Assembly: GCA_021613535.1 (NCBI GenBank)
Contig: CP075497.1
Coordinates: 13,516,001 to 13,580,000 of the forward strand
From: Adineta vaga
Lineage: Eukaryota; Animalia; Rotifera
Length of the DNA: 64,000 nucleotides
Direction of reading: 5' to 3'
The notes under the pieces are model-generated. The model worked only from the letters and a program-made list of their open reading frames with translations, did not search any database and was not told the DNA's origin. The position numbers and the translations under genes are program-made. Shown in pieces: positions 1-64,000 of the stretch (position 1 is its first letter; each line of letters starts with the position of its first letter).

Positions 1-97
1 TCCGTAATCGTTTTTTATTTTAAAATTAAACTTTTGAAACAATAAGAGAAAAACATAAAATCAGCTTGATTAAATGATAGTAGTGAATGTAAATTTT

Positions 98-3000
98 TTA
101 ATCTAAATTCTCGATATAACAATCTATCATTGATACAGGTTGTAGAGACATTTTTCGCTTCTTTTGTTTAGTTGTTGAAAATATTGGTTGATCTTTCTTG
201 ATCTATATAAGAACGATAATGTTCACTATGTGAATAAATTTAGATTTTACTCACTATATATTCAAGTTCATTAGAATATTCAATAGATGAACTTATTGAT
301 TTTGGTGCAGATGCAGTACGTGATATCTGTCGTGACTTAATATTATCTTTATGATACTGATCATGAAGAGACGAATTGATCTTTCAAAGTGAAAATCATA
401 TTGATTTAATTATTTTACAAACGAAAAAGCAAACCTTAATCTGTTCAATATTTTCTTCGACACCATTCAAATAAAAATCTTCATTTTTATCAATGTAATC
501 AATTATTTTCTTATCCATACTTGTTCGACGATGCAATAATACAAACATGATAGTCATAACAAGAACCTATACATAGATAAACAAAGAAATTTTCCTAGAA
601 ATCCTTCGATGAAAATACAAACTTTAACTGGTTGAGTAAATAGAATCGATGAAAAAAAACCGATAAATAATGATCCAAGCCATTTTTCAATTTTCTCACT
701 ACCAAATTCGATTCCTCGTGCAATAATCACCAATATAGAAACAGCAAATATGATACATGAGAGACCATAAACAATGAATAAATTCCACCATGGTAATGAT
801 CTACGAGTTTTGATCTTTCTTCGATTTGTCGTTATCATTTCTATCGACTCTAATTGTTTGAGAACTCGAAGTATAGGTGATATTTCATATATAGAACGAC
901 GTTTTCTTATTCGTCGAAATAACATCACAAAACACATGCTTGGAATAAAAAGAAGTATATCACAAATGATTCCAATACTAATCTGATTGAAAAAAACAAA
1001 ATGTTTTTAAAAGTTTAAATGAAAATCACAAACCTGTTCTCGACTGAATTCAAATGGACCAATGATAAATCTATGTAGATTTGTGGTATTAGTTTTAATA
1101 TCTTGTGTCTGATCATAATATAAAATATCTAATAACATAGCTGTAAAGAGAAGAACAAAACAACATGTACATCGTTGAACACGTGTAAAATGATTTGAAA
1201 GTGGTCGAGAAAAAATTGAATACCATAAATGTTCATCCGAAATATTGTGATAAACATTATGAGAAATATTAAATCGAAATTTATGTTTTTCATAATTACT
1301 TGCCAACGGAAAAGTATATTTTGTCTAGAAAATACAAGAATTAGGACACATTTAATTAAAAAGAACAATGAATATTTTACTGATAAAGTCATTTTTTCTG
1401 CTGTTAACAATTGTCGACAGATAAAATGAAATTTTTCCATCGTTTGTAAATCACGTACAATAAAATAATTAATGAACCATGAACCTTGTGAAAGTCTATT
1501 TGAATTATTTAACCAAATACGTAAATTCATCAGTTTTCCTAATGGTTGAGGTACAGCCAAAAGGAACGAATCAATTGATCCACGTTGAAGAATTTTTTTA
1601 TCAGAATTAAACAACATACGAACATCTGTCGTATTATTGATACCTGATAAATTAAATTCAACCTAAAATAATAATTCATAGAATTGATATAATCAATTAA
1701 TTTCAATATTTTACTTGAGAATTAGCTTCAGATTTCTTTCCTATTCCAGTAAATACAAGTATTTGATAAAAATATTTATCAGTTGATTGATTATGCGGCA
1801 AAATACTTACTGACAACTAAAAGTTCAGATATATATATGTATATATAAATATTTTGTTAAAGAAATTGTTTATTACAAACTTTTTCCTCATCTTTCTTAT
1901 CTTCACGTCGAGAATAAATCAAACATACGGTATACACAAACATAAGAATAATAACAGTTAAGTAAATTGTTCGATTTTTATCAAAACTAGCATTAGCAAA
2001 GACATATTTCCAATTGATTGGAGTTGGTAAAACAAGAAAACCAGCCGCAAATGTTGAGAGATGCGTCGATAAACATTGAGTTCGAATAGGATTTGTAAGT
2101 GGACCAACCTAAATGCCATCATTTTGAAAAGTCATAACTAAAATGATAACTTACTGTAAGTCCATCTGATTGCCAAGTAAGACTTGAATCAAGATAATAA
2201 CAACCGGATGAGAATATTCGAAGTTCATAATCCATTGAAAAATTAGCAGAAGAATCCATAATCGGTAGATTCAATGATTTATTCGTACAATACTTATTGA
2301 ATTCTATTTCATTTAATTCTCGAATACCAAATATAACTGAATGATGACGAGATGTTTCGTGATTATTTATAAAATAAGTGAAAAGACCATCATCTGTTAA
2401 ATCTAAAAAGAAGAAAATTCATTTTTAGTCAACAATCTCATCAGATTTCACATATTCTCACTTAAAGGACACATCAATGACCATCCATCAATTTGCTTGA
2501 TCGAACTATTTAATTGAGGAATATCATCAAATTTATAAATTAACATATAACCAAGATTATTGTTCAATGGTCTTAGTTCAAAATGAACGGATATGGTAAT
2601 ATTATCATTGACTTGAGTTATATTAACAAAATGTAATTTGAATGGATTATTATTTAATAATGAAACATTCTGTCGTATCATTGATGGTACAATCCAATTT
2701 ATATCACTTGGAATAAACAACTCAAAAGGTTGATCAATACTTGTATGAATTGACATTTCATTCTGATATTCATCAAGAATATCAATGAATAATAAACTCG
2801 ATAAATTAGTTGACTGTATATTTCCATCAGCCATTGCTAATGGTGTAAGAATACACTACAAATATATATTTTAATAGAAGTTTTATTTAAGATAAGACAA
2901 TGATTTTACCCTTAAAATTACTGATGAATTATCAGACAAATTCAAATTGATAATGGATGGTAATCGAACGAGAGCATTAATATTGAGTTCGATTAGTTTA

Positions 3001-6000
3001 TTAGGAAGTGATTTAACTTGAGCTTTTTGCAAATACATAATCACTGACGTTGTATTAATAATTAATGATTGTCCAATATTCATATGCATTTGCAATGCAT
3101 TTGATAGAATCGATTTTATTTGTTCACATCGATGGACAATAATATTTGCCTATAGACTGATGACTTGAGAAGAAATGTGCTTTTAAAATAAGAATAAACT
3201 CACTAATTTTTGTTGAATATCAAAATTGATATTATCTTCTATTGATTTTTTAGAAAATTCTTGAGATTTACTATCAATATCGGTATCAAGTACAATGCCA
3301 CGTTGTTGTAATTGAATATTGACACCCTGATAATATCAATTTACAATGTTTGATAATTTAAAAGAAAATACTTTATGTAACTTACAGTAAGAATATTGCT
3401 AACACATTGATATAGTTGATTCGTAGCTAATTGTATATTTTCGTAGATAGTTGTATTAGCTAGATTTAATAAAGCTATCGATAATTGATAGCATCTCATT
3501 GATACAATATTCTAAGAATATATAAAATTAGAAACTAATAAAATCAATAATTTTATGCATACTAAACTCTGTTGTGTTAATTGATTTGTTGTCGAAGTAA
3601 GTTGAACTATAGTAGTTGCTTGAAGGATAATACTATTTATATCTGTAATAGTTAAATTACTAAGAAATATTATCAAATAATCTTGAATATTAGCTAATTC
3701 ATTCAGCTCTTCAGTAAATTCAATTAAAGATGATTGATTAATTGATCCGAATGTTTGATTGGTATAGAACTATATTATTCATGAAAATGTTCGTTTACTT
3801 AAAATAATTAAACATTATTTTAACATACTATTTCATTTAATGTTGAAACTGAAATACTAACAACTGGTATATTATCTGGAAAAAAGAACAAATCCAACTT
3901 CATGTCTTAGATTAGCAAATAAACATACTTGAAATCGCTTTCAAAAGATTTTGTTTTGCTTTTTCGTTCAATATTTGAACTATTGAAATTAACTCTTGAC
4001 ATATACCATTCAGATAACCATTGCCATATAAAATATTAATAGATGGATTCGAAGTAATTCTACTATCATTCACTGAATTGTTTAATGTGAATTGAATTGC
4101 ATTCATAAATGTATTGATACTGACTTTATCTGATAAGATCAAAATAGATGACATATTCATTTCAGTAAGACTATCATATCTATCTCGAACTTGAACAATT
4201 AAATGTAAAAGTGTAGAATTTGAATCGTATATTGGCATTCGGACTTGAAATATATTATGAGTTGTAAAACCAAGCATTATACGGTTGGATGGATCAGTTT
4301 TCCATGCTGAAATAAATGCATATCGAAATATTTCTAAGTATACAATATATTCACATACTATAAAACGTATAATCTTTGATACCATCTGAATCAAACCAAT
4401 TTAAACATGTTATAGTGAATATTGTATTTATAGTTCCATTGAATGGATTTGTTGTACAAGTTCCATTTCTAGGTGGGGAATTAACAACAAAATTAATCAA
4501 TCCAATATTTTGTGTTGATTCAATTGAATAAATAACTTCAAATTGCCAATATTGTATATCTGGATACGCATGAAAAAGATCAGTAGTTGCGGTGAAATTT
4601 TTAGAATTTAAACCTTAAATAAATAAGATAATGATAATAGAAAAAAATATATCAAATGTCTTATAGTTACCAAAGAACCAAATATTTTCGTAATCAATAA
4701 TATTATTAAGTAATATCCATTGAACAATATTTGATGATGAATTTTTTAAACTATAATATATATTCCATTGTATATGTGTATTTGATAACAAGTTATTACA
4801 GTTATTAAAACAGAATGAAGTCAATGCTATTTGAGTAGTAGGATTGATTATTTGAAATACATTATTCGATGGACACATGTTCGGAAAAAGGCATCTATTG
4901 AAATAGAAATTTAATAATTATTTAGACTATAGAAATAATACATACCGAACGATGATATCTATCAATGAATTCTCATTTATTCTTACTAATAAATGTCCAG
5001 TATATGATTCTGTAATATTTTGTATATTAGTTAAAACTGCTTTGAAATGATATGTTTGATTTACAGAGAGAGATCCATCAGAAATGAGGAGAGATGATCT
5101 TGATTGATTCGAATCATAATATTCCCATTGTGTCTTATTACCTTTATAATCAATAGAATAGAAATTGCGTTTTATTTCATACAAGTACACATACTTATTT
5201 GTTTAGAGAAACATGATGAATTGAAAAGATTATTTCTTGGATCGTCGATTGGTAATGTTGTTCCATTAATAATCGGAAAATTATCAACATTATAGATTCG
5301 ACAAAAGTATGTATAATGCCAATTCTAAGTAATAATTTTTAATAGATTTATTTTTCTCTTGTAGAATAATAATAACTTACATTAAAATTAAAGTAGGAAA
5401 CATCATGATCAATTGAAAACATGCCTGGATCAAGTATTAACTTTTGTTTTTGTTCTTGTACGATCATTTGAATACCAAATTGAACTAAATTAACTGTGAT
5501 AGGTGATGAAATAATTCTAACATATGTTATTGCTGATGAAACAGATTGAGGTGCAGCCCACATAGTTACAGTCAAATTCATTTGATATAAACCGTATTCC
5601 AATGTTCGTGCTGGAATATAGAGTTCAACAAGTGATATGCTTGTTAATGATTGTGTAAGTTGTATATCGACCGTACAAAGTGGTATACATTTTTTAATTG
5701 TCCACTGACGAATTGTAGCGAGAGATGGTAAACAACTGAGCTGTAATGAGGAACCTATTGAAAATGCTTGACTACGTTGTATAATTAGTGGTGCATTAGG
5801 TAGAGAATTGTTGCGTGCAAATGAAATAATGGCAGGAGAACAATCTAACAAAGAGAAAACACAAGATTTTTTCTATAAGAATTAAATATTTGTATCAATA
5901 TACAATTGTTTATTAATGATGTCGTTGTTGTTTCTCTGGTGGCTGTTGTTGATACCGTTGTTGTAGTAGTACTATTAGTATTAGTGCTACCAATATTTGT

Positions 6001-8174
6001 CACTATGGACACAGTTGTAGTAACCATAGCAGTAGCAGAGGTGGATGTTGTAGTTTCTGTGATCGTGATGACAGAGGCGGAAGTGGACCTGGTGACAGAA
6101 GTGGTAGTGACTGAGGTGGTTGTAACAGAGGTCGTGGTTGGAGAAGTCGTAGTCGCAGAAGTAGTAGTGGCAGAAGCCGTGGTTGCAGAAGTGGTTGTGA
6201 CAGAGGTGGTGGTTCCAGAAGTGTTTGTGACACAGGTGGTGGTAGCAGAAGTTGTGGCAGTAGTAGTAGTAGTAGAGGTTGACGTTGTTGTGGTAGTAGT
6301 GGTGGTGGCAGAGGTTGTGGTAGACGTAGTTGTCGTAGTAGTGACGGTAGCAGAAGTGGATGTAGTTGTAGTAGTGATGGTGGTAGCAGAAGTGGATGTG
6401 GATGTAGTTGTGGTAGTAGTGATGGTGGTAGCAGAAGTGGATGTGGATGTAGTTGTGGTAGTAGTGACGGTAGCAGAAGTGGATGTGGATGTAGTTGTGG
6501 TAGTAGTGGTCGTCGTCGTAGTTGTTGTTGTAGCTATTATATACAACGAAAATTCTTTTACTGCAAATATCTAACACAACATACTATATCGGTAAGGTTT
6601 TAGAATACATTTCACAATTATATTTTTAAATTCAGTGAACTTTCAGAAGTTTTAACAACTTCTATCCTATTTGCGTTAACTATCGAAATGTCATACATGA
6701 ATTTTTCTTTTGATGAACTATAAACTAACTATTAATATTATTATAACAGATAGAAGGTTAAAAACAAATCTGGTATCATCTCATATACATTGTGATAGAA
6801 AGAATGCCTATAATCTAATTCCTTCACTTGTTTGAATTTATATCATTCAGTAATAACGTACCATTCATCGTTAGTCTTTTTTGGATAAAGTCGAGCAAAG
6901 AACTGAATAGCATTTCAATAGTCAATAAAACGACAATCATTGTAAAAAAAGAATTTACTGTCGTGAAATAATTTGAATAGTTCTGGATAAGCATGGTGAC
7001 TACATAATATAGTTCCTGATATTTACTACTTACGGCATATATTGTTTGACAAAAGAAATTTTTGAATCCGATGATTGTATTGGTCAGCAACATATAAGTT
7101 TCCATAACTATCAAAACTAATAGCCTTTTGACGATTTAACTGACTAGGTGATCCACCTTGTACGCCTGAACATCCAGCGATACATCGAAATCCATCTGGT
7201 CCTGATCCAATAATACGATTGGTTCCTCGATCTGAAATGAAGATATATTTATCAGCATCAAGAATAACACCCATTGGACCACTCAGAGTGAATGTAACAT
7301 TTGTTGTTGTGGATCCTGCTATTGTTACTCCATAAATTTGTCCTGATCGAAAGACTTGAATTCGATCGTTTCCTGTATCTGCCACATATATATCAAAATT
7401 AGTCTCGACAAAGATTCCAGTAGGTCCATATAACATATCTGGAGCTGAACCAGCAACACCTGTGCCAAGAGCAACTATCGGTTGAGTTGAATTATCATTC
7501 AATGATTTTTTGAGAACTTGATTCATATCACCAACTGTACAATATAGAGTATTATTGATATCAATGAAAAGAAACCTACATGATGTATTAACATACATCA
7601 CTAGAGTACTGATGTTTTGATTCGGTTCAAATCTATCTATTCGACCGTTACCAAGACCATTATCGACATAAATATCACCATTACTCGTAGCAAATATACC
7701 ATGTGATACGGCTACGTTACTTGTAAGTATTTTTGTTGGATTTGAACTACCAGCTGACCATATAAAAGTCTTATTATCCTTAAGAGCAGGCACATAGACT
7801 GTATTATTTGTATCAACAAAAATGCCGTAAATAAAAGTACCAATTAAACTGTGATTTGCAAAAGTTATTCCATCAGAATCCCAAGTTGCATTTGGACAAA
7901 GTTTTGGTTGATTATATGAAACAGCTATAAGTAAATACAAATATGAAATATTGATATTAATATCCAAAATTATAATAGTTCGAGAATAAGTAACATCGCT
8001 TTTATCTATCAAAAAAAAATCAACCTCATTCCACAATAGTTATATAGTCTACTGATACAATCTAAGCATTTCAGTGATATATATATATATATTAAAAATA
8101 TCTTATTATATACCTGCTGCATATTCAATAATCATCAATATTATCCATATTATTAAATTATTAACAGATGACAT
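98..8174 (-). CDS. Multi-exon polycystin-1/PKDREJ-like receptor: signal peptide, NHL propeller, Thr-rich stalk, REJ, GAIN/GPS, TM1, PLAT, about 4 further TMs
   Basis: Exon 1 8114-8174 gives MSSVNNLIIWIILMIIEYAA and splices in phase (GT-AG) to NHL exon 7034-7924, Thr-rich exon 5904-6533 and exon 5381-5844. REJ motif NSPPRNGTCTTNPFNGT (~4430-4490); GPS SGCYYLDS..WQSDGL / QCLSTHLSTFAAGF (~2040-2210); PLAT LQRGSIDSFLLAVPQPLG..LRIW; FTRVQRCTCCFVLLF. Last exon read to TAA at 98-100. Not every internal exon was phase-checked. Confidence 0.8.
5930..6533 (-). repeat. Low-complexity Thr/Ser codon repeat (mucin-like stalk exon)
   Basis: Runs of ACN codons with repeated units such as TTTTTTSTSTSAT and TTSAT/TTSVT; flanked by in-phase splice sites. 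Confidence 0.9.
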
Positions 8175-11100
8175 TTGAAATAGTCGAAATACGAGTTACA
8201 TTCCCAACGTCTTACAATGTTATTACATGAGAATATAAATTTCAAGGACTTTATATACAATCTTTCAGTATATATACATTTGAAATAGATAGAATTTAAG
8301 AAGTACAATGAGTAATTCATTTTTTTCTGATATTTATTTTTCAAGTTCTTGTTTCCTGAATTATTCTATGACGTCGCACACGTTTATTTACAAACAATTA
8401 CTGAATAAAGTTTTAAAAAAAAGATTCTTACAAAAATCATAGAATATCTTGTAAAAGAATTCGTTCGTCGATTAACAAAATTATTCGTAAAACAATCTCA
8501 ATCATGAACCAATATGAATTTCAAAATCATTAGTATTGAAGCTTAAAAACAATCTGGTAGAATAATTTATGTTTTTTTTTGTTTAATTAAAATATGAATA
8601 GTGCACTTTTCAATGAAATAGGATATTAAAAAGGAAAAACTGAAATAAATACTCAAGTAATCGATTCTCTAAAACTAATTTTTGCCCTAATAAAAGATAT
8701 AAATAGTTATGAAAATACTGAAAATTCACTATATGGTCACGAGGAAAAAAAGAGTATGTACATATGTAATACTGTTATTTGGTATGGTCATCATATGGTT
8801 ATTTTACAATTCTATCAACGTTAATATTTAGTTAAATGACAGATACAATTCGTGTTTTAAAATATTAACTTATTTCAATGAAAATATATTTAGAATAGTT
8901 TCTGAATATATATCACGTGTCCGATCGTTAAATAATGTGTATAATATATTACCTTAGAGATCGAGAAAGTCATTGCGAACTGTACGTGAACAATATTCAA
9001 CTATGAAGAGTTCGAGAGAGTAAACTAGAATAGGAATATAAAAAGAACTCACAAGATATAAATTAATTAAAGGAAATAAAAAGACTTCAAAGCTGTTTTA
9101 CGCATTATTTACTTTTCCGATTAACAACTCATATCTAGAAAGTTTTTCTTACAAGAAAACAAAACTAATTGAAATTTTAAAACAAAAAAAACATTTTCCA
9201 CCATCTTTTATCATTAGAATTTATTAAGTCGATAGAAATATTTCTTATATTATGATGTTTCAAAATTGATTGATTACAACGATTAGAAAAGTTGTAGTAG
9301 AAAAAAAGAGTCAAACTTTTATGAACGGTTGAGTATTCAAAATAAATTGAAACTTGTTTATTTTTTATAGACATTGTGGATTTTTTCGTAAATAGTACGA
9401 TAAAATCGACCAAAGGATGTTTGTTTAAATAAATAAATAAATTTTTCACTACATGAGTTATTCCTTTTAAAGAGAAAAACAAATTATAATATCTATATTA
9501 AAGTCATAAAACAGGTTTATTCATCTATTTTTGTTCATTTTTTTTCGTTAATCTTATTTTTGCAAAACTTTGACAGATATTTATTCTTATATGGTCGGAT
9601 TGGGCATTGACTGCTCCATCGATCAACATAGTTTGTATCCCATATTTATTCCTTATTCTGATAGAAAAAATAAGAAATTTCGAGAAGAGGTCAAAATAAG
9701 TTTTTTTTCTTATGGAACTTTTGAAGTGTTATAGTTACGTAATTCTAGTAATTATGATTTACTGAGTAAATAAACATTCCTCTTTTTTATATAACTATAG
9801 ATATATCATCTAATTCTCTCTCAAGCTATGCATTTGAATTGAACTTATTCTTTAGATTGTCTATATATTTAAGAAATTCTTAACAGATTTTTTGAAAATT
9901 TTGTGAATTATTTTTTACGACTTGTTTCTACTTATATATCATTGAATAGAATGAGAACTATTCTATTGATTGATGTGATTTCAGTATGGTTAAGCTTTAG
10001 GTTTTAGAGGTAAATTTCGGATTATGCGTTCGAAACTCAAAATACATATCAATGAAAAATGATCGAAATTTTAACAATAAAATAAAATAATTTCTTCAAA
10101 TTCAAACCTGTTTTATCTGTTAGTTTTTATAATTTCTCGTTTGATCAACCTCTTCAATTTGAAAATATTGTCGAATGAATCGATTTTATCTAGTCGGAGA
10201 TATAAACTTGCAAAAGTAGCTTTTAACTTGTTTTAATAGTTTATCAATTCTGTAACTGAAGTATGAATAAGTAAATCAAATACAAACTATACAGATCGAT
10301 AGAGTAGTCAATGATCTATCCAACCAGATAAGTTTACTTATTTCAAATTGATAAAATTTAATAATGTACTCTTAGAATCAATACTTGATATATATATATA
10401 TATATATATAGTAGAAAATCAGTATTGCTGATCAAGAATATTCAATGAATATGAAATCATCTAATGTTAACATGTATTTTTTTATATTGAGAACGAAAAA
10501 ATATTAATCGATATGAATATATCTTATACTTTTCAACTGTTTGATTTATCCTCTAATTTTAAAGCAGAAAATCCGTTCTAATGACCATGACTTCGAATAT
10601 TGATAACGAAAGGATTAAAGACGATTTTTCAATCATGTATATGTGAGTCGTTCTTCAAAGAAACAATAAACAATATTTCGTTATAACAAATACAAATAAT
10701 ATCTATCAAATACGATAAAGTTGATAAATGTATTCGCAAAATCGATTCATTGATAGATAATAAGATTGTTCTTTTATTATTTGATCATATATTAATACCA
10801 AGAACACCACGCCACAACTAAAAATATCTTTCCGAACGTGAACCAAATGAATCAGAAAGATCACTAGAAAGATATTTGGATTTTACTGATCTAATGACGC
10901 TTATGCCAGATATTCAACGATCGGATCTGACGGTTATTGTCAACTGTTATATAGATAGGATTTTGTCATTTATATATAGAGAGGAGAAGGGTTTTTCGAG
11001 TTTACTCAAATTCTTCGAAATTGATCAAAAATAATTTTTTCGATGTGATAAGCAAACACCATGTGTAATTACTCTGAATTACATTATTTTGTTTTTTCTA

Positions 11101-12403
11101 TTGCATAAATTAAATAACAATACAAACAAGAAGATTAGATTATTCGATTTATTTCATTTGATTTTTATTTAGAATATATTTTTCAAGAAATAAATTTGAC
11201 TTCTTTCGAAAAACAGGACTCTTTTGTGTTTTTATTTCATCATCAAATTGTCTATACAAAGCAAATCATATTGGTGTTTGAGAAAAATATTTATCTTTTA
11301 TATTTATATTTGGATTATATTCGAATAATAGACAAGTTTTAAGAATATAAATTGAATATTTTGTATTTGATATAATCGTGAAGATCATTTTGAATCTATA
11401 ATGATAATATTAATCTTAAACTTTCTTTTTAATTAATTATTTCACCAGACATGATCAATCTTTAGTGAAAAATTATCATCAAGCGAACGGTTAATTATAT
11501 AATCAATCTTTTCTTTTACAATTGAAAAATAAAATTCCTCTTTTTTACTTTTAATCATCTCGATTCTTTTCTTCAATATACTAAATGCATTAGAATGTAC
11601 ATATATTATATACTATATCGAAATCATAGAAAAATCTTCATTTCAGAATATAATCTGTATTGTTGTATGTTGCATTTCCTATCACAATAAATATATTCTA
11701 AATAATATTTTCCTTTTGTTAATCTCTTTTCTAATTCAATGAATATTAATAATGATTTATAATATGATAATTCAGGTAAATAATTAGGTAAAAATAAAAG
11801 GTCATTTTTCATTTTTTTTAATATAACATTTTTAATGTGTTGAAGATGACAAAAGACTTGACAAAATCTTTAATGTTCACTCACCCGAGTCATTCGATTC
11901 AAATATATTGACATATTTTATTATTCTCAATGAAACTTTGAATAAATTCAAAATTAAATATATAAATGTATCGAATATGATCGATACATAAATAAAGAGA
12001 TTCTAATCGATACAATATATTATTAAATGTTTTGAAATCATATCTATTTCATATATCATTCATGTTCCTTTTACCAAAAATCAGTTTGAAATTACCTAAA
12101 TTTATTCATAACATCGGATATCATCTCTGGGTCTTTGGTAAAATAAATGGATCTACTGTGGGAGTCGAGCTGACGAAATATTTTAATTGGAAATCAAACA
12201 TTCTAATCATTGAATTACAGACGCCTATCAATGTGATTTCATCTATAACTATACCGTATAGTTTTACATGTATATCATATTAAGGTAAGTAAAAAGAAAA
12301 GAAAATATTTTCGTTCTCTGCATATAATCTTACGTAATTATTATTGGAAGTGACTCATGTTTACATCATTTGTTTTTGAAATAAACAAACAAAAATTATA
12401 TTT

Positions 12404-12474
12404 CGTCACTGCAGGGAATCGAATCCTGGTCTTCGGTTAGACAAACCGTGATACTACCATTGTAATACAATGGC
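12404..12474 (-). tRNA. tRNA-Asp(GTC)-like, probably a pseudogene
   Basis: GCCATTG TA TTAC AATGGTA GTAT C ACGGT TTGTCTA ACCGA AGAC CAGGA TTCGATT CCCTG CAGTGAC G: cloverleaf with GTC anticodon and G73, but one mismatch in each stem; T5 run just downstream. Confidence 0.6.
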
Positions 12475-12784
12475 TTATGTATTCTATGTTCGATAATTAT
12501 AAACCTTTTGAGTGATAATATTTTCTTTACTTATGCTCACTCTATTCGTTGTTTTTCATGAGTCGAGAAAGAACACGTATGACTTAGTAACACAGTTAAC
12601 ATATCTTTGTTTTTCAACTTTCACTTTACAAGTAATAACAACAGATAAATTGATCTTAGGAATATGTTTTACATTGAAATAGAAGAAATATGATCCGCGA
12701 AAAAAGTTATTTTTCTTCTGTACTGCACTTACACATTGCATCATTAATCAATGTAATGATAGAAATATTATTCTAAAAAGTAAA

Positions 12785-12856
12785 TGCATCTACTGGGAAT
12801 CGAACCCAGATATCTTGAGTGGTAGTCAAGTATTCTAGCCATTGAATTATAAATGC
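12785..12856 (-). tRNA. tRNA-Gly with anticodon ACC
   Basis: GCATTTA TA ATTC AATGGCTA GAAT A CTTGA CTACCAC TCAAG ATAT CTGGG TTCGATT CCCAG TAGATGC A: all four stems pair, Gly-type GCAT..ATGCA acceptor, B box GGTTCGATTCC, T5 terminator about 5 nt downstream. Confidence 0.85.
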
Positions 12857-13158
12857 TTATTTTATTTATTTACAGATGATTTACGGGTAAATGTAAAGTA
12901 TGTCAAGAGTGAGAGCATTGACATATCTTCTGCATTACAAATAAAATTGTTAGAAGAATGTATTCTATTTGTTTTTCTTTAAAAATGATTATATAGAAGA
13001 ATTCAAAAATGAATGAAGAAAATTAATTAGTATAAGAAAGTAAAGTGTTTAAATGAGAAGTAAAGAAAGTATTTATCGAAGATATTTTGTTTTATCTTCT
13101 TTGCCGATTCATTTTTGTAATAAATCTTTGATAATATCATCAGTATTATTGGCTAATT

Positions 13159-13214
13159 AGGGTGTGGGTGAGGGTGTGGGTGTGGATATACGTTAAATCA
13201 AAACACTCACACCC
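13159..13214. repeat. Mini-element with head-to-head telomere-type repeats (locus A)
   Basis: AGGGTGTGGGTGAGGGTGTGGGTGTGG - ATATACGTTAAATCAAAA - CACTCACACCC. Confidence 0.75.
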
Positions 13215-13361
13215 ATATTATTCTTAGAACAGAAAGTTGTCTACTATGATTTATTTCATCTAACTGTGGTACAAAAAGTTTTTTTTCACTTGCAATGAGT
13301 CAAAAGAGGAAGAAAGGAAAGTAATTTATTTTTTTTATATTGAATCATCCTATACCTTATC

Positions 13362-13369
13362 TATATAAA
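13362..13369 (+). promoter_or_regulatory. Possible TATA box of the ART-TPR gene
   Basis: TATATAAAG about 55 nt before the ATG at 13422; weak evidence in AT-rich DNA. Confidence 0.3.
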
Positions 13370-13421
13370 GGTACAACGCTTACACTTACATGGGTTTTTC
13401 CTATCTACGAAAACAAAAAAT

Positions 13422-16362
13422 ATGGTGAATAATGAATTGCAATGTATGAAATGTGGTGTATTTAGTACTTTATTTATTGGTAAATCGTGTTATTTTTGTT
13501 GGTATGATTTCGATGCAAGTGATGATGAACGATTGAAAGAACAAGAAACAGAAATATTTCGTGAGAAATCTATTAATCAATGGTATAAAAAATTAAATAT
13601 CGATAGAGTAATGCTTTCATTTTGGTCTCCAATTACTCTAATGCATATTTTTCATGATTGTTTTCGATCTCAATCGACAACAACTGAAATGACTTTAAAA
13701 CTTGCAGCTGGAATATTTCCTGAAAGTGTTGCTTGGCTTAAACGTCTTATTAAAGGTACAGTTCCATGTATATTAACAACCGAAGAAGGACATCGAGTAT
13801 ATAAATTTGGTGCTGGAATTGATCGAACATCAATTTGGTATTATAAAAAAGATCATTGGTATTGGTCAACAGATTGGCCTGTAAATCAATGGATTCAATG
13901 TCCACTTCTTACTGTAACATTTGAACCATGGACAGGACAAATACCACGTGAAGATAATATATTCGTTATACTTTTTTTACATAAATATGCGCCTAATCCA
14001 TCATATACTGATTTAAAACTTGATCAAAAATTCCATCAAAATGTAGATTTTTTTTTATTATGTTTTTTTTTAGATTATTTCTATGAGTGATAAATTAATC
14101 TCAGTTGAAAAAGAAAATTTAGAAGATCTTACTATAATATTACTTGATCAAACTTCTAATGATCTTAATACAAAAACACGTATACGATGTATTATTAATT
14201 TTCTTAAAATATTTACTGATATAAATATTTGTCTTGATTATATTCATTCCATTCCTAATGAAAATATATTTATTATTGTATCTGGTCGATTAAGTTCTAT
14301 ATTAATATCATTAATTGAAGATTTACCACAAATTTTACATGTTTATATATTTTGTTACGATATACAAAAATATTCTTCGTTAAAATCAATAATTCAAGTA
14401 TTTAGTGATCAAGAATCATTATATAATCAACTTTCTAAAGATGCTAAACAATTTTATGCAACTCATTCGAACAAAAATTTCTTATACAACAGAAAAATGT
14501 TTACGTAATTTAACAAATGAAAGAGGTATATTTTTTGGTTTCGATTATTTATAACAGCCCTTCTTGATATACCACCATCCGATGAAGCTAAAGTAGATCT
14601 TCTTAAATTAGCTCGAAAATTCTATGTAGATAATGATCTTGAATTATTAAGAATTGATGATTTTGAAAAAACATACGAATCAATTGAAGCATTAAAATGG
14701 TATACAAGTGATTCATTTGCTTATCGATTATTAAATAAAGCAATTCGAACAGAAAATATTGATTTACTTTTTTCATGTCGATTTTTTATTCGTGATTTAC
14801 ATCAATAACTTCAATCATTACATAAACCATATATAGAACGTATTTATTCGTATGGTCTAGATAAATATAATGTGTATATCATGGACAATTAATGACTTTA
14901 GATGATTTTACAAAATTAAAAGATAATGTTGGAAAATTAATATCAATTAATTCATTTCTATCGACAAGTGTGAATTCTGATATTGCTTTAATTTATGCAG
15001 GGATAAAAAAACAAATCCAACAATGGAATCAGTACTTTTTCAAATTATAATCAATATTGATGAAAAATCAGATATATATCAACATCCGTTTGCTGATATT
15101 TCAGAATATAGTCTGTTTAAACAAGAACAAGAAGTGCTTTTTTCTTTGACTTCGATATTTCAAATCGAAGATATTAGTGAAAGATCGTAAGTAATTTAGT
15201 GTATCAGAATAATGATCTTTATTAATTCGTATTCTAGAGATAATGTGCGTGGTTAGTTAAAATGATATTCATTGAAAACATACCAGAAATAGAAGAAATA
15301 CATAAATTAAGTTCACATTTAGGAATTCGTCAAGATCAAACGACAAGTATGCTGTATCTTGTTGATCTTCTTTTCTTAATGAATGATCACAGTCGTGCAA
15401 AAGTTTTTTGTCAAAAGGCTTTAAGTGAAGCTCATGATAATTGGTCTCTCGCTCTTACATGTTACAATCAATTGGGTCGAGCATATGAACAAGAACCAGA
15501 ATTAGCACTATGGTCGTGTGAAAAAGCATTAGAACTTCAGTTACGATATAATCCAGCGGATCATCATACCTTGGCGTCAATATATAATAATATAGACCTT
15601 GTACATCTTCGACTTCAGTCTGATAAACAAGTGACAACTAATTACTATGAAAAAGCTTTAGAAATATGTATATCTATTCCTGATGAAAATGAGATAAAGT
15701 GGGATTTGTACGCTACTATTTTGAATAATCTGGCGACTTTTCAACTATATGACGATATTGATCTAGTTTTGGAAAAAGAACATCTTGCTCTCGATATTCG
15801 ATTAAAATATTTACCATTATCACATCCAGTAGTGGGAACAACGCACAGAATACTTGCCACTTTTTATTCACTAAAAGCTGAATACGATAAAGCATTCATT
15901 CATTTTAATGAAGCACTTCATATCAAACTTAAGTACTCGCCTAATAATGATTCATCAATATACCAATTATATCACGATATAAGTCTCAGTACTTTGTATA
16001 AAGGAGATTATGAGATCAATGCTGGACATGAAGCAGCTGCTAAAGTTAGTTATGAAACAGCACTTAAGTTTAGTTCTGATGCAATCGATCACCTATCATC
16101 GAATGAATTATCGACATCAACGAAGTATTCATTATTATGTTATTGTGTCAATATTTGTGGCGTCCTTTATACGCGACTTAACCGTTTCAATGATGCAATA
16201 GAATGCTTTAACAAATTAATTAACATTCTTAATCAACATTTACCAACTAACGATCCACTTCATATTGCATTCTTCAGAAATAGAGGCAGAGTTTTTACAT
16301 TACAAGGTAATCTAAACACTGGTATGGAATACTATGAAAATGCAATCAAATTTTGTAAATAG
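13422..16362 (+). pseudogene. Unknown N-terminal domain + ADP-ribosyltransferase + TPR gene, disrupted and 3'-truncated by the duplication junction
   Basis: ART motifs WYTSDSFAYRLLNKAIR, YHGQ, SINSFLSTS and EQEVLF lie in shifting frames with TAA at 14806-14808; TPR ORF 15262-16362 ends FCK* at the junction. Confidence 0.85.
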
Positions 16363-19300
16363 TACGATAAAATCGACCAAAGGATGTTTGTTTAAATAAA
16401 TAAATAAATTTTTCACTACATGAGTTATTCCTTTTAAAGAGAAAAACAAATTATAATATCTATATTAAAGTCATAAAACAGGTTTATTCATCTATTTTTG
16501 TTCATTTTTTTTCGTTAATCTTATTTTTGCAAAACTTTGACAGATATTTATTCTTATATGGTCGGATTGGGCATTGACTGCTCCATCGATCAACATAGTT
16601 TGTATCCCATATTTATTCCTTATTCTGATAGAAAAAATAAGAAATTTCGAGAAGAGGTCAAAATAAGTTTTTTTTCTTATGGAACTTTTGAAGTGTTATA
16701 GTTACGTAATTCTAGTAATTATGATTTACTGAGTAAATAAACATTCCTCTTTTTTATATAACTATAGATATATCATCTAATTCTCTCTCAAGCTATGCAT
16801 TTGAATTGAACTTATTCTTTAGATTGTCTATATATTTAAGAAATTCTTAACAGATTTTTTGAAAATTTTGTGAATTATTTTTTACGACTTGTTTCTACTT
16901 ATATATCATTGAATAGAATGAGAACTATTCTATTGATTGATGTGATTTCAGTATGGTTAAGCTTTAGGTTTTAGAGGTAAATTTCGGATTATGCGTTCGA
17001 AACTCAAAATACATATCAATGAAAAATGATCGAAATTTTAACAATAAAATAAAATAATTTCTTCAAATTCAAACCTGTTTTATCTGTTAGTTTTTATAAT
17101 TTCTCGTTTGATCAACCTCTTCAATTTGAAAATATTGTCGAATGAATCGATTTTATCTAGTCGGAGATATAAACTTGCAAAAGTAGCTTTTAACTTGTTT
17201 TAATAGTTTATCAATTCTGTAACTGAAGTATGAATAAGTAAATCAAATACAAACTATACAGATCGATAGAGTAGTCAATGATCTATCCAACCAGATAAGT
17301 TTACTTATTTCAAATTGATAAAATTTAATAATGTACTCTTAGAATCAATACTTGATATATATATATATATATATATAGTAGAAAATCAGTATTGCTGATC
17401 AAGAATATTCAATGAATATGAAATCATCTAATGTTAACATGTATTTTTTTATATTGAGAACGAAAAAATATTAATCGATATGAATATATCTTATACTTTT
17501 CAACTGTTTGATTTATCCTCTAATTTTAAAGCAGAAAATCCGTTCTAATGACCATGACTTCGAATATTGATAACGAAAGGATTAAAGACGATTTTTCAAT
17601 CATGTATATGTGAGTCGTTCTTCAAAGAAACAATAAACAATATTTCGTTATAACAAATACAAATAATATCTATCAAATACGATAAAGTTGATAAATGTAT
17701 TCGCAAAATCGATTCATTGATAGATAATAAGATTGTTCTTTTATTATTTGATCATATATTAATACCAAGAACACCACGCCACAACTAAAAATATCTTTCC
17801 GAACGTGAACCAAATGAATCAGAAAGATCACTAGAAAGATATTTGGATTTTACTGATCTAATGACGCTTATGCCAGATATTCAACGATCGGATCTGACGG
17901 TTATTGTCAACTGTTATATAGATAGGATTTTGTCATTTATATATAGAGAGGAGAAGGGTTTTTCGAGTTTACTCAAATTCTTCGAAATTGATCAAAAATA
18001 ATTTTTTCGATGTGATAAGCAAACACCATGTGTAATTACTCTGAATTACATTATTTTGTTTTTTCTATTGCATAAATTAAATAACAATACAAACAAGAAG
18101 ATTAGATTATTCGATTTATTTCATTTGATTTTTATTTAGAATATATTTTTCAAGAAATAAATTTGACTTCTTTCGAAAAACAGGACTCTTTTGTGTTTTT
18201 ATTTCATCATCAAATTGTCTATACAAAGCAAATCATATTGGTGTTTGAGAAAAATATTTATCTTTTATATTTATATTTGGATTATATTCGAATAATAGAC
18301 AAGTTTTAAGAATATAAATTGAATATTTTGTATTTGATATAATCGTGAAGATCATTTTGAATCTATAATGATAATATTAATCTTAAACTTTCTTTTTAAT
18401 TAATTATTTCACCAGACATGATCAATCTTTAGTGAAAAATTATCATCAAGCGAACGGTTAATTATATAATCAATCTTTTCTTTTACAATTGAAAAATAAA
18501 ATTCCTCTTTTTTACTTTTAATCATCTCGATTCTTTTCTTCAATATACTAAATGCATTAGAATGTACATATATTATATACTATATCGAAATCATAGAAAA
18601 ATCTTCATTTCAGAATATAATCTGTATTGTTGTATGTTGCATTTCCTATCACAATAAATATATTCTAAATAATATTTTCCTTTTGTTAATCTCTTTTCTA
18701 ATTCAATGAATATTAATAATGATTTATAATATGATAATTCAGGTAAATAATTAGGTAAAAATAAAAGGTCATTTTTCATTTTTTTTAATATAACATTTTT
18801 AATGTGTTGAAGATGACAAAAGACTTGACAAAATCTTTAATGTTCACTCACCCGAGTCATTCGATTCAAATATATTGACATATTTTATTATTCTCAATGA
18901 AACTTTGAATAAATTCAAAATTAAATATATAAATGTATCGAATATGATCGATACATAAATAAAGAGATTCTAATCGATACAATATATTATTAAATGTTTT
19001 GAAATCATATCTATTTCATATATCATTCATGTTCCTTTTACCAAAAATCAGTTTGAAATTACCTAAATTTATTCATAACATCGGATATCATCTCTGGGTC
19101 TTTGGTAAAATAAATGGATCTACTGTGGGAGTCGAGCTGACGAAATATTTTAATTGGAAATCAAACATTCTAATCATTGAATTACAGACGCCTATCAATG
19201 TGATTTCATCTATAACTATACCGTATAGTTTTACATGTATATCATATTAAGGTAAGTAAAAAGAAAAGAAAATATTTTCGTTCTCTGCATATAATCTTAC

Positions 19301-19368
19301 GTATTATTATTGAAGTGACTCATGTTTACATCATTTGTTTTTGAAATAAACAAACAAAAATTATATTT

Positions 19369-19439
19369 CGTCACTGCAGGGAATCGAATCCTGGTCTTCG
19401 GTTAGACAAACCGTGATACTACCATTGTAATACAATGGC
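19369..19439 (-). tRNA. tRNA-Asp(GTC)-like, duplicate copy
   Basis: Identical to 12404-12474. Confidence 0.6.
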
Positions 19440-19749
19440 TTATGTATTCTATGTTCGATAATTATAAACCTTTTGAGTGATAATATTTTCTTTACTTATG
19501 CTCACTCTATTCGTTGTTTTTCATGAGTCGAGAAAGAACACGTATGACTTAGTAACACAGTTAACATATCTTTGTTTTTCAACTTTCACTTTACAAGTAA
19601 TAACAACAGATAAATTGATCTTAGGAATATGTTTTACATTGAAATAGAAGAAATATGATCCGCGAAAAAAGTTATTTTTCTTCTGTACTGCACTTACACA
19701 TTGCATCATTAATCAATGTAATGATAGAAATATTATTCTAAAAAGTAAA

Positions 19750-19821
19750 TGCATCTACTGGGAATCGAACCCAGATATCTTGAGTGGTAGTCAAGTATTC
19801 TAGCCATTGAATTATAAATGC
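19750..19821 (-). tRNA. tRNA-Gly(ACC), duplicate copy
   Basis: Identical to 12785-12856. Confidence 0.85.
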
Positions 19822-20375
19822 TTATTTTATTTATTTACAGATGATTTACGGGTAAATGTAAAGTATGTCAAGAGTGAGAGCATTGACATATCTTCTGCAT
19901 TACAAATAAAATTGTTAGAAGAATGTATTCTATTTGTTTTTCTTTAAAAATGATTATATAGAAGAATTCAAAAATGAATGAAGAAAATTAATTAGTATAA
20001 GAAAGTAAAGTGTTTAAATGAGAAGTAAAGAAAGTATTTATCGAAGATATTTTGTTTTATCTTCTTTGCCGATTCATTTTTGTAATAAATCTTTGATAAT
20101 ATCATCAGTATTATCGGCTAATTGTCTGATGAACTTATTGAATACGTTAAATCAAAACACTCACACCCATATTATTCTTAGAACAGAAAGTTGTCTACTA
20201 TGATTTATTTCATCTAACTGTGGTACAAAAAGTTTTTTTTCACTTGCAATGAGTCAAAAGAGGAAGAAAGGAAAGTAATTTATTTTTTTTATATTGAATC
20301 ATCCTATACCTTATCTATATAAAGGTACAACGCTTACACTTACATGGGTTTTTCCTATCTACGAAAACAAAAAAT

Positions 20376-23300
20376 ATGGTGAATAATGAATTGCAATGTA
20401 TGAAATGTGGTGTATTTAGTACTTTATTTATTGGTAAATCGTGTTATTTTTGTTGGTATGATTTCGATGCAAGTGATGATGAACGATTGAAAGAACAAGA
20501 AACAGAAATATTTCGTGAGAAATCTATTAATCAATGGTATAAAAAATTAAATATCGATAGAGTAATGCTTTCATTTTGGTCTCCAATTACTCTAATGCAT
20601 ATTTTTCATGATTGTTTTCGATCTCAATCGACAACAACTGAAATGACTTTAAAACTTGCAGCTGGAATATTTCCTGAAAGTGTTGCTTGGCTTAAACGTC
20701 TTATTAAAGGTACAGTTCCATGTATATTAACAACCGAAGAAGGACATCGAGTATATAAATTTGGTGCTGGAATTGATCGAACATCAATTTGGTATTATAA
20801 AAAAGATCATTGGTATTGGTCAACAGATTGGCCTGTAAATCAATGGATTCAATGTCCACTTCTTACTGTAACATTTGAACCATGGACAGGACAAATACCA
20901 CGTGAAGATAATATATTCGTTATACTTTTTTTACATAAATATGCGCCTAATCCATCATATACTGATTTAAAACTTGATCAAAAATTCCATCAAAATGTAG
21001 ATTTTTTTTTATTATGTTTTTTTTTAGATTATTTCTATGAGTGATAAATTAATCTCAGTTGAAAAAGAAAATTTAGAAGATCTTACTATAATATTACTTG
21101 ATCAAACTTCTAATGATCTTAATACAAAAACACGTATACGATGTATTATTAATTTTCTTAAAATATTTACTGATATAAATATTTGTCTTGATTATATTCA
21201 TTCCATTCCTAATGAAAATATATTTATTATTGTATCTGGTCGATTAAGTTCTATATTAATATCATTAATTGAAGATTTACCACAAATTTTACATGTTTAT
21301 ATATTTTGTTACGATATACAAAAATATTCTTCGTTAAAATCAATAATTCAAGTATTTAGTGATCAAGAATCATTATATAATCAACTTTCTAAAGATGCTA
21401 AACAATTTTATGCAACTCATTCGAACAAAAATTTCTTATACAACAGAAAAATGTTTACGTAATTTAACAAATGAAAGAGGTATATTTTTTGGTTTCGATT
21501 ATTTATAACAGCCCTTCTTGATATACCACCATCCGATGAAGCTAAAGTAGATCTTCTTAAATTAGCTCGAAAATTCTATGTAGATAATGATCTTGAATTA
21601 TTAAGAATTGATGATTTTGAAAAAACATACGAATCAATTGAAGCATTAAAATGGTATACAAGTGATTCATTTGCTTATCGATTATTAAATAAAGCAATTC
21701 GAACAGAAAATATTGATTTACTTTTTTCATGTCGATTTTTTATTCGTGATTTACATCAATAACTTCAATCATTACATAAACCATATATAGAACGTATTTA
21801 TTCGTATGGTCTAGATAAATATAATGTGTATATCATGGACAATTAATGACTTTAGATGATTTTACAAAATTAAAAGATAATGTTGGAAAATTAATATCAA
21901 TTAATTCATTTCTATCGACAAGTGTGAATTCTGATATTGCTTTAATTTATGCAGGGATAAAAAAACAAATCCAACAATGGAATCAGTACTTTTTCAAATT
22001 ATAATCAATATTGATGAAAAATCAGATATATATCAACATCCGTTTGCTGATATTTCAGAATATAGTCTGTTTAAACAAGAACAAGAAGTGCTTTTTTCTT
22101 TGACTTCGATATTTCAAATCGAAGATATTAGTGAAAGATCGTAAGTAATTTAGTGTATCAGAATAATGATCTTTATTAATTCGTATTCTAGAGATAATGT
22201 GCGTGGTTAGTTAAAATGATATTCATTGAAAACATACCAGAAATAGAAGAAATACATAAATTAAGTTCACATTTAGGAATTCGTCAAGATCAAACGACAA
22301 GTATGCTGTATCTTGTTGATCTTCTTTTCTTAATGAATGATCACAGTCGTGCAAAAGTTTTTTGTCAAAAGGCTTTAAGTGAAGCTCATGATAATTGGTC
22401 TCTCGCTCTTACATGTTACAATCAATTGGGTCGAGCATATGAACAAGAACCAGAATTAGCACTATGGTCGTGTGAAAAAGCATTAGAACTTCAGTTACGA
22501 TATAATCCAGCGGATCATCATACCTTGGCGTCAATATATAATAATATAGACCTTGTACATCTTCGACTTCAGTCTGATAAACAAGTGACAACTAATTACT
22601 ATGAAAAAGCTTTAGAAATATGTATATCTATTCCTGATGAAAATGAGATAAAGTGGGATTTGTACGCTACTATTTTGAATAATCTGGCGACTTTTCAACT
22701 ATATGACGATATTGATCTAGTTTTGGAAAGAGAACATCTTGCTCTCGATATTCGATTAAAATATTTACCATTATCACATCCAGTAGTGGGAACAACGCAC
22801 AGAATACTTGCCACTTTTTATTCACTAAAAGCTGAATACGATAAAGCATTCATTCATTTTAATGAAGCACTTCATATCAAACTTAAGTACTCGCCTAATA
22901 ATGATTCATCAATATACCAATTATATCACGATATAAGTCTCAGTACTTTGTATAAAGGAGATTATGAGATCAATGCTGGACATGAAGCAGCTGCTAAAGT
23001 TAGTTATGAAACAGCACTTAAGTTTAGTTCTGATGCAATCGATCACCTATCATCGAATGAATTATCGACATCAACGAAGTATTCATTATTATGTTATTGT
23101 GTCAATATTTGTGGCGTCCTTTATACGCGACTTAACCGTTTCAATGATGCAATAGAATGCTTTAACAAATTAATTAACATTCTTAATCAACATTTACCAA
23201 CTAACGATCCACTTCATATTGCATTCTTCAGAAATAGAGGCAGAGTTTTTACATTACAAGGTAATCTAAACACTGGTATGGAATACTATGAAAATGCAAT

Positions 23301-23544
23301 CAAATTTTGTGATGAAATAGGTTTAAAGAATTCTTTTGAAAAAGCTCAAGTTTACTTAAATCTTGGAGAATGGTATGAACTTTCTGAACAAAGAGATTTA
23401 GGAATTGAATATTATGAAATGGCAATTGAACTCGGGAATAGACTTAAAAACCCAGGTCATCCACTTTTTCTACGGTGTAGAAAAGGTATAGAAAGACTGA
23501 AATCAACAGCCATTGTACAAGTCGAAGAAGCTTCTTGGCTTTAA
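20376..23544 (+). pseudogene. ART-TPR gene, full-length copy with the same ART-domain lesions
   Basis: Same frameshifts, TAA at 21760-21762; TPR ORF 22216-23544 (442 aa) is open to its natural stop. Confidence 0.85.
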
Positions 23545-23592
23545 TAAACTTATTCTTTTGTATTATTATATAATATCGATAAGAGTTATCTT

Positions 23593-23659
23593 GAGGGTGG
23601 GTGTGGGTATATGAGTGGCAGAAGGATTAATACTCGTGCGCACACCCTCACCCTCACCC
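23593..23659. repeat. Mini-element with head-to-head telomere-type repeats (locus B)
   Basis: GAGGGTGGGTGTGGGT - ATATGAGTGGCAGAAGGATTAATACTCGTGCG - CACACCCTCACCCTCACCC; reverse complement matches locus C including the spacer. Confidence 0.8.
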
Positions 23660-23689
23660 GTTTGAACGGACACATAACCATGCCTCCAC

Positions 23690-24715
23690 AACTTACGAGA
23701 GTATATAGTTCAGCTCTTGTATTCAATGATAATATTAATCAATGTATTACTATTAATCCTTATTTAAATATGAGTTATCAAAGTTTTATTTAGGAATTCT
23801 GGATTTATCCGACAACAGCATCATTGATTGATCAATGTTTAATATTGATGACTAAGAATAATTTAATTTTCAAATAATAGTCTAATTTGGTTTTACAAAT
23901 ATTCCTACAAATAAATGGTCTCATATGGCATTTGTTTTTGATAAAACATCAAATAAAAAATTGATTTATCTTAATGAAATTTTAAAAACGACTCAAATTG
24001 TAAATGTATCTCTTCAAGTAACTTCTACTACTAGGACATTTGTTTGTCGAAAGAGTCAGAATGGTAGTTCTTATAAATATCCTTTTATTGAATATATGGA
24101 TCAAGTATTATATAATTCTCGAAAGAAAAATATCAGTGAAATTCTTGATGATGCTACACTTGTTGTTTACTTTCATTTTCTTTCTGACACACCATTGTTG
24201 GATTCTGATGGTCCTAATTATATAAATGGAAGTTGGGGTGGTGATGCGATATCAATACCTTCAGACATTGTTAATGAAGCAATACATTTTTCTAATAATG
24301 GATCTTATTTTCAAGTTACAGGTCTTGTTCTATTGGGCACTTCGAATTATAGTCTTTCTCATTATCTATTTGGTTTAAAATAAATTCATTGCATTGGTGG
24401 TAATACTATATCAGATGATGATTGGTGCATTCGATTCATGGGATTAATAGCTAGTGGAGCACTGGAAATACAAATATATAAAGGTGTTAATACTCTAATC
24501 ACGGGGCCAATTATGCCTATTGATGTTTGGAATCATTTTGTTTATACATTTTTTCATTAAATTCATTTCGGTTAAGGAAGGTTAATTGATTAATATTTGT
24601 TTTGTTCATCATTTCCTAATAAACAATTCTATGGAATGAAAGTATGGATGAAATGCGATTATATTCACGTAAATTATCTACAAGTGAAGTTTTAAAATTA
24701 TATTCAAATCGATAA
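23690..24715 (+). pseudogene. LamG/concanavalin-like jellyroll gene remnant
   Basis: NPYLNMSYQSFI*EFWIYPT, DATLVVYFHF..LLDSDGPNYING, VNEAIHFSNNGSYFQVTG, WNHFVYTF and MDE.RLYSR fragments with stops and frameshifts. Confidence 0.6.
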
Positions 24716-25225
24716 TTAAATTATATCATCAATAATAATTATCTGCCTTGTCAATTTGTTTTCTGTTACAAATATAATAAATACCAACACGTGCAAAAAT
24801 AAATTCTTTCATTCAATTCGTAGAATAATATAACTTTGTGCACAAAAAAACAAAACATTGTTTTTGATGATCGATAGATGATTTATTTTTATTGGTATAA
24901 TAATAAATCTTTCTTCTAAACTCATGCAATAACATATCTTGATCTTGTATATATCTTTCAGATGAGAAACATGTCTGCTATATTTCTCTGACAACTTACA
25001 ATCTAATCATATTTTGGAATTTTACTGATGAGTTTGAATTTATTCGAAATTTATCTGTCAAATATCTTCAGCGAAAACGATATACGTCTTAAATAGCTTA
25101 TTTTGACATTTATTTTATTTAGTAGAATACATAAAATGTTGAAAAAAATTTATTGACTCGTAATAAAGCCAGAACGCTGATATAAAAGGACAAGAAATTC
25201 AGACAGTTAGTACAAAATCAATAAG

Positions 25226-25798
25226 ATGCGTTTATTAACAGTATGTGTAATGTTCTGCTCAATGATGATTTTAATTGATGCTACTGTTGTAGATGTGGCG
25301 TCTGATTGTTCAAAATATGGAATCAAATCACCACAATGTATTAGTTCTTCTGCGCAATATCTCTATAATGTTTTTATTGGTATAGCTGGATGGAGTGGAG
25401 GTACACGAACAAAGAATGCTTTTGGTGGACAATGTACAGGTGAATATGATGGAGGTTGGCATAATTGGCAGTGGAAATATGACGCAAGTGTGATCTGTCC
25501 ACATGTTTCCAGTTCTATTAGGGGATATTCCACGAAACATAAAAGTCGTGATGGTGCCATTAATGGTGCGATGCATGATTATACGACAAAAGTTACTCAA
25601 ACTGGTCTACTGACTTCTCGACACATAGCGTCATACAATTTAGGATATCTACTTCCCGAAACCACAACTACTACCACAAATTTTCCTCAATCATTATCAT
25701 CACATTCTTTTCAAACGAATAAAGCGCAACAATTGGCATTAAGCTATACCATGATTATTACACTGCTGATAGTATTAATATTCTTATTTGGAGAGTAA
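25226..25798 (+). CDS. Anti-lipopolysaccharide-factor (ALF)-like protein with C-terminal membrane/GPI anchor
   Basis: Signal peptide; C-x20-CP loop followed by IRG.S...SRDGA...A..DY..K....GLLT as in ALFs; Thr/Ser linker; hydrophobic C-terminus. TATAAAAG at ~25181. Confidence 0.7.
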   Translation: MRLLTVCVMFCSMMILIDATVVDVASDCSKYGIKSPQCISSSAQYLYNVFIGIAGWSGGTRTKNAFGGQCTGEYDGGWHNWQWKYDASVICPHVSSSIRGYSTKHKSRDGAINGAMHDYTTKVTQTGLLTSRHIASYNLGYLLPETTTTTTNFPQSLSSHSFQTNKAQQLALSYTMIITLLIVLIFLFGE

Positions 25799-26219
25799 AT
25801 GAGGATGATGATGTAGATACCACGTTTTAATGTTGTTTTAAGTAATAAAATTATTTCTATACCAGATATCTTACATCGAAACATCTCTTCAGAATGAAAA
25901 TAATTACCGAATTCGAACTATTGATGGTCAGTACAGGGTTTTTTACGCATTGAATTGATCAAATTTCGAATGGAATTTTGTCTATATATATATATATATA
26001 TATGTTTTATATCTCTTCATATATTAACATTATTAACAGATGTAGAAAAGTGTTAGTTATTGATGAATATATTAGTTCAGTTAAAACTCTATACAAGATG
26101 GTATATGTAAACGAGAATATGTCATTTATTATAGTTTTTATACAATTTCTTCATAGATTACACCATGAAAATGCATCTACGTACATTTTCTCTTTTTCTT
26201 GTTTTTTTTTGAAATAACA

Positions 26220-26690
26220 ATATAATTTATACAAGTACTGGTTTCATCAGGATCTGAAGGCCAGAACATCCATTCCAGGTCATTTACAAATATCCTACAG
26301 TAAGTTACATAGAATTATATCTTCATCAGGGTGAGGATGAATAGGTACGATTACAATCAAATGACTTAATGCATATAAGCAATTGACATCTAATAATACA
26401 TCTAAATAGTTCATGCATTTGAGCAATCGATGGAAATTGATTTAAATATACATTATAATAACCATGTTTTCGACTAAAATAATCAGCCAATTTAGCGAAA
26501 TCGATCATTTCACCTTGTTCAAAATATTGACTAACAGCTAGATCAAGTTTAATAAGATTGAGGGTTGGACAACTTTTCGATCGGTGAGACAAATGCTAAA
26601 GTCAAGCGGAAAAATAAGATCTAAATAAAAAATGTTAACTTCATACAGACCGATGTTCACCAACAAAATCTCTAATGAGAAAACTTCCCT
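26220..26690 (-). pseudogene. Exon fragments of an unidentified gene, cut by the adjacent insertion
   Basis: Coding-like segments (DLAVSQYFEQGEMIDFAKLADYF.., IFVNDLEWMFWPSDPDET) separated by intron-like gaps; no family recognised. Confidence 0.3.
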
Positions 26691-26699
26691 ATCTCGTTG

Positions 26700-27040
26700 A
26701 TTTTTCATTAAAACCACCGGTTACCAATGGTTTCTCAGAAAACCGTCGGTTAAAATCGGTGTTTCGTTTTACGCTTCTGTTTTATTGATTTTTTTACTAT
26801 TTTGTTAGTAAATCTCATTGAGAAGCTCGTTTACAGCGAAAATATCAATGTTCGATAAGCTAGAACTAATTATACTCAAACTCGATAATTAAGCAAAATT
26901 AGGCGATGTGGCTAGTACCAACGATTTTAGCACACTTACAAATATACAGAAAAAACGGCGGTTAGATGCAGTAACCGAAATGGTTAAGCGCTCAGTACAC
27001 CGGACGGTTAACCGACGTTTTTAGACCGGTTTGAGTGACA
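26700..27040. mobile_element. Degenerate non-autonomous DNA transposon (hAT-like subterminal repeats)
   Basis: Clusters of AACCG/CGGTT motifs at both ends (26710-26765, 26950-27035); right end GAGTGACATG; no TSD found. Confidence 0.45.
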
Positions 27041-27059
27041 TGGTTCTTTTGCTATCTAT

Positions 27060-27442
27060 CACTCATAAATAAGACAACAATGGTGCCATGACAATTTTTC
27101 AGCATTGATCGATAAAGATCATTGGATTACTGTATTTGGGATGAATTTGTGAAGGTCATCAACTGGAATAAAGTGACATATAAAGCAACATTAATCCAAG
27201 AATTAAAAAGAGCATTAACAAAATTCGGAAAAATTTTGTGTTTGAAAGTTGTAATTGTTGGACAAATCGATTGTATCGTATGTCACAAAGTAATGGAGAT
27301 TATTTAAGATAATAAAAATATATTGATTTTCTAGAGAATTTGACGAGGAATCTTTTGCTAAAAGCATTTTTTTTATAAACACTAAAATATGAGCGAAATA
27401 AATGCAAAATACGTAGAGGCGCATTTATTCTGACACACCCGT
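27060..27442 (+). mobile_element. Tc1/mariner-family 3' remnant
   Basis: LDYCIWDE (eroded SPDLNPLDYxIW motif), then TIR-like GCGCATTTATTCTGACACACCCGT followed by TA. Confidence 0.65.
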
Positions 27443-27756
27443 TAAATAGAAAATCTGGGGAGCTTGAATGATTTCTAGAGGGGTTCAGCTAATTCTTGGC
27501 GTCGCTACTATGTCAATGGCCTATTTAAATACTCGTCTGAATATGATTCTCAAGAAACAACGCAATTTCAAGATTTCCAGACAATTTCTAGGACATGGAT
27601 AATTATCCGAATATCTGCGCTTATTTATTAATTGAAAAGCAAATTCACTCAAATTAATTAAGAAAAAAATACATCAGTTTATTTATATGAATTAATTAAG
27701 TGTGCGGTGAATAAGAACGAGATTCTTATCCTCACATTGAAATATTCTTTGAAAAG

Positions 27757-29610
27757 TTAACCGGTGGTTATTAGATGAATTTTTTGTTTAAAACATAAAA
27801 TATAATTTTTATATAATATTTTAAATTTTAATTCTTCAATCATTAATTCATTGATAATTGATTCAATTGTTGAATTTAATGAAAAACGATTAGATAATAA
27901 AGAAGTTCTTTTAATTGCTCGAAAAGTATTTGATGAATCAATACATGTTTGATTATATAAATATTGAATTGATGTTTTTAAGATTGTTTCAATTGGATAA
28001 TAACCAATTAACATTCCACGTGACGAAGAAACACATTTTGATAATAATCCACAATGACATTCATTATATGATAATGGTATTGTATGATATACTTGATCAT
28101 TACTTATATTATTATTTTTGTAAAGTATATGTCCAACTAGTAAATAAATTATTTATAATCATATTTGATCCAATTGTTTCTCGAATTAATCAAAGTATAT
28201 TGACAAATAATTTTGGCATTGTTCTCTGAAAATCAAATATCATGTTTTTTAAATGTTTATTTAATAAATCAAATGATAAAAGTTCAATATTAATAAAATC
28301 ACTTGAACCTAATTGAATCAATGCATTTTCAACTGTTTCTTTAGATAAACGACAAAAAGAAGAAAGAATTTCAAATTGAACATTTGCCGAACGTAAAAAA
28401 TCATCTCTATCATATATATAGTGCAACAAGATATTTGTAACGAGATAAATAAGATATCCATTCATTAGATATAAAACAACTTGTACAAATATCATGAGAA
28501 CGTGGTGTCATATTAAGAATTAAACGATATTTAATTGATATTTGAGAACAAGTACAAGTAAATGAATCAAAAGATTTATCATTTAATTGTTCATATATAG
28601 ATAATGTTGGTTTATTAATTTGAATAGTTTTAATAGATGATGTAAAACTAGAAAAATAAAAAAGAATTAAAAAGAGTTATAATAACAAAAATAAAATGTA
28701 ATCGATGAATTATTCGATGTTCTGTTGAACAAAGAAATATATTTTGAATAAATCGAATTAGAATATGATGATTATAAACTTCATTTGTAGTGAATTTATC
28801 AATAAATTGTAAAAGAATTATAAAAAAATAGTTTTATTCCAAGAGATAATCCACCAAATATACCAAAAATAGTTGTTACAAGAACAAAAAGATTATTTCG
28901 ACCTTGATATCGATATGTACAAAATAATGGTTCACAAATTTAATAACCATTCATCAATCATCAATTTATTAACAAGAATATTAATTGTTTCATTAGGAAA
29001 ATTAAGATTTGAATTAAGAGTAGAAAAATTAAAAGATATTGTCGAATTTAAATAATTATTGATTTCTAATAAACATAAAATATTATAAAAACATTCTAAT
29101 CTTGATATTAATAATGATGTTACTTGATAACAACCAATAAATAATAGTAGTTGTAAGAGAATCTATATCATAATTATATATATATATTAGAAAGTGAATG
29201 ACATGTTGATGAAACACCACAAGTATAATTTGAATAAATAATTGTGTCGATTAAAATTCGACGTTCTGAATTGAATTGCATTCCGAAATTATTCATATTA
29301 TTCAATCGATTTCCTTCTATAGTTGTTTGAAATAATTGAATTGTTGTAAGAAATGTTTTCATTGTAGTTAGAATTTCCAATCTCGAAAAGTTGAATTTAT
29401 TTAAATTTCAAATGATTGTGGAGAAATAAGTTTTAAACTAAAAAAATTTCTTTCAAGAAATAATCGAAATTGATTAAGTGGCGCAGTAAGTCGAAAATCA
29501 TTATAGACAAAATTTTTATTTTCTGCTGTTGAATCGAATAAATAATTTATCCATTATGATTAGAAACAAAATCACTTGAACATATTTGATGATATTGAGG
29601 ATGAATTGTT
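27757..29610 (-). pseudogene. Decayed member of a large Cys-repeat multi-pass membrane protein family
   Basis: Repeated GCY..SLLISRLECFYN..C / GYYPIETILKTSIQYLYNQTC and IHPQYHQICSSDFVS motifs with many stops. Confidence 0.55.
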
Positions 29611-29621
29611 CGAATAGTTAA

Positions 29622-29925
29622 CCCTTTCACGCGTAGATTTTATATGATCACTTTTTGATGATATTTAAAACCCAAGTATGTATGATGTGCCTCGTTATAG
29701 CTATCACTATGAGAATAGTTTATATAAACGGTTTAGCAAAGGGAAAAAAAGATAATCAAAATCCATTGTATCAAGGTAAAACAAGAATTATATATTGTTC
29801 TCCCATTGCTAAACCGTTTACATAAACTATTCTTGTGTTGATCGCTATATCATGAGGTACATCATACGTAACCGCGCGATAAATATCAGCAAAAACTGTT
29901 CATCCAAAAGTCGCTCGTTAAAGGG
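29622..29925. mobile_element. piggyBac-like MITE
   Basis: TTAA|CCCTTTCACG ... CGTTAAAGGG|TTAA with TTAA on both sides and an imperfect internal palindrome. Confidence 0.85.
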
Positions 29926-30602
29926 TTAATAACAAAGATGCAACGAAATTTAATGTTGCGATTAACGGCTTCATGTCTAAATGGACACTTTATATTTCCT
30001 AATTGAAGTCAACGAAGACCAGTATTCTTAAGATAACTCGTCACAGACTAATTTCTGGCTGAGTGTGAGTGTTTTTTATGCAAAATTACAAGATAAATTA
30101 CATTATTAATAAATTTTTCTGATCTGTTCATTTGAAAATTAGACTGATAATTTGATTCTCTATGGTTTCTATATGTTTCACTTTTAATCAGTAGAATTCT
30201 TGTATTTGTGCCTTCGCGACGATTTCCTTATTTTTCCCTAAACGATTACCACAACCCACATTTTCGAACGTGTGAAAAGCAAAAGAATGATATTATATCG
30301 AAAGAGATGATAACAGTTTAAAAGACAAATCGTCTTTATCCATGGTTTTTTTATCAATCAAGACATTGATTGTAAAGATATGGGAAAAGGAAATATTCCA
30401 TTACTCTTTCGACATAATTTTATAGATGCGTAATTTCCAACTTTTTTCAAACAGTCATGATAAAATCCAATGGCGAATATATTTTTCTCTCGCCACAAAC
30501 AACGCATAGAAATCTGTTGATAGTAGCGTACTCTAACAACGACGCATGTATATACATAGGTTATTTACAAAAAAAAGTCATTTCTGTTTCACATTTATGT
30601 GA

Positions 30603-31250
30603 ATGGCGTTGACTGCATCAAATGAAATTTCACTTTTGCCGTACGATATTAATGATCCTCGAAAGATATTGAAAACTTTAATTCGTTGTATTATGCGAAC
30701 ATTCTATGAAGTACCGAAATCTCTTGTTATTGAATATATTTATCATCATGAGCCCATTAAACTACAAGATTTAGCTGAATATTTATGTTTAGATCCGAAA
30801 ACACTTCACTCATACATTGAAGACTTTAAAAAGGATAAATTTATCATAGAGGATCATTGTCGTGAGTTAAATGAAAGTGCAGCTCGTCAACATAGTCAAG
30901 ATCAATATTATTATAAAATTGATACGACAACATTTATTAATGTTGTTCGATATCGGTTAATTCATATGCAATTGAATGTTGAAAATCTTGAACGACAACA
31001 CACGTGTAAATCATTGAATTATAAATGTGAACAATGTGCAAAAGAATATACAGAATTAGGTTTTGGTAAATTACGTATTCCAATGCAAGATTTACATGTT
31101 TGTTCAATGTGTGGTGGAGTCGTACATGAAGAAGTTGAAACAACAGTGACAAATCGACAAACAATTAGTCGCCGTTTATTTTATGAAGAAATGAAACCAA
31201 TTTATGATATTTTGGAAAAAATTGATGAAATTATGAAACAAGAACAATGA
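30603..31250 (+). CDS. TFIIE-alpha-like protein (winged helix + zinc ribbon), intronless and C-terminally truncated
   Basis: LIRCIMRTFY, YYYKIDTTTFINVVRYRL, CEQC..YTEL...CSMCGGVVHEE, FYEEMKPIYDIL resemble the GTF2E1 N-terminal half; coding-like remnant with stops continues past TGA. Confidence 0.8.
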   Translation: MALTASNEISLLPYDINDPRKILKTLIRCIMRTFYEVPKSLVIEYIYHHEPIKLQDLAEYLCLDPKTLHSYIEDFKKDKFIIEDHCRELNESAARQHSQDQYYYKIDTTTFINVVRYRLIHMQLNVENLERQHTCKSLNYKCEQCAKEYTELGFGKLRIPMQDLHVCSMCGGVVHEEVETTVTNRQTISRRLFYEEMKPIYDILEKIDEIMKQEQ

Positions 31251-31506
31251 TTAAAGAATATATCCGATCAAGATTTTTTTTCAACAAAATAGAAACTCAT
31301 CATTATCAATAAATACATATCGTTCATATGCATCGAATGTATTTGATCGTGCAACAACAATTAATCATAATATGTAGATTGTTGTGCAAAATGACGATGA
31401 TGATCATGTTTTATCGATGCATATCGACTCTTCTAAATGAATCAAGTCAACAATAAATAAATAGTAAAAAAAAGGAAACAACCATTAAAAGCATATCATT
31501 TGAAGT

Positions 31507-31930
31507 AAAGTCGTCCAAAAAGTCTGTGCGTGTGAATAGTTTTTAAATATCTCCAGAATGAAATGAGATAGAGACCTGCGGTTTTCACCATTAGATAGCT
31601 ACAACGACAGCGCACGTTTCCCCTTTTGCATAAACCATTCGTGGAACTTTTCCACATTCACTTTATGGCGAATCTCTGAAAAGTTGACTGATAACTCAAA
31701 AACTTTACATAAGAACCGGCCGATTTAGAGAGCATCGTTGCTACAGTCTCCTATTTCACAAATATAACCATCATGATCTGTTTCAATATATCAAGGTATA
31801 GACGTTTTACTGTAATCTATCTCACAAAAAAGTTTGTTTATTTCTAAAATGGTTGAGATTTCTCATCTTCAAGTGCAGGGCCTTGATGAAACTGATGAGT
31901 TTTCATTAAAAACTTAATCTACGAAATACA
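31507..31930. mobile_element. Probable DNA transposon remnant
   Basis: Begins AGTCGTCCAAAAAGTCTGTGCG followed by TIR-style motifs (AAATATCTCC..GAGATAGAGACCTGCGGTTTTCACCATTAGATAG); no partner end located. Confidence 0.35.
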
Positions 31931-32033
31931 AAAGGCAAAATAGGAAGAATAAAGGCTAAAGCATTCTGTTTCTTATCTGAATATATTAATCTTTATTTTC
32001 AGATCCAGTCAAATCCGACTCAATATCTTCCAT

Positions 32034-32124
32034 GAGGGTGTGGATGGGTGGATGTGAGTTTAGGTGAGGGTGAGGGTGAGGGTGTGTGCGCGAGTATTAA
32101 TCTTTCTGCCACCCACACCCACCC
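32034..32124. repeat. Mini-element with head-to-head telomere-type repeats (locus C)
   Basis: ...GGTGAGGGTGAGGGTGAGGGTGTG - TGCGCGAGTATTAATCTTTCTG - CCACCCACACCCACCC. Confidence 0.8.
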
Positions 32125-32889
32125 AATATTCTTCAATGAAAATATTGTATTTTGTTTAAATCAACTCAAATGTCTTAAAACATCGAAATGTGATTTCAAT
32201 TCATATAACTATAATCTAAATGAAGGATCTTCAATTGATATATTTGATGGTCAATCTGATTCATTGACTCGTCTTAGTATTCTTTTCTTTGAAGAATCTT
32301 TTCTTGGTCCTGTTCTCGAAATGGTGCGCTTTCCACAATGAAGACATCTAAACTTATAAAAAATTTCATTCTTCGATCTTATTGATCTCATATTGATCTA
32401 GATTTCAAGAACAATCGTGTAGCAAGTTCCGAGCAAATGTCAGTCTTGCTTCATGCTTGTCCTCAACTCAAGAATCTTGTATTTCAAAGAACACGACTTC
32501 ACGTATGAGGATTCAAAATGGAATGATTTTAATAATTCATTTGATAGCACATTTTGGCAAAGTAAAGGAACAAAAATTTAACGTGAAATAATTTATAATG
32601 AGCATGGAGATAACACTGCTTATTTTCTTGTTCAGATTTAAGAAACTATGAACTTCTTCATTGATCACATCGAAAATAAGATGTCATTAAATAAAATATA
32701 CTTTTAATTGATATTTACAAAAAGAAAATTATTATTTTCTATTAAACTTCTTGGTTCTGATTTTCCAATAAATAATGAGAAGTGAATTTGATAAAGTTTT
32801 CTGTGATAAACCAAACTTTTTCAAGCTGGACAATATTAACAGTTAGAAGCGAATAAATATACGTTACAAGAAGGAAACGTTAGAGAGTG

Positions 32890-32954
32890 GGGTGTGGATG
32901 TGCGTGTTTATATTTCTCCTTCAATTATCTTCACTCACAGCCACATCCACACCC
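32890..32954. repeat. Mini-element with head-to-head telomere-type repeats (locus D)
   Basis: Perfect 13-bp inverted repeat GGGTGTGGATGTG (32890-32902) / CACATCCACACCC (32942-32954). Confidence 0.7.
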
Positions 32955-33181
32955 TTTATTCGATATAAAGACATGGAATACGAAATTATTTTTCATCACT
33001 CTTATCAAGATTCAAAAATCAAATAAATTTTATTATAATAGACAATGGTTGTGTATTTTTATTGGATAAACTTTGTCATAATATGTTAGGCAAAAAATCT
33101 GTATATGTCATGAATAAGATAATAATGAAATATGCATTGTAATAGATAAGATATGAAAATATTTTATTTTTTCATATGTAA

Positions 33182-35311
33182 ATGATTCTTTTAAAGTTCT
33201 TTTTATTATATATTTTTCATTTAAATTTAATTCAATCACAAACGATATGTTTAAATAATACAATTATCACTTGTTATTGTACACATGGTGAAGGAGCTGT
33301 GACTTGCCTTGAAAATCTTCCAAGTAATGAAACTTTTATTGATTGGTCACTTTCATCAATTGAACATGAACGTTTTTCATTTAATTTTGTCAATTTGACA
33401 CATTTAACACCTTTTACATTTACAAATTTTTCATCAAAATTTCCTTTATTGACCAATATCGAATTTTATTTTCGATATGGAATTGATAAAATAACTGAAA
33501 ATACTTTTCAATTCTTAAATTCTTATCCTTCTTCAAGAATTCATTTAACATTTGATTTACCGCGAAAATTTCAATTAGCTGATTATGCATTTGGTCAATT
33601 AAAATATAATGAAATAACAATTTCAAATATTCAATATACTAATATTTTTACTCTTCCATATCAATTCAATTTAAAAGCATTTGATAATACAAATATTTCT
33701 CATATAAGTATTACAAATTCTAAACAAATCGATTTTATTTTAAATCAATCATCATCATTATTATTAAAATGGTCAGAAGTTATATTTACAAATTGTTCAA
33801 TAGAAAATGCTGATCTTCTTACTGAAAGTTTATCATCTGAATTCTTAACAACATTGGATTTATCATTCAATAGATTAATTCAAATACCTTCTTTAATTAA
33901 ATTTACTAAACTAACAAATATAAATTTACAGAATAATTTAATTGAAGAAATCAAATCACATAGATTTACAAATTTAATTCATGTTTATCAACTTGATTTA
34001 TCACATAATTCTATAAGTCATATATCACCTGATGCATTTATTGGATTAACAACTTTAATTACTTTAAGATTAGATAATAATTATTTACATTCACTTGAAA
34101 TTTTAACATCTCATAATGAATTAACATCATTTTTATATCCATTAAATCAAACATTAAATACTCTGGATTTATCAAAGAATTTTCTACATGATTTTAAACC
34201 TATACAAAATCTTTCATCATTAAAAACATTAGGATTATCTTATAATCAAATAAAACATTTAGATGAATTTGCATTTAAAAAAGCACAACAACTTAAATCA
34301 ATTGATTTAAGTTTTAATCATATTGAATCAATTCATCCATTTACGTTTAATGGAACTATAGTAGAATATCTTGATTTGTCATCGAATTTATTTTCTTCAT
34401 TAGAAACAACTAAAATTATATATGATCAACAATTTAAACCTAAAAATCAAACAATTTCATTTCTTGATAGTATTACATCAACACTTATCACATTATCATT
34501 AGCGAATTGTACAAATCTATTAGAAATTAATTGGTTTGTTTTTACCAAATTGAGTTCATTGATGCAATTGGATCTTTCTGAAATACCAAAAACAGATAAA
34601 TTCTGGTATTTACAATCAAGATATGAGAATAATTCAACAATTATTCATTGGGATCATTATTTACCTAAACTTAAGATTAATTTTAATTCAATTCAATTTA
34701 ATAATTATGATTATTGTTTATCGAAATCAATCTTTCAAATTTTCAATCGAACACGTTTATTTATTGATGATAATCATCCATGTAATTGTTTTGTATACAT
34801 GTTGAAACAAAAACTTGATTCAGAAACATATCCAAGTTGTTTATTAAATCAATCGACTATCGATCAATTAGCTCAAGAATGTATAAATATGGATTTCACT
34901 TGTTTTTCATGGGCAAGTAGTACAACTCAGTTATCATCAAGTACAAGTTCTTCATCTTTAACTAGTACTTTGACATCAACAACAACAAGGATAACAGAAT
35001 CATCATCATCAAGTACACGTTCTTCATCTATAAGTAGTAGTAGTACTTTGACATCAACAACAACAAAAGTAACAGAATCAATATCAAGTTTGACAACATT
35101 AATTACAACGACAAAGATTCTGACGACATTAGGAACACGAAAAGATGATGGAAAATGGAAAACAATATTGGCCATAATGATTCCTTTAACAATCATTGTT
35201 ATTATTTTAGCTTTAGCTGGCATTTATATTGTTAAAAGACGAAAGAATAAGAATTCTAAGGAAACTATTGAGATGGATGGAGCATTTGTGAATATATTTG
35301 CTAAAAAATAA
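33182..35311 (+). CDS. Single-pass leucine-rich repeat receptor, no TIR domain
   Basis: Intronless 709 aa: signal peptide, LxxLDLSxNxI repeats, PCNC cap, Ser/Thr stalk, TM (ILAIMIPLTIIVIILALAGIYIV), short basic tail. Confidence 0.92.
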   Translation: MILLKFFLLYIFHLNLIQSQTICLNNTIITCYCTHGEGAVTCLENLPSNETFIDWSLSSIEHERFSFNFVNLTHLTPFTFTNFSSKFPLLTNIEFYFRYGIDKITENTFQFLNSYPSSRIHLTFDLPRKFQLADYAFGQLKYNEITISNIQYTNIFTLPYQFNLKAFDNTNISHISITNSKQIDFILNQSSSLLLKWSEVIFTNCSIENADLLTESLSSEFLTTLDLSFNRLIQIPSLIKFTKLTNINLQNNLIEEIKSHRFTNLIHVYQLDLSHNSISHISPDAFIGLTTLITLRLDNNYLHSLEILTSHNELTSFLYPLNQTLNTLDLSKNFLHDFKPIQNLSSLKTLGLSYNQIKHLDEFAFKKAQQLKSIDLSFNHIESIHPFTFNGTIVEYLDLSSNLFSSLETTKIIYDQQFKPKNQTISFLDSITSTLITLSLANCTNLLEINWFVFTKLSSLMQLDLSEIPKTDKFWYLQSRYENNSTIIHWDHYLPKLKINFNSIQFNNYDYCLSKSIFQIFNRTRLFIDDNHPCNCFVYMLKQKLDSETYPSCLLNQSTIDQLAQECINMDFTCFSWASSTTQLSSSTSSSSLTSTLTSTTTRITESSSSSTRSSSISSSSTLTSTTTKVTESISSLTTLITTTKILTTLGTRKDDGKWKTILAIMIPLTIIVIILALAGIYIVKRRKNKNSKETIEMDGAFVNIFAKK

Positions 35312-35364
35312 CTTTTTTTTGGTTAATTGCATTATTCGATTGCATTTCGAAATAAATTTTCAGA

Positions 35365-35415
35365 GATGACTCTCATCAGTATCTCGGTTGAGTTCGAAGA
35401 TGAGAAAGATCCGTC
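35365..35415. mobile_element. Fragment of Helentron-related terminal sequence
   Basis: TCTCATCAGTATCTCGGTTGAGTTCGAAGATGAG matches TCTCATCAATATCTCGGTCGAGTTCGAAGATGAG at ~59919-59952. Confidence 0.65.
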
Positions 35416-35504
35416 ATGAAATGGTTGAGTTATGAAAAAAGTTGTCATTATTAACCAGACCATCTTTGAGGGGGAGTACAGGGATGTCTTTTCAAAAAAA
35501 CTGT

Positions 35505-38500
35505 TTTTTTTTATATAGGCTATTCAATAGAGAATTTTAGGCTCTACAGCTTTCCAATGCATCATTTGTTTCCAACTTGCTCGTTAGAAATGATAAAAGT
35601 CCTTTTTTGATGAACGTAAAAATCACATATGTCTTGCAATAGTACAGAATTTTAAAAAATTCAATAAAAGTAAAGGAATCTGAAGAAATTTAACCTTATT
35701 GTGTTTAGATGTTCATGACTATTATTTTGTGCTCTGGTCCTAGTGTATTTATGAGAAAATATGCTGTTTGTTACTTAATCGATTACCCTAAGCTTCGCAT
35801 AAAATAACAGCATTTTATTGAATATGAAGGCAAACGAGTTAAACAAACAAATACTGTATTTTTTCTTCTTCTTTATTTAGAAAACATTCAACATTTTATG
35901 TTGAAGGTAATAAACGTCGAGTTCATTAGAACATCCCAGCTCGATATTCCATCTCTTCTTCTTCAGCCAATTGTGCGTCAAGTCGTTGTTCTTCCTTACG
36001 TTTTCTAATGATTTCTTGTCGTTGAACATTATGTTCGGCTTTTGCAACTCGTTTACTATCTTTTCCTAGAAGAGTATTTAAAAATTCTTCCGTAATAGAT
36101 ATACCATCTTGATCGACCACGATTAAAGAAAATTGTCGCAACTACTGCAGCACCATGAATTGATCGATATCCATGATATTTTGCCTTAGGTAAAATGGAC
36201 CAAAGAACGGAATTAATCGATTCGTTCGCATTTTGGATTGCACCTCGTAGACATCGTTGTAATAGTGACAGATCAATTAATGTGTTTATCATAGGTGTTA
36301 AAATTTCCAAGAAAACCTACAGATTATGAACACACTTTGAAATTAAAAGAAAAACATGTTAGTCTCACTGGATCAAGGCGTTTCGTGTCTTTGACCAAAT
36401 CCGTTCGTTCTTTTAACGGAAGATATTTATCTATTTGATAAGAACACCACGAATCGAGTCCCTTGGGACATAACGAATGTTGCAGTTCACGATCGGATTG
36501 CTTGATATTGTGCATAAAGGAAGCTTGACAATTACGTTGCATAAGTATGACAACATCATCTTCATCCATATCTACAATGAAATCTTAACTTGTAACCGTC
36601 GAAAGTGATCAATGTACCTTTAGCTAATTGACTACTTCGTCGAATTGCCAGACCATAATAATCGGACAGTTTTTGTCATACGACCATTACTACCACCATA
36701 TGGTTTGCCGTCAGATAAACGACGTCGAGTACGAGTTTTACGAACCATCGGTGCACTATTTTCTTTTCCGGGTACTGTTACGATTAAATTATTTTCTTCT
36801 CGTTCATTTTCGAAACCCGTATATCGACTTTTTAATGTTTTTAGTTGACTGGAAATTCTCTTTTTAACGTGATTAATACAGTCTTCTTTTGTAACCACAT
36901 AATACGAATATTGAGTAGATGAAACATCCAATTGAACAGTACTGTTAAGATTAGGCAAGTTTACATTAGTCGAATTCGTAGTTGTTCGATCATTAGCAAT
37001 ATCTGAACGTGTACGATCATCACTTAATAAATTAACATATGTGTGCTTTACAGCTTCATAGGCACTCGAATCAACGTCGCTAATTACATTCGTATAACGA
37101 AGTCCTAAATATCAACATTACAACGAACACATGGTATTTGGTCATAGTACCTTTTTCAAGAGATCGTTCGAAAATTTTTCTTGCGCCTTCCTTTTCCATC
37201 CCGCCCGCAGTATCATCCCATGTTTTGAAACATTTCTTCCGATGATTTGAAAACTTAGGAAAAAATGATCAGTCTTACAAAGGATAAATGCCGATGATCC
37301 TACCCATTTTCTGAATTCAGTTGTTGTCAATGTACGTTGCCTCGTTTCACAAGCTTCACACCATGTACTTAGAGTTTCGAAATCTAAACAGTAACCAGAA
37401 TCAGCATCGATCAAAAAAACAACACCACACATAGAATGATGACCTCGTTTTTTCCAAGTACCATCAAGAGATACAGTCATGTTCAAGATCGTTTTAGAAT
37501 CACATCCTTGACTGAGGCGGATTTTGCCAATTATAGACAGGAAATCGGCATGAGTGAAATCAAACAACTGGTCGTACCTAGATGAAATAATATACGACTA
37601 AATAGAAAAAGTTCGTTAACTCACAGATTATGAACTTATTTATAAAAATTTGACCGATGAAGCATACTCACTCCCAACAGTGACATAACAAATTGAATTC
37701 CATCATGACCAATACCACTTATGGCACTTGCCGTATATAAATGTTGATTAGGTTCTTGTAACTGATTCATAGATTGACCGGGAAAATTTGTTAAATCAGT
37801 AGTTCGCTCACTGATTGAACATTTTAAACCATTTTTGTGAAATAAACCAGAATTCTTTTCTTCGTCAATAATAACCTCAAGTCGACCACCAGGACATATG
37901 TGAGCAGTAGCAATACATTCTTTAAGGTGATTGACATCGAAGATTTGACCCGATCCCTCAGTAATTTCATGACTTGAAGCGCTGTAAATGAACATCCTCA
38001 GTATAATTACTATAAAAATATGTCCAATCTTTCAATAGACAATCGAATTTTCTGAAAACTACGTGAAGTTTGTTTTCCATCAGAAGTTATGGTTTTGTCG
38101 ATGTCATTTGATGGATTCATATTGTTGACCGAATTTTGAGATGTTTTCAGATTAAAACTCGTCGAGCGAGACGTTGATCCCAGAACTCTATCTGACGTAT
38201 GAACAGGCGAAGATTTATCAAGATCTTCATCAGCAAAGCTTTCATCTGATAACATTTTTTATACCAAACCAATTAAGGCATAACGGTTAACGGTCACTTG
38301 TCAAATTTTACGTCAAAATCTCTCGTTTTCTATTCGACGAAATAAATCATCCTATCGTTGATAAAAATTATTCAATTTCTTCCAATAACTTGGGAGGTTA
38401 ACAAAATTTCAATTTTTTGTAGGTTTGTGAAAAAATACGGGCATAAATTGTAACTCATTATAGAGATCACCAGTTCTCGTGATTTTTCCTTTGACCCATC

Positions 38501-38752
38501 TTATCCTGGGCACCAACTCATGAACATCTGAACACAATAAGGTTAAATTTCTTCAGATTCCTTTACTTTTATTGAATTTTTTAAAATTCTGTACTATTGC
38601 AAGACATATGTGATTTTTACGTTCATCAAAAAAGGACTTTTATCATTTCTAACGAGCAAGTTGGAAACAAATGATGCATTGGAAAGCTGTAGAGCCTAAA
38701 ATTCTCTATTGAATAGCCTATATTTAAAAAAAATTTGAATGGATTATAGTCC
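35505..38752 (-). mobile_element. Kolobok/Mutator-like DDE DNA transposon with ~205-bp inverted repeats
   Basis: 35513-35718 is the near-perfect reverse complement of 38518-38723; right end GGATTATAGTCC|TTAA; the matching left tip is missing. Confidence 0.85.
35926..38255 (-). pseudogene. Intron-containing transposase, degenerate
   Basis: VSLDGTWKKRGHHS, RYTNVISDVDS, KEDCINHVKKR, CPKGLDSWC and QNANESINSVLWSILPK motifs spread over exons/frames. Confidence 0.8.
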
Positions 38753-38756
38753 TTAA

Positions 38757-39117
38757 AACACGACTGAAAGTGGTTGGAACATGAAAAAACGTAAAATTTG
38801 AGCGATATTTCACTATTAACTATTATAAAAATATTCTGTTAAGATCTTAATTCTATATGAAATTGATAGAGAAAACGGATTCTGCATCTTTTGATATAAA
38901 AATAGTTATATTTCTCTTTTATTTTGTAATCACAATTTAGAAAATACAGAGAGTAGGTTTAGTCCAAATTTTGACTAAAATTTTGACCTTTGTCGACATT
39001 TTTCACCCTACTCGATACATAACAAATAGGCCCAAAATTCTCAGAGTATATGCAAAAAAATATGCTCTATCTAATGAACACATAAAAAGGGGCACTTGAA
39101 GGGTCGCGACCCCCTTC
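38757..39117. mobile_element. End of a second TTAA-targeting non-autonomous element
   Basis: Lies between TTAA (38753) and GAAGGGTCGCGACCCCCTTC|TTAA (39118), where homology to the Helentron OTU region starts abruptly. Confidence 0.5.
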
Positions 39118-39905
39118 TTAATGAGTCATCTGACATGATGGAAATTGAAGAAAACTCTTCTTCAGAGAACTTTGAAATCGTTGATTCCAATTCAAGGAAA
39201 ATTCTTGATCGTTTTCTTTTTACATTTGGTTTTGATAATGTCATCGACACTAATCAAATTTCAAGTCAAGCTCGAATAATCAAAGATTTAATTGAAAAAG
39301 CACCGTTTATAACTATGCAAAATAAAGATAAATCTGTGCGGTTAGAAACACGAGCAGAATATCCCGTTCAAACATTTAATTCAGTTTATGCCCGAACACG
39401 TACGACTGCAGATGGAAACTGTTTATATAGTTCTCTTTCGATATTGAATGTTGGATCTGAGAAACTAACACATTCAATGAGATTGCTGGCACTTAATGCA
39501 ATGATCAATAATATGGATTATTTCGGAACACTTTGTACTATAATAGGATATACACTTGAAGAGCAGTTGGAAAACACTGCTACGCATACAATATGGGGAG
39601 GAGAAGTGCAAATTCAAGCTTTATCTGTAGCACTATCTCATCCTATATATTCTTATGTAAAGTTTAACAATGATCCAAACAGAATAGGTTATATTCCATC
39701 AAATATCAGTTTACAGGAATTAATCGATCGATTTAATAAGCAAACAGCAGGTGGTCATTTAATATATCTTGGATATGAATCAGACAGAAACAAAATAGGA
39801 CTTTGTGTTTATTACACCGGTACACATTATGATGCTCTTTTGCCTTTTCAACATAATCCTCCTCAGCTTGTACCGCATTTTGACCTAATAAACATGACTT
39901 TATAA
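39118..39905 (+). CDS. OTU cysteine protease domain from a Helentron, 5'-truncated but open
   Basis: ADGNCLYSSLS, WGGEVQIQALS, THYDALL; collinear with the OTU region at 60975-61760 (minus). Confidence 0.8.
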
Positions 39906-41362
39906 CATAGAAATACTTTCATTAAAGATATGGAAAGCCGGTGAAAACAAATTTCCCGTTGATGCAATCAATATATGAATTAGGTTTCTTTTATGTCGTA
40001 GTTTATGAAAAGTTTCAGAATAAACTTCTTTCGCCAGTATATATATACAATTTTTTTTGCTTAATTTTGTACGAAGCAATGAAACTAAAATGATAAATTA
40101 ATCTATTCGCAGTTATATTCATGAACGATACAACTGTAAATCATATAAAAAACGGTTCTATATCACGTTGTTCTAATGATGCATGTTAATTAATCTACAC
40201 GTCTGTTAATAAATCTGGCATGTCAAGCAATTCAAATAAATTGAGAATATCTTCTTGATGCTAATGAAAGCACAGAAATCAGAAAAATTATATTGTCGAA
40301 TAACTTCGACGATTATAAGAGATGAAAGGCTATCAAAACAGAATCATAAAGAATATATAATAAGTCATTTCAAGATATTCCGAGTTGTTTAACTACATAA
40401 AATATATTTAATGTCAATGGTTCAGTCGAGGGTTAAGCGAGTCACTCTTGACGAGCGTTATTTATCTTGTAATCATACTTTTTTAAACTTCTGTCATTAT
40501 ATTTGTATTATTATTTCAGTACATCAAAAGATCTTTATAAAAAATGAGACTTGAATGAAAAAATAGAAACTTTGTTCTACTAATTGCGACGAGACACCAA
40601 TGAGATTGCCATTTTTATCTGAATCTTCATATAGAAATGCGATAATAATATTTCTATCGTGATATATTATTTTTTTATTCTATACATCAGATGAAATTCA
40701 TTTAAGGTCTTGTATCTTAATTTTGTATTATTAAGAACGATGGATAGGTAATGATTTTATCGATTTTGTCTGTTCGAATGAACGCATATATAATTTTATT
40801 CTGTGAAAATATCTGATGACGTTCATTCTCTTAATTCATAAACTTTTTTCTTACAGAACTTCTTATTTTGTCCTTTAACTGCTATCGGTCGCAAACAAAC
40901 TACTATCAGTATGAATCTTTTTAGATAGTTTGTTTTTAGCAAAAGTTTTAATTATTCTTGAATTTATTATTAATGATTTTATTAAAAGCTTATTATACAC
41001 TTATTTTACTGGTAGATTTGACTAAGATGACATACTTTTCAGGAACGAGTCGATAAAGAACTTTTAGACGTGGTAAGAAAAGTTTTGTCTGTATTTATAA
41101 ACAGCTTTGGACATATTCTTTGCTAATTTCAAAATTTTTCCAGATGTAAAAATTGCCACCAATTACTTTATGGTAGTCCGTTTTAGATTTTTGAAAAAAA
41201 TTTTCTCAAATTGTAAGTATTTAGAAAATGTATTTAATGCAGACGATGTCGCTCATCTGTTTTACTCATTACTTATATGGAAAGTCCTCACTCACTGTTC
41301 AGTAGTTTTTGTTAGTCATCACGAATATTATGTTTGATATAAGTGTCGATCACACTTACATA

Positions 41363-41731
41363 CAGTGGTAGCGCGAAGGGATCAGAGCAGAGGGAGATTT
41401 CAAAATTTCGAGACTTGATAAAAAAAATTTTTGTTTCATCTCAAACTACCACTTCATAAGGTTTGGCTCCGCATTTTTCCCGAAAAAACAAAGTTGAAGA
41501 GCAAAAAAAGGTTTTTTCTCGACTTCTAATGCCTCCGATCGCCTACCATTTAAATAAATTTCGTTCTTGCCCACATTCATCGGACCTCAACTGATATTTC
41601 TCTCCAAAATCAGAGAAACATCGGTCACCAAACTTTTCAAACATTGGAAGAAAATCAAGACAAATTTGAGATAAAGCGTGGTAAACTTGGGAGTCAAAGC
41701 AGAGATCCCTCCCCCGGTCGCGCCGCGGCTG
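41363..41731. mobile_element. hAT-like MITE
   Basis: Imperfect TIRs CAGTGGTAGCGCGA / TCGCGCCGCGGCTG; flanks CTTACATA and CATACAGA (6/8 match) fit a decayed 8-bp TSD. Confidence 0.65.
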
Positions 41732-42264
41732 CATACAGACACCAGATTGGCTATTTATCATAATCATTGAATCTACTGTATGCGATGACGAAATTGTCAG
41801 TTTTAAAAACCAGATTCAATATGACACTTTGATGATGCTGTTAATAAAAAAAAGAATTTTACATTATTAACGCTTGATTCTTCCATACAGGCAATTTTCT
41901 TCTATAATAACAGTTGAGTTAGTTTCAATGGATTTAAAATTAGAAGAAAATTTAATGAACGAACGATCAAAAGGTATAAACGATAAGGAAATCAGGCGTT
42001 CATATTAAAAATAATCTAATGAATATAACATTTAAAATATATTCTCCGAAAAGTGTTTTCTCTCCTATCAAGATATGCTCAAGTATACAATATGAGAAAA
42101 GCATTTGAGTGACATCCCTACTGTCTGGAAAAAGAAAAAGAAGAAATAGCTTTCATTTATTATCCTGATTATTCAAAGTTGCATAGTTTGTTGAAGAAGA
42201 ATGAGTTGTAGTTCTGTGTATCATCGGATATTTTTCTTCAAGAGTCAGTCACTCCATACATTCC

Positions 42265-43308
42265 ATGTGCTATGCTCTAATCAATAGATTTACTATCAGT
42301 CAATGCACTGAGTTAGTTTGTTTGTTTTCTTTTTTCATTCTAGTTTTTAGATTATCCTTGATTACAATGGTAGTTGCATATTTCATTCGTTTTTGGCTTC
42401 TTCTTATACCACTAATTCCATCTATTATAGTTTCCATCTTTAATCTTTATCATCTTCTTAGAAGTCGAACACTTCGCACAGCTCTTAACAATCATGTTAT
42501 TATTCTTCTGTTAATCTGTGGACTTTTCGCGGAACTTACTACTATTGTGTTATTAGTTCATTTATATCGCACTGGTACTGCTCTATCATCGACACGTGAA
42601 TTTTGTCTAGCATGGTGTTTGGTTAATTTATTTGGTGTTATATCCGTTAGCCTTCTAATGGCTTGGGCATCGATTGAACGACATATTCTCATTTTTTATT
42701 CGAGATGGTTTGCAACAAAAACTAAAGTTCTTTTCTTTCATTTTCTCCCTTTGGCAATATGTATTTTGTGGCCAGTAGCATTTTATCTTGTCTTTTACTT
42801 AACAGTACCTTGCAATTCTCCTCTCGATTACACTGCATCTGTATGTGCCCTATACGTGTGTCTTTTTCTTAGTCCAAAGATAAGTTTATTTGATAGTATT
42901 GCTCATTATATTATGCCGACATTTATTGTTGTATTATTTAGTATTGCTCTGTTGATACGTGTTTTGTATCAGAAATATCGTATGCGTCAAAGAATTGAAT
43001 GGAGAAATTACAGGAAAATGGCAGTGCAATTGTTACCGATATCTGCTCTGTATCTTCTGATATCATTTCCACCAATGATTTTGTATACTGCATATTCAGC
43101 TGGTCTACCACCTTATGTTGCTGCTGATTATTTTCTTGATGGTTCCTTCTTTTTTTATTGGGTCATAATCTTTACTCCATTTGCGAGTGTTCTCTCATTA
43201 CCTGAATTGAAAGTAAAATGTAAAAATACCTTCCTATTTTGGCAACGTAATCGAGTTGTTCGTACACAAGTTTTGCCCATGAATCGTCTACAAGCTGGTC
43301 AAACCTAA
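42265..43308 (+). CDS. Class A (rhodopsin-like) 7TM GPCR
   Basis: Seven hydrophobic segments, LNNHVIILLL, LMAWASIERHILIF (ERH in place of DRY), FPPMI, PFA. True start uncertain (possible intron near 42310-42350 or ATG at 42367). Confidence 0.85.
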   Translation: MCYALINRFTISQCTELVCLFSFFILVFRLSLITMVVAYFIRFWLLLIPLIPSIIVSIFNLYHLLRSRTLRTALNNHVIILLLICGLFAELTTIVLLVHLYRTGTALSSTREFCLAWCLVNLFGVISVSLLMAWASIERHILIFYSRWFATKTKVLFFHFLPLAICILWPVAFYLVFYLTVPCNSPLDYTASVCALYVCLFLSPKISLFDSIAHYIMPTFIVVLFSIALLIRVLYQKYRMRQRIEWRNYRKMAVQLLPISALYLLISFPPMILYTAYSAGLPPYVAADYFLDGSFFFYWVIIFTPFASVLSLPELKVKCKNTFLFWQRNRVVRTQVLPMNRLQAGQT

Positions 43309-44089
43309 AACAACGCATTAATTATTTTTCATTGAACATGAAAAGAAATGATCAGTAAAGAATCAAACAAGCCTTAGCAAAGATCAATGTTGTATACTGT
43401 AATGTCACTGTGTTATTAGAAATATCGGTGTTGTAAGCTTTTTATATTGTCTTATCTGCTGTTGTTCTGTCAATAAATTGTTCTTCATGTATCTTCAATG
43501 ATGACTTATATAGAAGAAGAACAAGAGTTTAGAAAAAAATTTAGTTAAACGAGCTTTTGATCTAATGTTTGGATAAATATTTAATAAGCATATCAATGCG
43601 AAATTCGATTGCTTATAATTATCGTTGACAAACAATCTATTATCTTTATAATCACGTCCTGGAGAATAATGGTTAAATTCTTGTATTCAAAATCCATGAT
43701 TCCTTAGTAAAATGCATATATTGAGCATCTTTGAATTATTTTCCACAAGAAGGTAGTGTACTTGAATATTCCAATTCATAGTAAATAATATAGATAATTA
43801 TGCTACACTTTGCACTTTGTTATTACTTTCGTGCCAGACATTTTTAACCGATTCATTCATAGCTGCGATATTACCAGCAACAGGATTACTTTCACCGTGA
43901 AAATTCAACATAAAAATAAATGTAACCGATATTTTAGTAGTGTTAGATATTACCAGCATTTGAATGTATATTTGTGAATGAGAATAAATTTTAAATGGCA
44001 GCTTCATTGTCTTCATTCTATTCACAAGAAGGAGTTTTCTTGCCTTTTCGAGTTGTGCTTCTATCAGTACCTCACGCCAATCAAACATT

Positions 44090-44142
44090 GAGGGGGTGGT
44101 TGTGGATACGTAAAGAGAAGATGGATCTACACCCACACCCAC
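44090..44142. repeat. Mini-element with head-to-head telomere-type repeats (locus E)
   Basis: GAGGGGGTGGTTGTGG - ATACGTAAAGAGAAGATGGATC - TACACCCACACCCAC. Confidence 0.65.
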
Positions 44143-44699
44143 GTAGTTTCTACTCAGAACAATGAACAAAATACAGAATATTAGTTCTCTATCATATAAT
44201 AACAAATAACGATTATGTATTTCAATAAGTTGTGAAAATAAATAATTTTTATTCTATATGTCACATTGTCGTCTTCGTCTCAATTTTTCTTAGTGTAATT
44301 CAACTTTCTTTAGTAGAAAGAAGTGACAGTTTATTTTTTAGAAATGTGTTTACAATGTTATGAAATGTAGACAATAATGACGACATTAATTCTAAAATAA
44401 TTTTATATCACATTGATAGCTGAAGATGATGAGCATGTGATTAGAGGAAAGAATATACCCTTATATTCACATTCTCAAGTTACTGATCATTTCAATTATT
44501 ATATCAATCACTTTTAAAAATAACAGACGAATATATTTCGTATAAAGTGATTTAATAGAAATTATTTCTAATATTATAGAAAATCCATATAGAATTATAC
44601 GCATAATCAGGAGTAGAACATTAATGTGAAAATCGAACAGTTCTATTTAAATGTTTTTTGTAATGAAAGAAGTTTTTCAAGCGTTACTTTAAAAACCGA

Positions 44700-45385
44700 T
44701 CATGCCGCTTGTTGATTAAATTTATCCACAATATCAAGTATATTAACATTTTCTATAATGCTTGTATTTCTTTCCATATACAATGAGCAGTATATTGTAT
44801 AACATTTCTTAAACGTTTACATTCATTTTCGGCGATAAAATTTCTTATATTTCTTATATCTTCTGAATACCGATAATCTTCACGCATATTTGCAAATGAT
44901 TCACAAAAAAGAGTCGTTGTTAACAATTCATATTGCGATGGATAATAGTAACGAATAAAATCTCGACTTTCTTTCAAAAAAAGTCCTCTCAATTCTGCAT
45001 GAGTAGCAAATAGTGGATTAAGTTTAATCGGATATTTTTCACTAATTTATGCAACTTTTTCATTAATCACTTTCGGTCTTCTTCCTCAGAAATGCCAATG
45101 AATACTATTATAATCTGAAACATGTGGATCAAAACTATAACGTTCTTGTTCACCGTTTAATGATACCATATAGAATGTTTATACCAACTATGTAACGTTG
45201 AAAATCTTGTAATATCTTTATCAGGTGTATGACGACTGTATGATACATATTGTTTCACTCATTTTCGAAGACGAATATTACAATCAAAAAGAGACTGAAA
45301 AGTTTCTGCTGGTTTCAAATAACTAAAAATATCAACAATTAATTCATTCGATAAACACTCAAATGTTGAAATGTTTGACAAGATA
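44700..45385 (-). pseudogene. F-box protein remnant
   Basis: STFECLSNELIVDIFSYLKPAETFQSLFDCNIRLRK* followed by broken frames. Confidence 0.55.
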
Positions 45386-46186
45386 TTGTAATATTTTTAT
45401 ATAGAAAATCTGATCTTTTCTTGTGCAAGAAATATGAGTCATGTATATTAACTAAGTTTTATGAATCATTTCATTTCACTCATATCAGAAAAAATAGAAT
45501 TGAAGTTATATCGATTAAATTTCTCTCTCCTTCTTCAATAATAAACATGAAGAAAGATATAGAATGAAGCAGATTCAGCTGACTGAAATACTAAAGATTG
45601 CATTCATATTTTTTCTTTATTCTGTTCTTTTTTCATGTATTTTGTGAAAATAAAAAATACTACCTTTACTCTTCTTTGAACGTTGTTTTTATTGTAAATG
45701 TAAATTCTTTTTTTCTTTTTCACATTTTCATTATCGCTCAACAAATAACGAATCTCTAAATTGACAATGCATGCATATGAGAATACTTTATGATGTTAGC
45801 AGAAATAATCAATATAATTCTTAGTCATTCTACTATATTAGTCTTGATTAGACGTATTTTTAATGAATTTAATGGATATGACTAATGATCATTCTGACAC
45901 AAAGAATGTTTTTAGTATCAATAGAAGATGTTATTCATCCGATAAACGAAAAAATATGAATATAATGATACTTCACATGATGACGAGTGTCGATGAGATT
46001 TAAAAAAAGACAGCCACACTCACTCCTAAAATAACTATCTACCTTTTTACATAGCTCATAACGATGAAATCATCTAATACACTGGAAAAAACCAATGACA
46101 GAGATAAAAAACAATGAAGACAAGTAAATACAAGTGTAACAGAACATAAATATCATTAACGACATAAATTTATTTCATTCATACAA

Positions 46187-46694
46187 TTGGCCTCCGCAGA
46201 AATAACGTGTCTGTCGTGAAGAATATCACGCAGGATGAACTTCGACATATATGTCAATTACGTCGTCCTTTCCCTTCTGAATGGTCATCACCACATAAAG
46301 AGTATCAATCAGTCTATCAACGTTCATGTCTCCTTGGTCATACGGAGATCGTATACAATGTATATTAAATGCTCGCATTATTAAAGTGGATCAAAAAGTT
46401 AGCGATGGAGATTCGAGATCAACTATGCGTGGAGCATTTCTTTTTGTCTGTCAATCACGCTCAGTGTCAACAATTTTAGCTTTACTCACCGCAGATGCAC
46501 CGATCGATAAGCTAGGTTCATATAATCTTGACTATTTCTATTCTTTTATGCCTGATATTCCGCAAAGTCGTTTATTAATGGACTTTAGATGTATACCCAC
46601 TTGGGAAAATCTCTATCCGATTCACTTGGCTATTGTTGATAATAGCATTGAACTCGTTCAGAAATTGATCACATTCAATACAAACAAGTTATAA
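46187..46694 (+). pseudogene. Ankyrin-repeat gene 5' fragment
   Basis: LYPIHLAIVDNSIELVQKLI ankyrin motif; upstream frames broken. Confidence 0.45.
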
Positions 46695-47261
46695 TGTTGA
46701 CCTGCTTGATATTCGCCTTAGAAATTTTTTCTGAACGATTACAAAGGTACTATCTACTTCTGTCAATGAATACTATGATGATGATGCATAGTTAAAAGTA
46801 TACTAAATAATATTTAGTAATTTTATTATTGAGCGTTTAAAATTTTATAAGGGCAAAAAAAATCAAGTTTTCAACACTTCACACAAATTGAAAAAGGACA
46901 AAGAAAAGGTAGAGCGATCTCATTTAAATAAAGATCTTATAATTGACCTCTTTCACGATTCAGAGTGCAATAAATATCGTATAGTGAAATAGTATAAATA
47001 CTGATAGATCATACGAAATTTAGAGCATAGATATCTTTATTTATCTGAACCCATATTATATTACTCTCACCATCAGCTCACTTAATTTAAACAACTTCAT
47101 CATATGATGAAAGTAGATGAAGATTAGTGAGATCTGAGATGACTTTTCTTAAATATTACGTGATAATATAATAAAAACAAATGAGAGTTCGAATAGAGAT
47201 CACTAGATTGCCTTTTTGTTTCCTTTTCGAAATTAGGACTAATCAAGCAAAAAGCGCGAAC

Positions 47262-47535
47262 TACCCATGTAAACACCAGACGCAGGATAAACGCGTTGAG
47301 CCGCGTATGATTTTGAGATTCGCATCTAGACGCAGTTTAAACTCAATTTTATCGCGTTCAAACGCGTATCTGTGTACAATCGCGTCTAAACGCAAAACAA
47401 ATAATTTTTACTTGCATGTAGACGCAGTTTCTTGTAAGACCGCGTTCAGATGCGTCTAAGAACGTTTTCGAAATGCATCCGGACGCAACTGAAAACATTT
47501 CAAATGCGTTTAGTTTTCTAAAGTGCGTCTCAACG
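47262..47535. mobile_element. One end of a MITE rich in GACGCA/AACGCG repeats
   Basis: Starts TACCCATGTAAACAC; more than ten GACGC/AACGC motifs in both orientations; no opposite end seen. Confidence 0.5.
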
Positions 47536-48021
47536 CAATTGCTTCTAGTAGTTTACGTCAATTTTCTCTCTGAGAACACTGATTATCTGTCTTTTAAGTA
47601 TGTTCAAACAGCTTTCTCTGTCGAAAGACGTTCAAATGCAAAATATGTTAAGTCAAATACAGGATAATTAGATGATGTCGTTTATATGTGTTTAAAAATA
47701 TTCTCAGCAATCAATTGATATCTGTTTTTTAAATAAAATCTCTCGAAATTTATAGTTAAAACTCATCAGTCGAATGTATCTGACTTATACAAATTTCATT
47801 CAATAATTATAATTGTAAAAATATCTCAAATATAATTACAGAGAAAGAGAAGACAGCAAGACATACTATTTTATTTGAAATTATCTGATTATTGTTAGAA
47901 AAAAAATAAAACAAAGTGTTGTATTTTCCTCATAAATAGAAGCGAACATCATCATATTCTTTTATTCAAGTTCGAAAGTATGTAGTCAACTAGATACCCT
48001 TTTGAATAAGAATATCTTTCG

Positions 48022-48070
48022 AGTAAGTATAGCTCAGTGGTATATGTTCAAGACTTCTGATCGATGGTTC
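48022..48070 (+). pseudogene. 5' half of a tRNA-like or SINE-head sequence
   Basis: A box TAGCTCAGTGGTA then AAGACTTCTGATC; no T arm before the next insertion. Confidence 0.3.
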
Positions 48071-48074
48071 ACAT

Positions 48075-48240
48075 TAGGCATGCAACAGTGACGGTGGCCA
48101 CCGATTCACCGGTCTATCAGCTCGAGCGGTGAAACCGTATTACCGTTCACCGATCCACCGCCACCACTGACCTCACCGGATCAGCGGTCCACCGATTCAC
48201 CGGCTCACCTGTCCACCAGTTTACTGATTCACTTGTGTCA
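48075..48240. mobile_element. hAT-like element end with subterminal repeats
   Basis: TAGGCATGCAAC start; repeated CCACCGATTCACCGG / TCACCG motifs. Confidence 0.45.
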
Positions 48241-49750
48241 TCTTGTAACTAACCAATTAATGTTTTAAAACCCTTCATAAACACATTTTTGAAATATTTT
48301 TGTCGATTTATGTCGAGAAAATAAACCTATTTCTTATATGAACTAGTAAATACCTAAATTTAATTATGTTTTAAGACATTAAAATGTAAATATGAATTAA
48401 CCGAAAGCTAGAACACATCAGTTAGTCAAATGATTAAATCTTGATTGATTGGACATTTTGGTTGGTATTAATTTAGATCAATAATCATGACAAAATTAGG
48501 TTGCTCATTTCAACTCAACATCATGTATATCCAATAAAGGTTTCTATAAATATTATTATCCAACAGTTGATGGGATATTCAATTTTTTATGCATATTATA
48601 TAAGTCTATTAAATAGTGGATATAAACGCAATATAATTACTGTTATTCAAGTATCCTTCTCGCCTGTAATCAAATTAGATATTATTATTGACGTCGGTTT
48701 ACCTTAATCACATTTCTTCTATGTGAATTAAATTTTCGCTTCAGTTTTTAGTTCTAAGCTGTGTATTGATACATAATTTTAGTTTGATCTTATAAACTTT
48801 GAAATATAAACATATTTAATGAGAAATAGTTTATTCAGAAATTGACAATATGTTAGTATTCTATGATAAAATGCTTTAGTTTAACAACATCTTCGACTGC
48901 TACACTTATACTTATTGTTTTCTCTTCTCACAAGTCAAACAATCAAAAGTAATAAACTCATGATTTTGATTATTACGAACCTAAATGATTATTAATTATT
49001 TTCTTAAATAATTTAATCTTCTATTTCTATTATATTTCAGTAAACGTGTTACATAATAACCTTCGTATGTTGTTATGATTGCTATTCTATAGGTTCTTTT
49101 TCTCCTTTATCTTTTTCGTATCCATCTCTTTTCCATGTATTAGTATTTGTTAGAGTATATCATACGATATCATCTCGTCCGTGTCTTTATCCTTTCTGTA
49201 TATATATATATGCACATACAGCGAGTGACTTTCATTCGACTATAGTTTTCTCTTTCGTTCTTATTATCTTTGTACATCTTATCCTTGCTCTTCTTTATTT
49301 CCACGTGTTCTCGCTTTTTAATTATTCAAATGAAGATTATAAGACGACGAACTTTACAATCTATGTCTTTTTTTCATCTCCTTTTCACTGGGTATATGGT
49401 AATAAATGGATCACTTGCGTGGTTTTCTTCGTATCTTCAATCATTCATATACTTTTCTAATGAGAAATTTTAACAAGACGTTGAAAAGCAACCTTTTGAG
49501 ACAAGACTGTTAAATTATTACTCTCATTTAATATTTGCTACATATATGGGTATATATTCATATGCAAATTCTGTTCAACCTATTCTTACTATATATGCAC
49601 ATTTCATCGATAGAATTTAGAATTTTTATTGTCCACACGCACATGATTCTCTTTCAGAGTATTGATCTTTAAAAGTCCTCTTTTTTTAGAAAAAGCATAC
49701 TCAACGAGTGTTCACAGGACGTATGATATTTGTTTTGCATTGCACATAGT

Positions 49751-50786
49751 CAAGCTTGCCAAATGAAAATTTTAGAAATCAGGAATTTTTGAAAAGAAAT
49801 CAGGAGTTTATCAGGAGGTTTTCTTTAGATATTCAAGAACGTTTATATAATTTTTACTGTACAAGTTACGCTCATCTAAAAACTTGCTCAAGTGTTTCTG
49901 GTAGAATCTATGTTCTTCACTGTTACTGAATTTTTTATTCATCTAGTTTGCAAAAAATTGACCTTATATTCGAGTTGCACGACTTCAACTATTCGTCGGT
50001 GAATCCTTACCAAAAATTATTATTTTTTTGTAGAAGGAAAGATGTTTTTTTATCCAAAACAATAGGATCTATTCTTTTCAAACTATTGTCAAATCCAGAT
50101 TTCCTATCTTCTATCATCCTTTAGTCAAGTATTAGGTTAAATGGTCTCTTTTGTTTTTATTTATCTTCCGATTAATCAGCGAAATGCGATCACTAAACAA
50201 GTAAATAGTTTATTCTTGCAAAAATTCTTTTCTATATTTATTCTATGAATAATTATTAGCAAATGAATATTAATTTCTCGATTAATATAGAACAAAACAT
50301 AAAGCAGAAAATATGTAATTAAGTAATTACACTACTAAATTGGTGACTTTTTTCAATGAGATTATATTTCTCTGACGATCGGATTTCTCCGAGTATATTC
50401 GATTTAGTAAACACATAAACATAAAACTGTAGATGTCAGATCGATATTCATATAGTTTGAAATTCTACTTCAGCTAAATCATGTATCATCTTGTTTCTGA
50501 TTGTTGTCAAAAAAAACATCATGTATCTAAAAACAGATTTAGAAAAAGCATTACACACAGAAATAGTCAATAAAAATCTATTGAATTCTGATTATTTTCT
50601 CGTTTTCTCCACCAAATTTGTATAAACGAGAAAGTGTCTGTAAATCTCGACTAAGGAAAAGCAAAAATCAGGAGAAATCAGGAGAAAATGATGAAAATCA
50701 GCTCCTGATTTCAGGAGATTTTCAATCAGGAGAAAAGGTAAAAAACCAGGAGACTCCTGATCAAATCAGGAGGTTTGGCAGTCCTG
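49751..50786. mobile_element. Non-autonomous hAT-like element
   Basis: Ends CAAGCTTGCCAAA / TTTGGCAGTCCTG with clustered ATCAGGAG motifs near both ends; no TSD; right end cuts the RTE-like ORF. Confidence 0.65.
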
Positions 50787-52150
50787 GTTCTGTCATTGTT
50801 TTTACTATTTTTCTCAGCCGTTTATAGTTTTTATGACATTTGGACTCCATACTCGAGCCACGATTATTTTGCCATTCGACAAAGGCTATTGATTTTTGGT
50901 CAATAACTTTTAGAATATCGTTTGTTAACCATTCTTTCCTTTTTCGGTTTGTATTTTTGTCTACTGGAAAGTGATATTTAGCCTTTTCTTGTATTTGTGA
51001 CAAAAACTGTTCGTATCTCTGATCAATGCTGATTGTGCCATCTTTTGTATTATCAAGTATACCTTGAAGATCTTTTTGAAACGCCTCTAGTAATTTGTCA
51101 TCTTTTAGCTTAGCACTATCGACGTTTATTTTTTTCTTGTTACTATTTTTTCTTCTGCTTTTCAGATGTATTTTGATTTTAACACGCATTAGATGGTGGT
51201 CAGTCCCTATTGCACCTGTTGCCCCTCTGAGCATTCGGACATCTTCAACACTTGATCTGAACTTTTTATTTACAAGTGCATAGTCAATCATGTGCCATTT
51301 TTTATTTCTTGGATGCATCCACGATGTTTGATGCATTAATTTATGTTCGAAAAATGTGTTAGAGATTATGATGTTGTTAATCTCACAAAAGTCGATAAGT
51401 TTTGTTCCATTTTCGTTTTCTATATCGACTGTGAATGATCCTATACTGCTTCTTATCACGTGTTGATGTCGTTTTTGCTGATCGTCGCCAACTCTCGCAT
51501 TTAGATCACCCATAATGATGATCATGTCTTTTGTTGATACATCGTTCAATGTATCTTGTAAATCGTTATAGAATTTATCACTTTCATCACTCATTTGTTT
51601 AGTTATTGGATTAATAGGAGAATAGACTGCAATAACAGTGATGTGTACTGGTGCACAGTAGAGTCGAATTTTTATAATTCGTTCATTTATTGGTACCCAT
51701 TCGCTCCCTGACTCCTTCCAAACCTTTGTGGCAATCGGATTGAGACAGATTGCCACACCATGAGCTTTTCGTGTTTTACTGTCGTGAGGTGCCCCTGAAT
51801 AGAGCATGGTGTAGTCGCTTACTAGTTTTATACCGGAATCAAACATACACGTTTCACTCAGTGCGGCTATTTGTATTTGATATTTTTTTAATTGTTTGAT
51901 TATTATTTCCCTCTTTGATTGCTTTGTACAAGATCTAACGTTCCATCCGCCGAAGAAGACATGATTTTGCGCATTAACGCATCTATAATGTTTCCTTTCG
52001 TTAGCAAGTATTGTTTAATGTCCAGCTAGAGATTGCTAGCCTCATGACCAGACGTTTGGCTACTAGCAGCCCAGGGGCGCCCCCTACAACCACTCGAGAG
52101 CAGTCGTAGGACCGTGTGAAAGTTAACAACTTCTCTAGCAGGTGGGCTTT
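50787..52150 (-). mobile_element. 5' portion of an RTE-like non-LTR retrotransposon (APE endonuclease; RT missing)
   Basis: GWNVRS, IAALSET, AVYSP, IIMGDLNARVG, NENGTKL, MIDYALV, GTDHHL; GC-rich structured leader 52001-52150. Confidence 0.9.
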
Positions 52151-52313
52151 TTAGAGTTACATGGTTATTATGATTTTTCTCATTTCCTCACATAGAAAGA
52201 GTATTCGCTCAATGATTTAATGGCAAAATGTGTTTCAAATGAATAAGTGAATTTCTGTATCTTTTCATCATAAGTATACCACTGTAACAAACGTTCTGCT
52301 AACAGCTTTTTTT

Positions 52314-54555
52314 GTGAAAAAGAAAGAGAGAAAAGTTGTTTCACAAACAATCTTGTCTTCAACACAACAACAATGTATTTGTGAAATGTTGAAATCTAAT
52401 AATTACATTTCAGCACTGAATTACTTTTCTACAACTCAAATCTGTCAATTATTTTCATCATCTGTTGTTTCATTTGATCTTGAACTCAGTTCAGATTCAA
52501 TTGTAGTTTATACAAATCAATCAACAATTGCAAATATGTTCAGTAAGTTTATTCTCGTTGATACTTGTGTTTATAGTGTTTCTGTGCAAAAAGAAGAAAT
52601 ATTTTCTCGTTCAGATAAATGTAATCAAAAGAAATTCCTTAGTAACATAAAGAGAAAAGAATAAATACTTAAGAGACAGCCCACGGCTTACTCAAGCATT
52701 CCAGTCACACAAAAATTTCTGAGCCCTCCCCCTCCTTTTCTATCATTGCAAATGAAAGAGGATGTGAAGAAACCTCTGAATTCAAAGCCATAACATGTTT
52801 GAAATGATTTATTAGTCGTTTCGGGAAGCACCTTCTTCAACAGGTCGAAATTATAGTTTCAGATATTTTGAGCTTATAGTGTTCCGAGTATTTGACCATT
52901 TGCCCCCTTGGATACGCCACTGATCGGAACACTATAAGCTCAAAATATCTAAAACTATAATTTCGACCTGTTGAAGAAGGTGCTTCCCGAACCCAGTAAT
53001 AAGTCACTTCAAATATGTTAAGACTTTGAATTTAGAGATTTCTTCACATGCTCTTTCATTTGTAATGGTAAAAAAAAGGGGCCGGCTCAGAAATTTTTTT
53101 GTGACTGGATTGCTTGAGCGAGTCGTGAACTGTCTCTTAAATACATTGTATTTTGTTTGAATTTATTGTCAGGAAAGAAAAGGTAAAAAATAGAAGATAA
53201 AAAAACTCATGTGTCTTAAAATTCTAATTATAATAAAAGCCCTATGTCTCAAAAGGAACAACAACAGCTTCAACATCAACATCAACTACAACTTCAGTTC
53301 TACGAAGTAAGTGATATATTTTTTGATAATGTAAAATAGTCGAAAGAATAGTCATATCTAATCATTTGTTCTTTTATCGTTAATTTGCGATGAATAAGTG
53401 TTCAGTGAAATTCAACTGAACAGTTCGTTTTGACTATGCTTCTATCTTTCCTATAAAGTGATAAAAAAAATTATGAAAATAAACAAATTTTTTACATTTA
53501 GTCTATACTTAATTAGAATATTCTGAAAAGAACTAAGTGTTACACATCTATTTTGTTTAGAATGGACAACTATAAAAAACATGAGTACTCCACGATATTT
53601 TCACACCGCGTCGATATTATCCGATGGAAATGTGTTAGTTGCTGGTGGATTTAGTGAAAGTGGTTATCTCAATAGTTCTGAATTATATAATGTTACTAGT
53701 GATAATTGGACAACTAAAGGCAACATGAATGTCGGACGTCGTCTGCACACAGCATCTATGCTAGCAAATAGCCAAATATTAGTCACTGGTGGGTACCGTA
53801 GCGGTGGTGCTATATCCTCTGCTGAATTGTATGATGCATCAGCAAAAACATGGTCGATGACAGGAAACATGAGCACATCACGATATTATCATATAACATC
53901 TGTATTGACCAATGGATATGTGTTAGTTACTGGTGGAGTTGGTAGTAGTGCTGCAAATAGTGCAGAAATGTATAATCCATCAACAGGCACATGGATCTGG
54001 ACAACAAACATGAGTAGTTCGCGATATTATCATACAGCAACTGTGTTATCAAATGGAAAAGTGTTAGTTAGTGGTGGATGGTATGGTAGTACTGCTAGCA
54101 ACGGCACAGAGTTATTTGATCCATCTACAGGCACTTGGACACAAGCAGCAAGCATGAATATTGCACGACATTATCATGCAGCATCCTTATTAACTGATGG
54201 CTCAGTGTTAGTTACTGGAGGAGTTAATCTAAGTATTTCTTTCAGTAGTGCTGAAATATATAATCCCACAACAGATACTTGGACATTCACAAGTAATATG
54301 AATGTTGGGCGAAACTGTCATTCAGCAAGCGTATTAGCAAGTGGAAAAGTATTGGTGACTGGTGGATTGTTAGGTAGTATATCTCTCAATAGTGCTGAGT
54401 TGTACGATCCATCTACTGGACTTTGGACATTTACGGACAACATGACTATTCCTCGACGTTGTCACATAGCCATTGTATTAGCAAATGGAGCAGCTTTAGT
54501 TACGGATAGTTATAATGCCAGTTATCTTAGTAATGTTGAACGGTACAAGGAATGA
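52314..54555 (+). CDS. Kelch beta-propeller protein with probable PAN/apple-like N-terminal exon and Thr-rich linker
   Basis: ORF 53581-54555 has about 7 repeats of M...R..HTA..L.NG.VLV.GG......SAELYDP; upstream exon-like pieces QCICEM....SALNY....CQLF (52370-52430) and TTTASTSTST (53237-53306, GT donor). 5' structure is tentative. Confidence 0.75.
52673..53136. mobile_element. Foldback MITE with TTAA target duplication (Kolobok-type termini)
   Basis: TTAA|GAGACAG ... CTGTCTC|TTAA; ~210-bp arms are inverted copies around a ~38-bp spacer. Confidence 0.88.
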
Positions 54556-55002
54556 AAGTCAACAAAACTAAAACATGTCTTTTTCTTCTTGTTGAACTAA
54601 CAAAACTGTTTTCAATTTAATCAAATTATTTAATCATAAATGATTCTTTTCTTCAAAAATTTTATTTTCACTCTAACGTTAACCGGAGAAATTTCATTTT
54701 ATCAAAATAAATATTCAACAAATCTGTATTGTCTTTAAGATCTTTTTGCTTTTGCAAGAAAGTTTCTACAAGCATAATTAGATCTTGATTTTGTTGAGAT
54801 GGTTTTCAGCTGATATGTCGGAATTCTGATAAAAGAATAACAATCAAACAAATATATTTTACGATTGATACGCTGATGAAAAATAATGACTACGCAATTC
54901 AGAATTGTCAATAATTCATCAGAAATAAACGTGCGTTGAACACATGCTGTTAATTCTTTCGATTCTTATTATCTGATGGATTATCTTCATGATGTACTTT
55001 AA

Positions 55003-55950
55003 CCCTTTCCAGCCGGATGTTGCCATTTGGCAACATTTTACCAATGTCAATATAAATTTTATCTTAAAATGATGAGATATAGTTTTCTAAGTCGTTTGAT
55101 AAATAACTATACGTATTTTAGTACAAATATATGCCTTTGAAAGAAAGGAACAGTCTACTGTTGGCGAGTGGGATGAATTCTCTCGAAACGTCCAAGAGAG
55201 CTCCTGAATGGAAATGATCCCTTTATCGTTTGGCCAAGCATTTCATCCGAGAAGTGACTGGTGCTTAGTTTTCCTCTCTAACTCCATTATCTGTTAGACT
55301 TATAACATGAATTAATTAGCATCATTTATTTTTTTTAGAGTTCAATATTTGATGATAGTTCTATTATATATTGTCAGCGAAAGATATTGATTCATCTGTT
55401 CATGAGTGTTATGATGTATATTTGATTATGCTCGAAAACCGATCGAATTATCATAATTTTCACCAATTTCACTATAAAGACTCACCTAATGAGTAAGTTT
55501 CTAACAAGATTTACAGCATATCACAGTGTCTTCACACAGAGTATCATAAAGCATTACAAATCTTGTTAGAAACTTACTCACTAGATGAGTCTTTATAGTG
55601 AAATTGGTGAAAATTATGATAATTTGATCAGTTTTCGAGCATAATCGAAATATATTACATCATAACGCTTCATGAGATAGACAGATGAACTCAATATGCT
55701 TTCCTTTGACAATATATAATAGAACTATCATCAAATTATTGGGCTCCTAAACAGGAAAAATAAGTGACTTGTCCTATCTGTTTGTACCCTCACGGCCGGA
55801 TGTTGCCAAATGGCAACATATTGATATACGGCTCTGTTTCAGTTCTTTGAACTTGTGAATGAAATATGGTAACATCCATACAGAAAACACAAAGAATATG
55901 CAATATTAACATTTCTTTCTTGTTCTCTTCTGGTAGCCGGCCGGAAAGGG
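55003..55950. mobile_element. piggyBac-like non-autonomous element
   Basis: TTAA|CCCTTTCCAGCCGG ... CCGGCCGGAAAGGG|TTAA; palindrome TGTTGCCATTTGGCAACA near both ends; large internal inverted repeat (~55345-55515 vs ~55555-55735). Confidence 0.88.
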
Positions 55951-56202
55951 TTAACATGATATTTTCTTGCTTATTCTTTTATGGACGAGTATATAAACGC
56001 GTGTTTTGTATGAGAACGATGCGATTTAAGAGGTAGAAATAAATAAAGGCGTAGTTTTATCAAAAATCGTCACACATGTTTTCGCACGTTTTATTTCATA
56101 TTACCGGGATTTTCATCGATTGAATTTGACAAAAAAAAAGATTTTAATTGATTTTTTTGCCAATCAAAAATCGAATGCGAGTTGCGGGTATGAGTAGAAC
56201 CC

Positions 56203-56246
56203 GCCATGATCGGCTTCGACTGAATTTCACAGTCTCGTCAGATGAC
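56203..56246 (-). ncRNA. Minimal type I hammerhead-like motif (variant core)
   Basis: GTCAT CTGACGA GACTG TGAAATT CAGTC GAAG CCG ATC ATGGC: stem I GTCAT/ATGGC, perfect stem II, AUC cleavage triplet; GAAG instead of GAAA. Confidence 0.6.
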
Positions 56247-56342
56247 TTAATTGAAAGATTTATTTGAAAGAAAAATAGATTTAGATTGTGTGATTGGAAA
56301 GAAAAAGTATCATAGAAAGATATGGTTGAATTGAAAGAATGG

Positions 56343-56922
56343 CTATAGTGTGGTTGATAATTTAGTTGCTGTCTTGATATTTTCATGATTCATACAGACC
56401 ACTCTGTATTGGATTTTCGGATGTTTGCATATCCATTCGGAAGCAATTATAGAATGACTAATAATACAGGCAAAGATTAGTAGAAGATAGCGTGGCCTAG
56501 AGAAAGAATTATATATAGGAAAATTATTACTTTTTAATCTTTCAATAATAGTGTTATGATGTATTTGTGAAAAGAGAAGAAAGTGTATTCGTACAAATTC
56601 ATTTTATAAAGGTGAGAATAAATCTGTCGTTATCTTACCAATCGAACTCTGTATCAAACAACCTGTCGTACAATGTTTTCCGACGCATTGGGTTCGATAC
56701 ATGGTGAATAGTATGGAGGAAATTTGATTGAGTTGTTTCAGTTAGATTCAGACTTTGATTCCATTGGAATTTTGTAGGATCATATGTAGATGGGAATAAA
56801 AGCAGTTGGTCGATTGATAGATCTGTTGTATCATTGATAAGAACACGAGTTTCACAATGTCTAGTAAGATAGAATTGAGCAAAAAGAGTTACTAGAATTT
56901 TTGTATAACGGTGGAATTGCAT
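56343..56922 (-). CDS. Small two-exon ORF, possible signal peptide and hydrophobic segment (retroelement cargo)
   Basis: Intron 56497-56638 (GT-AG) joins ..TEFDW to PRYLLLIFACIISHSII..STTL*. Confidence 0.4.
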
Positions 56923-57105
56923 TTTTCTATTGGTGAATGACGAGATTGATCTAGAGAGAAGAAAGGAATTTCTATAGAAATGTTAAACAAAGCAGCTTCA
57001 TTGAGTTTTATTATGTGAAATAGTTCTATCGACTATGGAAAAAAAGAATTAGATAATTATAGAAATGAATTAATTTTGAGAGAAATTGTTGAATTGGAAA
57101 AATGA

Positions 57106-57528
57106 TCAAACAATAGGATATAAATCTTTATATCTTGGTGGATCGGTTGATGGCATATTATCATATACAGGAGTTGAATCTGTTATGTCATGATTATCAG
57201 TTGATATCGTCTAATAGAAAGAAATTTTGAATTATTGTAGTAGAAGAGTAGAAAAAAATTAACTGACTGAATTATATTCCATGAAACCATTGTAGTTTTC
57301 ATAGATTAAATTTTGATTGTAATTGTTTGCTGATGAACAAAATGTAATTGATTTCCAAGTTGTACATATGAATAACCATATAAGTATCAGAATTACTAAG
57401 ATTACTGCAAACTTTTTTAAGTATTCGACTAAGTATAAGAGAAATAAATGTTTATCGGATGTAGATACATCTAAATCTTTGCAATCCTTCACATCTCTAA
57501 ATGTCAATCTTTGTAGTAGATAACACAA
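57106..57528 (-). CDS. Small single-pass membrane ORF ending in a PPxY motif (retroelement cargo); start unresolved
   Basis: TM FAVILVILILIWLFI; phase-0 splice to exon 57106-57210 TISTDNHDITDSTPVYDNMPSTDPPRYKDLYPIV*. A candidate first exon at 57599-57669 splices out of frame. Confidence 0.45.
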
Positions 57529-57801
57529 ATAATAAATTCACTAAAAGGAAAATCTTTTCACATTTTTAACAATTCAAAAAAAAATCATATATACATACTC
57601 ATATTTAATAATAATGCCATAGAGTGGTATGTAAAAGAAGGAATTGACAAAGAAAAGAAAATTAACCATTTGATCAATCTTGACAATTAAATTGGATTTT
57701 GAAAATATACTTTATATCTAAAATATTTCAAAGTCTAAGATTCAAGTACTAATTAGTAATAGATAAATAAAGACAAGCAAGTTATTTTTAAAGGTTTCTT
57801 A

Positions 57802-59790
57802 TTAGAAGATGATTTCTGATTTATTGTATAGTAAGAATTTGTTTGGACGCTTATGGGTAAGTTCGTTTCTAGCATCTCGACGATTACGACTACCGACAAT
57901 CATCTTAACTCCAGCTGCTGGTGTTTTCCGAAAGACATTTTCATATACTCGATGCATGTCTCGTTTAAATTTACGAAATCTTTTTTCATGTTTGTAATGA
58001 ATGAAGAATCGATCTTGGAACTGTTGGACATTTTCTTTCTTCTTGGTTGTCGACAGAATATTTTTTATCAATTTCGAGTCATTTGTTTGATCATTCTCTA
58101 CATTAATTGAAGCTATTCTTCGTACGACCTGCGATTGACTGGCAGTTGGTTGAGCCAAAGTTTTTTGACACAACAAAACAAATTGTCCTGTTTTACTAAT
58201 GATTGGTAAGAATGAAAATTTATTGATATATCCCATGAAATATTTCTGAAATCGATTTTCAATATATGACGAAGGGTAGCTGAAATAAAATGATTAAAAG
58301 CGAGAAGGTTTACACTTTTTTTTAGAACTAAGGAAATTGAATACTTACCCGTTGAATAATAACATGAGTTTTATATGACGTCGTTCTTCATTAAATGCTT
58401 CAAATGTTGATGAATATCGAATAGCTCGTGCCAAAGCAGTTTCAATGATATTTGCACATACAGATGGATGATGATCAGATGTAAATGGTACAACATATGG
58501 TTCAGTAGTTGGTTTATGATAAACTGATGTTGCAAGAATACCATCTTTATTCGTCAACAGTACATCAAGAAATGGAAGACTTTGACTAATTTTGTATTCA
58601 AGTTTAATATTCGGATGCCATTGATTAGCTTCATCTAAGAATCTTCGTAGTTCTTGTTCCGATTTATTCCATGTTATGAAAATATCATCAATATACCTAA
58701 GAAGATAATAAAAGTTATAATTAATCTTTCTATATTTTATGATATATGTACCTGCCAAAGAATTCTCCAGTAATATCTTGACGACGAACAAATTCTTTTT
58801 GCCATTTCCACATAAAGATATTAGCTAAAGTTAATGTAAATGATGAGCCCATTGCACCACCTGTTGTTTGCTTGTATATTTTGTTACCATAGATAAATAC
58901 ATTTTCTTTAATTACAATTGAAGCCAATTTTCGAATTGTATCAAGAGCAATTCCTTTCACTTTCCTATAACCATGAACATGTAGAAATTCAACAAGAATA
59001 TTCAATGCTTCATCCTGTGGTAACATTGTATATAAATTACGAATATCAAATGTACAGAAAAGTGTAGATGGTTTAAAGACACTTGTTCTAATGTATTTAT
59101 TCATGCGTCTAATCAGATGAGCACCATCAATAATAGTGGTAGTATAACAATGTTTATCAAATAATGGACGAATAATCTTATCGAGAAAATTTGATATTTT
59201 TGTTGTTGGAGCACGAATTGTATTTTCAATTGGTCTAACTGGTATCTTATCCTAAATACAAAACAAGATGTAATTATGATTATTCCAAAATGTGTATTAC
59301 AACACCTTATGTGTTTTAGGATTGAAATATAAATGAGCTAATTCACATTTGATTCGATTAGGCATCATTATTTCATACTGCCATTTTAAAATGAGTTTTT
59401 TCGAATAAAAACTATTGAGTAATTGAATAACTTTATTTAAAATTTCATCGTATGGATTCTCTGTTAATTCTACGAAAGCATTTGTATCAGAAAAGAATTG
59501 TTGACCTTTCTTTTCAAATTCATTAGCTGGTCCAATATAAAAATGATGACCTTTATCAGTGAGACGAATAACTAGCTTATGTTGTATAATCTTCTTTCGA
59601 ATGGATGCAACAAGTTGAGCTTGTTCGTATGCTTGTATTCTATCTTTGTATGGTACTGATGTGAAATAACATTGACGAAGATAATCGAGAAGTTGTTGAG
59701 AATAATCTTGAAAGATATGAGCAGTTCGTGGTATTTGGTGAAATTCGACAAGATAATTTTGAACCTTGGTAAAAATATCATGATGTTCAT
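57802..59790 (-). mobile_element. Athena-type Penelope-like reverse transcriptase with three introns, no GIY-YIG endonuclease
   Basis: TDKG, LYFNPKTHK|DKIPVRPI, FDIRNLYT, YKQTTGGAMGS, R|YIDD, FLDVLL, VYHKPT, NG|YP. Introns 59252-59305, 58697-58751, 58280-58348 (GT-AG) restore one open frame; 5' end cut by the Helentron. Confidence 0.92.
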
Positions 59791-59795
59791 TTTTT

Positions 59796-62700
59796 GTGTA
59801 CTCAAAAAGTGAGTACACTACTAGAAACGGTCAGTGTGTCCGCCCGTCCGTCCGTCCGTATACACGATAACTTTCGAAAGAAGAGGCAGACCGAGCTGAA
59901 ATTTTGTGCATAGTCCAGTCTCATCAATATCTCGGTCGAGTTCGAAGATGAGCCCAATCCGATATACTATTACCGAATTACAGTAGAAACATCCATATTT
60001 TCTATACTCATAGAACGAAGAAAGGAACGTTTTCCTACCGGTCAGCTCGTTATGTATTAACTTTATAAAAAAAGCTGTCATTACCAAACTTGCGATAGTG
60101 ATTGTTTAGGTCTAAGGAAATGTCAATATGACGGCTAAATTGTTAGAAAGGGTCAGAAGGGGGTACCTGGGTGAGTTTCACCCAGATGACCTTTCAGTTA
60201 ATCATCACTTTGTGTAATAGTTACTGTCACTAAACTTTTATAATAATTATACAGATTCAAAGTAAGATCAATATAATGCTAGAATCACTAGCAATGGACA
60301 GTAGGGTGTGCCCGGGTGAGGTTGGGTGAACCTCATCCACCCTCAAACGTTACAATAGATATTCTTCTGAGTGATAACTACTATTATCGAGCTTTTCATA
60401 GTAACTGCTTAAATCTGAAAGAGTCTTAATATAACGCCAGAATCACTAACAAAGGCGAGAAGGGAGTATCTGGGTGAAATTCACCCAGGTGATCCTTCAA
60501 TGAAGGATCGTTGTATATTTCGTTCAAACTGACTGTGTATTGGTTAGTATTATCAAAGTCAAAATGACACATCTCTGGGTTGAGAAGAGAGTCGATATTG
60601 AGTTGATACCATTGAGAAGAATGGCCAGACGGTAATTGAGTATTCCTGCATGAGAGTAAACAATTTATCGTATTGCAAAGAACTCATATCTTAGTAGTAT
60701 ATGTGTACAATATTCGTTAGCTCTCTGTAGAGCCAATGTGATTTCTATGTAGTCGAAAGGTAAAACTGATGATGGATCAATCTTGATTGATATGCCTGAA
60801 AAATCATCCTTGAGCGCACTAAGGAACCACCCCTTAGGCCCTGCGGATGCCCTCTTTTTGTCCCATAGAACGTGGCGAGGAGTTAGTTCCACCAAAATAA
60901 TTACTTCTATCCAGAAAAAAATTGTTTTTATCGGTTTTCTACATCTTTATATATAATGGAAGCCTTTCTATGCTATAGGCATGTTTATTAGATCGAAATG
61001 CGGTACAAACTGATGAAGATTTTCTTGACAAGGTAAAAGAGCATCGTAATGGGTACCGGTATCATAAACAAAGTCCTATTTTGTTTCTGTCTGATTCATA
61101 TCCAAGATATATTAAATGACCACCTGCTGTTCGCTTCTTAAATCGATCAAGTAATTCCTGTACACTGATATTTGATGGAATAAAATGCATGTTTTCTGGA
61201 TTTGAATGCTTATTAAACTTTATATATGAATATATAGGACGAGATAATGCTATAGATAGAGCTTGAATTTGCACTTCTCCTCCCCATATTCGATGCGTAG
61301 CAGTTCTTTCCAACTGTTTTTCAAATGAATATCCCAGTATGTTACAAAGTTTTTGGAAATAATTCTTATTATGTATCATTGCATTAATTGCCAACAATCT
61401 CATCGAATGTGTTAGTTTCTCAGCGCCAACATTCAATATCGAAAGAGAACTGTATAAACCATTTCCATCTGCAGTCGTATGTGTTCGAGCATAAACTGAA
61501 TCAAATGCTCAACCAGGATATTCTGCTCTTGTTTGTAACTGTACGGATTTATCTTTATTTTGCATAGTTATAAACGGTGATTTTTCGATTAAATCAGTAA
61601 TTATTCGAGCTTGACTTAAAATTTGATCAATGTCGATATCATTGTCAAAACCTAATTTACAAAAAAAAACGATTAAGAATTTTCTTTGGTTGTAAGTCAG
61701 TGATTTGAAACTCCTCTGAAGAAGAGTTTTCTTCAATTTCCATCATATTAGATGGTTCATTAACGCTAAGATCTTCTAATTGTACAGACATATCTAAGTC
61801 AATATGTTCGTTTTCATCGACCGTCACATGATGGTCAAAAGTGAATTTCTCATAAACTTCCATCGTGTCAAATTGATCATCATCTATAACATCATCAACA
61901 GTATTAAACGACATATCTGTACGATCGTCTTCGGTTTCAACAGGATGAACCATGGTCAAAACTTTGTGTTTTCTCATCCATATTGGTTTATGAAAACTTG
62001 TTAAACTTTCAAAATAATCAGCTTTCAAACCATTCACATTAGTGAAACAATAGTCAATCTGTGTTTTAGCATTAGTCGAACTTTTATCTAGTTTATTAGT
62101 TAAAGTGAGTCCGAATGATTCCATATATTTGATAAACTTATGATTGATTTTCGTCTTCAAGTCTATATTGAAATCACCAACAACAACTATACTTTCACAA
62201 ACTCGTTTAGAAATAGGAATAACTTCGTCAATATGTCGTTTTAGGACATCAAATGATGAATTTGGTGAATTATAAACAGAAATTATACAAATATCATCAA
62301 CTTTTATTGAAGAATATTCAATATGATCTTTGCCTGAATATTCATCTTTCGGCAATAACTTCGAACTTCAAGTGGTTTTTCAAATAAGTAATTTGACCGA
62401 ATGGTTTTCGTACATCATGACAATGACGTCTGTGAATTATCTTAAAACCTTCAATTTCTAAGTTGTCAATAGGTTTCGTCCATGTTTCAACAAGACTGAT
62501 TACGGATGCAGACAAACGTTTTGTCAGATTTGACATCTAAAAAATGTTTATTCAATGATTGCACATTATGAAACATAATGGAGAATTTGTTCTCTTCAGA
62601 TTCTTCAGGAAATTCAAGCGAAAATTTCAACATTCGCTCGGATCTCATACTTTTGAACATCAACGCCACTGCATCATTACGTTCAGGTGGTTTTGGTGGA

Positions 62701-64000
62701 GCGAAGTCTCCAATTAAATATAAACCACTTGCTTTTGTTGCACGACTACAAGCAACATACAATTCAGATCTTGTCATTCCCTTCTTCAAATTGATAGCAA
62801 CCTTCTCGTAAGTACCACCTTGACTTTTATATATGGTCATAGCTTCACAAGGTACTATTGGAAACTGTTTACGTTCTACTTTGAAGTTTGTTGACTTCGT
62901 ATTTATTTGGCGTACTACTGGTTCAATTGGTGTAAGACTAGGATCAATAGTTCGATTACGCATTACGTTGTGAAAATTGGTTCTAGCTTTCCGTCCAGTT
63001 TTTTCTTCATTGAATTTAATCCATATTCTACATGGTACTGTTTCATTAGTTTTCTGAAGTTTTCCGTAATCAATCATCACTAACTTTCCACAAGCACCAT
63101 TGACTAATCCATCTTCAGTATCGAAATTGACTGTCAACATATACTTAGCACCCACCTTCAAATCGATTTTAAGTGGTAAGCCATAAGTTTCAGTTGTTTT
63201 GAGATTCTTTACGTTGTCCAACACTTTTTCTTTTAATGATGCAAGTCCATCACCAATGCAAAAGTCATATGCATTGGCAGTTGCGCCTTCAGTATGAAGA
63301 CTAGCTAATGCTTTTGTATTGTATGCATCAACTTCAGCATTACTTCTGAATATCCTTATGGCATTTTCAACCATTTCCAGACTTTCAATTGAAACAATTC
63401 GTGACTTTAACAGATGAATATCTTCATCTGTCATTGCTCCTTTAGCTATATTACTTAATGCAATGGCAAAAGTCTTATCATCCTTTTGCCTCATAATTTC
63501 TGTTAATTCAAACAATTCAAATAGTGACCATAACGGACTATCTACTAAAGCATTATATGAATTATTAAACTGGAATATGTATTTATCACCAACTGGTCTT
63601 AATTGATTGAAATCGCCTAGAACAATGACTGATATTCCACCAAATGATTTCTTTGTTCTCATTATTTGCTGCAAACGTGCATCAACTTGTTGAAACATTG
63701 TAAAACCAACCATTGATATTTCATCTATAATTAATAATTGTAAATCTTTTAATTTAACTCCAATTCTATTCGAAACATCGCTATTTAGTTGGACGAGTTT
63801 ATGTTTGCATTGATTTACTGGTAAACTTAAAAATGAATGCAAAGTCATTCCATCAATTAATGCTGCTGCTTTGCCAGTTGGTGCACATAGCGCAGCACGA
63901 ATACTATCTGGATTATATCCTGGAACTGAATTATAAAATCTTAGTATTGATTGATACACTGCTTTGATTAGAGTGCTTTTGCCAACACCTGCACCTCCAT
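59796..64000 (-). mobile_element. Helentron (endonuclease-bearing Helitron), partial, degenerate
   Basis: PIF1 helicase, EEP endonuclease (FHNVQSL, LVETW, VYNSP, GDFNID, QIDYCF, SFHKPI) and OTU domain in shifted frames; terminus has hairpin GTGTACTCA-AAAAG-TGAGTACAC next to a T run and (GTCC)n repeats. Confidence 0.9.
62487..64000 (-). CDS. PIF1-family helicase domain of the Helentron Rep/Hel protein (starts beyond window)
   Basis: GGAGVGKS at the edge, APTGKAA, IIDEISMV, GDFNQLRPV, MRQKDD, DGLVNG, TIYKSQG, YVACSRA. Confidence 0.92.
   Translation of the reverse strand, partial: GGAGVGKSTLIKAVYQSILRFYNSVPGYNPDSIRAALCAPTGKAAALIDGMTLHSFLSLPVNQCKHKLVQLNSDVSNRIGVKLKDLQLLIIDEISMVGFTMFQQVDARLQQIMRTKKSFGGISVIVLGDFNQLRPVGDKYIFQFNNSYNALVDSPLWSLFELFELTEIMRQKDDKTFAIALSNIAKGAMTDEDIHLLKSRIVSIESLEMVENAIRIFRSNAEVDAYNTKALASLHTEGATANAYDFCIGDGLASLKEKVLDNVKNLKTTETYGLPLKIDLKVGAKYMLTVNFDTEDGLVNGACGKLVMIDYGKLQKTNETVPCRIWIKFNEEKTGRKARTNFHNVMRNRTIDPSLTPIEPVVRQINTKSTNFKVERKQFPIVPCEAMTIYKSQGGTYEKVAINLKKGMTRSELYVACSRATKASGLYLIGDFAPPKPPERNDAVALMFKSMRSERMLKFSLEFPEESEENKFSIMFHNVQSLNKHFLDVKSDKTFVCIRNQSC

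What the first reader, a model, noticed from the sequence alone, without database searches (positions are those of the whole stretch)
12785..12856. Structurally intact tRNA-Gly with the normally avoided ACC anticodon
Seen: all stems pair even though the body is far more AT-rich than a standard Gly tRNA, the 15-48 tertiary pair reads A-T rather than G-C, and A box, B box and T5 terminator are present. Such compensated changes argue for selection on structure. Known: eukaryotes normally use G34 (GCC) for the Gly box and essentially lack A34/I34 Gly tRNAs. Inference: if edited to I34 it would read GGT/GGC/GGA, and GGT and GGA dominate Gly codons in this window; alternatively it is of foreign or element origin.
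Basis: partly seen in the sequence, partly recalled or inferred. Interest (0 to 1): 0.7.

Follow-up and report, generated by a model that had tools for sequence, protein, structure and literature searches.

The report
Rotifer glycine tRNA with forbidden anticodon
A bdelloid rotifer carries a perfectly folded glycine tRNA gene with the anticodon ACC, which reviews call absent from cells; it is likely a minor, redundant oddity limited to this lineage, but the search for its relatives showed that many giant viruses carry the same anticodon.

Summary
The gene is real. It lies on the minus strand at 12785-12856, scores 66.8 bits against Rfam tRNA, has all 21 stem pairs intact, and reads ACC unchanged in contigs of 4 of 4 runs laid. 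An identical copy (19750-19821) comes from a recent 7-kb tandem duplication. The host is a bdelloid rotifer (Adineta). The idea of a selected, inosine-edited decoder is not supported. Three other bdelloids have no Gly-ACC among 543, 984 and 978 predicted tRNAs and keep 11-22 GCC genes. The loop is the C32/C38 loop shown to be a poor ADAT substrate. The GGT/GGA bias is generic to this AT-rich window. A decayed Asp-type tRNA next door and published A. ricciae tables point to a low-scoring second pool of tRNAs in which wobble bases drift. Best reading: a divergent Gly tRNA with a late G34A change, chargeable, mostly unedited and redundant. Foreign origin stays open: IMG/VR holds 24 distinct intact Gly-ACC genes on 40 contigs (14 named giant-virus MAGs), but none is closer than 75% and none has this loop. 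Expression and editing were not testable.

The parts
12785..12856 (-). tRNA-Gly(ACC), copy 1; 72 nt, no intron, no encoded CCA; anticodon at 12823-12821; G1-C72, C2-G71, A73, C32/C38
   Evidence: sequence confirmed
19750..19821 (-). tRNA-Gly(ACC), copy 2, identical to copy 1
12775..12779 (-). T5 run, candidate RNA polymerase III terminator
   Evidence: chance rate 8% per 20 nt
12404..12474 (-). Decayed 71-nt Asp(GTC)-type tRNA, member of a multicopy family in this genome (second copy 19369-19439)
   Evidence: Rfam 41.1 bits with broken pairs; not called by ARAGORN; no cloverleaf; variant contigs in 4 of 4 runs
9384..16356 (.). Tandem duplication unit 1; ends inside the TPR gene and truncates it
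   Evidence: 99.66% identical to unit 2; differences listed
16351..23310 (.). Tandem duplication unit 2; runs into the complete TPR gene
13422..14087 (+). Neighbouring 222-aa ORF of no known family, 74% identical to an Adineta steineri protein; not viral
13160..13187 (.). Short GT-rich high-copy repeat present in unit 1 only

Best explanation
This is an intact glycine tRNA gene with anticodon ACC, doubled by a recent tandem duplication in a bdelloid rotifer; it likely belongs to a low-copy, divergent second pool of rotifer tRNAs, likely gained A34 late from a G34 ancestor, and, if transcribed, would be charged with glycine but left mostly unedited, reading mainly GGU as a redundant helper of the ordinary GCC family. 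Shown: structure, sequence, the two copies, absence of ACC in three other bdelloids. From the literature: Gly-ACC is charged by GlyRS and poorly edited by ADAT. Inferred: membership of the second pool, late G34A change, transcription by polymerase III, near-neutrality.
For: (1) The loop is identical to the human GCC-derived G34A test tRNA, with C32 and C38. 0 of 24 viral Gly-ACC genes have C32/C38; 23 of 24 have A38. (2) That test tRNA is charged by GlyRS but only about 42% deaminated, and A38 favours deamination (PMC4928997). (3) No ACC row, pseudogenes included, in A. ricciae (543 tRNAs), R. macrura (984) or R. magnacalcarata (978); they keep 17, 22 and 11 GCC genes. (4) A. ricciae has a low-scoring second pool: one 72-nt Gly-GCC at 52.8 bits (the other 16 are 71 nt, 69.7 bits) and seven 71-nt Asp-GTC at 45-53 bits (the other 14 score 74.3). 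These lengths match the two genes here. (5) Wobble bases drift in these pools: a 71-nt Asp-ATC in A. ricciae and a GCC, GCC, TCC, TCC array of 71-nt genes in R. macrura. (6) The neighbour is decaying and the flanking ORF is rotifer-type. (7) A single genomic Gly-ACC had little cost in E. coli (bioRxiv 10.64898/2026.05.15.725136).
Against: The A. ricciae link rests on length and score only; that table gives no sequences. The host's own Gly-GCC sequence and genome-wide tRNA count were not available, so host descent was judged against the human gene (51 of 72 positions by eye), which is no closer than the best viral genes (75-79%). Five doubly compensated pairs are a lot for an unselected paralogue. 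All copies seen keep ACC with no GCC variant. Overexpressed Gly-ACC impaired E. coli growth, so neutrality is not assured. No expression data.
Confidence: 0.5

Rival explanations
1. The gene, perhaps with the Asp-type neighbour and the rest of the second pool, was imported from a giant virus or another AT-rich foreign donor that already carried ACC.
For: 52 of 56 viral loci from two pattern scans carry an ARAGORN Gly-ACC: 24 distinct sequences on 40 contigs, 14 of them GVMAG giant-virus bins. In a tree of 90 sequences the rotifer gene falls in a 30-row set (99/95) made mostly of giant-virus-type genes, apart from the bacterial-type ones. A10 (5 of 24) and A15-T48 (4 of 24) occur among the viral genes. 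Bdelloids take up much foreign DNA (established knowledge).
Against: No close relative: best 75% to ACC genes, 76-79% to TCC genes; an exact anticodon-arm pattern found nothing in IMG/VR. The tree holds no animal tRNA, so any eukaryote-type gene would land in that set. The C32/C38 loop is animal-type. The flanking ORF and the Asp-type gene have no viral match.
Confidence: 0.22
2. The gene is already silent: a recently inactivated copy whose stems have not yet decayed.
For: A10 weakens the A box; the neighbour in the same unit is decayed; the unit carries a repeat insertion and a truncated TPR gene; the centroid fold is unstable.
Against: No stem lesion, intact B box, T5 run and Gly identity bases. 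A stretch of 552 bp around the gene shows no variant, while a patch just downstream differs at 9 of 128 sites in a minority copy.
Confidence: 0.17
3. It is a selected, I34-edited Gly isoacceptor that serves the GGU/GGA-rich codons of this AT-rich genome.
For: Fully compensated body; ACC fixed in all copies seen; bdelloids have A34 tRNAs for Ala, Val, Pro, Thr, Arg, Leu, Ser and Ile, so ADAT is likely present; the changed anticodon stem could alter ADAT recognition (inference).
Against: Absent from three relatives; only two loci seen; loop known to resist ADAT; GCC and TCC families already read GGU/GGC and GGA; the codon bias is generic.
Confidence: 0.1
4. ACC is a base-call or assembly error.
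For: The window has a few probable single-base indel errors elsewhere in the duplication.
Against: Contigs of 4 of 4 runs from four studies match the whole gene exactly; both copies agree.
Confidence: 0.01

Closest known systems
Eukaryotic cytosolic tRNA-Gly(GCC) (Rfam RF00005; human Gly-GCC-2-1 as printed in PMC4928997)
   Same: G1-C72, C2-G71, A3-U70, A73, D stem 11-13, 4-nt variable loop, C32/C38 loop, T loop.
   Different: A34; 8 of 21 stem pairs changed (5 on both sides); A15-U48; one extra D-loop base; 39% GC.
Engineered tRNA-Gly(ACC) of Saint-Leger et al. 2016 (PMC4928997) and Raval et al. 2026 (bioRxiv 10.64898/2026.05.15.725136)
   Same: Same anticodon; same loop as the human construct.
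   Different: Natural gene with a long-diverged body; function untested.
'Prohibited' A34 tRNA genes of large animal tRNA sets, such as the 20 Gly-ACC genes of cow (PMC5372738)
   Same: Sporadic A34 genes beside a large G34 family, of unknown expression.
   Different: Here in a genome group with modest tRNA sets (about 540-980 predictions in relatives), with a fully compensated body.
Gly-ACC tRNA genes of giant viruses and phages in IMG/VR (found here)
   Same: ACC anticodon, intact stems, A73 and no CCA in 19 of 24.
   Different: At most 75% identical; A38 in 23 of 24; often beside a TCC or GCC paralogue from which ACC seems to have arisen repeatedly.

Membership tests
tRNA (RF00005) | Cloverleaf above the family cut-off | tested here: met
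   66.8 bits vs 29; ARAGORN; MFE cloverleaf
Eukaryotic tRNA-Gly | C35, C36, G1-C72, C2-G71, A73 | tested here: met
   Sequence; the identity set is from established knowledge
Eukaryotic tRNA-Gly | G, U or C at position 34 | tested here: not met
   A34
Eukaryotic tRNA-Gly | Transcribed, processed, CCA-tailed, glycylated | not testable with these tools
   No RNA holder listed; no raw reads
ADAT substrates (I34 tRNAs) | A34 in a four-codon box | tested here: met
ADAT substrates (I34 tRNAs) | Loop context that ADAT deaminates | tested here: inconclusive
   The loop equals the poorly edited human construct; the rotifer enzyme and this stem are untested
ADAT substrates (I34 tRNAs) | Replaces the G34 family across the lineage | tested here: not met
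   Relatives keep 11-22 GCC genes and have no ACC; this genome's own GCC count is unknown
Virus-derived tRNA | Close viral relative or viral genes in the flanks | tested here: not met
tRNA-derived SINE or high-copy repeat | Many dispersed variant copies with a tail or body | tested here: not met
   One contig per run across the gene and no variant pieces, unlike the Asp-type neighbour; the tool's filter can hide records

The most novel reading that the evidence does not exclude
Gly-ACC is not forbidden: giant viruses have evolved and kept it many times, and this rotifer holds a working, domesticated copy as part of a whole second, foreign set of tRNAs. That would make it the first animal Gly-ACC decoder under selection, and a natural test of why cells avoid this anticodon.
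Probability: 0.12. Interest if true: 0.8.

Novelty: new variant of a known kind. Interest (0 to 1): 0.4.

Why it matters
Reviews list Gly-ACC as universally missing and explain this by poor ADAT editing and an unstable loop (PMC4928997, PMC8007984). A natural, fully paired ACC gene in a laboratory-culturable animal, plus 24 natural viral versions with covarying stems, gives real substrates for testing that explanation. As it stands the rotifer gene looks like a local exception, so it matters mainly as test material and as a pointer to an undescribed second tRNA pool in Adineta.

Tried and rejected
No whole genome is held, so no genome-wide count. No RNA holder listed; this says nothing about expression; no cover over the Gly gene in 4 of 4 runs (a hole proves nothing). 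The only metagenome scan gave 2 hits, both Gly-TCC in 31-33-gene tRNA arrays, not rotifer, so no orthologue was obtained. The GTDB scan gave 1 hit, a bacterial Gly-CCC. Phage BLAST: 133 weak records, at best 74-77% over most of the query, mixed isotypes. The flanking ORF has no Pfam family, no viral locus and no Atlas hit at 0.9 or more. Two viral scans for the Asp-type neighbour found nothing. Considered and rejected: origin from Val-AAC by an A35C change (acceptor stem and 4-nt variable loop are Gly-type); bacterial origin (A73, tree position); bdelloid-wide replacement of GCC by ACC. Literature searches found no report of Gly-ACC in rotifers or in giant viruses (passages of PMC6409571); most subscription papers are not searched. 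Earlier findings: nothing by sequence, by rotifer words or in this genome.

Full report
Observation. ARAGORN and Rfam both call a 72-nt tRNA-Gly with anticodon ACC on the minus strand at 12785-12856 (66.8 bits, E 2.4e-12, no non-standard pair). The lowest-energy fold is the cloverleaf. All 21 stem pairs hold, the 15-48 pair is A-T and GC is 39%. An identical gene lies at 19750-19821, because 9384-16356 and 16351-23310 are a 99.66% identical tandem duplication. A decayed 71-nt Asp(GTC)-type tRNA lies 310 nt downstream in each unit. A T5 run follows the gene by 6-10 nt, but 8% of local 20-nt windows have one.

Is base 34 real? Thirteen of 24 listed runs hold the stretch, from four studies. In one search, 0 of 4 runs had contigs over the gene. 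In one search, 4 of 4 other runs had a contig spanning it with no difference; three of these were not flagged as a possible source, although all carry the same species label and may be one clonal line. A variant patch nearby splits about 3:1 by depth in the two deep runs (121:42, 55:22), a weak hint of four haploid copies and hence a real duplication.

Host. The gene content (TPR, NHL-like, Kelch-like, LRR and PKD-like ORFs by Pfam or by eye) and the homologues of the flanking ORF (74% to Adineta steineri, 62% to an A. vaga protein) place the window in a bdelloid rotifer of the genus Adineta, likely A. vaga.

What selection acted on. Compared by eye with the human Gly-GCC printed in PMC4928997, 51 of 72 positions match. 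Thirteen stem substitutions change 8 pairs, 5 on both sides, and break none; the 15-48 pair is also compensated. A control that places 13 random changes in these stems keeps all pairs in 3 of 200000 trials (it starts from the rotifer stems, and the true ancestor is unknown). So the body spent a long time as a working tRNA. That does not date the anticodon, which is one base from GCC.

Relatives. The tRNAscan-SE 1.3.1 tables of Nowell et al. 2018 (PMC5916493, S9 Data; I read the three summary blocks, the whole A. ricciae table, parts of the R. macrura table, and all Gly and ACC rows) list no ACC gene or pseudogene in A. ricciae (543 tRNAs), R. macrura (984) or R. magnacalcarata (978), and 17, 22 and 11 GCC genes. 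A. vaga is not in that file. A. ricciae shows a second, low-scoring pool: one 72-nt Gly-GCC at 52.8 bits among 17, seven 71-nt Asp-GTC at 45-53 bits among 21, and a 71-nt Asp-ATC. These lengths equal those of the two genes here. The Asp-type gene here also belongs to a multicopy family. R. macrura has an array of 71-nt Gly genes reading GCC, GCC, TCC, TCC, whereas its usual TCC gene is 72 nt, so wobble changes in duplicated copies do occur. The table has no sequences, so orthology is inferred from length and score only.

Foreign origin. Two pattern scans of IMG/VR returned 22 and 34 loci; 52 of these 56 hold an ARAGORN Gly-ACC, on 40 different contigs (12 found twice), 14 named as giant-virus bins, with 24 distinct sequences. 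Their stems covary (my parser required mostly paired stems) and several group with a TCC or GCC gene of the same contig. The rotifer gene falls with the giant-virus-type genes in a 90-row tree, but that tree has few columns and no animal tRNA. Best identities are 75% to ACC genes and 76-79% to TCC genes. The C32/C38 loop occurs in 0 of 24 viral ACC genes and in 1 of all 89 other Gly genes parsed, but matches the animal GCC loop. Neither the flanking ORF nor the Asp-type gene has a viral match. Import is possible but not shown.

How it would work. Saint-Leger et al. 2016 (PMC4928997; I read parts 1-2 of 6: introduction, results, discussion and the start of the methods) found that human Gly-ACC with this same loop is charged by GlyRS, is only partly deaminated by ADAT (42.5% in their preparation), and is edited better with A38. 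Raval et al. 2026 (bioRxiv 10.64898/2026.05.15.725136; abstract, passages, section 14) found a single genomic Gly-ACC largely harmless in E. coli and overexpression harmful. The likely path is therefore: polymerase III transcription from internal boxes (inferred; A10 may weaken it), processing and CCA addition (inferred), glycylation (from the literature), little I34 (from the literature), and decoding of mainly GGU by unmodified A34 (established wobble rules). GGU is 45% of Gly codons here, but every four-codon box tested is similarly T/A-biased, and GCC and TCC families already cover these codons. Two loci beside such families would add little.

Comparison with what is known. Ehrlich et al. 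2021 (PMC8007984; passages, section 4) list Gly-ACC as universally missing and say phages lack the same genes as bacteria. Maraia and Arimbasseri 2017 (PMC5372738; passages, section 12) note 20 predicted Gly-ACC genes in cow, of unknown function. PMC6409571 and PMC13015402 (passages only) added nothing on this point; their supplements were not read and could list viral or yeast Gly-ACC genes. My searches found no report for rotifers or giant viruses.

Verdict. Real, intact and verified; a new variant of a known kind. Most likely a lineage-limited, redundant G34A version of a divergent rotifer Gly tRNA (0.5), with import (0.22), silence (0.17) and a selected I34 decoder (0.10) as rivals. Interest 0.4, part of it owed to the viral Gly-ACC genes and the second tRNA pool that turned up on the way.

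Noticed in passing
L001-L022, L145-L178 (IMG/VR): 24 distinct intact tRNA-Gly(ACC) genes on 40 viral contigs, 14 named giant-virus bins; median pairwise identity 63%, stems covary, often grouped with a TCC or GCC paralogue of the same contig, which suggests repeated origin. This runs against 'universally missing' and may be more interesting than the rotifer gene.
   Followed up: partly
L054:2715-2785 and 3296-3366: A giant-virus-type contig (TFIIB-like and patatin-like ORFs by my reading of the translations) keeps Gly-ACC and Gly-GCC side by side.
   Followed up: partly
window 12404-12474 and 19369-19439: A decayed 71-nt Asp-type tRNA belongs to a multicopy family with variant copies and shared flanks elsewhere in the genome. 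It starts with G1-C72, which I recall as unlike usual animal Asp tRNAs.
   Followed up: partly
PMC5916493 S9 Data (not in the window): Bdelloids carry large odd tRNA-like families: 72-78-nt 'Ser-GGA' (47, 325, 389 copies), Thr-GGT (21, 15, 36), Asn-ATT (24 in R. magnacalcarata), and in A. ricciae a low-scoring second set of many isotypes, including intronless Tyr and 75-nt Leu. I found no paper describing them.
   Followed up: partly
window 12504-12597: A minority copy (about one in four by contig depth) differs at 9 of 128 sites between the two tRNAs while the flanks are identical, as after gene conversion.
   Followed up: no
window 13160-13215, 23599, 32036-32124, 32890-32960, 44133: Short GT-rich inverted-repeat element, MITE-like and high-copy in the genome; polymorphic between the two duplication units.
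   Followed up: partly
window 13422-14087 (+): 222-aa protein with N-terminal cysteine pairs and a Trp-rich C-terminal part; only 4 homologues, no family; one homologue is fused to further sequence.
   Followed up: partly
window 25211-25798 (+): ORF with an anti-lipopolysaccharide factor/scygonadin domain, PF11630, E 4e-8.
   Followed up: no
window 30603-31250 (+): Intronless 215-aa TFIIE-alpha-like ORF (PF02002).
   Followed up: no
window 39118-39954 and 60918-61763: 85%-identical inverted pair of ORF fragments whose translation looks OTU-protease-like by eye; fragments of transposons or non-LTR retroelements at 36600-38000, 50761-52014 and 58300-59800.
   Followed up: no
L143, L144: Metagenome contigs with arrays of 33 and 31 tRNA genes, including A34 genes for Leu, Pro, Thr and Ile.
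   Followed up: no
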